Shown here: positions 1 to 64,000 of the stretch, piece by piece
Position numbering within the stretch: the stretch's first letter is position 1
Layout: each line of letters opens with the position of its first letter
DNA from: Octopus sinensis
Lineage: Eukaryota
DNA: 64,000 nt
Direction of reading: 5' to 3'
Assembly: GCF_006345805.1 (NCBI RefSeq)
Contig: NW_021831991.1
Coordinates: forward strand, 1 to 64,000
Made by a program: the position numbers and the translations under genes
Notes under the pieces: generated by a model
Databases searched by the model: none
What the model saw: only the letters and a program-made list of their open reading frames with translations
Told to the model about the DNA's origin: nothing

Positions 1-50
1 CGCCCTAAATTTACAGTACCTACTTTATATTTATATATATATATTTATCT

Positions 51-434
51 TTTACTTGTTTCAGTCTTTTGACTGCAGCCATGCTGGAGCACCACCTTTA
101 ATCGAGCAGCTCAACCCCGGGACTTATTCTGTTGTAAGCCCAGTACTTATTCTATCTGTCTCTTTTGCCGAACAGCTAAGTAACGGGGACATAAACACAC
201 CAGCATCGGTTGTCAAGCAAGCTAGGGGGAAAACACAGACACACAAACACACACACGCATATATATACATATATACGATGGGCTTCTTTCAGTTTCCGTC
301 TACCAAATCCACTCACAAGGCTTTGGTCGGCCCGAGGCTATAGTAGAAGACACTTGCCCAAGGTGCCACGCAGTGGGACTGAACCCGGAACCATGTGGTT
401 GGTAAACAAGCTACTTACCACACATCCACTCCTG
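51..434 (-). mobile_element. tRNA-derived SINE, family A (head + CA/TA microsatellite spacer + tail)
   Basis: Minus strand starts caggagtggatgtgtggtaagtagcttg...ggttccgggttcagtcccactg, with A-box-like and B-box-like motifs. The same head and tail recur at 3117-3572, 19691-20135, 29818-29968 and 45781-46008. Confidence 0.85.
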
Positions 435-531
<97 letters not shown>

Positions 532-552
532 TATATATAATATATATATATA
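435..552. repeat. (TA)n microsatellite
   Basis: Direct reading. Confidence 0.95.
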
Positions 553-684
553 TTTGAGTAGTTGAATGAATCATCTTATTAAGGATAATTCGAATTAACC
601 GAAACCTGGGTAGCAAATTCACATCAGAAACATATGTCGAAAATAAAAGAATTTTGTTAATTCGTCGTTCAGCTCCATTCTTTC

Positions 685-731
<47 letters not shown>

Positions 732-761
732 TATATATATATTATATATATATATATATAT

Positions 762-1156
762 ATAGCAGTATCACCCGGCGTTGTTCGGGTTTGTAAGGTA
801 AATAACTATATAAGCATTTTTAGAGAGTTATAGCCAAAAGATAGCAAAAATATGCATTAAAATGGAAAAAAATTATGGTACATTTAAAAAAAATTGTTGA
901 CTCATCGTAGACATTTTTAGAGAGTTACTTCCCTTATATAGTAGCGAAAAAATGCATTAAAATGGAAAAAAATGATGGTAAATTATTTTAAAAATCGTAG
1001 ACTCATCGTAGACGCGCGCTAATACCCAGACGGGCTCGATATGAATCACGACTATAAGATACCCGGTTTTTGTTAAACTGTACAGCAAAATGTGGGAGTA
1101 GTTAGGAATCTAAATCGTAAGAGACAGACACACAACTTGACTTTTATATATAAAGA
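762..1156 (-). mobile_element. Non-autonomous Helitron, copy 1
   Basis: Minus strand begins TC (tctttatatataaaag) and ends in a GC hairpin (+ strand cccggcgttgttcggg) followed by a CTAG-like end (ctat variant). It carries an internal subrepeat of about 115 bp and is homologous to 1157-1662. Confidence 0.7.
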
Positions 1157-1662
1157 CTAGCAGTATCGCCCGGCGTTGCTCGAGTTTGTAAGGGAAATAA
1201 CTATATAAGCATTTTTAGAGAGTTACTTCCCTTATAAATTCGGGCTTTCTTAGCCATTTTTGTTTTGGTGTCTTCAAGCCATGAAGTCGTTGTTCTAAAA
1301 GAACGCTGGTTTCCTTCACAACGCATTACGACGTTGATTTCTTTACACTCCCTTCCCCACAGCTTCACGAGGGAGGGAAGCGGGAGAAGCAAACAGGTGC
1401 AGCTGTGAGCGTGGACGCCAACTCCGCCGCCATCGACATACGATGCATTTTATGCATTAAAATGGAATAAAAAATTATGTTAAATTATTTTTAAAATCGT
1501 AGACTCATCGTTGACGCGCGCTAATAGTCAGACGGGCTCGATATGAATCACGACTATACGATACCCGAATTTGGTTAAACTGCACCGCAAAATGTGGGAG
1601 GAGTTAGGAATCTAAATCGAAGGGGACAGACACTCACACAACTAGAGTTTTATATATATAGA
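1157..1662 (-). mobile_element. Non-autonomous Helitron, copy 2 (head-to-tail with copy 1)
   Basis: + strand ctagcagtatcgcccggcgttgctcgag ... ttttatatatataga|t, which reads 5'-TC ... hairpin ... CTAG-3' on the minus strand. It has an internal segment of about 200 bp that copy 1 lacks. Confidence 0.8.
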
Positions 1663-2484
1663 TATATTTGTATGTATGATAAATGAAAAATACATTGTAA
1701 ATAAACAACGACATTAAAAACGTATACGTATACGCTCCCTCCCTCTTGCCCTCTTTCTCCTCTACCTGCTGCTGACACGCGTAACGTAGCCAGCTTTCTC
1801 TCCTCTTTTCACATTGGTCGCGTAGCTGATCGGTTGTAAAATTTCTGTTTAAAATTTCCTTTCTTGTCTTTTTGGCTCTAAGGCTGTATTTTGCTCATTT
1901 CTTATTGATTTCGTCTTTGTTCATCGTCTTAAATTACATTTTCTAAAACTTTTGTTGTTTGTCCATTCTGTGTTGTCTTGTTTACTCGAGGCCCTATTCT
2001 GTACGGCTTTCGCGGGAACCGCCTGCATGGCAAGTCTTAGTTTTTTCGCTAATGGTGCTGCAAAACTGAGTATTACCATTTCGTTGATAACTGATGAAGA
2101 ATTAGGGCTCTTCTCTGTCTGTCTCCCGTCCGGTTGTATATACAGTGCACATATACGCTTTTTATCTGTCGTGGTTTATTTATAATGCATTTTTTACTTA
2201 TTTATTAAGTAACGGCACGCAACACACACCGACTGTTATATATATATATATATAAATATAATCAAAATAAGCAACAAGGATATCCAGAAGTAATGCAGTA
2301 CGATCGTTTCATGCAACTCCATTTAATTGAACAATGCAAGCATTACATCAATTTAAAATGTAGAGCAATCTTCAGCTGCATAAAAATATAGAATTTTGAA
2401 TTATATGGATAATACCATACTAAATTCTTGTGTCTTTAACTTAAGTAACATATTCACCTGAATTTAAATTTTACTAAACACACA

Positions 2485-2545
<61 letters not shown>

Positions 2546-2870
2546 CGTTTAAATATTTGTTGTGCAAGAGTTTTTATGTATACATAAATGTATGTATATA
2601 TGTATATGCATATCTATTCATACAGTGCAAACTTGAAGCGCCAGATAAATACAAATAACCAGTATTTAGAAGTCCATATTTGTGTCATTGTACTAGTATA
2701 ATTTTATATGAATAATTAGTTTGGATGATCTACAGTGTATATGAAGAAAATAACAAGTTAAACCATCTTACGTGCATTAACAAGAAAATGGTTATTACTT
2801 ACATAATGGATTTTAAATACTTAAAAACACTGGGAAACAAATATACGTAGCACCTTTTATCTTTCATCTT

Positions 2871-3035
2871 TTACTTGTTTCAGTCATTCCACTGGGGCCA
2901 TTCTGGGGCAACACCTTGGAAATCTATTAGTCGAACTAATCGATGTAAGTACTTCTTTTAAAGCCTGGTGCTTATTCTATCGGTTCTCTTGCTAAGTTAG
3001 GAATACATTATCACACAAACATCGATTGAAAAGCA
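2871..3035 (-). mobile_element. Degenerate SINE family A tail
   Basis: tttacttgtttcagtcatt...gcctggtgcttattctatcgg resembles the tail at 51-200. Confidence 0.6.
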
Positions 3036-3116
3036 AGAATGAATGTATGTGTGTATTTTTTGTTTACGGTCCCACACAACAATATCTTGTCGGAGGTTTT
3101 TTAACTTACTATTTTT

Positions 3117-3374
3117 TTTACTTGTTTCAGGCATTTGACTGTGGCCATGCTGGAGCACCGCCTTTAGTCGAGCAAATCGACCCCAGAACTTATTCTTGGT
3201 AAGCCTAGTATTTATTCTATCGGTCGCTTTTGCCGAACCGCTAAGTTACGGTGACGTAAACACACCAGCATCAGTTGTCAAGCGATGTTGATAGGGGGGA
3301 CAATCACAGACACACAAATACACACACACACACACACACACGCACACACACACACACACATACACACACACACA

Positions 3375-3413
<39 letters not shown>

Positions 3414-3572
3414 CAATTATACGACGGGCTTCTTTCAGTTTCCGTCTACCAAATCCACTCACAAGGCTTTGGTCGACCCGAGGCTATAGTAGAAGACACT
3501 TGCCCAAGGTGCCACGCAGTGGGACTGAACCCGGAACCATGAGGTTCGTAAACAAGCTACGTACCACAGTTC
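3117..3572 (-). mobile_element. tRNA-derived SINE family A, full length
   Basis: Near-colinear with 51-434, with a longer (CA)n spacer. Confidence 0.85.
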
Positions 3573-3599
3573 CACCAATATTGTTTTGACCCATCGGTC

Positions 3600-4785
3600 T
3601 CAATGTGATCAACTTCTTTTATGGGTATTTTCTTTTTTTTTGTTATCCTGTTCTACACCGTTCTGGACAACATGTTATACTCTCATGGGAAGATAATATC
3701 TGAAAGAAATTCTTTCACAGTTGGCAATATGGTGAATGCCTTCGGTATTGGTCTTCTTGCCTGTCAAAGTTTTTCGCCTTTTATATTGTAGGCACTTGTT
3801 CGTGGATTGTGTTATGTAGCCGTCACAGTGGGTTGTTATGAACTTTCCGGAACTCCGCGTTAAGCTTTTGGCATGATCAATCCCTTAAATGACTTGTGTT
3901 TTACGTGCCTAGCACACATATGCTATCTTCTCAGTGAACTGATCCCTTATGTTCTGCCTAATGCTCTTTAGGGAAAGATCAGTATCGCCTCTTATTTCAT
4001 ACCTCTCCTAAACTTCATGAGCTATCCTAATTTTTGTTGTTGGTTCATGGTCAGAAACTAGAGCAAGATAGTCACTGGTCTCTTTCTTCGCCTGCAAATG
4101 GTGTTTCAGTGTCAACTGTACGTAATATGGCATCGGTACAGATTGAAGACCACAGCCACCATGCTTGCGTGTGAAGTATAGGCTGCCTACATCTTCATTG
4201 ATGTTGATGTTTCCAGTAGCACTGAACAGCTTGCGAACATCTATGTCATTAGGTTCTTGTGGTGACCAGTTCAGAAGACCAAACGAAGGTGTGAGGACAT
4301 GCATTGCAATATATGTTTACTAGAAGCTGAGAGTTCTGATAACAATATTCTCTTTAATCCCCCGAGATATTCATTTCTTGTCCTCTCCTTATTTATGGGT
4401 CCATCGAATCTGATATTCGCATCTTGTACGAGATACCTACAAATGTAACCTGACTGTAGAGGCTGCATTGTCAAGTCGCTTGTTCTTAGGATTTCAGAGG
4501 AGGGCACAAACGTCTCATACTTTATTGTTCAGAATACATATCTGGACTCACCAAATTTTATTCTAATGTTTGTAGAAAATTGGGTCATAAGGTCCAGTTG
4601 TTTTGGATATGGTTGATAATTGGCCCATGCAGTTTCAGGTCGTCGACAAAGAAAAGATTGGAGACACATCTGGATCAATTTCTCTGTTTACTATATTTTA
4701 TGAGCAAGTATTATAGGGAACTTAATGAGAGGATGAAGAATAACACAGACAGGCCATCAACCTGAATGATGCCATTTTGGGTGTG
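3600..4785 (-). mobile_element. Decayed R4/Dong-type non-LTR retrotransposon fragment (RT C-terminal part to zinc-knuckle region)
   Basis: Minus-strand translation gives LFFVDDLKLH, HVLTPSFGLLNW and LYFTRKHGGCGL, homologous to the plus-strand copy at 7280-9830. Many stops and frameshifts. Confidence 0.75.
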
Positions 4786-4789
4786 AATG

Positions 4790-6100
4790 CTATCCATTTC
4801 ACTGCCGACTCAAACAATGTTGCTCACTTCTCTTTTCAGCACTGCATTGATATATTTATTTTTGGTGCTCTTGTTTAGCAGGTGCTACCCGAGTGATACC
4901 ATACAGCATTCAAAGGCCGTCTGCACTGATCTCTATCACCTTCATTTCTTCTGAGGAAGAGTCTGTCAACATCACTGTTTCTGTGGAAGTTCCCAGCTGT
5001 TGTCAAGATTTTGCGGGTTTTGATATCTATGGAGCGGATTTCCTCTACAGACCAATCAATTATCCCAAATGTTGGGATCAGCACTGGTACTGCAAATGCA
5101 TTGTGGGATATTGCTTAGTTGTAAGAGGAGAGTTCCGATTGCCATATTTTCTTAAGTCTGGTGTAATATTCTCGGGTCACAATATCTTTATTCACAGTGC
5201 CTTCATATGATATATTTTCGCCTATGCCTAGGTACTTGTGACATTCTTTGTGTGGAATGGGAGAGATAAAGATATCGTTGATACACAGGTTTTGGGTTTG
5301 GGAGACTGACTTTGCTCTTTCTATAACCAAATATGAACACTTGTTTTAGCCAAATTGCATGCCTGCGTCAGCAGATAATGTTGTCAATTCCAGTTGTTTT
5401 TGGCATTGGTAGTCTACAAAGAAATTATTTGAAGATCCTAGCATGTAACCATTAGTTTTCTGCAGTGGGAACGATAATGGATTCATAGTCAAAATGAAAA
5501 GAAGTACAGAAAGGCTATATTCCCGGAATATTCCCTTTCAAATGACTATACTATCAGAAACAATTATTCTGTTCTCAGTCGTAATGGTTGTCCATGTTTT
5601 TGTGAGTCTCTCTATAGTAGCAATTAAGGTAGTAGATACTTTACCAGATGTATGTACTTCAACAGACATGAATGAGAGATTGAATCGAATGCATTCATAT
5701 AGTCAAGCCATGCGGTCACAAAATGTCTACGTTGTTTTCTTATTTCAGACAGAATAGCTTTGTTTATTAAAAGTTGTTCAGCATATCCCCACACTTTCTT
5801 CTTTTCACTAGCCTCTTCATCAGTCACAATGTTGATCGACTCACAATGTTCCTGGAGGAATTGGTTGACGCCACGTGTGTACAGTTTGTACATAATATTT
5901 AGACAAGAAATGGGCCTGTAGTTTCCTGTTATCTCGGTGATTTATGTTAGCTTCTTGTACCAATATCAAATTATTAGGTCCCTTCCAGGTGCCTTCCCCT
6001 TCTGCAGTTTGGCTACTGCTATAGTGAAAGTTTATGAATCAATTTTCTGTTTTACTCTTAGTGTTGGTACAATATTCTCTCTCAATTGTATTCAACCATG

Positions 6101-6132
<32 letters not shown>

Positions 6133-6500
6133 ATATAAGAGCTACTGCTCTTTGTATATAAATATATCGTTGAGTTGATGTGTTGAAATCTGCATGCATT
6201 CACCCAAGTGTGTGCATCTATTCACATAAGAATCTCTTATGGACATTTCTGAAATGTCTTGCAAATATCAGTAATAAATTGGATTTGGAGAATCCGCATT
6301 TGTTTTACTCTTTCTCTGCAGAACCCAGTTTTCCAGTTTTTTTGTGCAAATTTGTTGATGCATAACCTATGATGATATGTAAAAATGAGAACTGATAGTC
6401 AGGGAACAAGTGCTGTAAGTTCTGCATTAATTCACTCTAAATGTTCTCTTTTACTTGTACTTTTGACTGCTCATTTACATCTGCTGGGCAGCTGACCTCT
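4790..6500 (-). mobile_element. Decayed R4/Dong-type non-LTR retrotransposon fragment (RT N-terminal part through thumb)
   Basis: ORF fragments MYKLYT...KKKVWGYAEQLLINKAIL...AWLDYMNAFDS (5624-5893), KYLGIGENISY...EYYTRLKKIWQSELS (5115-5330) and LIPTFGIIDW...DVDRLFL (4875-5084). A (TA)n run interrupts it near 6100. Boundaries approximate. Confidence 0.8.
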
Positions 6501-7279
6501 ATGGGCGTGTGCGTGGGGTGAGTGTGTGTATTTGTGTGAGTAGTATCTGCGTGTGTGTATGTGTGTTTGTCTGTGCGTGTATGAGAGAAGGAAAGAGAGA
6601 GGGAAAGAGAGAGAGAGGGGGAAGAAATAGAGAGAACTCGGTTACAAATAAGTTGTAAAGTTTCTCTATGCAGAGTTAATATTTATGCAAAGGGAATCAT
6701 TAACACATCTCCCACAATAAATAGGGCACAAAATGTAAGTATTTCAGCTGTTCGAAGTAGTTTCATTTAAAAGCATTGCAGTTATCCTTGAAGTAAAGAT
6801 TTATAAATATTTCAGAGAGAAATAATAGCCATGGGAAGCAACTCCGTATCGGGGATTTATTCATTCATGGGAGGCAACTCTGCAAATATTTCCCCCGGTA
6901 ATTTCCCGTTTACCTTTGCTACTTTTTCCTTTTTACTTTCTTTGTTTTTCTTACGTCAAATGTAGACAAATACTTGTATAGGTATTAAATTGTCCTTATA
7001 TCTAGATCTAAAATAATCGATCACGTATATGATGAGAGATGATCGATTATCATTGTCCCAACTGTTTCTTATTTGCAGTAAAGGCAGTGTACATTATTCA
7101 GCCTGGCTTTTACATCTTAATTTGTTAGGTTCCGGTTTGAGTTATTCTGCTTTTTCTAACAGGTGCAGCATGGACGTAGGATTTCCTTTATTATCACGTA
7201 CGCAGGGGAAATTTATCATTGTACGGAGAACATACATACATACGTCAACTGTGATCCAGAAACTCCATGATGGAAAAGC

Positions 7280-9830
7280 ACCCGGAGAGACTTGATTCTT
7301 GGATATTGGTAAAAGAAGCTAACATTCTACCGACCATGTCTTATTAATCTGTACCAGCAAGCTTTCATTAGGAACAGTAGCATACCACACTGGTTAGCTC
7401 TGGCAGAGACAAAATTGATCCTCAAATATAGAACCACCCACATGGCAAAAAACTACCGGCCAACTGCATGCCAAAACTTAATGTATAAGATATATACAGA
7501 ATGTTTAAACCTATTCCTCCAAGACCATTGTGAAGCCAATAACATTATTACAGCAAAGCAAGCAGCTGGGAAGAAGGGAGTCTGGGGATGTGCTGAGCAA
7601 TTGTTAATCAACAAAAACTGTGATGTCAGAGGTGCGAGAGCATTAGTGGAACCTAGTTTCAATGTGACTAGACTACAAGAAAGCCTCTGACTTTGTTCCC
7701 CACTGATGGATGCTAGAAGCCCTTCAACTTGCTAAAGTTCCAGTGAGAATATTCAAAGCCATAGCTGACCTGACTTCATCGTGGGCCACCATCTTGAAGT
7801 TAGACACAAAGAATGACTGTATTATCACCGATAGAGTAGTGTCACAAAGGCATATTCCAAGGAGACAGCCTCTCTCTGTGATGTTGTTTATACTTTCTGT
7901 AAACCCTTTGTCATTCATGTTAAGGAAGACTGAAGGATATCTTACTGGTTCACAAGGAAAACAGAAATATCAAAATTTTATACTGTTTCTTTGTGGATGA
8001 CTTAAAACTTTATGCAAAGAATATGCATGAGATGAAAAAGAGCCTTGACCATGTTACAAATCCCTCAATAGATATAGGGTTGGTGTTTGGTCAGGATAAA
8101 TGTTATATGGTTGTGAAAAGGGGAAAACTATATACCAGACTAGTAACATCTTCATCAATGATTTGACTGTTTCCTCTGTATCTGACGAGAAATGTTACAG
8201 GTATCTAGGGGTGGATAAAATTATATCTTACAATATCACCTGTAACAAAACAGGTGTCACTAAAGAATATTACAGTCGAATAAAGAAAATTTGAACCTCA
8301 GAACTCTTTGCATTCATGTTCCACAATGTGTTTACAGTGCCAGTACTCATACCAATATTTGGGCTGCTTGATTGGACACTTGATGAAATCCGAGCCATTG
8401 ATGTGTTAACCCGAAAAATACTAACAAGCACACATAATTTCCACATAAACTGTGTCGTAGACCTTCTCCAACTTAAACGAAAACAAGGCGGCAGAGGCTT
8501 AACATCAATCCAAAATGCCTTTGAAAATCACATCATATCTTTTCGGTAACATCTTCTAGCCACCAAGTATCCAAATGCAAGTTTGCATACGTGAGGCTGA
8601 AAACTTCATAAGAATTGGAAGGCAGCTCCTTGTCTGATAACCTTGAAGATATGCCCAAAGCAAAGAGATCGCATGACTCTACATTAAACGTATCATCAGA
8701 TGAAACGACGAGCGTATATGAGCAGAAGACGATGCATGGGTATGTCAGTAGAAAGCCCCGTGATGATAGTAACGTCGATCATCAAATCAATTTATTATGG
8801 ACCAATGGCCGGATTCCTACCTTCCACTTTGAAGGGTATGCATTTGCTATCCAGGGACATGAAATATCAACCAAGTTCCTGATGTGCAAAAGGTATAGAG
8901 ATAGATGAAACACCATAATATGTGAGAAGCGTTGTAGACTTTGCGGAGTTTTGGAGACTTTTGGAGTTTGGTCAGGATAAAATTGTTATATGGTTGTGGA
9001 AAGGGTAAAACTATGAACCAGACTAGTAATATCTCCATTAATGATTTAACTGTTTCCTCAGTATCTGATGAGGAATGTTACAGGAATCTAAGGGTGGATG
9101 AAAATATACATTACAATGGCACCTTACAAATATACCTTACAATGGAAGAGCCGTAAAATGTGACAACCGATGCAGACTTTGTGGAGTTCACACTGGCGAC
9201 ATCCTCCACATCATAAGAAGTTATCCAAAAATATAATCACCGTATTGTCTATCAGTGAGACATAACGTTGTAGCTAGGACACTCTACAACGAAATCCGTC
9301 GGAAGGATAATCTCGAGGACAAAGGAATAAAAACACACAATATGGTAGAAGTCATAGCCACTCATACTGAAAAGGAATACTGGTGGAATGTACTAGTGGA
9401 GACCCCAATAAAATTTAAGCACAACAGACCTGATATAACGATTTGGAATAGAAAAGAGAAACTGTGCACAGATGTGGAAATTAGCTGCCCATCGAATGTT
9501 AAAATAAAACTGAATATCAGTGAAAAAGAGAACACCTATGCTGAACTATTGAGAAATCTAGAGTTACTCTATCCAGAGTACAAGTTCAGGTTTATACCTG
9601 TAATTATTGGGACCCTGGGATATGTAACACACTGCCTAAATTCCAATCTTAAGAAATTGGGCTTCTCAAAACCAGAAATGAGAAAGCTAATTCGAAGGCT
9701 ACAAATCCAATCTATCACTGGTACTGTAAATTTCTGTAAAACTTTCCAGAAGTTTATCATTTAAATATATATGAGCATGCCTAGATATGTAACTATATGC
9801 ATGAGAATACATATATAAAACATAAAAATC
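7280..9830 (+). mobile_element. Decayed R4/Dong-clade LINE (RT + CCHC knuckle + REL endonuclease), 5' truncated
   Basis: KNYRPTACQNLMYKIYT...QAAGKKGVWGCAEQLLINK; FVDDLKLYAK near 7990; YRYLG; GGRGL; CRLCG...HII near 9170; RHNVVA...NRPDI...VEISCP...KENTY...PVIIGTLG (9255-9764). Confidence 0.88.
9255..9764 (+). pseudogene. Restriction-like (REL) endonuclease domain remnant of the R4/Dong LINE
   Basis: 169-aa open frame with RHN, PD..(D/E) and K...Y motifs typical of REL non-LTR elements. Confidence 0.85.
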
Positions 9831-9844
9831 TTCACATGCATACG

Positions 9845-9960
9845 TACGTTCCTGGACTTTCAAGGAGATATTCACACCGTCAAGACCACTGACCTCTATG
9901 AGAGTACATGTTTTTTCTTGTCTGTCGAAGACCACTATATCCGGCCTATCATGCTTTCAC
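9845..9960 (-). mobile_element. Short inverted REL-domain fragment of a related LINE
   Basis: Minus-strand translation DRPDIVVFDRQEKTCTLIEVS...KVQERTY. Confidence 0.6.
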
Positions 9961-9989
9961 TTGACACATGTTTTAATGGTAATGTTCCA

Positions 9990-10777
9990 GTGATATTCCT
10001 TGTGCTTGTATTCGTGTGCCAAGACAGATACAGAAGACCGGTGGCTATGGAAGAGGAGGAGTGATCTGAAGACAGAGAGAAGCACTTACATGCGCAGCAC
10101 GAGAACGATCGTAACGGAAAATCAATGTTAAATACAGATTCGACAACTCTACCGACAGTGGCAAACGCAGAATGTGTGGTGAGAGGGTTGATACAGTATG
10201 GCAGAACGTTAGCAAATGCCCGAAATTAGCACAACGCGAATACAAAAGGCTGCATTTCTATGTGACCAGAATGATCAATTGGGATTTCTGCGGAAATCAC
10301 GGCCTGCAAAGAGCAAAAGCGTGGTACGAACAAACTCCAGAAGGTAACCGAGAATGAAGATTGCAAAATTCTGTGGGATGCAATGATTCAGTCCAGAGAT
10401 CGGAGAACGGACATTTTTTGGTGAATAAAAAAGAATGAACATGCAAGATAATCAACATAGCATGGCATGGTGACAAAAGGATAAAAGATAAAGGAGAAAG
10501 AAAGCTGAACGAATATAACGATTTGAAGTGGGAAATAAAATTGTTGTGACAAATGAGGAGAGTAGACGTGATGCCAAGAGTGATTGCCACACTTGAACGT
10601 ATAAGCACTCAACTACTACCATGGTTCAAAAATGTTGTTACAAATGTAAAGATAGAAAAAAACAATCAACATTGCTTGGAACTGCAAGAATACTTCGCAG
10701 GGTTCTTAGTCTGCTGATTGTAGATAGCTGACACTTTCCATCATACCCAGTAAAATAACCTGAGAGTTTTTCTCAAA

Positions 10778-10825
<48 letters not shown>

Positions 10826-10853
10826 AAATAATAATAATAATAATAACAACAAC

Positions 10854-10910
<57 letters not shown>
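9990..10910 (+). mobile_element. 3' end of a second REL-LINE lineage with (TAC)n(TAA)n tail
   Basis: CGERVDTVW..SKCPKLAQREYKR, WYEQTPEG, KILWD and TLLGTARILRRVL*, followed by trinucleotide arrays at about 10778-10910. Confidence 0.8.
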
Positions 10911-10915
<5 letters not shown>

Positions 10916-11380
10916 GATGGGCTACAGCAAATATTCTGCTCAATACCACAGATTTGCTTGTCAGTTGTTTGACCTTAACCAGTTGAACATGTCCCTTAGT
11001 GGCTGACGATATGTGCATCTCTGATCACGAGCAGAAGTAATGGGGGAGCATCATAGCCATGTGTTGAGAGGGATTCTTTGGGGTTTGAATAGTTCACCTC
11101 TGGAAACATGGGTGGTTCTTTCAACATCCTTAAACAACCCCTATTCAGGGACCGTTTGAGCGGGATGGGCTACTCAACCTGAAGAAAATTCTAACTGGGC
11201 CCCACCTGCAAGGTCATGTGCTGTTTATCTTGATATGAGATCACCATGTCGCGCACATATGGTTGTGATGCATGTGCCTGGTGTACCTTTATCAGACGGG
11301 TAGTGATGATGGGTATATTGGGCTTCGTATATTTTACCCCAGTGTCACCTTGATAGCATGAACTGGTCTCTCACTCAATG

Positions 11381-11469
<89 letters not shown>

Positions 11470-11475
11470 TAATAA
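10911..11475 (+). mobile_element. Non-coding (TAA)n-tailed SINE-like element, copy 1 (5' truncated)
   Basis: Body of about 467 bp (aaaagatgggctacagc...ctctcactca) plus a long (TAA)n tail. Homologous to 11478-11986 and 13271-13805. Confidence 0.75.
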
Positions 11476-11477
11476 TT

Positions 11478-11947
11478 GGTATAAAAGATGGGCTACAGCA
11501 AATATTCTGCTCAATACCACAGATTTGCTTGTCAGTTGTTTGACCTTAACCAGTTGACCATGTCCCTTAGTGGCTGACGATATGTGCATCTCTGATCACA
11601 AGCAGAAGTAGTGGGGGAGCATCATAGCCATGTGTTGAGAAGGATTCTTTGGGGTTTGAATAATTCACCTCTGGAAACATGGGTGTTTCGTTCAACGTCC
11701 TTAAACAACCCTTATTCAGGGACCTTTTGAGCGGGATGGGTTACTCGATCTGAAGAAAATTCTAACTAGGCTCCACCTGCAAGGTCATGTGCTGTTTATC
11801 TTGATATGAGATCACCATGTCGCGCACATATGGTTGTGATGCATGTGCCTGGTGTACCCTTATCAGACGGGTAGTCATGATGGGTATACTGGGCTTCGTA
11901 TATTTTACCCCAGTGTCACTTTGATGGCATGCTCTGCTCGCTCACTC

Positions 11948-11986
<39 letters not shown>
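11478..11986 (+). mobile_element. Non-coding (TAA)n-tailed SINE-like element, copy 2 (5' truncated)
   Basis: Directly tandem to copy 1, same 3' end and tail, with scattered substitutions. Confidence 0.75.
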
Positions 11987-11988
<2 letters not shown>

Positions 11989-12010
11989 CTTGATGCAAGA
12001 CCAGGCAGTG

Positions 12011-12330
12011 ACATAGAAATAATAGCAAAGTACCAGGACCTAGCTATTGATTTACAGAGACTATGGAAAATGTATCCAAGTAGTTATAGCTGCATTGGGA
12101 ATTATCCCCGAAGATGTGAACAGATGGATAGAGGAAATAGGCATAAAACATAGTTTACGACAGCGTCAGAAAACAGTGTTATTTAGGGGCAGCTAGATAG
12201 AAGAGTTCTTGGCATCGAAGGCTGTTTGTAGCCTGATGTTAGGATTTTTCTTTTCCAACAGTCTAATGTATTGAGAGTATATGGAAATAGTAACAACAAC
12301 AACAACAACAGCAACAACAACAACAATAAT
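12011..12330 (+). mobile_element. Short 3' end of a REL-LINE with (CAA)n tail
   Basis: IAKYQDLAIDLQRLWK...ALGIIP...QKTVL, then (AAC)n at about 12293-12330. Confidence 0.65.
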
Positions 12331-13223
12331 GTGCTAAAGATATGGGTGTAAATACAGATGAAATGATGGGCAAGAAAGAGTTTAACCAAAGAGCTGAGGA
12401 GAGGAGAAGAGAAAAGAAGACCTTGGAATGAAAATGAATGGACAATTTGAAAGGAATACACAAGATGTTAAAGATAATATAGCATCGTGGGCATGGCTTG
12501 AGTGAGATTATTTGAAGCGTACCACTGAAAGCCTGATCATTGCTGCACAAGACCAGGCCCTCGCTACCAATTCAGTGAAGTATAACATCTATAAAACTTC
12601 TGACACCCAAAGATGCTGACCCCGTGGAAAGAGTGTGGAAAATGTGGTATGTGGATGTGAGAGCCTTTCACAAAAATAATACAAGCGCCGTCACGATAAA
12701 TTGTATATCTTCATTGGCTCTTATGCCGTAAATACCAATATGAAGTAACAGAGAACTGGTATGAGCATGTATCAAGTAAAATTATGCAGGAGGATGGAAA
12801 AGTAACAATACTCTAGGACTATGATTTTGAGACGGATCGTGTATCCGAGCACCGTCGGCCGGATATTGTCATATTGAATGAGAGAGACAAATACTGTCAG
12901 ATCATTGATGTAGCGATACCAAATGACATGGATGTTGTGAAAGTGGAGATGGCAAGACTGAATGCAATAAGAGAGGATAATGTAAAAGCGATACCAGTGG
13001 TGATCGGGGTGCTGGGCTAAATCCCATTGGAACTTCAAGACTTCTTAAGGCAACTGGAAATCCGATGCAAGATTGATGTCTTGCAAAAAGCAGCCTTACT
13101 GGGCACAGCGCACATCTTAAGGAAAGTATTATCTGTCTGGGGTCCTTGTTGTGACTTGACAAATGACTAAAGACTCTGGTGCATTTTTACCTAGACTGTT
13201 ACAAAGGAATATTAATAATAATA

Positions 13224-13268
<45 letters not shown>

Positions 13269-13270
13269 AT
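12331..13270 (+). mobile_element. 3' end of a REL-LINE with (TAA)/(TGA)n tail
   Basis: ESLIIAAQDQALATN, YKRRHD, WYEH, HRRPDIVI...IIDVAIP and LQKAALLGTAHILRKVL, then a (TAA)(TGA)n tail. Confidence 0.8.
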
Positions 13271-13805
13271 GATGCAATACCAGGCAGTGACTCACGTGGC
13301 TTTTGATCTTAACTGATTGGAAGCCCTTATCATGGATATGTGTATTAGTATAAAAGATGGGCTACGGCAAATAATCTGCACAATACCACAGATTTGCTTG
13401 TCAGTTGCTTGACTTAACCAGTTGACCATGTCCCTTAGTGGCTGACGATATGTGCATCTCTGATCACGAGCAGAAGTAGTGGGGGAGCATCATAGCCGTG
13501 TGTTGAAAGGAATTCTTAGAGGTTTGAATAATTCACCTCTGAGTGTTTCGTTCAAAAGCCTTAAACAATTCTTACTCAAGGACGTTTTGAGCGGGATGGG
13601 CTACTCGACATGAAGAAAATTCTAACTGGGCCCAACCTGCAAGGTCATGCGCTATTTACCTTCATATGAGGTCACCATGTCGCGCACATATGGTTGTGAT
13701 GCATGTACCTGGTATACCCCTATCAGACAGGTAGTTATGACGGGCTTTGTATATTTTTCACCAGTGTCACTTTGATGGCGTGCACAGCTCTCGCATTAAA
13801 ATAAT
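13271..13805 (+). mobile_element. (TAA)-type SINE-like element, copy 3 (longest; includes 5' head)
   Basis: The head gatgcaataccaggcagtgactc...ttgatcttaactgattggaag precedes the body shared with copies 1 and 2. A head fragment (ccttgatgcaagaccaggcagtg) also occurs at 11987-12010. Confidence 0.7.
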
Positions 13806-13966
13806 TATGGTAACAATCTATTACTATTGCCATGAGCAAGGAGAGGTAAATCCAGGAATGACTCAAAATCTCTAGGCTAAAAGTAGAGACGAAATAGCTG
13901 ATTCTAACTGTACAGCGTCACTATCTATCTATAACTAACAAAATAAAACGGTAATAAGATATAAGA

Positions 13967-14944
13967 CTAGTAGTATAACCCGGCGTTGCCCGGGATTAAG
14001 TTACGATTATTAAGCTAATCAAGTTCTTTATTTCAAACCAAACTAAGTAATATCGACGTCAAATTTGGGCGAAATCCGTTGAAATTGGTAGGGTTATTTA
14101 AGGAAATACAGATAACTTCTGTTATTTGCTTGAAGGCTCTGCTGTCAGGTGTTTGTAATGTTCATGAGATATTTGAAAGGCAGTGCTGATATGTTAAATA
14201 AATGTATTCTCAACAAAACAATTTTTTTACTCGGCGTAAAATAAAAACAAAACTCTTTCGCACTCAAAGTAATATATATGTGAGAGAGAGGGGGGAGAAA
14301 GATGAACGATTTAAAATAAATAGATGATCTAAAATAAATATATTGTAATTGTTGTGTGAGAAAGTATATATACTCTGATTGAAAAATATAGCGTCTTTCA
14401 AAAACATCCTAAATTTGAACACTATATCTCGTATTTAAAAAAAAAAACATTTTACATTTTATTTTTTATGAAAGCTGTGACTTACTCGCCCTCCCCCTCT
14501 CTCTCTCACTTTGTCTTTACCTTTTTTTAGAACGCTGTCAAATTATCTCCCACTTTTCCTTACATATACTTTTCTTTACTATTTTTGTTAGCCGTTGCGA
14601 AACACTCTCTCTCCCTCACAAACACACACATACATCAACACACAACTTCTCTCTCTCCCTCACACACACACACTTTCGCTTGGTTATGGCTAGAAGGGAC
14701 TTAACCCATGTTAGCAACCTTCAAAATAGGTAAAAGCTATGGCTGAAAATAGATTTTTACCTGTATCCGCGGGAGCCTCGTGAAAAAAAAAAGTTCACAA
14801 AACCCAGGTAGGATGTTGATGAATGTCCTCCTGAAATTGGAGCTACATGCGTGCTAATTTGTGGACGGGCATAAATTACAATCACGCACACACGCACACA
14901 AACACACACACACACACACACATCCTGCTTTATATATATACAGA
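13967..14944 (-). mobile_element. Non-autonomous Helitron (related family, about 980 bp)
   Basis: + strand a|ctagtagtataacccggcgttgcccggg ... ctgctttatatatatacaga|t, i.e. TC start, terminal hairpin, CTAG end and insertion at an AT dinucleotide with no TSD. Confidence 0.8.
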
Positions 14945-15149
14945 TGGTTATCATCAAGTGCACAATATGCATTTGTAGAAGAAGATAGTTGACATCTTTG
15001 CCAAACCCAGGTGTATACATGGATAGAAACTTGTTGACAGTATGTCCACTGGAAAATATGGCAAACTTTTCAGCGTGAAAACGAACGAAAAATGCTAAAA
15101 TATGTACGAATCCCGTACGAGACACTCCACCCCGAATTAATAAATGGAT

Positions 15150-15380
15150 CAAGAATAACAGTTCTGATACAATAATGTGGAAAAAATACCTGCTACCTGA
15201 TGAACATTGTTATCCCATCTAACAAAAACATGGGTCAAAAAGAAATGGAGAAACTGTCAACATATAAGAGACTTGATAATGAAATACACAAAATATTGGC
15301 AATAAAATAACAAACTTCGGATAACAACTTCAGTATTAGGTATGATAAAAATATGAACAGAAATATACAGGCCGTACTAT
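15150..15380 (+). mobile_element. Highly decayed REL-LINE 3' fragment
   Basis: Weak translation ...VIPSNKNMGQKEMEKLSTYK... resembling the endonuclease region. Confidence 0.4.
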
Positions 15381-15892
15381 AGCTCATATTACTGCACTCA
15401 TTTCAAACAGTTCCTCCACTAGAAGTAACCAATATTCTACCCAAGCCACTTTCGGTTCAGTAACAAATTAAAATTGCTTAAAACAATTCAAAGGTGCAAG
15501 ATCAATATGCAATAATCTAACCCAAAACGCACTCCAACAAAACCGATAGCCGGCACTCTAATACAAACAACAAGAAAAGAATCACATTCTACACACCTGA
15601 AACTCATTAATGCTATATGAATCACACATCACATTCTTATACTAAATAACCGTCTCGCACTAATCAACCAACACTTACGAAACATATTCCAAACACAGCA
15701 AAATAAATGAACTGACACAGCACGTATTCTGCATAACAGAAGAAACAGTAAAATAGCACCGGGATTAACAAATATAAAACCTATTTAAAAAGTAAGCTGA
15801 TACAAAGACAGGTCCACGTCCTAAAAGGACACTACCTTCAGGTACACCAATAGCACCTGGTGCTATAGTTGAAAATATATTGAAATAAAGTA

Positions 15893-15903
15893 TGCTGCTG
15901 CAG

Positions 15904-15955
<52 letters not shown>

Positions 15956-16140
15956 CTGCTACAGCTGTTGCTGCTGCTGCTGCTATTACAACTACTATTG
16001 TAACTATTATTTCTGTTGCTGCTGCTACTGCTGCTAATACTATCACTGCCACCACCACTGCTACAGCTGATAATGATGATGATGAAAATGACGAAAACGA
16101 TGATTAAGGTAAAAACGATGATTATGATGACGGTGACAAT
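15893..16140. repeat. Compound trinucleotide repeat (CTA/CTG/GAT)
   Basis: Direct reading. Confidence 0.9.
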
Positions 16141-16404
16141 AAAACATATAACATTTAATAGATGGCCAGAAATATACATGGATTGTTGATTAGGTTCCAG
16201 TTCGTGACTGGTAACATAATTTATTGACATTGAAGAATCAAAAGCAATGACAAAATCGATGGAATTTGAACTTAGAATAGAAAAAAGCTGAAATAAATAC
16301 GGTGGAGTAATTCTGCTAATCCGCTGTTAAGTTTAGGAAGTCATATTATAGATACACAAAATCAATTTTTAAAACATGTCTAAACGAGGTATTAGGCATT
16401 AATA

Positions 16405-17639
16405 CGAGTGGCTTTCAATAAGCAATGCCTTTGACCCACTTGCAGTTGTTTGATCTAGCATGTGCACTTATTTATACCTCTATAGATTAAGTGGCGAATT
16501 ACAGCTCTGAACTAATTGTGGTTTCCGATTTATAGGTATTTGAACTGAGTCAAGTGTGAAATGGAGCCTGTTGAGTGTCGAGCAGTGATCTGGTTTTTGT
16601 ATTTGAAAGGACGCACACCACGGGAGACTTTTGATGAAATGAAAGTAACTTATGGTGATGATGCCCCATCATATGACCTTGTAAAACGCTGGCATTGTGA
16701 ATTTAAACATAGTCGGAACTCTGTGGAAACAGCTCCCAGATCTGGTCGCCCCCTTCTGCCGTTGATGAGACGTCTGTCCGTCAAGTTGTGGCTGCCATTT
16801 TGGAAGGTCAACGCATAACTATTCGCCAAATAGCCCATAAGGTCAAGATTAGTACCGGGTCTGTGGAAACTATCATTCATGACCATTTGCATATGCAAAA
16901 GGTGTCTGCCAGATGGATTTCCAGGTTGCTCACACCTTTCCAGAAGCAAGAACGCGTTGAGTGCTCGAGGATGAATTTGGAGATGTGCCAAGAAGATGAG
17001 TCAAAATTTTTCAAAAGACTGATCACACAGGATAAAACCTGGGTCCATCACTATGATCCATAGACCAAAGCCCAGTCAATGCAGTGAAAGCACCGTGACT
17101 CACCTCCTCCAAAGTAGGCAAGGGTGCAGCGCTCCGCTGACAAGGTTATGCTCACAGTGATGACAGATTTCCTGGCAAAGGGTACCACAATTACAGGAGC
17201 CTATTATGCTTCACTTTTGAGGAAATTAAGAGAAGCTATGAAAATCAAGAGGCGGGGCAAGATCAGCAAAGGCATCCTCCTCCTGCAGGACAACGCTCCA
17301 GTCCACAACTCGCGTGTCGCCAGATCAGAAGCACAGGCGTGCAGCTATGAACTCCTCTCCTTGCACCCTCTGATTTTCACCTCTTCCCAGCCATGAAGTT
17401 GATTTTGAAAGGAAAGCGTTTCCCAGATGATGCAGCCTTGATTTCTGAAGTCACGTCGTGGTTGGAGGACCAAGCTGGGGTCTTCTACAAAAACGGTCTC
17501 CAGAGCTGTATCAAACGATGGGAGAAATGCATAACTCTGGGTAGGTCCTATGTAGGAAAAGACTAATAACTGTGCCAAGTGTCGTTGCTCTACTGCTATG
17601 GGAAGTGGGTCAGGGGCATTACTTATTGAACGCCCCTCG
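16405..17639 (+). mobile_element. Mariner DNA transposon, full length, inactive (TIR resembles the irritans/Hsmar2 type)
   Basis: TA|cgagtggctttcaataagcaatgcctttgacccactt ... aagtgggtcaggggcattacttattgaacgcccctcg|TA gives an imperfect TIR of about 38 bp and a TA TSD. Subfamily assignment is tentative. Confidence 0.92.
16561..17566 (+). pseudogene. Mariner transposase pseudogene
   Basis: MEPVECRAVIWFLYLKG...RSGRP; ITQDKTWVHHYDP*; LLQDNAPVH; LAPSDFHLFP with the upstream YSPD region deleted. Frameshifts and stops present. Confidence 0.9.
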
Positions 17640-18381
17640 TACACTAGCTATCTCTCCATTGCACGCTAAATGATTTTACTAAACTAGACACAAAAACGAA
17701 AATATTGACCGCTTTTAGAATACATTACTCTAAATCTAATACATAAATATTGTATTTATTACGAATACAGGGTATTGGAGGCTTTATGCAATTAAAAATT
17801 ATCATGAAATATCAATAGCTGTATCTCAAAAGATGGAGTGAAACATAATGAAAATTTGATAGGAATAACTGCGAAGCGCAAAGAAAACAATTTTTTTTTT
17901 CAGGGAAAGAAAATGCATAAAACAAGCTGAAATGGCAGACGGATATGAATAAAAATTGGAAATAACAGAAATTGTGAAAAGACTAAAACCTTGACTAAAT
18001 GTGTATTTGCAGAATATCATCATAAGGTGATGGCATAAGTCCTTACTATGCCAACCTAAGAAAAAACTGAACTAAGTGTAAGTAGACACGCAAGTCTCAA
18101 ACAATGTTCGTGAAGTGAAAAACTCAAATTTAGGTTTTAATATTCACTCAAAAATCAAAGACTGTTCACCAGATTTCTCCAAAAGAATAATAAAGCCAAA
18201 AAGAATACCTGCATTCTTTGTGAAAATGGAAAATAAAGTTAAGGACATTGATAATAATGATAATAATTGTTCCAAAAATAAGTATACTGTTACAACCCTT
18301 TTTTTTCATCGAAGACACATGATTACACTGTTCATTTTCCACATAAGATGAAGCATTCAAGATGTTCCACGTGTGTGTGTT

Positions 18382-18425
<44 letters not shown>

Positions 18426-19690
18426 CACACAGTCGCGCCAGTGTGTGCGTATGTGTGCGTGTGTGTGCGTATGTATGCGTGTGTGTGCGTATGTGTGCGT
18501 GTGTGATATACCTTAGAATACCTGTTAGGTTTAGTGATACTAATAAAGTGTTTTCTTTGTGCAATAAATAGTAGTCGAGTTTCCCTCAAATCATAATCTG
18601 TAGTTGACGTGCAAAAACAAGAAAGAAAAAAGTTTGTCATTGCACATTTTATCATAAGTCTGTTCGACTACGGATGATGTAGGATATGAATAACCACAGC
18701 TGTAACAGCAACAAGGAAATAATTTTACAATGAAAGCCGCGTAATATTACTTACAATTTTGAATAAGAAAGAAATAACTGACAAAAATACGCATATGTGA
18801 AAAGAAACGTAGATTTAAAGCAGTCTATAGAAGTTTGTATTTAAATATAAAAACCTTTGCCCGTTTTTCTTTTAGTTTATTTTAATATAGACTTATATCA
18901 TAAAACAGAATATTCAATGAAGATCTGTTCGTTGTTTGAACTTTAGAACGTCGATAGTATACACGATCACACGTGCACGCACACTCGCCCGCGCGCACAC
19001 ACACACACACACACACAACACACAATACACACATTTTATTATTATCCATTGATCTTATCCAACCTAGCCCTCACACACCGTCCTTTTCTAAAACGCTAGC
19101 TCTTACATGCTATTCTTTTCTGAGATAGTCTCTTAAAGTTTATTAATAAACACTCTCTGAAGTCGTGCCTGGACATATTTAGATTACACCTGCTCCCGCT
19201 ATTCACCTCTCTCACATGAACAGCAACAATAAAGACCTCCAGGAAATTACATTTCACATTCATTTCAAAATGAATGTGAAATGAATACATTTCACATTCT
19301 ACTGCTACTTGATCTTCTCCAAACACCAAACAGCTCTTAACCCCTACTATACTTAGTACATAAATCTCACTTGAGTGCTCTCTGAAGTCATTGAACTAGG
19401 TCACATCTGTGGTTGTCGGTGCAGAAGCCAAATTCATTACATCATTACATCAACTCATTACATCAACTTGTTTCATCTGCTGATCTGTTTGTTAGCTACC
19501 AAACCAATATTTACTAGATCACAACGGTCTCCGAACAGAGCCTGCTCAAATCTGTCCAACACAGAAGAAGATATATATATAACTTAAAATACAAAATGGG
19601 ACAAGAACGCAAAACATCCGCACAACTAGATGATACAAAAAGGGACAACAAAACATCCACATAGACGATATCCATACACACACATAGGGT

Positions 19691-19850
19691 CAGGTACGGC
19701 AGTGTGGTAGGACGATTGCTACCCAACCACATGGCTCCGGTTTCAGTCCCACAGCGGGCACCTTGGGCAAGGGTTTTCTACTATAACCTCTGGCCGACCA
19801 AGGCTTTGCGAGCGGATTTGCTGGACGGAAACTAAAAGAAGCCCGTTGTT

Positions 19851-19881
<31 letters not shown>

Positions 19882-20134
19882 TGTGTGTGTGTTGTGTGTG
19901 TGTGTGTGTGTGCGTGTGTATGTTTATTTGTTTGTGTTTCTCCTCCCACCATCGCTTGGCAGCCAATGCTGGTGTGTTTATGTCCCCGTCACTTAGCGTT
20001 TCGGCAAAAGAGGCAGATAAAATAAGTACTAGGCTCACAAAGAATAAGTCCTGGGGTAGATTTCTTCGACCTTTTAAGACGGTGCTGCAGCATGCTCGCA
20101 ATCAAATTACTGAAGCATTTAAAAGAAGAAAAGA

Positions 20135-20135
<1 letters not shown>
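19691..20135 (+). mobile_element. tRNA-derived SINE family A
   Basis: caggtacggcagtgtggtag...ggctccggtttcagtcccac...ccttgggcaag, then a TA/TG spacer and the family tail. Confidence 0.8.
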
Positions 20136-20207
<72 letters not shown>

Positions 20208-20269
20208 TAATACAGCTCTCAACACCACCTGTCTTCGTCTTTTATTGTCATTTGTGAATTCACCGTATA

Positions 20270-20324
<55 letters not shown>

Positions 20325-20613
20325 GTATATATATATATATATTATATATATATATATATATATTATATATATGCATATAATTATACATATATATACATAA
20401 ATATGTACACACACATATATATATATATACATATATATATACACATATATATATGCAATTATATATATAATGCATACATATGTATATATATATATACATA
20501 TATATAGATACATACATATATATGCATTATAAATATATATATATATATATATAATGTATATATATGTGCATATATATATATATATACGTATATATATTTA
20601 TACCCAATATACC

Positions 20614-20657
<44 letters not shown>

Positions 20658-20911
20658 GTATATATATGTGTATATATATATACATATATATATTTATACC
20701 CAATATACCCACAGTTATATATATATATATATGTATACGTATAATTGCAGCGTGGAAGGTGTTTATAACCCATTTAAATGCATACAAAAACCGTTAGATT
20801 CACTTCAACATTTAAATTTAATTTGCCAAAATATTTTAGTTGCTTTGAGACCGTGACCTGTTCACTGACAAAATTCCGTGCTGCATCTGAGAAAGTAACA
20901 GTCAGTTTATG

Positions 20912-20946
<35 letters not shown>

Positions 20947-21454
20947 TGTATGTATGTATGTATGTATGTATGTGTATGTATGTGTGTGTAAATGTGCGTA
21001 TGTATATATGTACATGGTTATGCATGTGTGCATGCCTATACGCATGTATGTATGCATGTAAGTATGTATTATGTATTTATGCATTTACATGAATATTTAG
21101 GTAAATGTGTGTGTGTATACATGTCTATCTATATGTGAACGTATGTTTATGTACTGATATGTTCCTATTCAAGTTGTATACATGATTGTTACTTTGTTGA
21201 AGGTTGTATACACACACATATACATACATATGCATATACATATGTATAGACACACACACATCTATATGTGTGTGTGTGTGTGTGTGTGCGTTTGTCCCTC
21301 TCACCACCATATAACGGTAAATGGATATAACATCTTAGATACATATAAGCACATATAACCTTACTTATACATATATACAAGTACACACAATCATATATAC
21401 ACATCTCTGTAATATATATCTCCGTAATATATATAAATTATAAATATATTTATA

Positions 21455-21522
<68 letters not shown>

Positions 21523-21528
21523 TATACA

Positions 21529-21564
<36 letters not shown>

Positions 21565-21576
21565 CATGTATATATG

Positions 21577-21612
<36 letters not shown>

Positions 21613-21615
21613 AAT
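20136..21615. repeat. About 1.5-kb field of TA/TATG/CA microsatellites, including a tandem unit of about 95 bp (tatacccaatatacccaca x2)
   Basis: Direct reading. Confidence 0.9.
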
Positions 21616-22210
21616 GTATACGTGCTAACCTAGTGAATGTTTTAGAAATAGATGTTAAATGCTGTTTTCAACTGAAGATAGCAAAGCATGTTCGTCATGC
21701 AAAGCGGGAAATCAATTAATATTGAAACATGTATTACTTATCCATGTATTCTAAGCAAGGGTAAGCCTATTTTTGAAATATTTATTGCATTGCTAGTGTG
21801 TATCTTTATTGTAACTTTTATGGTGATTTTTGGAGCATTGGCTCTGATTTTAGCAAGTGGTATTATAAACCCTAACTAATCTTAAGTTACTATATATATA
21901 TGCATGTATATATATATATATATATATATGTATGTTTGTATATATACACATATGTATGTCACAACCTAGGACCTTGAAGACTGCTTTAATGCAAGAAAGT
22001 ATACTAGTCCCATAATATTTGATATTCAATATTTCATCTCTTCAGTAAGACAATCTATACTTCATTCCATTCTACTATATATACTATTTATACTATATAT
22101 TCTATATTCTACATTAATATTATAAAGAATATAAATAAACATAAAAAACAGAGTTGGAATTCCTTTGAATAATATATATCCCTCTATACACAATCATACA
22201 AACCCCATTT

Positions 22211-22241
<31 letters not shown>

Positions 22242-22914
22242 GATAGATATATAGATATATAGATATATAGATATATATATATATACATACATATATATCT
22301 CAGACATGCTTTATCCTATACTATCAAGTTGGCCTCATAAAAGTGAAGGAGAAGAGTGGAGGAAATAGCGTATGATCTTGTAATGAGCATTTTAAAATCT
22401 GTTTCAACTTCAAGCGGTTCAGAAGTCGATAAACTTTCTTTTATGCCTCCAGTTATATATAATATGGTAAAACGTACACGCTCTGTCTAGATAATTCATT
22501 TATCGTACGAGAAATATTACACATTTTTTAATATTTTCAATAAGTTCTTAGTTTTATTACTTTGAAGATGCCCCCTACACTATATGACCTGAAATTATGT
22601 ATATAACATATATTGTGTCATCTTTCTTTTAAAATTATTTTACTTATACCTATAGTAAATGTGTTCGTTTCCAAGAAAGATACAACCTCAATCTCTGGAA
22701 TTTACCGAACAAGATTGATGAAGAAAAAATCTGGCAAACTTTTTAATATTCCATTTACAGAAAATGCAACTTAGCTCGCAACTTTATTCAAATCTGAAAA
22801 ACCGAAGTGTTTCGAGATTGCTGTTTCAATATTTATTAGCAGAGCTACATGCACCAAAAATTTCGAGCATAAATTTTTACATATTACTCTAGATAAAACT
22901 GAAGGATTCGTTTA

Positions 22915-23700
22915 TGTACGTATGTATGTATGTATGTATGTATGTATGTATGTATGTATGTATGTATGTATACATGAATGTGTTTATGCATGTATGTATG
23001 AAATAACCACTTAGTTATTTTTAAAACATCTGACTAGGAGTAAGACACTTCGATATAAAACTTAAGGATTGTTCTGGTCTGGTTGACCTATCCACCGCTA
23101 AGCCAGCGAGAGAATATCTGTTGTATATGAAAAGTGAATCCAGTTCCGGGCTCATTTCACTCACTATAATGAATTTGACGAACAGGTTGTTCTTGGATAA
23201 TACATTATAGAAAGAAACATGTAAGATTTTAAGAGGCTGGCTCACACGATAGAGTTTAACTTCGAACATGTAAGTCATATGTGTATGTATGTATGTATGT
23301 ATGTATGTATGTATGTATGTATGTATGTATGTATGTATGTATGAATATATATGTATGTATGTATGTGCGTGCGTGTGTGTCTGTGTGAGTGTATGCGTAT
23401 ACGTATGTATATATGCATGTGTCTACAAACGTTTATATATGTGTGCAGGTGTGCTTCTGCGGGTAAGTGTTTCCTTCTCTCTCTGTATATAATTGTTTAA
23501 ATATTTGAATGTTTGTATGTATGAATGTATGTATGTATGTATGTATGTATGTATGTATGTATGTATGTATGTATGTATGTATGTATGTATGTATGTATAG
23601 ATTGATGGATAGATGGATGGATATATGTATGTATGTAAATGGACGCATATATATATTTATATATATATGTGTGTGTGTGTGTGCATGAATGTATGTATTT
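22915..23700. repeat. (TATG)n and (TG)n arrays
   Basis: Three (TATG)n blocks near 22920, 23285 and 23525. Confidence 0.85.
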
Positions 23701-25092
23701 TCTTAACAAGTGTAAAAAATGGAATACACTGATTTCATATCAATAATTATAGTTAATAATGAGTCTCATACCTTTCAATGTATATATAACCTGATCAAAT
23801 AAGTTCTATTATATCGAACAGTCAGTTATCTTCACTCTACAGCAATTATCTTCAATCTACAGCAATATTTAGACATTCATAGAAAAGGAATTCGTTATTA
23901 AACTTCCCGAGCAATATGTTGTATTGTTATGTATTTTAATGACAATATCATGTGCTCTCACAAATGGCATCTTAATATTTTCAAATCACCTTCACCATAC
24001 TGCAATTTTCCTATTAATTATACCAAAACTGTGAAACAAGGTTGATGCTGTTGCAGTTTTGTCTTCGGTATAGTAGTTACTTACCGTCTTTGTCATATAT
24101 AGGTGGTTATTTGAATGGATGAATTACAGAGTGGCTATGCATAAATGAATGTTTAGAGATAAGTTTATTTAAATAGATACTAATTCATTCCTTGTCATAC
24201 AGTAAGACCCTGGCATAACCATACCGTTATATGATACAGCAATGATTACATTATCCTATTTGCCCTTTCTATTTTTGTAAGGTGATTTGTGATTTGAGGG
24301 AGTTTCTATTCCTATTTCAAGCAATTTAATAGATATTATAGAAGTTATATTGTTTTATTTAATGTAAAATTTAGATGTGTGTCAAAGCCCTTTTAAAATA
24401 CTCAGGATAGATATATTATATGGTATAATCCACGATAGCAGATTGGTGTACATATTTGTAAATAATTTCCTGTCTGTAATAGGAAATTGTTTTTCTAAGG
24501 AGATTTCCATTACATAGAACTAAATTGAGCTGCAACTGCATGGAATACATTTCTCATGTGAACAAGAGTGACAATGCAAAAATATTCCAACAAACATAGA
24601 GCAATTTTACAATTCACTATACGAAGTTATTGCATGCAATCGTAAAAACTGCACCAGAGACATATATATCGACACTGTTGCATCAGTTGAAATTTATTTT
24701 TCTGTTCTACAAAGCAGAAAAAAACTACATGGACTTGAATGTAGCTTATAACCAGTTGGTTCGTCTGGGCCACGCTGCTTGATTCTAATATGTAAGGTCA
24801 AACAGTTTAGGTAGACTGTTTAGGCATTATCAAAAAACAAAAAAACAAAACAAAGGCTTTATTTTTAAGATTTTATTTTGAGTTCGTTTTGGCATTTGTT
24901 TAAGAAATGCTTGTTGCATCTGCGTTGTATAATACTTTGTGTGTACTTGCAGACACTATTCTTATCTTTATGTTATGCAATTTCGAACGATTTATGAAAC
25001 GCTCAGTACAAACACGACTTACAAAGAATTCATCATTTTCACAATTTGAGCGTTTTTGCTTTAAGTATTCAAATAAAATTAAACCATTTATT

Positions 25093-25866
25093 TATAGGAT
25101 AGTACGCAAACATGGAAAATTAAATTTGATACTTCTCTGTGTGCAAATGCTTAAATTTTGGAATTCTTCTTAATTAGGACGATTCTTTAATGACCTTGGG
25201 GTTTCTGTAAAGCCAAGAAAATCGAAACCTACTCTCTTCTGTGACCGACTCTCTTCTGTGACCTACAAGTTGACTCTTACTTAAGAGAGATTTAGTGAAA
25301 GCACTGTTGCCACCCTTAACATTATTGAAGCTTTCGTCTATATCTGTTATGCGAATCTCCTATTAAACATGCCTGCTTATGGAATCTACTTGCCTCGTCT
25401 CTTGTATTGTTAGCTTCCTATGAACTCATACTATCGTTGTGTGCATTGACGGAGTTATTTCTGACCTTATTCTATCAACCGGGTTCGGTTTAGTCCCCCT
25501 ACATTCTTTGTTTTATACGTCAATGAGTTACTTATCACTACATCCGTCAGCAGTCAGTGTGTTGTATATAGTATCATCTTATGTAGATGATACTATTCTA
25601 AATTCTTTTCCTAACGTTACTAAATTATGCAATCTAAACACATCAGACAACCTAAACATCTCAAGTTCAATTTTTTTCTGTTCAAAGGGATTTTAAACAC
25701 AATATTTATGTCGGTCACAGAAGAGAGTAGGTTTCGATTTTCTTGGCTTTACAGAAACCCCAAGGTCATTAAAGAATCGTCCTAATTAAGAAGAATTCCA
25801 AAATTTAAGCATTTGCACACAGAGAAATATCAAATTTAATTTTCCATGTTTGCGTACTATCCTATA
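25093..25866. repeat. Long inverted repeat: 157-bp arms (25093-25249 / 25710-25866), 460-bp spacer
   Basis: Arms are reverse complements with one mismatch by eye. Outer ends read TA|taggatagtacg ... cgtactatccta|TA. Confidence 0.9.
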
Positions 25867-26246
25867 GGTTTATCTCTTTCGAGATCCACCTCTCTAAATA
25901 GAGGAATTATTTCAAGTTCCCTCGGAGTTTATAGATTCCTATGACGTCAGCAACATACTATTCTCGCTGGTAAGAATAACATTTCTAAAATGGATAGAGA
26001 AATCTGAAAGATTGATTTGGTCCGACACGTTTTACAGGAGATGTGGGTTCGAGACCTGTGGGCAACATTCAGTTATTCTTTTCAGAGGGATTTTTAACGC
26101 AATATTTAAATGTTATTTTCTGCAACTCTATATGCTTCGTGATAAATTGTTTCAAAAGATTACGTTTTTCGAAGCTTATAATTCTTATGGTGTGAACAAT
26201 ATATTTATATGTGCACGTTCGCAATTTTTGTCTGTATGTGTGTATA

Positions 26247-26336
<90 letters not shown>

Positions 26337-27511
26337 TGCCTGCTTTCACAGCCTGTGTGCTTAGTGTATGTATGTGTGCGTTTGTTTGTGTCTATGTTTA
26401 TACAATCTTAATTATCTCTTCCGATAAGTAAATGGACTGATGTTTAATTGATATTGAAGGAGATAACTGTAACTAATTGAGGAGTAAACATATTAATGAG
26501 CAATAAATTAATCCTCAAAGTCGTAAATCTGTGTAAAACAGGGGTTTTCGAGACAATGTTTTGTTACTTTTTTTTTAACTTGTTAGTTTTTGAGTTTCAC
26601 AATCAGTATAAAGTAAATATCTGGTTTCACCTGCCACACTTTTAGGGGTCACATTTACAACTTGCGATTACGAACGAAATTTAAATGTTTTTGTCCTACA
26701 TTATATTTTCATTTTCTGTAGTGGGTAATGAATCGCTAAATGCTTCGTATATGATGTAGCGGTTGTTGTTTTTGTTTAACGCAGAATAAGTTGGAACACG
26801 CAATCCAGTCTTTGTTGAATTTAAGGCTTGTGATGGCAAAACTGAAAATAATTAAAGACCAACCTTCTTCGACATAAATAGAAGTAAATAGGCAGTCCTA
26901 ATGGACTTACTACCCTTAGGTAGTAGATTCGATCCCTGGAATGTAATAGTATTTTGAAGGCTATCTGTAGATTCGGTTATTTCAACTTTTGTTCTTGGCA
27001 TATCCAGTGAAAAGAAAAGAAATTTCTATGTTCGTGGGAGCCAACACTGAAGCCAGACGGGAGAATATTTTCAAAACTGATGAACCGTTATTCTCTCATT
27101 TCCTCTCTCACCCAGTACTCTGTGAACTGATATAAAACTAGGATATCTTGGAGCTATGTTTAAACAAAGCAACAACATGAAGAAAAGCACAGGCAACGTT
27201 TTATAAAAGTGTTATGGGCATTGACACACTCCACACTGTATGATATGACCTTTTTTGACCTCTTCAGTTCCGTTATTTACCGAGTGGTAGATCAAGTATG
27301 GATATATTTCGATTTTGTTACCGGAACTTATGCTAAAAATGATACAGTGCTAAAATATTTTGAAACGTCCGGCTTTAAATTGAATAGACATTGTATTCCT
27401 GGATGAATAATAGACAAAATGATTCGGTATTATTTTGAGAATCGTGATATTTCATGCCTTCTCTAAAAGTTATAAGATATATCACTATTCATTTTCAATA
27501 TTTTAATACAT

Positions 27512-27720
27512 TAAGGCGTCGAGCTGGCAAAATCCTTACCATACCGGGCAAAATGCTTAACGGTATTTCGTCCGTCTTTACGTTCTAAGATTAAATTCCA
27601 CTGCGGTCGTCTTTGTGTTTCATCCTTTCACGGTCGGTCAAATGAGTAGCAGTTGAGTTCTGGGTTTGAAGTGATCGACTTATTCCCTCCACCGAAGTAG
27701 CTGACCTTCTGCCAAAAACT
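27512..27720 (+). mobile_element. tRNA-derived SINE family B, internally deleted dimer
   Basis: taaggcgtcgagctggcaaaatc...cggtatttcgtc joined directly to the right monomer. The paralogous copy at 35302 keeps the missing segment. Confidence 0.7.
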
Positions 27721-28354
27721 GAAATAGATATTTCAATGCATTCAGTAAGCAAAAGTGTGCAATTCCATATGAAACATGGCCTCGAATGCATAACAATTAA
27801 ACTCACGCAGGCAAATGAATACCTTATCTAGTCAAATAAATAAATGGTTTATCCAGTAGGAAAATCAATACCTTAACCAGCAGACAAATCGATGAGTTAT
27901 CCAGTAACTGTTGACGACTTAAAATAGTACTCCAGTTATTGCCCATTCAGGTTTGAAAAAGTCAATACAATTAAAAGATAAATAAATCATTCAAAAGTTA
28001 AGAAAAATAAGAAATAAGACAGATTAAGAGTGCTAAATATTCAATGTGACTAAGTCGATATTTTTGCCCCTATTATAATTACACCCATGTACATTGAAAA
28101 ACAGGGACAAACAAGCACTTATAATTCATATATATAGTTCAAATATATAAACTTAAAATTAATCTTGTCGCTTATTTGGCATATCTTGTACTTAATGTTT
28201 TTCCTATGTGCGCACAAATACGTACATACATACATACATACATACAAACATACATACATACATACATACATACATACATACATACATACATACATACATA
28301 CATACTTACATACATACATACATACATACTTACATACATACATACATACATACA

Positions 28355-28500
28355 TTATTGGAGCCCTGGGATATGTAACACACTGACTAAATATCAATCT
28401 TCAGAAATTAGGCTTCTCAAAACCAGAAAGAATTATGCTAATTCGAAGACTACACATCTGATTCATCACTGGAACTGTAAATATATGCAAATCTTTCCAG
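28355..28500 (+). mobile_element. Very short 3' fragment of the R4/Dong LINE after a (TACA)n run
   Basis: attggagccctgggatatgtaacacactg...cactggaactgtaaa matches about 9605-9750. A paralog lies at 36288-36425. Confidence 0.8.
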
Positions 28501-29225
28501 CAACTCTCCATCCCACGTGTCTCTTCTAGTTCACTGTAGTCCATTCTACATTTCCATTGTGCATATCCTTATCCGAACATGCATTTGTGTCTGCATCTGT
28601 GTGTGCTTACATGTGTGTTTGCGTGCGTATCTATGTGTATTGTATCTGTGTTTTGTGTATGTGTGTATGTGTGTGTGTGTGTGTGTGCGTAAGTTTTCTT
28701 ACTATAATATTTGTATTTGTTTTCCTTATTTTGTTTTTTTTCTTTCATTTGTTTACTTATTTATTTCTCTATTTTTTATCCCATTCCGTCTTAGATATGT
28801 GTATGTGTGTCTTCTGTGTGCGTGTATATGGGTTTATGTATTGTACTGTTTATACCTGTTCTCTTTTTTTCTTCTGTCATTCCATCTTTACTTAATTAAA
28901 TGAGATAAGAAAACAAATAAAGTACACTGGTATAAATAGTATAGTAATAAAACCCACATGCACACACACACAAAACACACATACAAAACGCATAGACGCG
29001 TGAGCATGCTCACGCACACACACACACACACACACATTCACACACACATACACACACATATGCACGCACACATACAGATGCAAGCGCATACGCCGATAAA
29101 CTCAATACAGACTAGATAAAGGCAAAGCCAACTCTAAAGCATCTTAGTCCAATGATGCGTTAACTGGCCGAAACTTTGAGGTCACTGTCAACAGCATACT
29201 TGTTTAAGAATCATACATATATACA

Positions 29226-29272
<47 letters not shown>

Positions 29273-29817
29273 TAAAGGCGTGATCTAGAGATGCTTAATA
29301 TAGAAGTCATGTGTTAGTGATCAATGACTTGAAATGAAACTCCGTAGTGTTTATCGAGAACAAGGTCCATGCGCAAAGAGTGGCTATAATAAAAATCTAG
29401 GGGAGCTGTTTAGAAGAAAGTGATGTAGATAGTCACAATTAGTTTTGATATATATAAAAATACACTTACGACAAATGCACATATAGATATATATAAGGAT
29501 ATATATAGCTACAAAACTAAATATATTCTGAAGATAAACTCGTATGTACAAGCATATAGATATTTATACATACTGACAAATAAATCTACTTTTACAAGGA
29601 GTATAAAATATACAGAAAACTAAGTGGAGAATGCATGGCTTTTTAACTCAGCAGCTTCTTTTGAACATTTCAACTATTCCGAGCTCTCAGAAACAGTTGT
29701 CAAATTATGAAGAAACATATATTTTCCCCTTTGTTTTCTGTACCTTTTTAAGCTCCATCTACAAATAAATGCTTTTGCCACTGTATATAAATATTTATGT
29801 GCTTTTACATATGTATT

Positions 29818-29968
29818 TAGTGGTACCTAGCTTGCTTACCAACTACATAATTCCGGGATCATTCCTACTGCGTAGCATCTTGGGCAAGTGTATTCTAGTA
29901 TAGCCTCGGGCCGACCAAATCCTTGTGAGTGGATTTGGTTGACCAAAACTGAAAGAAACCTGTCGTAA
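29818..29968 (+). mobile_element. SINE family A head (partial)
   Basis: tagcttgcttaccaac...cttgggcaagtg...ggccgaccaaatccttgtgagtggatttgg. Confidence 0.75.
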
Positions 29969-31118
29969 TACTTTTTTTTCGTTCGGCTTATGAAAAATAT
30001 TGAATCAGATCACACTGATGACGGCTTGTCCTTTTAATGAAAGATCCTACGTCGGTTTCGACGATGAGCTTTCAGTTTCAATTAGTTACCTAATTGTTAA
30101 TTTTACGCATATTCCACTGATCCGTGTATTCCCAAAGTAATTCTCGAGTTCAGTTAGCATGAAACTGTGTAACAAGGCTGCACTATGGCGTTACAGCTAC
30201 AATCCACATAAGAGGCTTCTAAACAGTTGCTTTCGATTCATTTTCACTAAAAATGCTTGGTATGATGCATGGTTATGATAGTCTATACATGCTCAAGATT
30301 CCACACACTGGGATAGAAGACTGGACTTCATGATGACAAAACCAGCTACTTTAATATTTGTCTACAGATGCGTATCCTTTTTAACCAATCATGCTACATC
30401 ATGTATGTAGGGCACTGCTATAAATTAATGCCTACTTTAGAGCAAAGGCTGCTAAGAAAGTTCGAGAAGCTAAGTATAATTCGTGTTTAAATAAATTTCT
30501 AAGCGTCTATTCCAGTAGCAATGTATGTATATACAGGCATGCACGCGCATAGATACAATCTCATACATATGGACACACACACATGCATACACAACAAAAT
30601 AAATATTCATGTGTGTGTATGTATATATATATATGAACATAGGATATATATTAAGAGTTGTGCCAAGTAAGCGATACGATAACGTATATAACTTATCCAA
30701 GCAAATAAATTATGCATAAATGTTTGCGGGTGGACGTGGGCGTATGTGTGTGTGATTATATATCATTATAGATGTATTATGTACTTTATCTTATCATTTC
30801 TTTATCACGCCTATCTTGTACTTTTTAATAAATCCTATTTCGAAATAAAATACACTTCATTACCTTATCTTTGTTACGCCTGAATAATTAGTAATTGATG
30901 CGCTATTTTCAATCATTAGATGTTGTTAGACAAGACACTAATCTACCTAATTTCCATTCGCCATTTTGAATGCTATGCATATCAGGTCACACTTCGTGCA
31001 CATAACTTCAGGTGCGGTTGTGTTTATGAAGCATTTGTTTGTGTGTATGCTCGTACGTGCATTTCAGATGAATCCTCTGTGTACATCTTGATTTATGTAT
31101 ACGCCCACAGAATTGCAG

Positions 31119-31184
<66 letters not shown>

Positions 31185-32559
31185 CTAGATAGAAGATATT
31201 GTAAATTAATGCACCTCTTCTTTGCAGAACCGCCTTCATGAGATTACAGTACTGCATATCTGATATGTTTCTAGGGATATGTGGTACACTGATTTTCGTA
31301 AAGTAGTTTAATAACTGTACGGACAAAAGATAATGTCTACAACACCTGGAGGTGGTCGTCCCGTCTGTGGCATGTGGCACTTTATTTAATCAATGCAAAG
31401 CCTACCAGACTACCAACAGTATACACACTGAATGTACCAGCGTGAAAAAAGAAAAAGCCACCGGATGGCAACGGCTGAGAGGCTAGGTCTGCCCTATGAA
31501 AATTGATTTGGGACTACACACAAACAACTCAACCGATCAACCCAATAAAGTACGATAATGGCGTCCTTTGATATCCTCAGCCACTCGTACTGGAATTCTT
31601 TCCATTTGTTTTGCCTTTCTTTCTTTCTTTCTTTTTTTTCTTTCTTTCTAAAGGATTTTATGTCAGCCACAAAGCAGCAACATCTCTGCACTTGCATCCA
31701 AGAATCATGAAAAAATATTAAGAACACGTAAGAAACGTTTAAAACATTTTGAATCACCATAGTAGCTTGAATGAGTAAGCTTCTATACAAGCAGATTACA
31801 TGAGAGTTGATCAAATACGTCGCTCACCACTGATATCAAACCTGGGACTGTATTAGACTGCGACAACGATAGTGAATGCTCAATATTCTTTACTGTGAAA
31901 TTGGTTAGTCTCTATCTTAACTAGTATAATTTTTTTATCCTTTTCGGATTTTTAAAATCACGATAACCAATGCAATTGTTTACCATGAGCATCAGATGGG
32001 CGAGGTATTTTCTACCATAGGAAAAACCACCCCACAAACGACTCGAATTATATCCGACCATCCTTAAAGAAAGAACTAAACATTTGGATAAAGTGACTCT
32101 GGTTCTCTGCTCGTAAATAAAAGATGAATTCCTCCCATATTGTTTTAGACAAATATGATTTATGCCGCCTATATTTGATAGCGTGAGTAATTACATATTC
32201 TGCCGCCAGAAAAGGATGAAACTTGGCATAGTAATCCTAACCACACCAAGTATTTACTATTATGAAAAGAGCTAAGGATTGTCTTCTTTTGTGTCTAATA
32301 TCGCAAAACTAAAAGCTTCATATTATTAGAAACAAATATAAGCAAAAAGAGGATTGTACTGTCTGCACTTGAAGTGTATTTATATTATCTCGAGAGACGA
32401 TCTTTAGTTTAAAAGATTTTTGAAATAAAGTACCTACTTTGATTTCCAGACTACATCCGTGTATTAATTCTAGTGTGAAGACATCTGTGTCTCTATATAT
32501 ATTACACTATTATGGTAATACGATTTAAAAAATAGATATATTTAGTCATTATCATAAGT

Positions 32560-34040
32560 CATGTAAACAGTCTACCCTTTCTTTAAGAAAAGGACTGATT
32601 TTGGCTGTCAGATACTCAAAGGACGTTAACAAGTATTGCACCACACATTTGAAGAACTGTGAGAAAAAAGTTATCAGAGAAATACACACAATGTTAAACT
32701 CTCGATCAGTTTTACTTGATAACGAGGACTTTGCTTTGGATGGGGTAATGTCAAATTGAAAAGAAACAGGTTGTGCCCCTGAAGGATTCCTGTCGTTTTT
32801 GGTGACTCTTTAGTTAGAGCTTTGGCCAATGCTAGATTTTGTATATGGGGACACTTTTTGTATATGAGATGATGGCTTTGACAGTTTCATCTGAATACCA
32901 TAGTTCAATATTTTATCCAAATACGAGTCATATCTTTCGCCCTGAGCTTCTGTTAAGTGCAAGAGTCAGAGATAATACCGAGCTTCCTTTGCGGGCCCAC
33001 TTTTGTTCCGTCTAATGACGGGGTCAGTGTGAAGGGAAATTTTATCAAGAAGCACATTTTTTGACGCTAGTAGCGAGAGTGTTCCCCCTCTTAAGTACTG
33101 AGATTATGAGGAACACTTTTCTGTAAAGTTGTTGGTTTATTTATATCATAAATCTTGTTTAGAAGTCGAATCAATATTCGTGGAGGAGTGGACTCTTTCA
33201 GATGATTGAGCGAAGGCGATATGTCCCTAGTGTACCACTGTTTGTCAGTCTTATGAGGAATGGATTGGACATTATTAGTAGGCTGTCTGCTATTCTGTGG
33301 TGAAATACTGAGTCGTCGATAAGTCTAGTTTCACGTATCTCTTAGTTGCCAAAACCGACATCTAGACACTGGAGGTTTCCCCTAGAATGTAAACGGCTTG
33401 ACAAGCCCCCTCAGAGCTTCCCAGGCAACGTCTCGATTGCTCTCGACGTGGAGGTTACTGAGTTCTTCATTTTGAAGCGACCTCTTGTACGCGGAACATG
33501 TCAATATTCTTAGTGAAAATCGATTGATGCTTCTGGGCTGCTTGCATATCTTCTTTACCACTTGCTACCCACCTCGAAGTAGAGGTTACTGTCTTCTTTG
33601 CAAGATACTAACTTCATGCGCAGGCTATCTTCTCTTCCTTAAAAGCAATTCCAGTACTATGTTTCGGTTGCCTTGGTTAGGGTGTCACATACAGTACTGC
33701 AATTCTCTTAACCAAACAAATGTAAACTTGCATAAGTCAGCAACCTCTGTCACTTTACTCCAATCGATTTATTTCAACGATGGTCTCAACTGAAGGAGGT
33801 CGATGATTTCAAGTACCCTAGGTCATATATTGGTGACAGTAAGAAAGACTTCCTTACATTCAAGGGAGTAGCTTTTGGTGTTTGTAACGGCTACCACAAC
33901 ATCTAGTGATCGCGTATTTCAAACTTAACAGAGCCTACTTCTTTCAGGGCACATAAAGAAAGCATTATTTTGTATGAAACCAAACCTTGGACAATGATGA
34001 ATTATCTTCAAGATCGCATTCATGATACATACACAGAATT
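32560..34040. mobile_element. Decayed RTE-type LINE with inverted 5' segment
   Basis: Minus strand 33700->32560 gives RT N-terminal-like motifs (ILIRLLNKIYD, DPVIRRN, ETVKAI, TTGILQG, QYLL...AKI). Plus strand 33720->34040 gives LKEVDDFKY...GDSKKDF...FFRA...ESIILYETKPW. Boundaries approximate. Confidence 0.6.
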
Positions 34041-35301
34041 CTGTATATGGTTCAGAAATATCTCATGACGTGAGGAGAAAACTAAAGAGAAAATTTATGG
34101 CTTCACCCATGCCATTATATAAATGGTCTATTAAAACTTTTGTTCTAACACAATATTTTAGGTTTAATTTTTTTCAACGCAATTACAATATGTCTTTCTT
34201 TTTCGATTGATTATGTCTAAACTGCAGTTCTCCAATTGTTACCTCTCTAACCCTTCTAGCTTTATTTTTTTCTACTCATCCTTTTGACAGCAATTGTGAT
34301 TCAGTCTTGATTTTATTTTCCAGTATGGTATTTTGAAGGCTATTTGTAGATTCGGGCATTTCAACTTTTGTTCTTGCCAAATATTCTGTGGAAAGAAAAT
34401 AAATTTCTGTGTTCGTGGGAGCCAACTCTGAAGCCAGACGGGAGAATATTTTCAAAACTGATGAACTGTTATTCTCTCATTTCCTCTCTCACCCAGTACT
34501 CTGTGAACTGATATAAAACTAGGATATCTTGGAGCTATGTTTAAACAAAGCAACAACATGAAGATAAGGTTTACTTTTACACAAGAAAATAAAGCGAGGT
34601 ATATTAATCTGTAAACTTTTTGCGTACTACGCATGATTCTACAGCTTCTGCTCCGGTGCTATAAATAATCTTTATTGAAAACCAAACTCGAGAGAAGACA
34701 CTTCGGGTTTCATGCTTGTCAAGGCTAGTGAAATATCTGACAATCCTTTATAAAGGAATGATGAACATTTTTTGTCATGTCGATTATCTAAGCAGAGATA
34801 TAGTAATTACTCAACATTGGGCAGATTCCTATTCATTATGTGTGACATGAAAAGTTTTGAGAGCAAAGCTGAAACTTAAACAAACCAATATATTTAATGA
34901 TTTAAATTGCAAAGGCCTCCACACATATTGCATACTAGAACCAATATAAGGGTATATAGCCATGCACTGTTTGCTAGCAAAGGCAATGATTTATAAAAGA
35001 TTTATGGGCATTGACACACTCCACACTGTATGATATGACCTTTTTTGACCTCTTCAGTTCCGTTATTTACCGAGTGGTAGATCAAGTATGGATATATTTC
35101 GATTTTGTTACCGGAACTTATGCTACAAATGATACAGTGCTAAAATATTTTGAAACGTCCCGCTTTAAATTGAATAGACATTGTATTCCTAGATGAATAA
35201 TAGACAAAATGATTCGGTATTATTTTGAGAATTGTGATATTTCATGCTTTCTCTAAAAGTTATAAGATATATCACTATTCATTTTCAATATTTTAATACA
35301 T

Positions 35302-35700
35302 TAAGGCGTCGAGCTGGCAAAATCCTTACCATACCGGGCAAAATGCTTAACGGTATTTCGTCTGCCGTTACGTTCTGAGTTCAAAATCTGCCGAGGTCGA
35401 CTTTGCCTTTCATCCTTTCGGGGTCGATTAAATAAGTACCAGTTACGCACTGGGGTCGATGTAATCGACTTAATCTGTTTTGAATGACCTTGTTGGTCCT
35501 CTCTGTGTTTTTCCCCTTGTGTGTAGTAAAGAAATAGTTATTTCGTCCGTCTTTAAGTTCTTAGATTAAATTTCACTGCGGTCATCTTTGTGTTTCATCT
35601 TTTCTCGGTCGGTCAAATGAGTAGCAGTTGAGTTTGAAGTGATCGACTTATTCCCTCCACTGAAATAGGTGACCTTCTGCCAAAAACTGAAATAGATATT
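35302..35700 (+). mobile_element. tRNA-derived SINE family B, dimeric
   Basis: Head, ttctgagttcaaa B-box-like motif, core gcctttcatcctttcggggtcgattaaataagtaccag, linker, then a second monomer. Confidence 0.75.
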
Positions 35701-37149
35701 TCAAAACATTCAGTAAGAGAAAGTGTGTAATTTTATATGAAGCATGACCTCGAATGCATAGCATTGAAACTCACGCAGGCAAATGAATACCTTATCTAGT
35801 CAAACAAATAAATGGTTTATCCAGTAGGCATCTCAATACCTTAACCAGCAGGCAAATCGATGACTTATCCAGTAACCGTTGACGACTTAAAATAGTACTC
35901 CAGTTATTGCCCATTCAGGTTTGAAAAAGTCAATCCAATTAAAACATAAATAAATCATTCAAAAGTTAAGAAAAATAAGAAATAAGACAGATCAAGAGTT
36001 CTAAATATTCTAAACGACTAAGTCGATAATTTTGCACCTATTGTAATTAGACCCATTTACATTCACATACATGGAAACACAGGCATATATAATTCATATA
36101 TATAGTTCATATATATGAACTTAAAATTAATCTTGTCGCTTATTTGGCATATGATGTTCTACTTAATGCTTTTCCTATGTGCGCACAAATATATACATAC
36201 ATACATACATACATACATACATACATACATACATACATACATACATACATCATACATACATACATCATACATACATATATACATATATTATTGGGGCCCT
36301 GGGATATGTAACTCACTGCCTAATCTTGAGAAATTAAGCTTCTCAAAACCATAAAGGAGAAAGCTAATTCGAAGACTACAGATCCAATCCATCACTGGAA
36401 CTGTAAAAATCTGGAAAACTTTCCAGCAACTCTCCATCCCACGTGCCTCCTCTTGTTCAGTGTAGTCCATTATGCTTTTCCATTGTGTGTATCCTTATAC
36501 ATGCATTTGCGTCTGTATCTGTGTGTGTTTACATGTGTGTATGCGTGCGTATCTATGTGTTTTGTGTGTGTACGTAGGTTTGCTTACTATGATATTTGTG
36601 CCTGTGTCCCTTATTTTGTTTATTTTCATTTGCTTACTTATTTATTTCTCTATTTTTATTCCATTCCGTCTTAGATATGTGTATGTGTGTCTTTTGTGTG
36701 CGTGTATATGGGTTTATCTATTGTACTGATTGTATCTGTCCTCTTTTTCTTCTGTCATTCCGTCTTTAGTCGCCATGTTACGTAGTGTGGTGGTGTGGGC
36801 GAAACAATAATAAATAAGTAAATAAGTAAACTAATACGTAATTAAATGGGATACGGAATCAAATAAAGTACACTGGTATAAATAGTATAGTAATAAAACC
36901 CACATGCACACACACACAAGAGACACATGCAAAACACATAGTCACGCGAGCATGCTCACGCACACACTCACATTCACACACACACATACAAACACGCATG
37001 CACACACACATACAGATGCAAGCGCATACGCCGATAAAATATGCAACATAGAAACAGAATGGACTAAACAGAACAGGAGTTGACACGCTGGATGAAGAAT
37101 CACTGAATAGATGGCTTGAAGTGTATGGAGAAATTTAAGACAAACGTGC

Positions 37150-37181
<32 letters not shown>

Positions 37182-37860
37182 GTGTGCACGCGTGTGTACA
37201 TGTGTATGCGTTTCTGTATTTAAGTAAATACAGACTAGATAAAGGCAAAGCCAGCTCTAAAGCATCTTAGTCCAATGATTCGTTAACTGGTTGAAACTTT
37301 GAGGTCACTGTCAACAGCACAATTGTTTAAGAATTATACATATATACATGCATATATATATACCAACCCCAAAACACTTACAGGGGCCCACCACACTATT
37401 TCGAGAACCAAAGGGCTACAACATACAATTCTATGAAATACAATCCACATAACCAAACTAAAACTCCACCACCAAACATCCACCCAAGGAACCAACCATA
37501 CAAACCTAACAAACAACAAATGCACTACAGAAGAAACAACTACCAACACAATATACCTGAAAAAATAAGACGGAACACTAGGTACAAAAGCACACTTCAA
37601 AACAGAGCACCACAAACTCACTCTGACAATTATAACAACAGGAGACAGATAAACAGTATTTTTGAACATAACTACACCAACCATTTTTTAGACCTTACAC
37701 ACAGGAACAGGGACACACGATGGCAAAGGACAAACAAAAGAAACCTTAGGTAATTCAAATAATCAATCTCTCAAACAAATAACTAACACCTAACGAAATA
37801 AGCATACTCTCCAAAGGACTTAAATTTACACCAACCCCACAACGTTCTAATTACTATGAA

Positions 37861-39347
37861 ATGAAAGATGATATTTCGGAATTTCGTAGGAAACTAAGAC
37901 TTACCGAGGAATTTCATGGCAAACAAATAGATGATGAATTAATAGCTAGAAACAACAGCAATTACGCCCCTACCAAGGGAAAGAATAAAGCCTTAGACCG
38001 CTATTGTGACTACATAACTAATTTCTCTTTTCAATTCACCAAGAAACAAAAACACAACCCAAACTTTAACAAAAGAGAATGGATCGACCTCATCAAACTA
38101 AGAGAAGACAAAACAATAACAATTAAGGAGGCAGATAAGGGCAACGCGGTAGTATTAATGAATACAAACGATTATAAAAATTTAGTGCTATCCCTATTAA
38201 GAGATGAAACGTATTATGAAAGGGCCCAACAGTATAATCAGCAAAAAATAATGTATAACCTCAGGACATTAATCAACACATACCGAGAAGGACTCACGGA
38301 CAAGGAGTATGAATACATCACTAACTTCAAGTGCAAATCGAGTTTGTTCTACGGTATCCCTAAAGTACACAAAAGCCAAATTATTAGTGAAACATGCAAA
38401 ACATCTACCGATATACTCATCAAAATCCCTTCACCAAATGATCTTAAACTTAGACCGATAATAGCAGGGCCAGCATGTGAAACTCACCGCCTCAGCAATT
38501 TCTTAGACACACTTCTTAAACCTTTCCTAAAACACATCAAAAGTACGTAAGAGACGATATAGACATGCTCAACCACCTCCCTAAAACAGTCAATGAGAAA
38601 ACCCTTCTAGTATCCTTCGACGTAGTTAACCTTTATTCTAACATCCCTCACACCCTAGGAATAGAAGCGATCACCTTCTGGCTGAATAACTACTCCTTTG
38701 AACGCCCAACTCGTATAAACAAAGATCTTATAATAGAAGGACTTAGATTTATTTTAGAAAACAATTACTTTATTTTTGACAATAATTTCTACAGACAAAG
38801 ATCGGAAACAGCGATGGGCACGCGTACTGCGCCTTCTTTTGCCAAGCTAGTGATGGGATACCTCGAGAAAATACTCTACCAGATAACACTCGAGAAATAT
38901 GGAAACACCTTCTCCACCTATATTCAGAACAACTGGAAAAGATACCTCGACGATTGTTTTATCCTCTGGGATAAAAGTATAGAGAAACTTGAGGAATTTA
39001 AAATACTATTAAATGGAATAAATGATAATATACAATTCACGATGGATCATAACGAAGAAGAATTACCATTTTTAGACATCCTCATTAAGAAAACCGGCAA
39101 CAAAATAGAGACAGATATCTATTATAAACCGACAGACTCCAAACAGTACCTACCCTTTGATTCATGCCACCCACGACACACTAGAATAAATGTCCCTTTT
39201 TGTTTAGCTAGAAGGATTTGCACCATAATATCAGACACAAACACCCGACACACACGTCTCCAGGAACTTAGAACCACACTCATAAATAGAAACTATCCAC
39301 AGCCCCATGTGGAAGGCCCAACTGCGGAATCTGTGTCATCTTGGTAG
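37861..39347 (+). pseudogene. Penelope-type reverse transcriptase (frameshift near 38550; thumb/linker deleted after RNYP)
   Basis: ORFs 37861-38550 and 38565-39347 carry the Penelope RT motifs listed for the element. Confidence 0.88.
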
Positions 39348-39715
39348 AAGGTTCAGAATTTATATTAGAACAAGGCCATCAGTTCACCATTAGAACAAAC
39401 TTCACCTGTGCATCAGAAAACTTAATTTACGTCTTAACATGCGCAGGCTGCAATAGGCAGTATATAGGCCATACAACAAATAGCTTACGTAAAAGGATGG
39501 CGGTGCATAAATCACAAATTAGAAACCCTGAATACCGGAAAATACCGGTCAGCGGACACATAGATAGATGTGCTGCAAATGAAAATCCGAAATTTACAAC
39601 TTACCCACTTTACAAATTCAGTGACAGCGTAACCTTCACTCAACGCCAAAATAAAGAACTTTATTTCATCAAAAAATTTAGACCAAGTTTGAACACCCTG
39701 GGCCAGGAATATTAA
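39341..39715 (+). pseudogene. GIY-YIG endonuclease domain of the Penelope-like element
   Basis: FTCASENLIYVLTCAGCNRQYIGHT...RKRMAVH...KELYFIKKFRPSLN. Confidence 0.88.
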
Positions 39716-40664
39716 AACAAAACATTGCTCTTCCGAAAAAGAAAAATGAAATTCTACCACAACCACTACGACTGCTCCCACTAGCACTACTACTACAACC
39801 ACCGTGGTCACTAATATTGCTACTACGATCAACAGCCCCCTACTGCTACTACTGCTGCTACGGCCACTGTGAGAGAATTAAAATAGTGGAGGTGGGGGGA
39901 ATTACAATTTCTCAGATCCTTAAACAGTCACTCCCGCTGGCAGTGGTATGTCTTAGGGAAAGATGAATTTATAAAAAGATTTTTTGTCTGCGAGCAGATC
40001 TGATTTTGATTCGTTAAAAAATTGATGACGTTTTTCTTCCGTGGTCAAACTTGTCGTTCTGCTTCGTTGGCCACCTTACAGGATACAGTTATGGGTCAGA
40101 TCTGATTTTGATTCGTTAAAAAATTGATGACGTTTTCTTCCGTGGTCAAGCTTGTCGTCCTGCTTGGTTGGTTTCCTAACAGGATACGGTTATGGGTCTT
40201 TTCCTTATATTCGTTGAAGTTTGATTTTGTTTGGTTTGGAATTAAGTGACGTCAGTGAACAGTGCCAGAGAACCGACCACTGTTGCTACCACGATCAACA
40301 GCCCTTTACTACGGCTACTGCTGCTGTCACAGCCACAGCTTAGCTGGTATAACCCCAACCACCACCGAGGTTACCAAAATTACGACCAACAGACGACGAC
40401 CAAGAATCACTACTGTTGCTTCCATTGGAACACAAGGTAACACAAAAGCGGTTCCATTTGATACCAGCAAGAAATCTATAATGAACTTCTCCACTACACT
40501 CGACAAAACAGTAAGGAACGACTATGGATTTTTTCTATTATACTCTTTATAATATATTTGATAAGGTTCGTCTTTTCAAGAACATGGATTCTATTGAATG
40601 TATGTAACATGGATTCAATTGAATGTATGTAACAATTATGAACTGTTCCATTATACTTTTTATA

Positions 40665-40725
40665 ATAAATTTTTTTGATAAGGTTCGTTTTTTCAAGAAC
40701 CGAAACATGTAAAATTGAAATTTAT
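40665..40725 (+). ncRNA. Minimal type I hammerhead ribozyme (U3-A8 core variant) at the Penelope 3' end
   Basis: Core ttgataa (40675-81); stem II ggttc/gaacc; gaaa (40702-05); palindromic stem III acatgt; UA cleavage site (40710-11); AT-rich bulged stem I ataaattt/aaatttat. Folded by eye. Confidence 0.7.
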
Positions 40726-40757
40726 CTAATATAGTGGCGTTTTCAAACTTCTTTTTT

Positions 40758-40803
<46 letters not shown>

Positions 40804-40902
40804 TAAAGGCGTGATCTAGAGATGTATATATTACATGAGAGTATCTGTGAATGTATGTGTGCTTGTGTGTGACTCGCCTATTATCTCTCTACTTGAATGT
40901 TT

Positions 40903-41616
40903 AATTTTATTATTTATGTCTTCCTGTAAAGGTATGTGCTACAATACACTTGTTTGTCTTAATATTAACTCTCAATCTGGCCATGTCTATATATCATTAC
41001 TTTGCATCATTTAAAATACTGGTTTGACAGACAGGGTGTCTAAACTTTGCACGTTCGTTTCGACCTGCTAGAAATAGAAACCGAGTCTCCCTGGTACAAA
41101 TCGCCGTTCTGTATCTCTTAATATTTTCACCATTGTATAACTGATACCTGCGGTTTTGTCTGTTTCGTACGCTGCATTTGTCATACTATTCTCTTTTCAT
41201 ATCTTTCTCTGTAATAGGCTCTGAATTGCAGCTTTTGACTTTGAGGACTCATAACACTTACATTAGCGAGAACCAAAGCCTGAAGATATGAGATTCGATG
41301 TCAAGTATTAGTAATGCATTTAATCATTCTTCTAATGAGACAATAATCTTTAATGGACTTGAAATTATTAAAAGAATTCTTCCCTCTGTTCTGTCAGCTG
41401 ATACATTTGTCTTAGCGATTTGTACCAGGGAGACTCGGTTTCTATTTCTAGCAGGTCGAAACGAACGTGCAAAGTTTAGACACCCTGTCTGTCAAACCAG
41501 TATTTTAAATGATGCAAAGTAATGATATATAGACATGGCCAGATTGAGAGTTAATATTAAGACAAACAAGTGTATTGTAGCACATACCTTTACAGGAAGA
41601 CATAAATAATAAAATT
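40903..41616. repeat. Long inverted repeat: 202-bp arms (40903-41104 / 41415-41616), 310-bp spacer
   Basis: Arms appear to be exact reverse complements by eye. No TSD seen. Confidence 0.92.
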
Positions 41617-44156
41617 GGCTGGCTGGTTAATCTTTTTTGTGGATTTCCTTTCCACTCACAGACTTTTACTGGCAATAAGCCTCTTTCTGAACCACTCATT
41701 CATATTTAATCTCTGTATCGTCCTATCTTTACTATAGACATTGAACACTGTGAGCTGGCTGAATCGTTAGCACACTGGTAGAAATGCTTAGCGGCTTTTT
41801 ACCCGTCTTTACGCTCTGAGTTTCAATTCCTCAGATTTCGATTTTAGGTTTGATCCTTCGTGGTCGATCAAATATATACTAGTTAAGCACTGGAATAGAT
41901 TTAATTGACCTATCTCTCTCCTGAACTTGTGGGTTAGTGCCAAAATTTGAATGTGTTATGATAGATAGTGAATACGGCGATCCGATATTAATCGTTCTCG
42001 CTCTGGACAAAATGCTCACAGACATTTCATCAGGCTTTATTCTCGAATTAAAATATCGCTGTGATCGATTTTGTCCTTCATCTTTTCTGGCTCGACAAAA
42101 TAAGTCTCAGTTAAACACTGGGATCAATGTAATCGACTTATACACTTCTCTAAAATTACTCGACTTATACTACAATTTGAAACCATTACTGTAGAAATTT
42201 AATATGAATGATACAATTTTGAGTAGATAATAATCTTCATTTAATATTAAAATTTTTAGTGACGTTTAATTTTCCTCTGTCTATTCTTCCAAAACCTTGG
42301 CTCATTGCCGTGAATTGTTTAACTATTCGCATAGTAAGCACAGAAATGCTATTTGCAGACCAAAAGAAATTATATCTGGAAATAATTCATTATGATAAGA
42401 CAGTAAAAAAATCTCCCATCATAATGACATGCATTCCCTAGAAACCCACTTCTAAATCCCGCCTATAAACCATCTTCAACAATTAGGAATCCCAGCTGCA
42501 CACGTTTTTCTTGCAGCTGTTGTGTTGCAGTTGTTTTAAAGGAAGATAAACAGCATCAATCGAAAAGGGTCTCAAAGTATGGTGAAGGCTGTACGATGAG
42601 CAAAATTTCCATTCCAATACTCATACACTAACATTAATTATTCTTTCACAAACATTTATCCTTTCACTGATGTAAAAATTTAGTCCGCGTGGACTCTCCT
42701 AATCAATTATACAGATCCTACACTTATTTCAGTTAAGCATACATTTATTGATCATTGTTTCTCAAATTGATGTTCCTCTTTTGATATAACACAATGAAAC
42801 TCAACACCTTGGTGAAAATAAGAACGAGCGCCGATCCATTCACGCATCTATCCCTGTATGCTTATACACACACATTTACATATCGTGAAATGGGGTTACT
42901 TTGAACCGTTTTAGACTTTTTATTGCTATAATTTCATAACCTTTTCTTCAATCTTAACAAAATTTGACTATGTTAAACTTATATATGAAATAAAAATAAG
43001 TTGCAGTCAATATTTGATTACTTTTTCTTATATAATTGTCGCTGTTCAATGTAACCACGAATCAGTAGTATATTTTTGCTTATGTTCAAAGTTACTCTTA
43101 TTAGTCGATCCAAACTACAAGTTGATCCTAAAATAAACAAATTATGGTTTAAAGAATTAGACTTTGCAACAGAAAGAAAAACTGATTCTGGTTATCAAGC
43201 CATAATAAGAAAAAAAGGAAAAATTTGGGGTTACACCTCATTAATTCTAAGGGTGAAATATTGTCCATAAATAGCAAAAGCATCAAAAAATCTTAAATAC
43301 CTAACTTATATTGGGCACTATTAGTTTGACCCGTAGTAGCAGCTTGCTTACTGCCGGAAATAATGATCGGGATAACTTTGAAAGGCATGTAGTACAAGTT
43401 TTTACAAAGATACCAAAGTTATAAAAACACTTCAATAGAAAATTATTAACTAGTTATATTAACTAGTTATATTGTTACAAAAGCTTGTACCTTTTATGCA
43501 AGAAGGGCTTCAACTGAAATTTGCTGGGAGTTGAAGGAGTTGACAAATTCTTTCTTTGAGTAGATAATCAAAGTTGCAGCCCTAGTTTTAAATTCTTTTG
43601 ATTTTGAAAACTATTAAATCTGGTTTTCTTGCTTCAGTATCTATCCGCTATCTCCCAATAAGTGTTTCAATCCTAAGTGGTATACATCATAAAGGTTTCA
43701 AAAGTGAATTATTTAAATGTATAAATTTATTACATATCTTGTTGTTGCGTTTTATTTTTATTGTTTCGTATTGTTTTTGTGTTGTTTTTGTTTAGCACTA
43801 TTCGACCAAAATACCAGCAGCTGTGACAGTTGTGTCGTATTTGCAGTCCTAATGCATTTAGAACTATATTACCCAATGAGTCTTTCTATTTCTGAAGGAC
43901 AGTAGGGTCTAATTATAAAGAGAACATCTCCTATATGTAGCAAGTGGAATGACCATCAAGAGAATCCATCGTTAGAAATCCAATAGTGCAATGCATATTT
44001 ATACGTTATGAAAGGAATCTGTGCATATTTACAGAATAGCGAATATACAATATTATTTATATTGATGAACCAAAAAATGGATAAAAAGTCCTTGCTGAGC
44101 CATTGGCTCTATCATACTGGTTTCCTCAGATTTTGCATATATATAGCCCTCTGCCG

Positions 44157-44259
<103 letters not shown>

Positions 44260-44769
44260 GTTGAGGGGACTGGAGAAACGTGATATGAAATGTTTAGCTC
44301 AAAACAAATAACGCTTTGCTCATTCGAGGTATCGCAACCACACCCTTAAAATCATTCGTGCAATACCACAATTGCTAAGCCACGTGTCTCCATACATCAG
44401 CGTATATGAAAACGAATATGTATACAAATTATGTAAATAGAAACATTGCATGTATGGATGTAGCTACCTTTGTTTGTATTATCATTCGAGAGTAAATGAC
44501 AATGGTAGCTAATGAATTTACTAGTTTAAGGCTTAAATTCCCAAGATTTTAATTTCACTCAGAGCATTACTGGTTTTGGAATCATGTCGTGAACTTCATT
44601 TCCATATGTGTTACTAAATGTCTGTAGATATTGACAAAAGAACAATTGTAATCTTTTCATCCTCTGTATCGAAGTAAAGTGATTGAACCTGTTTTAATTA
44701 GGTAGTTGTAAACAGGCTTGTTTAAGGTAGGGTATTATTACATATTCACAATACATACAAATTGTAACA

Positions 44770-45002
44770 TTATACTGAATCAGTCTGGTCAATTTCATCT
44801 TTAAGTTTCTCGGTTTCCTCATCTACTTCAATAACCTTCTTGGGTGGTAGTATGGCTAATTTCCCAAAAACGGATTGATGTTTGTTTAAAAAGTTTTGGA
44901 TGCTTGGGAATTCGTAAACAATTTCACCAGTATGGTAGTTTGGAGATTCAGTGGTATCTGTCTCAGGTAGTAAATGTTGCATCCCACGTTCAGTCAGTGT
45001 AC
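44770..45002 (-). CDS. SLC23: SLC23/NAT family transporter, terminal coding exon
   Basis: Acceptor tttacag|gt; (G)TLTERGMQHLLP...YEFPSIQNFLNK...LAILPPKK...DSV*. Matches the GT.EERG C-terminal pattern of the family. Phase 1. Symbol is family-level only. Confidence 0.85.
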
Positions 45003-45780
45003 CTGTAAATATTTTAAGAATGTCAGCTTTGAAAATAATAAATTAATATATACTCACGATTTAAATTTACAAATGTTTCCTTGCTCATTTATCAATTTTA
45101 ATTTATAAATTATATTATGAATATATACTAAATATTTATTATTCAGAATATTAAAACAATAAAATAACTGTGCATTGAAATACAAAGGAATGTCAGATAA
45201 ATTAGCCGAGAATAAAATATGCACATGTAAAAGTATCGAATTGAATATGTATGTTAATCTGAAAGAAATACTCGAGTATCATCTTAATTTAACTCATCCA
45301 TAAAATGTAATCAGATGAACGATAAATATCTCACTGGGTAGGTTATTAGGGTACTGTAGGTTTCAATGAATATGGTGGATATTTCTTCAGCCCGGTAGAC
45401 ATAAGTAAGTTGTTAAGAAGATAAATGGAAAAATATATGATATAAACAAATAATTTTTGTTCAGAAGATCCGATATCTTGTACATACAGACAATCATTTT
45501 GACCTCCATTAGAAAGTGAAATTCAAACACATCAAAACGCTAACATTTCCAAGAGTACATTTTTAAACTATGGCACCCGTTACATACAACATCTGTTACA
45601 ATAGCCCAAATACATATACTTAAAGGTGAATATCATGTGAGCAAGCTGACAGAGTGTTTAATACTAGCCAAACGATCGGTGACCTATGTTAGTACTAATG
45701 ATCTGTGTCCAGGTTCAAGATACTGATATGTCAATGGACAACTCAAGAACTTTAAATCTGATATTTATCCTAACGGCCTA

Positions 45781-46008
45781 TTTCGGTGAACCGCCAAGTT
45801 ACAGGGACATAAACGCACTAACACCGGTTGTCAAGAAGTGATGGGACACAAACATACACAAACAAAGACACAAACAGACAAACATAAATATATGGTTTCC
45901 TTTCAGTTTCCATCTTCCAAGTCCACTCACAAGGCTTTGATTGGTCCTAGACTATTGTAGAAGACACTTGCTCAAGGTGTCACGCATTAGGACTAAACCC
46001 GGAACCTC
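45781..46008 (-). mobile_element. SINE family A, degenerate
   Basis: ccactcacaaggctttg...gaagacacttgctcaaggtgtcacgc plus a partial tail. Confidence 0.7.
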
Positions 46009-47229
46009 GGTAGGAAAGAGATAAAAGTGAATAAGTTACCATTCAAAAAGAAAGACACATTGCGAAACATAAATACACTTCAGTACATTGGCAATTCCGA
46101 AGAAAGATTTTGTTTAATATAATTTGTCTATTTATTACAATCAGTACTATCTAATGCTTTACGGATCTTAGAATACGGACACAATCTAAAGCTACAAAAG
46201 TTTTAAATCATATGTACATAAGGACTGTAATGGAAATTATCCCCTCATAAAAGTGGTTGTAATAGGAGAAGGCTCTGGAGAGGTTATAAAACAGTATTCA
46301 CCGACGAGACATTTGATTGTATTGAATTCTGAAGTCCAGTGCAAATACTGTATTTATTAGCTTTCCATTTTCAAAAGAGAATAACATTAAGCTGATAACA
46401 TATCTCTCAATTTTCTGAGGTATTGGTTAAATCATTGATATTTCTTACTCTCAATATTTTCTTCCTAAATATTAACAAAATATTATCTATCCTTTCTCAA
46501 CATACGAAGCCTTACAACCTATAAAGTATTTTACTATCACTGCGAAACAATGTAAGCGTTAAAAGAACACTAAATATAATCTTCTGGAATAATCTATAAG
46601 CAAATCTAGAATCTTGGTTTCAAGCTGAAAGTAACAGAGAAAACGAAACAGAATATAAAAATTAGTGTTCTAATTATTTCTATAGTTTTAAGTATCGGAA
46701 ATAACCACGGTCAATTTTAAGGTGGTAATTAAAAACATGCTAAGAGTTAGCTAATACTATTTCTTGGCAGCGCTGATCAACGGGAACAACTTCGAAGTCG
46801 AGTAACTTAATAAGCTGCATAGCCGGAAGTATAACTTTTACATTTTGCTTGATATCTTTTTTACTCAGATAATTAAATTAGTAAATAGTAAATGGTAACT
46901 TTATAGGGTTATTATCGCATGAAACTGCTATAGTAATTCAGCTTCTGGAAAATAACGAAATTTTTCAGAGCTAGTTTTTCAAGTAGTTTATCTTATCATA
47001 AACGTAGCAAGCTAAGTGAAATATCTGTTTGAATTACAATCTGTCTTGGTCTAAGAATCTTCCTTTGTTGAATAATTTAAATCTTATCAACAATGAAAGA
47101 ATACCTTTATAGGCAATCAGCTCCTTTGTAAGGAAATAGACAATTCCTTATGAAGCAGTGCGCCGCTTTAGATTTAATATTACTAGGAGTGAATCCTAAA
47201 CAATCACAGACGCTGATGACAACTTTTTG

Positions 47230-47850
47230 TTTAATATATCTGTGTTTAGCCCATTCTGGGTAGTAAAGAAATCGCTATTTCGCCTGTCTAATCTTCTGGG
47301 TTCAATTTCCGCCGAGATCGGCTTTGCCTTTCATCCTTTCGGGGTCGATAAATTAAGTACCAGTTGCGCACTGGGGTCGATCAAATCGACTGAGCCCCAA
47401 TTCCCCCAAAATTCGGGCCTTGTGCCTAGAGTAGAAAAGAATATCTAAGGCGGCGAGCTGGCAGAAACGTTAGCACGCCGGGAGAGATGCTTTGCGGTAT
47501 TTCGTCTGCCGCTACGTTCTGAGTTCAAATTCTGCCAAGGTCGACTTTGCCTTTCATCTTTTCGGGGTCGTTTAAATAAGTGCCAGTTACGCACTGGGGT
47601 CGATATAATCGACTTAATCCGTTTGTCTGTCCTTGTTTGTCCTCTCTGTGTTTAACCCCTTGTGGGTAGTAAAGAAATAGTTATTTCATATGTCTTAACG
47701 TTCTGAGATTCAAATTCTGCCGTGGTCGACTTTGCCTTTCATCTTTTCGTGGTCGATAAATTAAGTACCAATTACGTACTGGTGTCGATCTAATTCACTA
47801 GCCCCTCCCCCAAATTTTCGAGTCTTGTGTCTAGAGTAGAAAAGAATATT
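47230..47850 (+). mobile_element. Two tandem SINE family B copies (5'-truncated 47230-47445; full dimer 47446-47850)
   Basis: The core gcctttcatc(c/t)tttcg(g/t)ggtcg occurs three times. Both copies end in ctagagtagaaaagaatat. Confidence 0.8.
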
Positions 47851-48528
47851 TTGTTTAATATCTGCGGGCATATTAAATGAAATTGTCTTTTCTAGATATA
47901 ACAATAAAACTTCTGCGATGGATTTGAAATGCCGAATTATCACGCTTGTGCCTCATTTATTCTTGTTCTTTTTAACCTACTGATGAAGACATCAGCTATA
48001 ATGACAGGTAATTTCGCTGAAAGCTACAAATTCAAATTTCATCTGTGTGCCACGTAAACCGAAATACAGCAAGCCTGTCATGGGAGAACGGAAGTCAAAT
48101 TACTTAAGACCTAAACATAACGACACATGGCTCACTTAATGTGGATACATTTATTACCGAAATATTTCGACCTTTGAAAAATATACTAAACTAAAACCAT
48201 CTTGTCGAACATACTTGCTGGTTAACCAAGAGATGTTCTTGTTCTCTGTACAAAGTACTCCCACTACTTGTAGGTGGCAGCTACTCCACAGTATGCGTTT
48301 TTATCGTGAGTGTTTCACGGGCCCAATACAGGTTACAAAATATAAATTACCGACATTAATAATAAGTCGGATAACATTATCTCCGCACAAGTTAAAACAA
48401 TAAAAAAAAATTTCGCTTTCGCTGTATCACAGTATAGTTTCAGTGATGAGATTTTAACATGCTCATTATAGACAAGTGAATTGACTGAAGCTATTGAGTT
48501 ATAGACGTTTAATAATTTATATACATAC

Positions 48529-48624
48529 CTGGTATCGTGTTGTCTAAGAAGATAGCCGATAATGTTCCAACAAAGGTTTGAGTTCCCAGAACAATTTTTA
48601 ATACTTGATCTAGCTCAAAATTAC
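48529..48624 (-). CDS. SLC23: SLC23/NAT family transporter exon (96 bp)
   Basis: ttttgtag|gt aat ttt gag...ata cca g|gtatgt; (G)NFELDQVLKIVLGTQTFVGTLSAIFLDNTIP(G). Phase 1 to phase 1. Confidence 0.9.
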
Positions 48625-48831
48625 CTACAAAACGAATTGAAAAATAAGCAAGCACGCATTATCACTTGAAGTAAATGAATGTAATTACAATGACTTTAAA
48701 CATCTAGAACATACGCCACTCTCCGATATTTTTCGAATTTTCAGTATTATCTCTGGCATTGAGCGAAGTTCACTGTTAAAAGTATTTTGGACAGATTTGG
48801 ATTTAATTTCATAATTTTCTGGTACACGTAA

Positions 48832-48990
48832 GGCGGCGAGTTGGTAAATCGTTGGCGTGCCGGACAAACTGATTAGCAGCATTTTTGTCGGCTTTAAGTT
48901 CTCGGTTCAAATGCTACCGAGGTAGACTTTGAGATTTCGATCCATCCGGAGTCGGTAAAATAAGTACCAGTTGATGTAATCGACATACCC
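48832..48990 (+). mobile_element. SINE family B, degenerate monomer
   Basis: aaggcggcgagttggtaaatcgttggcgtgccgg...ggtaaaataagtaccag. Confidence 0.6.
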
Positions 48991-50033
48991 TCTTCCTTAA
49001 GATCGTTGGTATTGCGCAGTTAGTTTCTAGTACACATGTTGGATGATTATGTTTATCTACTGAATTCATTGCGAAATTCGTCCTGCTGTCTACATTTATC
49101 TAGAAAGAGAAAACAGTTTTCCTTCGTCAGGTCAAAATAGCACAACAGATCGTGTTGGCGACGTAACTGAAGATAAACACATTTCTATTTGGCCAGCCTT
49201 TCATCTTTGAAAGGTTGGTGATAGTGAACAACATTACCTGAATTAAAGGGTATCTTTCTTATGCACCTGTTGGGCAAGAAATAAACCCTAAGAGAGGGAA
49301 CTTCCTCTGGTCTGGTTAATAAAAAATCAGAGAAGTCCCTTGGTTTACCCCTGGCAATGGTTCCTGTAGAAGAGTATTTCCTTTCTTGATATTTTTCTTA
49401 TCATTGTGTGATTTTTCTTCTTCTAAGACCCCGCATTCTTTGTATCTTTGATTTGTATTGCTCTCATTGTTTCTCTGGCTAAAAGATAAATCCTCATCAT
49501 TATCATTATTGTTGTTGGTAGTGATGTTGTATTTGTCACTGTTGTTGTTGTTGTTGTTGTTGTTAAAAACAATGGATGGAGGGTTTCATAGCTTAGTGAA
49601 AATATATTTTAACTCATTAAATATTGTTCGTTTACAATCTAAGTTCAAATTCTGGCGTGTTGAGTTTGCCTGCCTTCCTTCTAGTGTTGATAAATACTAG
49701 TCATCTAGTGGCATCCATATAGTTACTTGTACGTCTTCCCAATTTTAGCGCCAATTTTCGACATTTTTATTATACTTCATCTGAGAGTCTGAATAAAAAA
49801 TATTGTTTCCTAAACTTGATTTTCCTCAGAAATTCTGGACAGATACAGTCACATAAAGAGAAAAGATCACATCACTGTCTCTTGCTTTAATAGCTCTTGA
49901 GAAACAACCTCAGCAGGATTCCAATTTAGGACTTAAATGAATAACTAAATAATACATAGTATCTTGTCTGATGCCCTACAATTTATGCTAATCCATTTCA
50001 CCTTTGAATGAAAAACGTCAATTAGATTCTTAC

Positions 50034-50304
50034 CTGTATTGATGTCATTTGGATATGTGTAAAGCCATGATGAAGAAACCCAACTCAGACCCAATGAAGT
50101 TCCAATAATCAATGTATTGCGTGCGTTTAAAGCTGTCTTTTGCAGATTGGTGAGACCTACTGATAACATCATAGTAAGCCCAGTGAAATTGATGGCTCCC
50201 ACTACAGGATCTGGAATTGTAGCTAAAGAAGCAGCCACTTTACCCAATATCGCCATGATGATAAGCAAAACACCTGCTATGTTCAATACAATACGACTTG
50301 CAAC
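50034..50304 (-). CDS. SLC23: SLC23/NAT family transporter exon (271 bp)
   Basis: ttttag|gttgca...aatacag|gtaaga; VASRIVLNIAGVLLIIMAILGKVAASLATIPDPVVG...SVGLTNLQ...NARNTLIIG...INT(G). Aligns from memory with SVCT VGSRRV...PDPILGG...AVGLSNLQ...INTG. Confidence 0.93.
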
Positions 50305-50648
50305 CTAAAATATAGATTAGAGAAAAAAGTTTGGATTGGTTCGTTGTGAGAAAGAAATATAATGACATACTTGCTACAATACTGTGTGCCAGTGTAAAAG
50401 AATTTTGATAAACTATATCTAATTTACAACAGAATCCACTGAAACTGGAACTCTGTGCCTAGCTGCAGAAATTTATATATACTTTTTCAGTACAAATTAC
50501 TTTCTAATGTGGCACAAAAGATTCTACTGGCCGGTTAGAAAAATGGTGACACAAAATGCATGTTGGTGTCTATTATTGAATATGCAATTTCAACTTTTAA
50601 GCTAAGATATAGTTTTCAAAGGAAGTATAATTTTAAATGAGCAGATTA

Positions 50649-51524
50649 GGATCTTTTCCTTTTGATGGGCAACTCGATTAGTTAACTTTGTTTAACTAAA
50701 CACTTTGAAACTTCGGATGCTAGTAGAATGTGTCATATAGAATATCTTTTACTCCTTTTGTCCCTGTTATTTATGACATATTTCATCTCAGTTACGTTCG
50801 TATGAACAACGAGTGCATCTGAAGTACGTTTACTTCATGACACCACTATAATCATTCGTGCATTTCTACTGCTTTTAGATTCTTTTTTTCCTGTTTTTCA
50901 GCTACTGTTTTTGGAAAGACTTCCTCCCGTCCCCATCCCCATTTTCTCGCAAATAATTGTTTTTTATATTATTTATTTATTTATTTGCCAAACACTCAGC
51001 CTTTTGGATACGGAGATTGCGAAAATTACCAAAAATCGGAATTTTGAAATTTTTTACCTTCCTTAATCCTCCCCTGCAATTTCTTCATTTTTCACTTTTT
51101 TGCGTAACCCTAACCCTAACCCTAAAACCGTAACCGTATCCGTATCCATAACCCTCACCCTAAAACCCTAAACCTAACCCATACTAACCGTAAGTAGAAA
51201 AATTGTAAATTTTTTAAAAGCTAAAACCAGTACAAACGCACGAACGATGCCATACATAACAGTGACAAACGAAATATACACTGCCGGAAGTTGTTGACAA
51301 ATAACAGCAGTAATTTTATTCAGTTGAATACACGTCATTGATTGATTGAATTTACCGAAATACAACAACTTTAACACGAAATAACTTCGTAAATAGAAAC
51401 TTTTCTCAACAACGCTAAGAGTAAAATATGTTCTATATGACACATTCTACCAGTATACGAAGTTTCAAGTTGTTTAGTTAAAGAAAATTAACTAATCGAG
51501 CTGCCCTTGAAAAGGAAGAGATCC
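50649..51524. mobile_element. MITE-like element with imperfect TIRs of about 106 bp and an internal degenerate (TAACCC)n array
   Basis: 50649-50754 is the imperfect reverse complement of 51419-51524. Telomere-like repeats lie at 51105-51190. Confidence 0.65.
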
Positions 51525-52227
51525 GGAGATTAGGCCGCAATGTCTAGGCTTTCTCGTTGGTTCACACAGAGATAGTTGAGAGGCTTGGAATGCATTCCTG
51601 TTGGAGTTCAATTACTATGTGTCATGCTCATTTCATTTTCAAAGATTTATTTACTGGTATTTAATTTTATGAAAACTACTCAGACAGCATTTTATAACAT
51701 GTCTGATGATTTCACCCAATACTCAGACTTTGCCTACAGTGCACAACACTCTAAAACAGGCCGATATAATAAGAGAAAATTCGTGAAAAAGGCAGAAGGT
51801 AGATGTAAAAAGAGAAAGGTTGAAAACACCGGGAAACGAAAAAAAAAGTTATGATAAGACTGAATGGATAGGGGCCTTGAGTCTGTGGTACAGCTGGTCA
51901 ATCCGGTGAGGGTGGTATTTTCCAATTTGCCACGAGGAAATTATCTGTATGTTTACATCTTACTGAATATATCAGCTTTGGAATTCAGCATTCTGGTGGA
52001 ATTCTTAGCTCTGAAAAGGAACTGTGATCTTTCAGCTACGCATAGCTTACATTATTTGATCCAGTCTGTCTTTGTTCACTCAATTGTTGATTTAGATTTA
52101 GTCGCTCTTATTAGAGCGTATATTATTATAAAAGAAAATAATACATAATTACAGTTTTGTATGTATGTATGTATGTATGTATGTATGTATGTATGTATGT
52201 ATGTATGCATGTATGCATGTATGTATG

Positions 52228-52331
<104 letters not shown>

Positions 52332-52521
52332 ATATATATATGTATATATAAATTAGTTGTTATCGCCATATTAATATGGCAGTCTTATAGATATAAGACT
52401 AAAGCTGTCGCTGATTAGCTCCATGAGGCCATCGCCTTAAGCTAGCTATTTGACACACAAACTGTGTCCATTATAACCTTCGAACAAGGGAGGTCAGCCG
52501 CTTCACACTGCCAGTCAGACA

Positions 52522-52564
52522 GCTACAGACGCGTTTCAGGGTATTTGCCCTTTGTCAATGTAGC
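52522..52564 (-). ncRNA. Minimal type I hammerhead ribozyme (U3-A8 variant), sense to the SLC23 pre-mRNA
   Basis: Minus strand gctaca-ttgacaa-aggg caaata ccct-gaaa-cgcg-tc-tgtagc. Confidence 0.82.
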
Positions 52565-52767
52565 TTTAGTCTTATATCTATAAGACTGCCATATTAATAT
52601 GGCGATAACAATTAATTTCCAGTAACGCTGCCGTAATCTCTTTTAGAGAGACTTAGTAATTTTAATATTTCTATAATTGAAAACAGGTGAATGTATTCCA
52701 CCGAAACTAGGTAAATAAAACCTTCGAACAGAGACGATCAGTGGCGACACCTGCTGGGTCTGACTAC

Positions 52768-52810
52768 GCTACATTGACAAAGGGCAAATACCCTGAAACG
52801 CGTCTGTAGC
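52768..52810 (+). ncRNA. Minimal type I hammerhead ribozyme (U3-A8 variant)
   Basis: Stem I gctaca/tgtagc; core ttgacaa; stem II aggg/ccct; gaaa; palindromic stem III acgcgt; GUC cleavage triplet (52802-04). Confidence 0.82.
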
Positions 52811-53035
52811 TGTCTGACTGGCAGTGTGAAACGGCTGACCTCCCTTGTTCGAAGGTTATAATGGACATAGTTTGTGTGTCAAATAGCTAGCTTAAGGCGA
52901 TGGTCTCATGGAGCTAATCAGCGACAGCTTTAGTCTTATATCTATAAGACTGCCATATTAATATGGTGATAACAATTAATTTCCAGTAACGCTGCTGTAA
53001 TCTCTTTTAGAAAGACTTAGTAATTTTAATATTTC

Positions 53036-53065
<30 letters not shown>

Positions 53066-53071
<6 letters not shown>

Positions 53072-53649
53072 GTTGTCTATTGACTATTTATACATGCTAG
53101 GCCACTGGTGGTGATATTTATAACGAATATTCGCCACGCTATAAATGTTTCTTATGAATATGTTCTTAGCATTCTCGAAGATTCAGCTCGGCATTGTATT
53201 TATTGCTGACTGTAAATGCGCCTGCGCGCGGTATTTTGAAAAATTATAACATATAATGATGGGGCACGTGTTATCTTGTCTCTGAATTATAAGTTAGTTG
53301 TTGAGGCCGGTTACTGACGAGAATTCGCCTGGTGGAGAATATTGTTCTGCTAAATTACCTATTAAAGAATGGCAAATAATAATATTATTTTCTAAAGAAT
53401 TTCGAAACCATGGTATAACCGTTAAATAACAAGGTAAATTTTTTTCTTTTTCATTTACTTCGAAAGTTGCTATTAAATTGTGATTTTGGCCGTGTTGGCT
53501 GCTATTTCTAGCATGTAAAAATTACTTGTTAAAGGGTAATTTTCTATTTTGAAATATGAATATGTTGTCTATTGACTATTTATACATGCTGGGCCACTGG
53601 TGGTGATATTTATAACGAATATTCGCCACCCTATAGATGTTTCTTATGA

Positions 53650-53684
<35 letters not shown>

Positions 53685-54542
53685 CGTGTGAGTGTGTATG
53701 TTTTACTTGTTTCGGTCATTAGGGTGCGCCCATGCTGAAGAACTTTTAGTCTTGAAGAACTTTTAGTCGAATGAATCGTCCCCAGTACTTATATTTTTCT
53801 AAGCCTGGTGTCTATACTATTGGTTGGTTGCCAAACCACTACGGTTCGCGTAAAAACAGTAAAATATAGAACAATGAGAACAAAACAGTAAAAACAAACG
53901 ATGAGAGCTGTTAAGTCAAGATGATGGAAAAATTATTCTGAACGCTGTTTACTGTTTTTACTGCTTTTACATTTTATTGTTTTTACTGTTTTGTTCTTAC
54001 TGCCCTGTTCTTGTTACCACTTTTTCCCTCCGCAAAAATATCCCAAATTTTATTTAATTTGCTTTGCGGGAAGGATTGTTTCAACGAAGTCGCGTCTTGT
54101 CCTTACATTCGGAAAGCGGAGAAGACGAAACAGGGACAATTGAAGAAGGGGCATATTCCTTGTGTTGTATGTCTTGTATTCTGTTTTTTCCGTTATTTGA
54201 AAAAAAGTTCGATTCTATGTTTTTGTTTTTATGTTTTCGTTTCTCATTGAGTTCAAAGTCCTATACCCATATATATACATATATATATAGGTATGTACAT
54301 ATATGTATGTATATATGCATATATGTATATATTACTTATATTATGATATGATGGAACGCCACGCATCCTTTTCCAAGTAAGTTTTATCTATCTATCTATC
54401 TATCTATCTATCTGTATATATATATTTATTTTTATATATATATATATATATATGTAGGTCCCGGGTTGATTCGGGGTTAACCACAGTAAATAAGGTACTC
54501 AATACTTGAATGAAACAGTTCTAGTCCTGTAGAAGCTCCTTC

Positions 54543-54580
<38 letters not shown>

Positions 54581-55167
54581 ATATACATATGTTGTCTATT
54601 GACTATTTATACATGCTAGGCCACTGGTGGTGATATTTATAACGAATATTCGCCACGCTATAATGTTTCTTATGAATATGTTCTTAGCATTCTCGAAGAT
54701 TCAGCTCGGCATTGTATTTATTGCTGACTGTAAATGCGCCTGCGCGCGGTATTTTGAAAAATTATAACATATAATGATGGGGCACGTGTTATCTTGTCTC
54801 TGAATTATAAGTTAGTTGTTGAGGCCGGTTACTGACGAGAATTCGCCTGGTGGAGAATATTGTTCTGCTAAATTACCTATTAAAGAATGGCAAATAATAA
54901 TATTATTTTCTAAAGAATTTCGAAACCATGGTATAACCGTTAAATAACAAGGTAAATTTTTTTCTTTTTCATTTACTTCGAAAGTTGCTATTAAATTGTG
55001 ATTTTGGCCGTGTTGGCTGCTATTTCTAGCATGTAAAAATTACTTGTTAAAGGGTAATTTTCTATTTTGAAATATGAATATGTTGTCTATTGACTATTTA
55101 TACATGCTGGGCCACTGGTGGTGATATTTATAACGAATATTCGCCACCCTATAGATGTTTCTTATGA

Positions 55168-55202
<35 letters not shown>

Positions 55203-56061
55203 CGTGTGAGTGTGTATGTTTTACTTGTTTCGGTCATTAGGGTGCGCCCATGCTGAAGAACTTTTAGTCTTGAAGAACTTTTAGTCGAATGAATCGTCCC
55301 CAGTACTTATATTTTTCTAAGCCTGGTGTCTATACTATTGGTTGGTTGCCAAACCACTACGGTTCGCGTAAAAACAGTAAAATATAGAACAATGAGAACA
55401 AAACAGTAAAAACAAACGATGAGAGCTGTTAAGTCAAGATGATGGAAAAATTATTCTGAACGCTGTTTACTGTTTTTACTGCTTTTACATTTTATTGTTT
55501 TTACTGTTTTGTTCTTACTGCCCTGTTCTTGTTACCACTTTTTCCCTCCGCAAAAATATCCCAAATTTTATTTAATTTGCTTTGCGGGAAGGATTGTTTC
55601 AACGAAGTCGCGTCTTGTCCTTACATTCGGAAAGCGGAGAAGACGAAACAGGGACAATTGAAGAAGGGGCATATTCCTTGTGTTGTATGTCTTGTATTCT
55701 GTTTTTTTCCGTTATTTGAAAAAAAGTTCGATTCTATGTTTTTGTTTTTATGTTTTCGTTTCTCATTGAGTTCAAAGTCCTATACCCATATATATACATA
55801 TATATATAGGTATGTACATATATGTATGTATATATGCATATATGTATATATTACTTATATTATGATATGATGGAACGCCACGCATCCTTTTCCAAGTAAG
55901 TTTTATCTATCTATCTATCTATCTATCTATCTGTATATATATATTTATTTTTATATATATATATATATATATGTAGGTCCCGGGTTGATTCGGGGTTAAC
56001 CACAGTAAATAAGGTACTCAATACTTGAATGAAACAGTTCTAGTCCTGTAGAAGCTCCTTC
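53066..56061 (+). repeat. Near-identical tandem duplication, unit about 1519 bp (about 53066-54543 and 54585-56061)
   Basis: Units differ only by a few homopolymer or microsatellite length changes by eye. Junctions lie in (TA)n. Confidence 0.92.
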
Positions 56062-56734
56062 TATATATATATATATATATATACAAACACAACGCACACC
56101 TACTTACACAAGCACACAAAAATATATACGCTCATACACATATAGATATTCTTCTATTATAAATAATCTGTCTCCTCTCCTAATGGCACTTGAATTCGAA
56201 CATCTAAAATACTAGAATGCAGGTGGCATTTATCAGATATTTCCTGCTCTATTTAGTGTCCTTTGCTCCTAAAGTCCAGGCGAAATTATTGACACAGAAG
56301 TATAACCAGTTGTGTTTCTACAGACAATGACGTTCATATTTTGTTTTTCCATTCAAACCATACTGTAAATTCGAAATATTTTCCTAGGATTGTATACTAT
56401 TTTATAATTATTGCGTTTGAAATAAATATTTACATATGAATGTGTGTTTATACGTACTTTTGTTTACTCGTATGTAAGAGTTACTAGATTAGAATTTTGA
56501 TCAAAATCACACCTTCCAGCATATTTTGGGACGGATAGAATGGATCTCATATTTTATGATCCTGAGTGATCTTCGTTGTGTAAACTAGTGTATATCTTTT
56601 CTTGCAGGGCAAGGCATTATGTTGAGGCTCTTTTAACAGATCCTTCTCAAAGGAAATAAAACTGGACAAGTTTTTGTCCAGTTCAAATAAAATGCACGCA
56701 ATTATGTTAGTATTCATAAATAAATTTGTCTTAC

Positions 56735-56988
56735 CTTTGTTATACCAATAAGGGCAATGTGTGTGCTGTACGAACTTGTTGCGTGTGAAGCACCCATAAG
56801 TCCAGCTAGTACACCCGCTAGACCTTCAGAAAACAGCCCACGGTTAATTGCATGTCTCGGAGGTGGGGGTACGGAGCATAGTATTGAGGCAGCGTAGTAA
56901 TCACCCATAGATTCAATAATTGAATTTATTGTCGACAGGAAAAATCCGAGAAAAATAGCTATTTGAAATTTAGGTGGTCCATACTGAC
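56735..56988 (-). CDS. SLC23: SLC23/NAT family transporter exon (254 bp) containing TM8 and the NAT signature
   Basis: ttttcag|gtcag...acaaag|gtaaga; (G)QYGPPKF...SIIESMGDYYAA...PPPPRHAINRGLFSEG...SSYSTHIALIGITK. Phase 1 to phase 0. Confidence 0.95.
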
Positions 56989-58688
56989 CTGAAAAGTAAG
57001 TTCAAAACAGAATAGAAGAAAATATTATCCCACTTAAGAAACCAATTTCTTACATAGACGTGAATGCTGTCATGAATGTTTTACGACAATAATTCTTGAA
57101 TGCTACTCTATGTCATCGACACCGCAAGGATGAAAAGCAAAATTGAGGCCAGTTAGAATTGAACTGAGTAAAGAGTTGTAATTTATGTAAATCAGAACAT
57201 TTTGTCCGACTCCCTAATATTTTACAATCTTCCCACCTCTCTTAACTTCATTTTAAGATCTCAGTCATAAAATTGGAACTTTATACATGACAATATGACT
57301 TGTTATGAATTAATTGCTAAGATCTAAATATAAACTTTATTAAACACTATTCTAGTACAGAATAATGTTGCAAGTGACTTGCCTCGAAAATATCGGTTGC
57401 CAGACATCCACGTTACCGTTTACACTATAATGCAGATATTGATAAGAGGTTTCAATCCAGTTTGTCTACGGATTCATGCACCTTTAAATTAATAGTGACT
57501 GTCCGTTATTGGTATATAGTTAGAATGACTTTTGGTATTTCTTCAGTTGTCTGCATCTAAGTTCAACAGCCACGGAGTCCAAATTTTCCTTGACTTCGCT
57601 CAGGGTTGGTAAAGGAGATATTAGTCTTCTTTCTTTCTTTCTTTCTTAATCAACTACACTGCGCCCTTAGAAGTGTTGTTGGACACCACTCAGTCTACAT
57701 TTCCTCAGATATGTAGGAGAATAGAGAGAGCGGCAGAAACCACTTTTCGCATAAAACCTAATATTCCACGACTATAGTTTATAGCAGAGGGACAGGCCGA
57801 TGTACAAGGTATAACGGTAATGTAAAGGCGCTCTGTAATTAAGATAGTATCGCGGCTTTCTAACAGGCGATAACTGCGTAATCCGAGTACCGCTTGTTAG
57901 CATGTGACACATTTGTGTCTTGAGTCGGCATTTATAATTTTTAATACGAGAAAGAGATGATTTTGTACTTTCTAATGGATTGGACATTTCTCAATATTAT
58001 AATTTAATTGCTAAGATCTAAATACAAGTAGTAGATAACATAAGATCTAAAAATAAATAGTAGGTAACATATGGCAAGCTGGCTTAACATATATGACGGC
58101 CTATTCTACATTCTGCGTGCTTATAGTTACTATTATGGTCATCTGATCGAAATTTGATCCTGATCAAACTATTTTTCTCTCTGGCTTTACATTATGATCA
58201 AAACTGCTTCATTAGTAATGTGTACCAAAGAAGAACAAAGAATAGTGACCTGGGAGATGGTAATGGTGAACCAGTTCACCATTATCATCTCTCGTGTCAG
58301 TTGAATCTTCTCGTCAGTGGTGGAGGTTGATTGGCGTCCTGCTGCCTATTCGTACCTCATGTTTGTCCATTTACTTATAAATCTTTCGATCTACTCATGC
58401 ACGCTTCAACATGGCAGTGTATTCTGCTAAAAGCCTCCGATGAATTTCAGAAAAAATTAATTGCTGCTCTTTTGTTGTCCTCTGGCGTACATTGCTAATG
58501 GAGCGGCCATGCTTATACTGTAAAGCCATATAGAAAAATGACGCGATCAGGCTCAAATTGTGATCACATGATCACGGTAGTAACAACTATAAGCACGCAT
58601 GCGTAGAAGGTAGTATGACAATAATAAAGATATGTTATAGCGAAAGTGCAAATAATTTTTGACTTCCCCACGTATATACATATATATA

Positions 58689-59958
58689 TTGGGTTTTCCG
58701 GAAAGTTCGTACCGATTTACAGTATCTTAAGTTTCGACATATTTTAGAACATGGTTGAGTCCATTAAATAGGATTTAACTACACCTCCATTTAGAGCACA
58801 GTTTAAGCTATCTTTTCATGGAAGAAGGTTTATGTTTCTATAACCTGTGTTAATTCTGTAACCCTTTAAAATGGAAGATGAGAAAGTTCATTTTCAGCAT
58901 TTGATGCTTTTCTTTTTCCGTAAAGGCAAAAATCCCTTACAAGTAACCAAAGAAATATGCGCAGTTTACGGTGTTATTTCTTTATCCGAAAGAACTGTAC
59001 GGAAGAGGTTCGCAAGATTCCGAGCTGGAGATTGCAGCATTATTGATAAAAACGATTAGGCTGACTATCCACTACAGATGATGACCAAATCAAGTCATTA
59101 ATTGAGAATAACCCGAGAATTGGCAGAAAGCCTAAACCTATCAAAATCCGTCGTTCATGAGCACCTGGTAAAGCTTGGGTACACAAATCGCTACGATGTT
59201 TGGGTACCACATCGGTTGAGTGAGAAGAACCTTTTGGATCGCATTTCCATCTGTGACTGACTTTATAAACGGAATGAAAACGCGCCTTTTTTTAAAAGCA
59301 AATTGTGACAGGTGATGAGAAAAGGATTTTCTACCAAAAGGTTCAGAGAAAGCAATCCTGGAGTAGCGACATGAGCCACCATTAGCCACCCCAAAAGCGG
59401 GTCTTCATTCTAAAAAAGTCTTGCTTTGTGTCTGGTGGGATTAGAAAGGAATTCTGTACTATGAGCGTCTCCCAAGTAACCAGACAATTAATTCTGAGAC
59501 ATACTGCTCACAACTGGACGAGTTAAAAACAGCAATTTAAGAGAAACGTCCAGAATTGGCCAACAGGAAGGGTGTTCTTTTCCAACATGATAAGGCAAGT
59601 CCGCACGTTTCTTTGGGAACCAGGCAAAAAATGCTGCAGCTCGGCTGGGATGTGTTACCCCACCTTCCATATTCACCAGATATTGCTCCTTCGGATTTCC
59701 ACGTTTTCAGGTATCTGCAGAATAGCCTTCATGATAAAAATTTCAATTCCTTGGATGACGTAAAAATATACCATGATGAATTCTTTGCCATGAAACCACC
59801 TCAGTTCTGAGAAGAAGGTATTTTCAAGTTATAGGAAAGCTGGATATGCATTGTGCAACACAATGGTTCATATTTGGTTGATTAAAAATATAATGGCAAG
59901 TATTTATTGATATTTTTCTTTCCTTTAAAAATCGGCACGAACTTTCCGAAAAACCCAA
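58689..59958 (+). mobile_element. Mariner DNA transposon, full length, inactive (mellifera-like)
   Basis: TA|ttgggttttccggaaagttcgtaccgattt ... aaatcggcacgaactttccgaaaaacccaa|TG gives a TIR of about 30 bp; the right TSD is mutated. Confidence 0.9.
58871..59880 (+). pseudogene. Mariner transposase pseudogene
   Basis: MEDEKVHFQHLMLFFFRKGKN...; IVTGDEK; VLFQHDKASPH; PYSPDIAPSDFHVF. Multiple stops and frameshifts. End approximate. Confidence 0.88.
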
Positions 59959-59960
59959 TG

Positions 59961-60013
<53 letters not shown>

Positions 60014-60104
60014 CATACACACATATACATATACATACGTACACACATACACCACATACACTCACACACGCACACAGATAGATGGACATTCACAATATGT
60101 TCAT

Positions 60105-60220
60105 GTTTCAGTCATTAAACTGTAGCCATGCTGGGGCACCAATTTCAAGAATTATAGTTCAAACGGATCTACCCAAGCACGTATATTATTTTCTAAGCCT
60201 GTTACTCTTTTGGTGAAAAA
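60105..60220 (-). mobile_element. Degenerate SINE family A tail
   Basis: gtttcagtcattaaactgtagccatgctggggcacc...ctaagcctg. Confidence 0.55.
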
Positions 60221-63200
60221 CTATGTTGCGAAATACTATGTTGCAACATCGATTCTCAAGCGCACAATATATATATACACACACACACATGCATGTATGT
60301 GTGAAGTGACGCTCATGACAGGTTTTCCTCATCGATCATCGTCTTCTAGGTACAATCCTTCGCTCATAGAGCGCCCGTGTTACTGGAATTATTGTAGCAG
60401 ATTTCACGTTGGCTTTTTGGTTCTGTCCATGACAAAATCACAGACTACAGCATGCACGTGATCAGAAATACACAAATTTCACTACTTGTGAAGAAAACAC
60501 AGTGATGTCACTCAGCAGATTGCTTCATGAAGTTCATTACTAGTTCTCACTGCGCACGCGATCGTGTGCTACGATCTCTTGGCATTCTACAAAACTAGTC
60601 CAGGAACCTTTTGATACCACCTCGTTATCTTCACATACTAATAGGGTCAGCCAAAAAGTATATAATCCAGTGACAGATAAGTTTATTTTAAAAAATCCAG
60701 AAGTTATATGCGTCTTAATCAGAGACTCTAGTATAATTTACCGCCCACGATTCGGCAGTCAATCAAGCTCAAATATCATGATGAAGAAATATGAGCATAA
60801 GTGAAAATAAGTCTCGAGGAAACAAAAAGAAAACTTTAAAACAAAAGAGTTATAATAGTCGCCGCTCATTAATTCACTAGAAGAATAGGTTGGTTATGTT
60901 AAGGTTGTACATCGAAAATAATTGTGTAGTGGAGTAGTCAAATGGAGGAAAGGCTAAAGTGCGTAGTATTGTGTATCTCTGCCACTGAAATGGAGGTGCA
61001 TGTACCCGTTCGATAACAGAATATGTCGAGGTGCTGACATCTTTAAATTTCTGATCTCGAGTTTAGAAGGTCGGTGCTGTTTTCGCTGTATTAAGTGTGT
61101 GCCTTTTGTCAGATATACAGTCTCCTTGCAATGCAATCTTCCACTTGTTCGTATGTGGTATATTGCTTTGTGTGCTTTCAGATATAGCTTGCTGCTTTGG
61201 TGCTTTTCTTCTTTTCGATTTGCCGGAAAAAAGACTGGTGGTCGGTGTATCTTTTTGTTTTCTTTTTTGAAGTGACTTTCGCAATCCATTGCAATTCTTT
61301 CTTTCGGTTCCCTTATTTGGTAGAACAGAGATAATCTTGGTTTCATAGAAAACTGAGATAATAAGGGATGTCTGGTGTAATGGGCAAGCATCTGTATTGC
61401 TGACGTTGCAGTGTATACCATGGCAAATGATATTCCTTTTTTTCTTTAATATATTAGGGCAGCAGCTGTTGAAATCATTTACGAAATGTCTATTGGAGAT
61501 ATTCTAATATCCATGGCTATAACGAAAATATTTATCTACTAAGGTCAGGAATTTCTTTACCTAAATATAATCCTTACATACAAGGAAAACGGTGGGGCGA
61601 ATCATATAATTTCACTAGGTCGATTTTTAGGTTTTGTTCTTAATTGAAGTCTAGGTATGTTACCTTAATTTTAAGGCCACTGTCGACAAGTCATTTATTA
61701 TAAAATCAAAATTTTTTCTTGAAGAGAGTTTACAGATTCAACTATTAATGTTAGCTATAATGTTGTAATGGACTACAGTGAATAGCATAATTCTTAGTAT
61801 ATATACCTAAGTTTTGAATCTTGTTTATGTTAGAGCCTGTAAGTGTTTAACTCTAGGTCCGGGAACGCATGTAAGAAGTGTACTTTAGTGAGGTTTGTAG
61901 CTACTGTGATTTTGAGACCTATATAGCTAAAGGCGGATATGAGGTTGTATATTCATGTATATATACGCATAATATGCATATGTACATCATACCTCTATGC
62001 ACTCGATGCAATGAAATTGGATAATGTGTATACTATCTACAAGTAAATTTACAGGATCTACATGATTCCATACAAAGTAGTGTATAGAAAGTCTAATGCA
62101 TACAACGTGTCGAATAGTGATTAACATATGGAAATTGAATTGCAACAGTCATTTGAAAAAAGTGCAATGCCTGCGGTAGGAAGTTATTGCAACCGACCTT
62201 GGTTTCATGCGGCATAGTTGTATCTGTGTATGTAGTACATCTACACAATGAGGAAAAGTATAGATACTGGTGTACAAATTTTACTAGCACTGGTGGAAAT
62301 TTTAGTAATCAAAAATTAGATGTTGTGAACTCTCTGTTTTTCTTCTATAACTGGGATCACAACAACTATAACTGGTGGTGTAATCGTTTATATAATTTCT
62401 GTTATATATGGCGCTATCTTGATTTTTGTAAAAGACGTATCTACATTTATAATTTCATAGGTTATCAGATGTCCTACTAAGCTAAACAGCGCTCCATCGC
62501 TGGTATTGTGATACTCCATAGCTGATCGGATGCCCATCTTTGTTACATTTTCTGTTGCATTTTCTGGTGTGCGACACCTTTGCTTTGTGTCTACTGTTCG
62601 AACTACTCAAATCTGAGCTACATGCCTGGTAACATTGTCTTCTCTGTGTAGGATCATATACACTAACCTCGATTAGGTCCGCCCATTTATATGTCATCGG
62701 TCAAAGTTATACATTGGTCTGGGACGTAATGAAGCAGACACGACAGGAGTTGAAATAGACTCCGTAGAGGATTGCTCTGAAATAATATGTTGGCGACATT
62801 TTCATGCAGTACTGGGTACTTTTAAAGGCGTATTTGTTGATTGGCCAGAAAAGGGATAACATAGACCGCTGATGAATCCAAGTCTTACCAAGAGAGATGC
62901 TATTGCTACTGAAGAAATTCTTACATCGATCTTTGAACCAGCAACTGATGGTTTAAGGAAGCAGTGGCAGCAGCTAAGCTGGAGAGAGGCTCAGTTTCCA
63001 AAAAATTATGCTTCAAATGTGTGGTTTATATCTTCTTCACTGTTGCAACGAATATCACATGGGATATTAGATCAGGCTTAATCACTATTTCGTTATTGCA
63101 AGATCTTATCTATATAACGATAGACAGGGATGCAGCTTATCAAGTATGTCGGATTGTTAGAGAGGTATTCATAGTTTTTTTTTCGCCTCTGCTGCATAAT

Positions 63201-63959
63201 TCTCTGCAACTAAGGAGCTTAAGTCTCAAGCGACCCATTTCGTGGCATTACTTGTTTATAAGTCTGAATAAATCCTCGTTTGTTGTTAATAGAAATTATG
63301 ACGCCTTACATTGTTCTTAATATATTGCTGTTTCTTTTCTCTAATTTAACGTTTTTGTCTTCATAAAGGCTTTGACGACAAACAGCTATTTTCTCTCTCA
63401 ACGTACGCTTAAATCAGATAGAAATTAAAGATAGGAGAAGTAAATTAAAAGAAAGGTCCATTAGAAATAGAGTCGACATCCATTTTGCTGCGAAATTACG
63501 ACCATTTTGCAAGTATAATGAATCAATTGCTCCGTGCATGGCAGTGGGAATTTTTCTATAAGTAATCTGAATAAGAAGAAAATCGCTTGGCTGTAAAAAG
63601 TTCATTCTTGTATATGGAATTGAAATCTACATTGAAAAATAATAAAACTTATTATCGCTACTGGATTTACATGTATTTATTGTTGCTAACATACTGCGTC
63701 TTCTATATACTTGGCTAGTTGAATATTTCATGTATTGCTGTTCGTAGACTTACCGCTATTAAAATACGAATCTTTTGGCAGATTTCTTTTCCAATATTTC
63801 ACCACTTCCGTTATCTGCTATCTCTATTTACAAGAATTTGCTTATATTGAATTCAAATATATGAAAATTAAATACGTTATATTTTATGTATTATATTTAT
63901 ACTATCCTATTTATAGAAACTCTTTTCTTCATGATCAGTATATAAATAAGTTAAAATAC

Positions 63960-64000
63960 CTGGGTAAGGAAAGGAAAACCAGGGTGCTCTGTGTATCAAA
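63960..64000 (-). CDS. SLC23: SLC23/NAT family transporter exon, partial (runs off the window end)
   Basis: Minus strand LIHRAPWFSFPYP(G)|gtattt, matching family APWFxxPYP. Phase 1 fits the next exon at 56988. Confidence 0.85.

What the first reader, a model, noticed from the sequence alone, without database searches (positions are those of the whole stretch)
56735..56776. SLC23/NAT transporter with a non-canonical substrate-signature motif
Seen: the motif reads SSYS-T-H-I-A-L-I-G-I-T-K. Known: the NAT signature is [Q/E/P]-N-x-G-x4-T-[R/K/G], with Q/E in nucleobase transporters (UapA, UraA) and P in mammalian ascorbate transporters (SVCT: P-N-I-G-V-L-G-I-T-K). Here position 1 is Thr, the near-invariant Asn is His and Gly is Ala, while the TM8 acidic pair (IESMGDY), all visible splice sites and reading frames are intact. 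Inference: a functional paralogue with altered substrate or ion coupling rather than a pseudogene.
Basis: partly seen in the sequence, partly recalled or inferred. Interest (0 to 1): 0.7.

Follow-up and report, generated by a model that had tools for sequence, protein, structure and literature searches.

The report
Octopus SLC23 transporter, swapped His/Asn pair
The odd motif is real and conserved: it belongs to a cephalopod-only branch of the vitamin-C/nucleobase transporter family, in which a supposedly irreplaceable asparagine became histidine while its contact histidine on a neighbouring helix became asparagine, so this looks like a working transporter with a remodelled pocket and not a broken gene.

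Summary
The motif S-S-Y-S-T-H-I-A-L-I-G-I-T-K is encoded on the minus strand at 56735-56776. It aligns without gaps to the SVCT1 S-S-S-P-N-I-G-V-L-G-I-T-K. The window holds only the last four and a half exons of an Octopus SLC23 gene. This gene is the upstream copy of a young tandem pair and matches one O. vulgaris locus at 97-99.6% nucleotide identity.

The gene is not a pseudogene by sequence. The matching O. vulgaris gene, its tandem paralogue and the O. bimaculoides orthologue all keep intact 599-codon, 11-exon reading frames, with dN/dS of 0.25-0.36.

T-H-I-A is identical in Octopus species and in Argonauta. x-H-[IV]-A marks a clade with 60/60 bootstrap support, which includes transcript assemblies.

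The three deviations are not equally unusual:
- Ala7 is common (18 of 77 canonical relatives).
- Thr4 recurs in uncharacterised invertebrate paralogues.
- His5 is rare.

Every His5 protein also has Q-N in place of the Q-H motif in TM1. In UapA structures these two residues touch, so I read the change as a reciprocal His/Asn exchange.

The Na1 ligands (Glu, Asp, Ser) are kept. The Na2/gate residues of human SVCT1 (Ser110, Phe112, Phe436) are replaced. The substrate is unknown. This is a new variant of a known family and is moderately interesting.

The parts
63960..64000 (-). Last 41 nt of exon 7 (...LIHRAPWFSFPYP + first base of Gly). Donor is CCAG|gtattt, phase 1. The rest of the exon and exons 1-6 lie outside the window.
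56735..56988 (-). Exon 8 (254 nt). It encodes TM8 and the unwound start of TM10, including both functional motifs.
   Evidence: It is 100% identical to O. vulgaris L004 49001-49254.
56897..56917 (-). TM8 motif I-E-S-M-G-D-Y. The Glu and Asp are the equivalents of SVCT1 E334/E341 and D338/D345, which are ligands of Na1 and the substrate.
   Evidence: PMC10011568, PMC11219872
56783..56785 (-). CAC His in G-A-S-H-A-T, at the position of SVCT1 Asn377 (human) / Asn384 (mouse). His here is shared by a large 'GxxH' group of SLC23 paralogues. The named members are nearly all molluscs, and many members are unnamed.
56735..56773 (-). Extended TM10 NAT signature S1-Y2-S3-T4-H5-I6-A7-L-I-G-I-T12-K13. Thr4 is at 56762-56764, His5 at 56759-56761 and Ala7 at 56753-56755.
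   Evidence: numbering from PMC5972032
50034..50304 (-). Exon 9 (271 nt; VASRIVLN...NDINT + G). It contains Leu (50176-50178) at the position of the human SVCT1 gate residue Phe436.
48529..48624 (-). Exon 10 (96 nt; NFELDQVLKIVLGTQTFVGTLSAIFLDNTIP + G). It is closer to the tandem paralogue A (99.0%) than to gene B of O. vulgaris (94.8%).
44770..45002 (-). Exon 11, the last coding exon (GTLTERGMQHLL...DQTDSV), including the TAA stop at 44770-44772.
3568..8632 (-). Segment 90-95% identical to the 5' flank of this same gene in O. vulgaris. It is the duplicated upstream flank of the next tandem paralogue (gene A), which should start just beyond window position 1.

Best explanation
Shown. The window carries the 3' half of an Octopus SLC23 (NAT/NCS2, Pfam Xan_ur_permease) gene. 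It is copy B of a recent tandem pair, annotated 'SLC23 member 1-like' in O. vulgaris. It belongs to a subfamily whose named members are all molluscs, and within that to a clade defined by two changes that always occur together: TM10 signature x-H-[I/V]-A-L-I-G-[I/V]-T-K, and TM1 Q-N in place of Q-H. The gene is intact and under purifying selection. Its O. bimaculoides orthologue is confidently predicted to adopt the SVCT1 elevator fold.

Inferred. In canonical NATs the TM10 Asn braces TM10 against the TM1 His. In cephalopods the two residues have changed places, so a His-Asn contact between TM1 and TM10 is kept in reversed polarity. That would explain how an otherwise 'irreplaceable' Asn could be lost without loss of function.

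Inferred. Transport is still driven by Na+ at the Na1 site, because Glu, Asp and Ser are all kept. The substrate pocket and outer gate are remodelled. Thr replaces the specificity-determining Glu/Gln/Pro. Pro and Ile replace Ser110 and Phe112 of TM3. Leu replaces Phe436 of TM12. Tyr2 is kept. The protein therefore most likely carries a substrate other than the standard nucleobases or ascorbate, or carries them with different kinetics or Na+ stoichiometry. The substrate itself is unknown.
For: Family and fold:
- Pfam PF00860 scores 150 bits for the half encoded in the window and 235 bits for orthologue P0174.
- The spliced C-terminal half aligns to SVCT1 299-517 with a single one-residue gap.
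- The AF2 model of P0174 has pLDDT 87.3 and pTM 0.87. Its best Foldseek match is human SVCT1, with a TM-score of 0.91 normalised to the target.

Intactness and selection:
- All in-window junctions are AG/GT and in frame.
- The same locus in O. vulgaris (L004, 97-99.6% nucleotide identity) gives an intact 599-codon, 11-exon ORF. So do paralogue A (L006) and O. bimaculoides (L005).
- dN/dS is 0.13 for the motif exon against Logan contigs, whose introns are only 71-78% identical while the exon is 91.7% identical.
- dN/dS is 0.27-0.36 for the C-terminal half and 0.25-0.36 for the full length.

Conservation:
- S-T-H-I-A-L-I-G-I-T is identical in Octopus species and in Argonauta hians.
- His5, Ala7 and TM1 Asn are present in 22 of 22 clade members. 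These fall into six clusters at 90% identity, with subclades 46-53% identical to the octopod proteins. The clade is recovered in 60 of 60 NJ bootstraps.
- Clade members P0177 and P0178 are uninterrupted ORFs on contigs of about 2 kb from six SRA runs, so they are transcripts.

Pairing:
- N52 of P0174 aligns to His51 of human SVCT1.
- Kosti 2012 (PMC3405029) lists H86-N409 as a critical polar interaction in UapA.
- The UapA cryo-EM preprint (10.1101/2024.08.23.609436) states that Asn409 holds TMS10 by binding the backbone of His86, and binds its side chain through a water molecule in the empty state.
- A chiton paralogue changes both positions together to Val and Met.

Ion sites: Na1 is formed by E341, D345 and S390 in mouse SVCT1 (PMC10011568), and all three are kept. 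Human Na2 is held by Phe112 (cation-pi) and Ser110 (PMC11219872). These are Ile and Pro here.
Against: No coordinates could be read from the model, so the His-Asn contact in the octopus protein was not measured.

The co-occurrence of TM1 Asn and TM10 His traces to one ancestral event. It is therefore not statistical evidence of coupling.

In UapA the substrate-bound contact is to the backbone of His86, not its side chain.

Scallop paralogues have TM1 Q-N with Asn5 kept, and many mollusc paralogues have Q-Q. TM1 His can therefore be lost without any change at position 5.

The TM1 exon of the window's own copy lies outside the window. It is inferred from the 97-99.6% identical O. vulgaris locus.

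The only annotated O. vulgaris product of this copy (CAI9715241.1) skips exons 3-5 and 7-8, including the motif exon. Transcription of the motif exon from copy B is therefore unverified.

No transport data exist for any member.
Confidence: 0.6

Rival explanations
1. The TM10 Asn to His and TM1 His to Asn changes are separate functional innovations, not a compensating pair. Placing a titratable His at the first turn of TM10, next to Na1 and the substrate, changes ion coupling, for example to proton dependence, pH gating or a different Na+ stoichiometry.
For: His5 sits one residue after the specificity position and two after the Na1 ligand Ser. The human SVCT1 Na2 ligands Ser110 and Phe112 are replaced (PMC11219872). 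A second lineage acquired His5 independently (..TTYGGHIGSIGITK), and its TM1 state is unknown. TM1 His can be lost without His5 (scallops and Q-Q paralogues).
Against: Asp338/345, the residue that distinguishes Na+ symport from H+ symport (it is His in UraA; PMC10011568), is kept in all 22 clade members. The two changed positions are known contact partners. Nothing here tests coupling.
Confidence: 0.22
2. The clade is functional, but the particular copy in the window (tandem copy B) is a redundant duplicate drifting towards loss or mis-splicing.
For: The duplication is young (dS 0.058 between A and B). On the B branch there are 14 synonymous and 14 non-synonymous changes, against 10 and 7 on the A branch. 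The annotated O. vulgaris product of B lacks the motif exon. Between the window and O. vulgaris B, dN/dS is 0.63, although this rests on very few changes.
Against: The 599-codon ORF and all ten GT-AG introns are intact in O. vulgaris B. The five exons in the window are intact. dN/dS on the B lineage is still about 0.27-0.36, well below 1. Exons 7-9 are identical between two genomes. The A/B difference in branch counts is small.
Confidence: 0.12
3. The unusual codons are sequencing or assembly errors, or chance similarity in non-coding DNA.
For: None found.
Against: The codons are identical in an independent assembly. The residues are identical in four other cephalopod species and in several SRA-derived contigs. 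The exon aligns to SVCT1 with E about 1e-22.
Confidence: 0.01

Closest known systems
Mammalian SVCT1/SVCT2 (SLC23A1/A2), Na+-coupled ascorbate transporters (PDB 7ytw, 8jew)
   Same: Best sequence and fold match: 33% identity and a TM-score of 0.91. Same exon-level architecture around TM8-TM10. Na1 ligands Glu, Asp and Ser are conserved, as are T12 and K13 of the signature.
   Different: S-S-S-P-N-I-G is S-Y-S-T-H-I-A here. TM1 Q-H is Q-N. Ser110, Phe112 and Phe436 are Pro, Ile and Leu. SVCT1/2 are vertebrate-only according to PMC5972032, so this protein is not their orthologue despite the RefSeq name 'member 1'.
SVCT4 / rat SNBT1 and the 'extended SVCT4' group of invertebrate NATs (predicted nucleobase transporters; PMC5972032)
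   Same: Shares Tyr2 (S-Y-S), which stacks on nucleobases, the E-x-x-G-D motif in TM8 and overall sequence (about 33-36% identity).
   Different: The substrate-binding Glu/Gln4 is Thr. Asn5, TM1 His, TM3 Phe and TM12 Phe are invariant or nearly so in 77 canonical relatives, and all are replaced here.
Non-canonical NAT branches of unknown function: vertebrate SVCT3 (SLC23A3) and fungal UapD-like proteins (PMC5972032)
   Same: All are conserved family members that fail the canonical motif criteria and are presumed to carry other substrates.
   Different: SVCT3 lacks the TM8 motif and keeps TM1 Q-H. The cephalopod clade does the reverse: it keeps TM8 and changes TM1 and TM10. There is no close sequence relationship.
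Aspergillus nidulans UapA (H86-N409 and Q85-T416 network between TMS1 and TMS10)
   Same: UapA supplies the experimental basis for treating the two changed positions as a contact pair. The Gln (TM1) and Thr12 (TM10) partners are kept in the cephalopod clade.
   Different: UapA is an H+ symporter with Q-H and Q-N-N-G motifs. N409 is reported as irreplaceable there, whereas here His occupies that position in a conserved protein.
Tandem SLC23 expansions in oysters (PMC8590024)
   Same: Mollusc SLC23 genes multiply by tandem duplication, as the A/B pair does here.
   Different: The oyster copies were described at the level of copy number and expression. Motif changes were not analysed there.

Membership tests
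SLC23 / NAT / NCS2 superfamily (Pfam PF00860 Xan_ur_permease) | Significant match to the family profile above the curated cut-off | tested here: met
   The window C-terminal half scores 150 bits (cut-off 27, E 1e-43). Orthologue P0174 scores 235 bits.
SLC23 / NAT / NCS2 superfamily | 14-TM 7+7 inverted-repeat elevator fold with half-helices TM3 and TM10 | tested here: met
   Tested on orthologue P0174, because the window has only half the gene. The AF2 model has pLDDT 87.3. Foldseek finds human SVCT1 with TM-score 0.91, then UapA and UraA.
Canonical NAT (criteria of Kourkoulou et al. 2018, PMC5972032) | [quoted passage not shown] | tested here: met
   I-E-S-M-G-D-Y at 56897-56917.
Canonical NAT | TM1 motif Gln-His | tested here: not met
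   This region is outside the window. The 97-99.6% identical O. vulgaris locus and all orthologues read A-V-Q-N-I-L, and the Asn aligns to His51 of human SVCT1.
Canonical NAT | TM10 signature [Q/E/P]-N-x-G-x4-T-[G/R/K] | tested here: not met
   The sequence is T-H-I-A-L-I-G-I-T-K. Positions 4, 5 and 7 deviate, while T12 and K13 are kept.
SVCT1/SVCT2 ascorbate transporters | Extended motif S-S-S-P-N-x-G, with Ser2 and Pro4 | tested here: not met
   S-Y-S-T-H-I-A. The clade is separate from the SVCT1/2-type sequences in the tree.
SVCT4/SNBT1-type nucleobase transporters | [T/S]-[F/Y]-[A/S]-[Q/E]-N-x-G, with an aromatic residue at position 2 and Gln/Glu at position 4 | tested here: not met
   Tyr2 is present but position 4 is Thr and position 5 is His. 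All 77 canonical relatives have E/Q4 and N5.
Na+-coupled SLC23 (SVCT-type Na1 site) | Na1 ligands: TM8 Glu and Asp, plus Ser3 of the extended motif | tested here: met
   By alignment, E, D and S are present in the window and in 22 of 22 clade members (ligand identities from PMC10011568 and PMC11219872). Actual Na+ dependence cannot be tested with these tools.
Na+-coupled SLC23 (second Na+ site of the human SVCT1 model) | Ser110 and Phe112 of TM3 | tested here: not met
   Pro111 and Ile113 in P0174 and in O. vulgaris gene B. This region is outside the window.
Any SLC23 subfamily | Demonstrated substrate and ion dependence | not testable with these tools
   No member of the cephalopod clade or of the wider mollusc subfamily has been assayed in the literature I could search.

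The most novel reading that the evidence does not exclude
The cephalopod clade is a new functional class of SLC23 transporter. Moving the only titratable His of the TM1-TM10 brace to the first turn of TM10, together with loss of the Na2/gate aromatic residues, would create a carrier with a different coupling mode (one Na+, or pH-gated) and a substrate that is neither a nucleobase nor ascorbate. It would also be a natural demonstration that the 'irreplaceable' NAT Asn can be replaced if its TM1 partner is exchanged reciprocally.
Probability: 0.2. Interest if true: 0.65.

Novelty: new variant of a known kind. Interest (0 to 1): 0.42.

Why it matters
NAT/SLC23 specificity is usually read from three short motifs. 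The TM10 Asn and the TM1 Gln-His are treated as nearly invariant, and the Asn as irreplaceable.

Here a conserved, selected animal clade breaks both rules at once, at two positions that touch each other. This gives a simple, testable prediction: a reciprocal H/N swap should rescue the single mutants in UapA, XanQ or SVCT1.

It also shows that RefSeq names such as 'SLC23 member 1' are misleading for cephalopods and other molluscs. These animals hold a large, uncharacterised radiation of paralogues with remodelled pockets, so motif-based assignment of ascorbate or nucleobase transport to them is unsafe.

Tried and rejected
I used stop-to-stop ORFs and later tblastn with orthologue P0018 instead.
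- Looked for a second copy of the motif exon in the window and found none.
- Tried to read coordinates of the AF2 model to measure the Asn52-His392 distance. No structure file is exposed, so the contact rests on the literature.
- Tried an independent test of the swap on the second His5 lineage (GGHIGSIGITK). The last homology search returned only exon fragments. The longest environmental contigs reach back only to the TM3 exon, not to TM1.
- An Rfam scan of the whole window found nothing.
- The long ORFs at 37.9-39.3 kb are a degraded retroelement and not part of the gene.
- Literature searches for described mollusc or cephalopod SLC23 motif variants found only oyster tandem expansions.
- Considered that the 'GASH' His might be the relocated TM1 His. 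Rejected, because gastropod relatives have both TM1 Q-H and GxxH.
- Considered scallop Q-N/Asn5 proteins as the direct sister (an intermediate state). The NJ tree does not support that grouping (1 of 60 bootstraps).

Full report
**1. Observation**

The reverse complement of window 56735-56776 reads S-S-Y-S-T-H-I-A-L-I-G-I-T-K. It closes a 254-nt minus-strand exon (56988-56735) bounded by ttttcag|G and AAG|gtaaga. The exon's 84 residues align without gaps to mouse and human SVCT1 (7ytw_A 317-400, 8jew_A 310-393; E about 1e-22). T-H-I-A therefore falls exactly on P-N-I-G, and I-E-S-M-G-D-Y falls on the TM8 I-E-S-I-G-D-Y. UraA aligns with E-N-I-G at the same place.

**2. Gene and organism**

Only one copy of the exon is present in the window. 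Using the full-length relative P0018, I mapped the in-window exons on the minus strand:
- the last 41 nt of exon 7 (64000-63960)
- exon 8 (56988-56735)
- exon 9 (50304-50034)
- exon 10 (48624-48529)
- exon 11 (45002-44770, with a TAA stop)

All junctions are AG/GT and in phase. The spliced 297 residues align to SVCT1 299-517 with a single one-residue gap and score 150 bits against Pfam PF00860. The N-terminal half lies beyond position 64000.

Named relatives place the window in an octopod:
- Argonauta hians GAB1597431.1 (P0018)
- O. bimaculoides XP_014779337 (P0174)
- O. sinensis XP_029645500 (P0292)
- two adjacent O. vulgaris genes, CAI9715240 (A) and CAI9715241 (B)

Window 34711-64000 matches the O. 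vulgaris gene B locus (L004, OX597814.1) at 97-99.6% nucleotide identity, and exons 7-9 are 100% identical. In O. vulgaris, genes B and A lie on the same strand about 48.6 kb apart. Window 3568-8632 is a 90-95% copy of B's own 5' flank, so the whole unit was duplicated in tandem.

**3. Is it a live gene?**

From L004 I reconstructed gene B as an intact 599-codon ORF in 11 exons, with GT-AG at all ten introns. Gene A (L006) and O. bimaculoides (L005) have the same structure, and the latter translates exactly to P0174.

Selection estimates:
- Full-length dN/dS is 0.36 for A against B (dS 0.058), 0.25 for A against O. bimaculoides, and 0.27 for B against O. bimaculoides.
- By parsimony, the B branch carries 14 synonymous and 14 non-synonymous changes, and the A branch 10 and 7.
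- For the window's C-terminal half, dN/dS is 0.27 against O. bimaculoides and 0.36 against gene A.
- Against Logan contigs L001-L003, the motif exon is 91.7% identical while the flanking introns are 78% and 71% identical. dN/dS there is 0.13 and the motif is unchanged.

One caveat applies. The only annotated O. vulgaris product of gene B skips exons 3-5 and 7-8, so inclusion of the motif exon in B transcripts is unverified.

**4. How unusual is the motif?**

An exhaustive HMMER scan with the exon found 894 relatives. Among the 169 aligned stretches from the nearest relatives (the 150 listed hits plus the 17 fragments):
- position 4 is E, Q or G in most and T in 15
- position 5 is N in 141 and H in 5
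- position 7 is G in 118 and A in 40
- the full T-H-x-A combination occurs only in the octopod orthologues

In 77 canonical SVCT4-like full-length proteins:
- TM1 His is present in 76 of 77
- E/Q at position 4 in 77 of 77
- Asn5 in 77 of 77
- TM3 Phe112 in 73 of 77
- TM12 Phe436 in 77 of 77
- Gly7 is Ala in 18

So Ala7 is ordinary, Thr4 recurs in uncharacterised paralogues, and His5 is the rare change.

A large and diverse group of SLC23 paralogues has G-x-x-H-A-T-T-S-Y and very variable signature positions. Its named members are nearly all molluscs: bivalves, gastropods, a chiton and cephalopods (many members are unnamed contigs). None has been characterised. Tandem SLC23 expansion is already documented in oysters (PMC8590024).

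**5. The cephalopod clade and the TM1 partner**

An NJ tree of 139 full-length proteins recovers all His5 sequences as one clade in 60 of 60 bootstraps. The octopods (S-T-H-I-A) sit next to three further groups (S-G-H-V-A, S-N-H-I-A and S-S-H-I-A) that are 46-53% identical to the octopod proteins. These further groups are uninterrupted ORFs on contigs of about 2 kb from six SRA runs, so they are transcripts. Their cephalopod origin is inferred only from their position in the tree.

The sister group consists of gastropod (Q-H, x-N-I-A) and Solemya (Q-Q, T-N-I-A) proteins. Next come Mytilus and scallops (Q-N, x-N-x-V), and then a chiton (Q-V, G-M-I-S).

Every His5 protein has Q-N in TM1 in place of Q-H (22 of 22). 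That Asn aligns to His51 of human SVCT1. O. vulgaris gene B, the window's locus, reads A-V-Q|N-I-L across the exon 1-2 junction.

The literature supports a contact between these two positions:
- Kosti et al. 2012 list H86-N409 and Q85-T416 as the critical polar interactions between TMS1 and TMS10 of UapA, and call N409 irreplaceable (PMC3405029).
- The 2024 UapA cryo-EM preprint reports that Asn409 holds TMS10 by binding the backbone of His86. In the empty state it binds the His86 side chain through a water molecule.

I therefore read the cephalopod state as a reciprocal His/Asn exchange across a conserved helix-helix brace. The chiton Val/Met pair is a second, hydrophobic, joint change at the same two positions.

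The hypothesis has clear limits. It rests on one evolutionary event, so the co-occurrence is not statistical evidence. TM1 His is also lost in relatives that keep Asn5 (Q-Q and Q-N). I could not measure the distance, because the model coordinates are not exposed.

**6. Ion and substrate sites**

Na1 in SVCT1 is formed by the TM8 Glu and Asp, Ser3 of the extended motif, and a backbone carbonyl (PMC10011568, PMC11219872). All of these are kept in the window and in 22 of 22 clade members. The Asp that distinguishes Na+ carriers from H+ carriers is among them.

In human SVCT1, Na2 is held by Phe112 (cation-pi) and Ser110, and Phe112 stacks on Phe436 to form the outer gate. In octopus these are Ile113, Pro111 and Leu443. 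The Leu codon lies in the window at 50176-50178.

Tyr2, which stacks on the nucleobase ring, is kept. The residue that pairs with the substrate in nucleobase carriers (Glu/Gln4) is Thr. The AF2 model of P0174 is confident (pLDDT 87.3) and matches SVCT1 with a TM-score of 0.91.

My inference is a Na+-coupled elevator transporter with a changed pocket and gate. Its substrate is unknown.

**7. Verdict**

However, the Asn to His change is best explained as one half of a TM1-TM10 swap, and Gly to Ala is commonplace.

By the motif criteria of PMC5972032 this is a non-canonical NAT, comparable in status to SVCT3 or the UapD-like proteins. It is a new variant of a known family. Nothing in this work required a referred step.

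Noticed in passing
window 3568-8632 (compare L004 1-7872): This segment is 90-95% identical to the 5' flank of the same gene in O. vulgaris. It is the duplicated upstream region of the next tandem paralogue (gene A), whose first exon should lie just beyond window position 1.
   Followed up: partly
window 52244-54453 and 54540-55972 (intron 8): Both segments match a single stretch of the O. vulgaris locus (L004 49929-52146) at 97-98% identity. A piece of about 1.5-2.2 kb is therefore tandemly duplicated in the window relative to that assembly.
   Followed up: no
window 48529-48624 (exon 10): This exon is 94.8% identical to O. vulgaris gene B but 99.0% identical to paralogue A, whereas exons 7-9 are 100% identical to B. 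O. sinensis gene A carries a variant closer to O. vulgaris B (it shares Ile and Pro at two of the variable residues). The pattern suggests gene conversion or exchange between the tandem copies.
   Followed up: partly
window 37861-39347 (+): Two adjacent ORFs (229 and 260 aa) with a weak reverse-transcriptase match (RVT_1, 24 bits, below the cut-off). This is probably a degraded retroelement in the intergenic region.
   Followed up: partly
window 10912-11476, 11476-11987, 13208-13805: A repeat of about 520 bp, present in three copies here and in four copies inside introns of the O. vulgaris gene (L004 22.6, 24.9, 27.4 and 37.1 kb) at 82-98% identity. It is a dispersed repeat family of unknown type.
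   Followed up: no
window 20135-20737 and 20001-24000: A long imperfect (AT)n array of about 600 bp, inside a 4-kb stretch with only 24-29% G+C. Several other di- and tetranucleotide arrays are present (435-553, 21427-21591, 23282-23698, 28218-28355, 52160-52350).
   Followed up: no
loci L007-L014 (environmental contigs; e.g. L008 2841-3086, L011 4244-4501): A second, unrelated animal lineage of SLC23 genes also has His at signature position 5 (..T-T-Y-G-G-H-I-G-S-I-G-I-T-K). It has short introns and an I-D-S-I-A-D-Y motif in TM8. Its TM1 exon is not on the contigs, so whether TM1 also lost its His is unknown.
   Followed up: partly
proteins (e.g. P0190, P0191, P0194, P0226): Many 'GxGH' SLC23 paralogues (the named ones are from bivalves) have Q-Q in TM1 and carry a His in TM3 (Q-G-G-S-H-T-F) at the position of SVCT1 Phe112. 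This is another apparently coordinated remodelling of the binding site in an uncharacterised group.
   Followed up: no
P0175 and P0180 (O. vulgaris CAI9715240/CAI9715241): Both annotated O. vulgaris products are exon-skipping isoforms: A lacks exons 3-5, and B lacks exons 3-5 and 7-8. Intact full-length ORFs nevertheless exist at both loci, so the public annotation under-represents these genes.
   Followed up: partly
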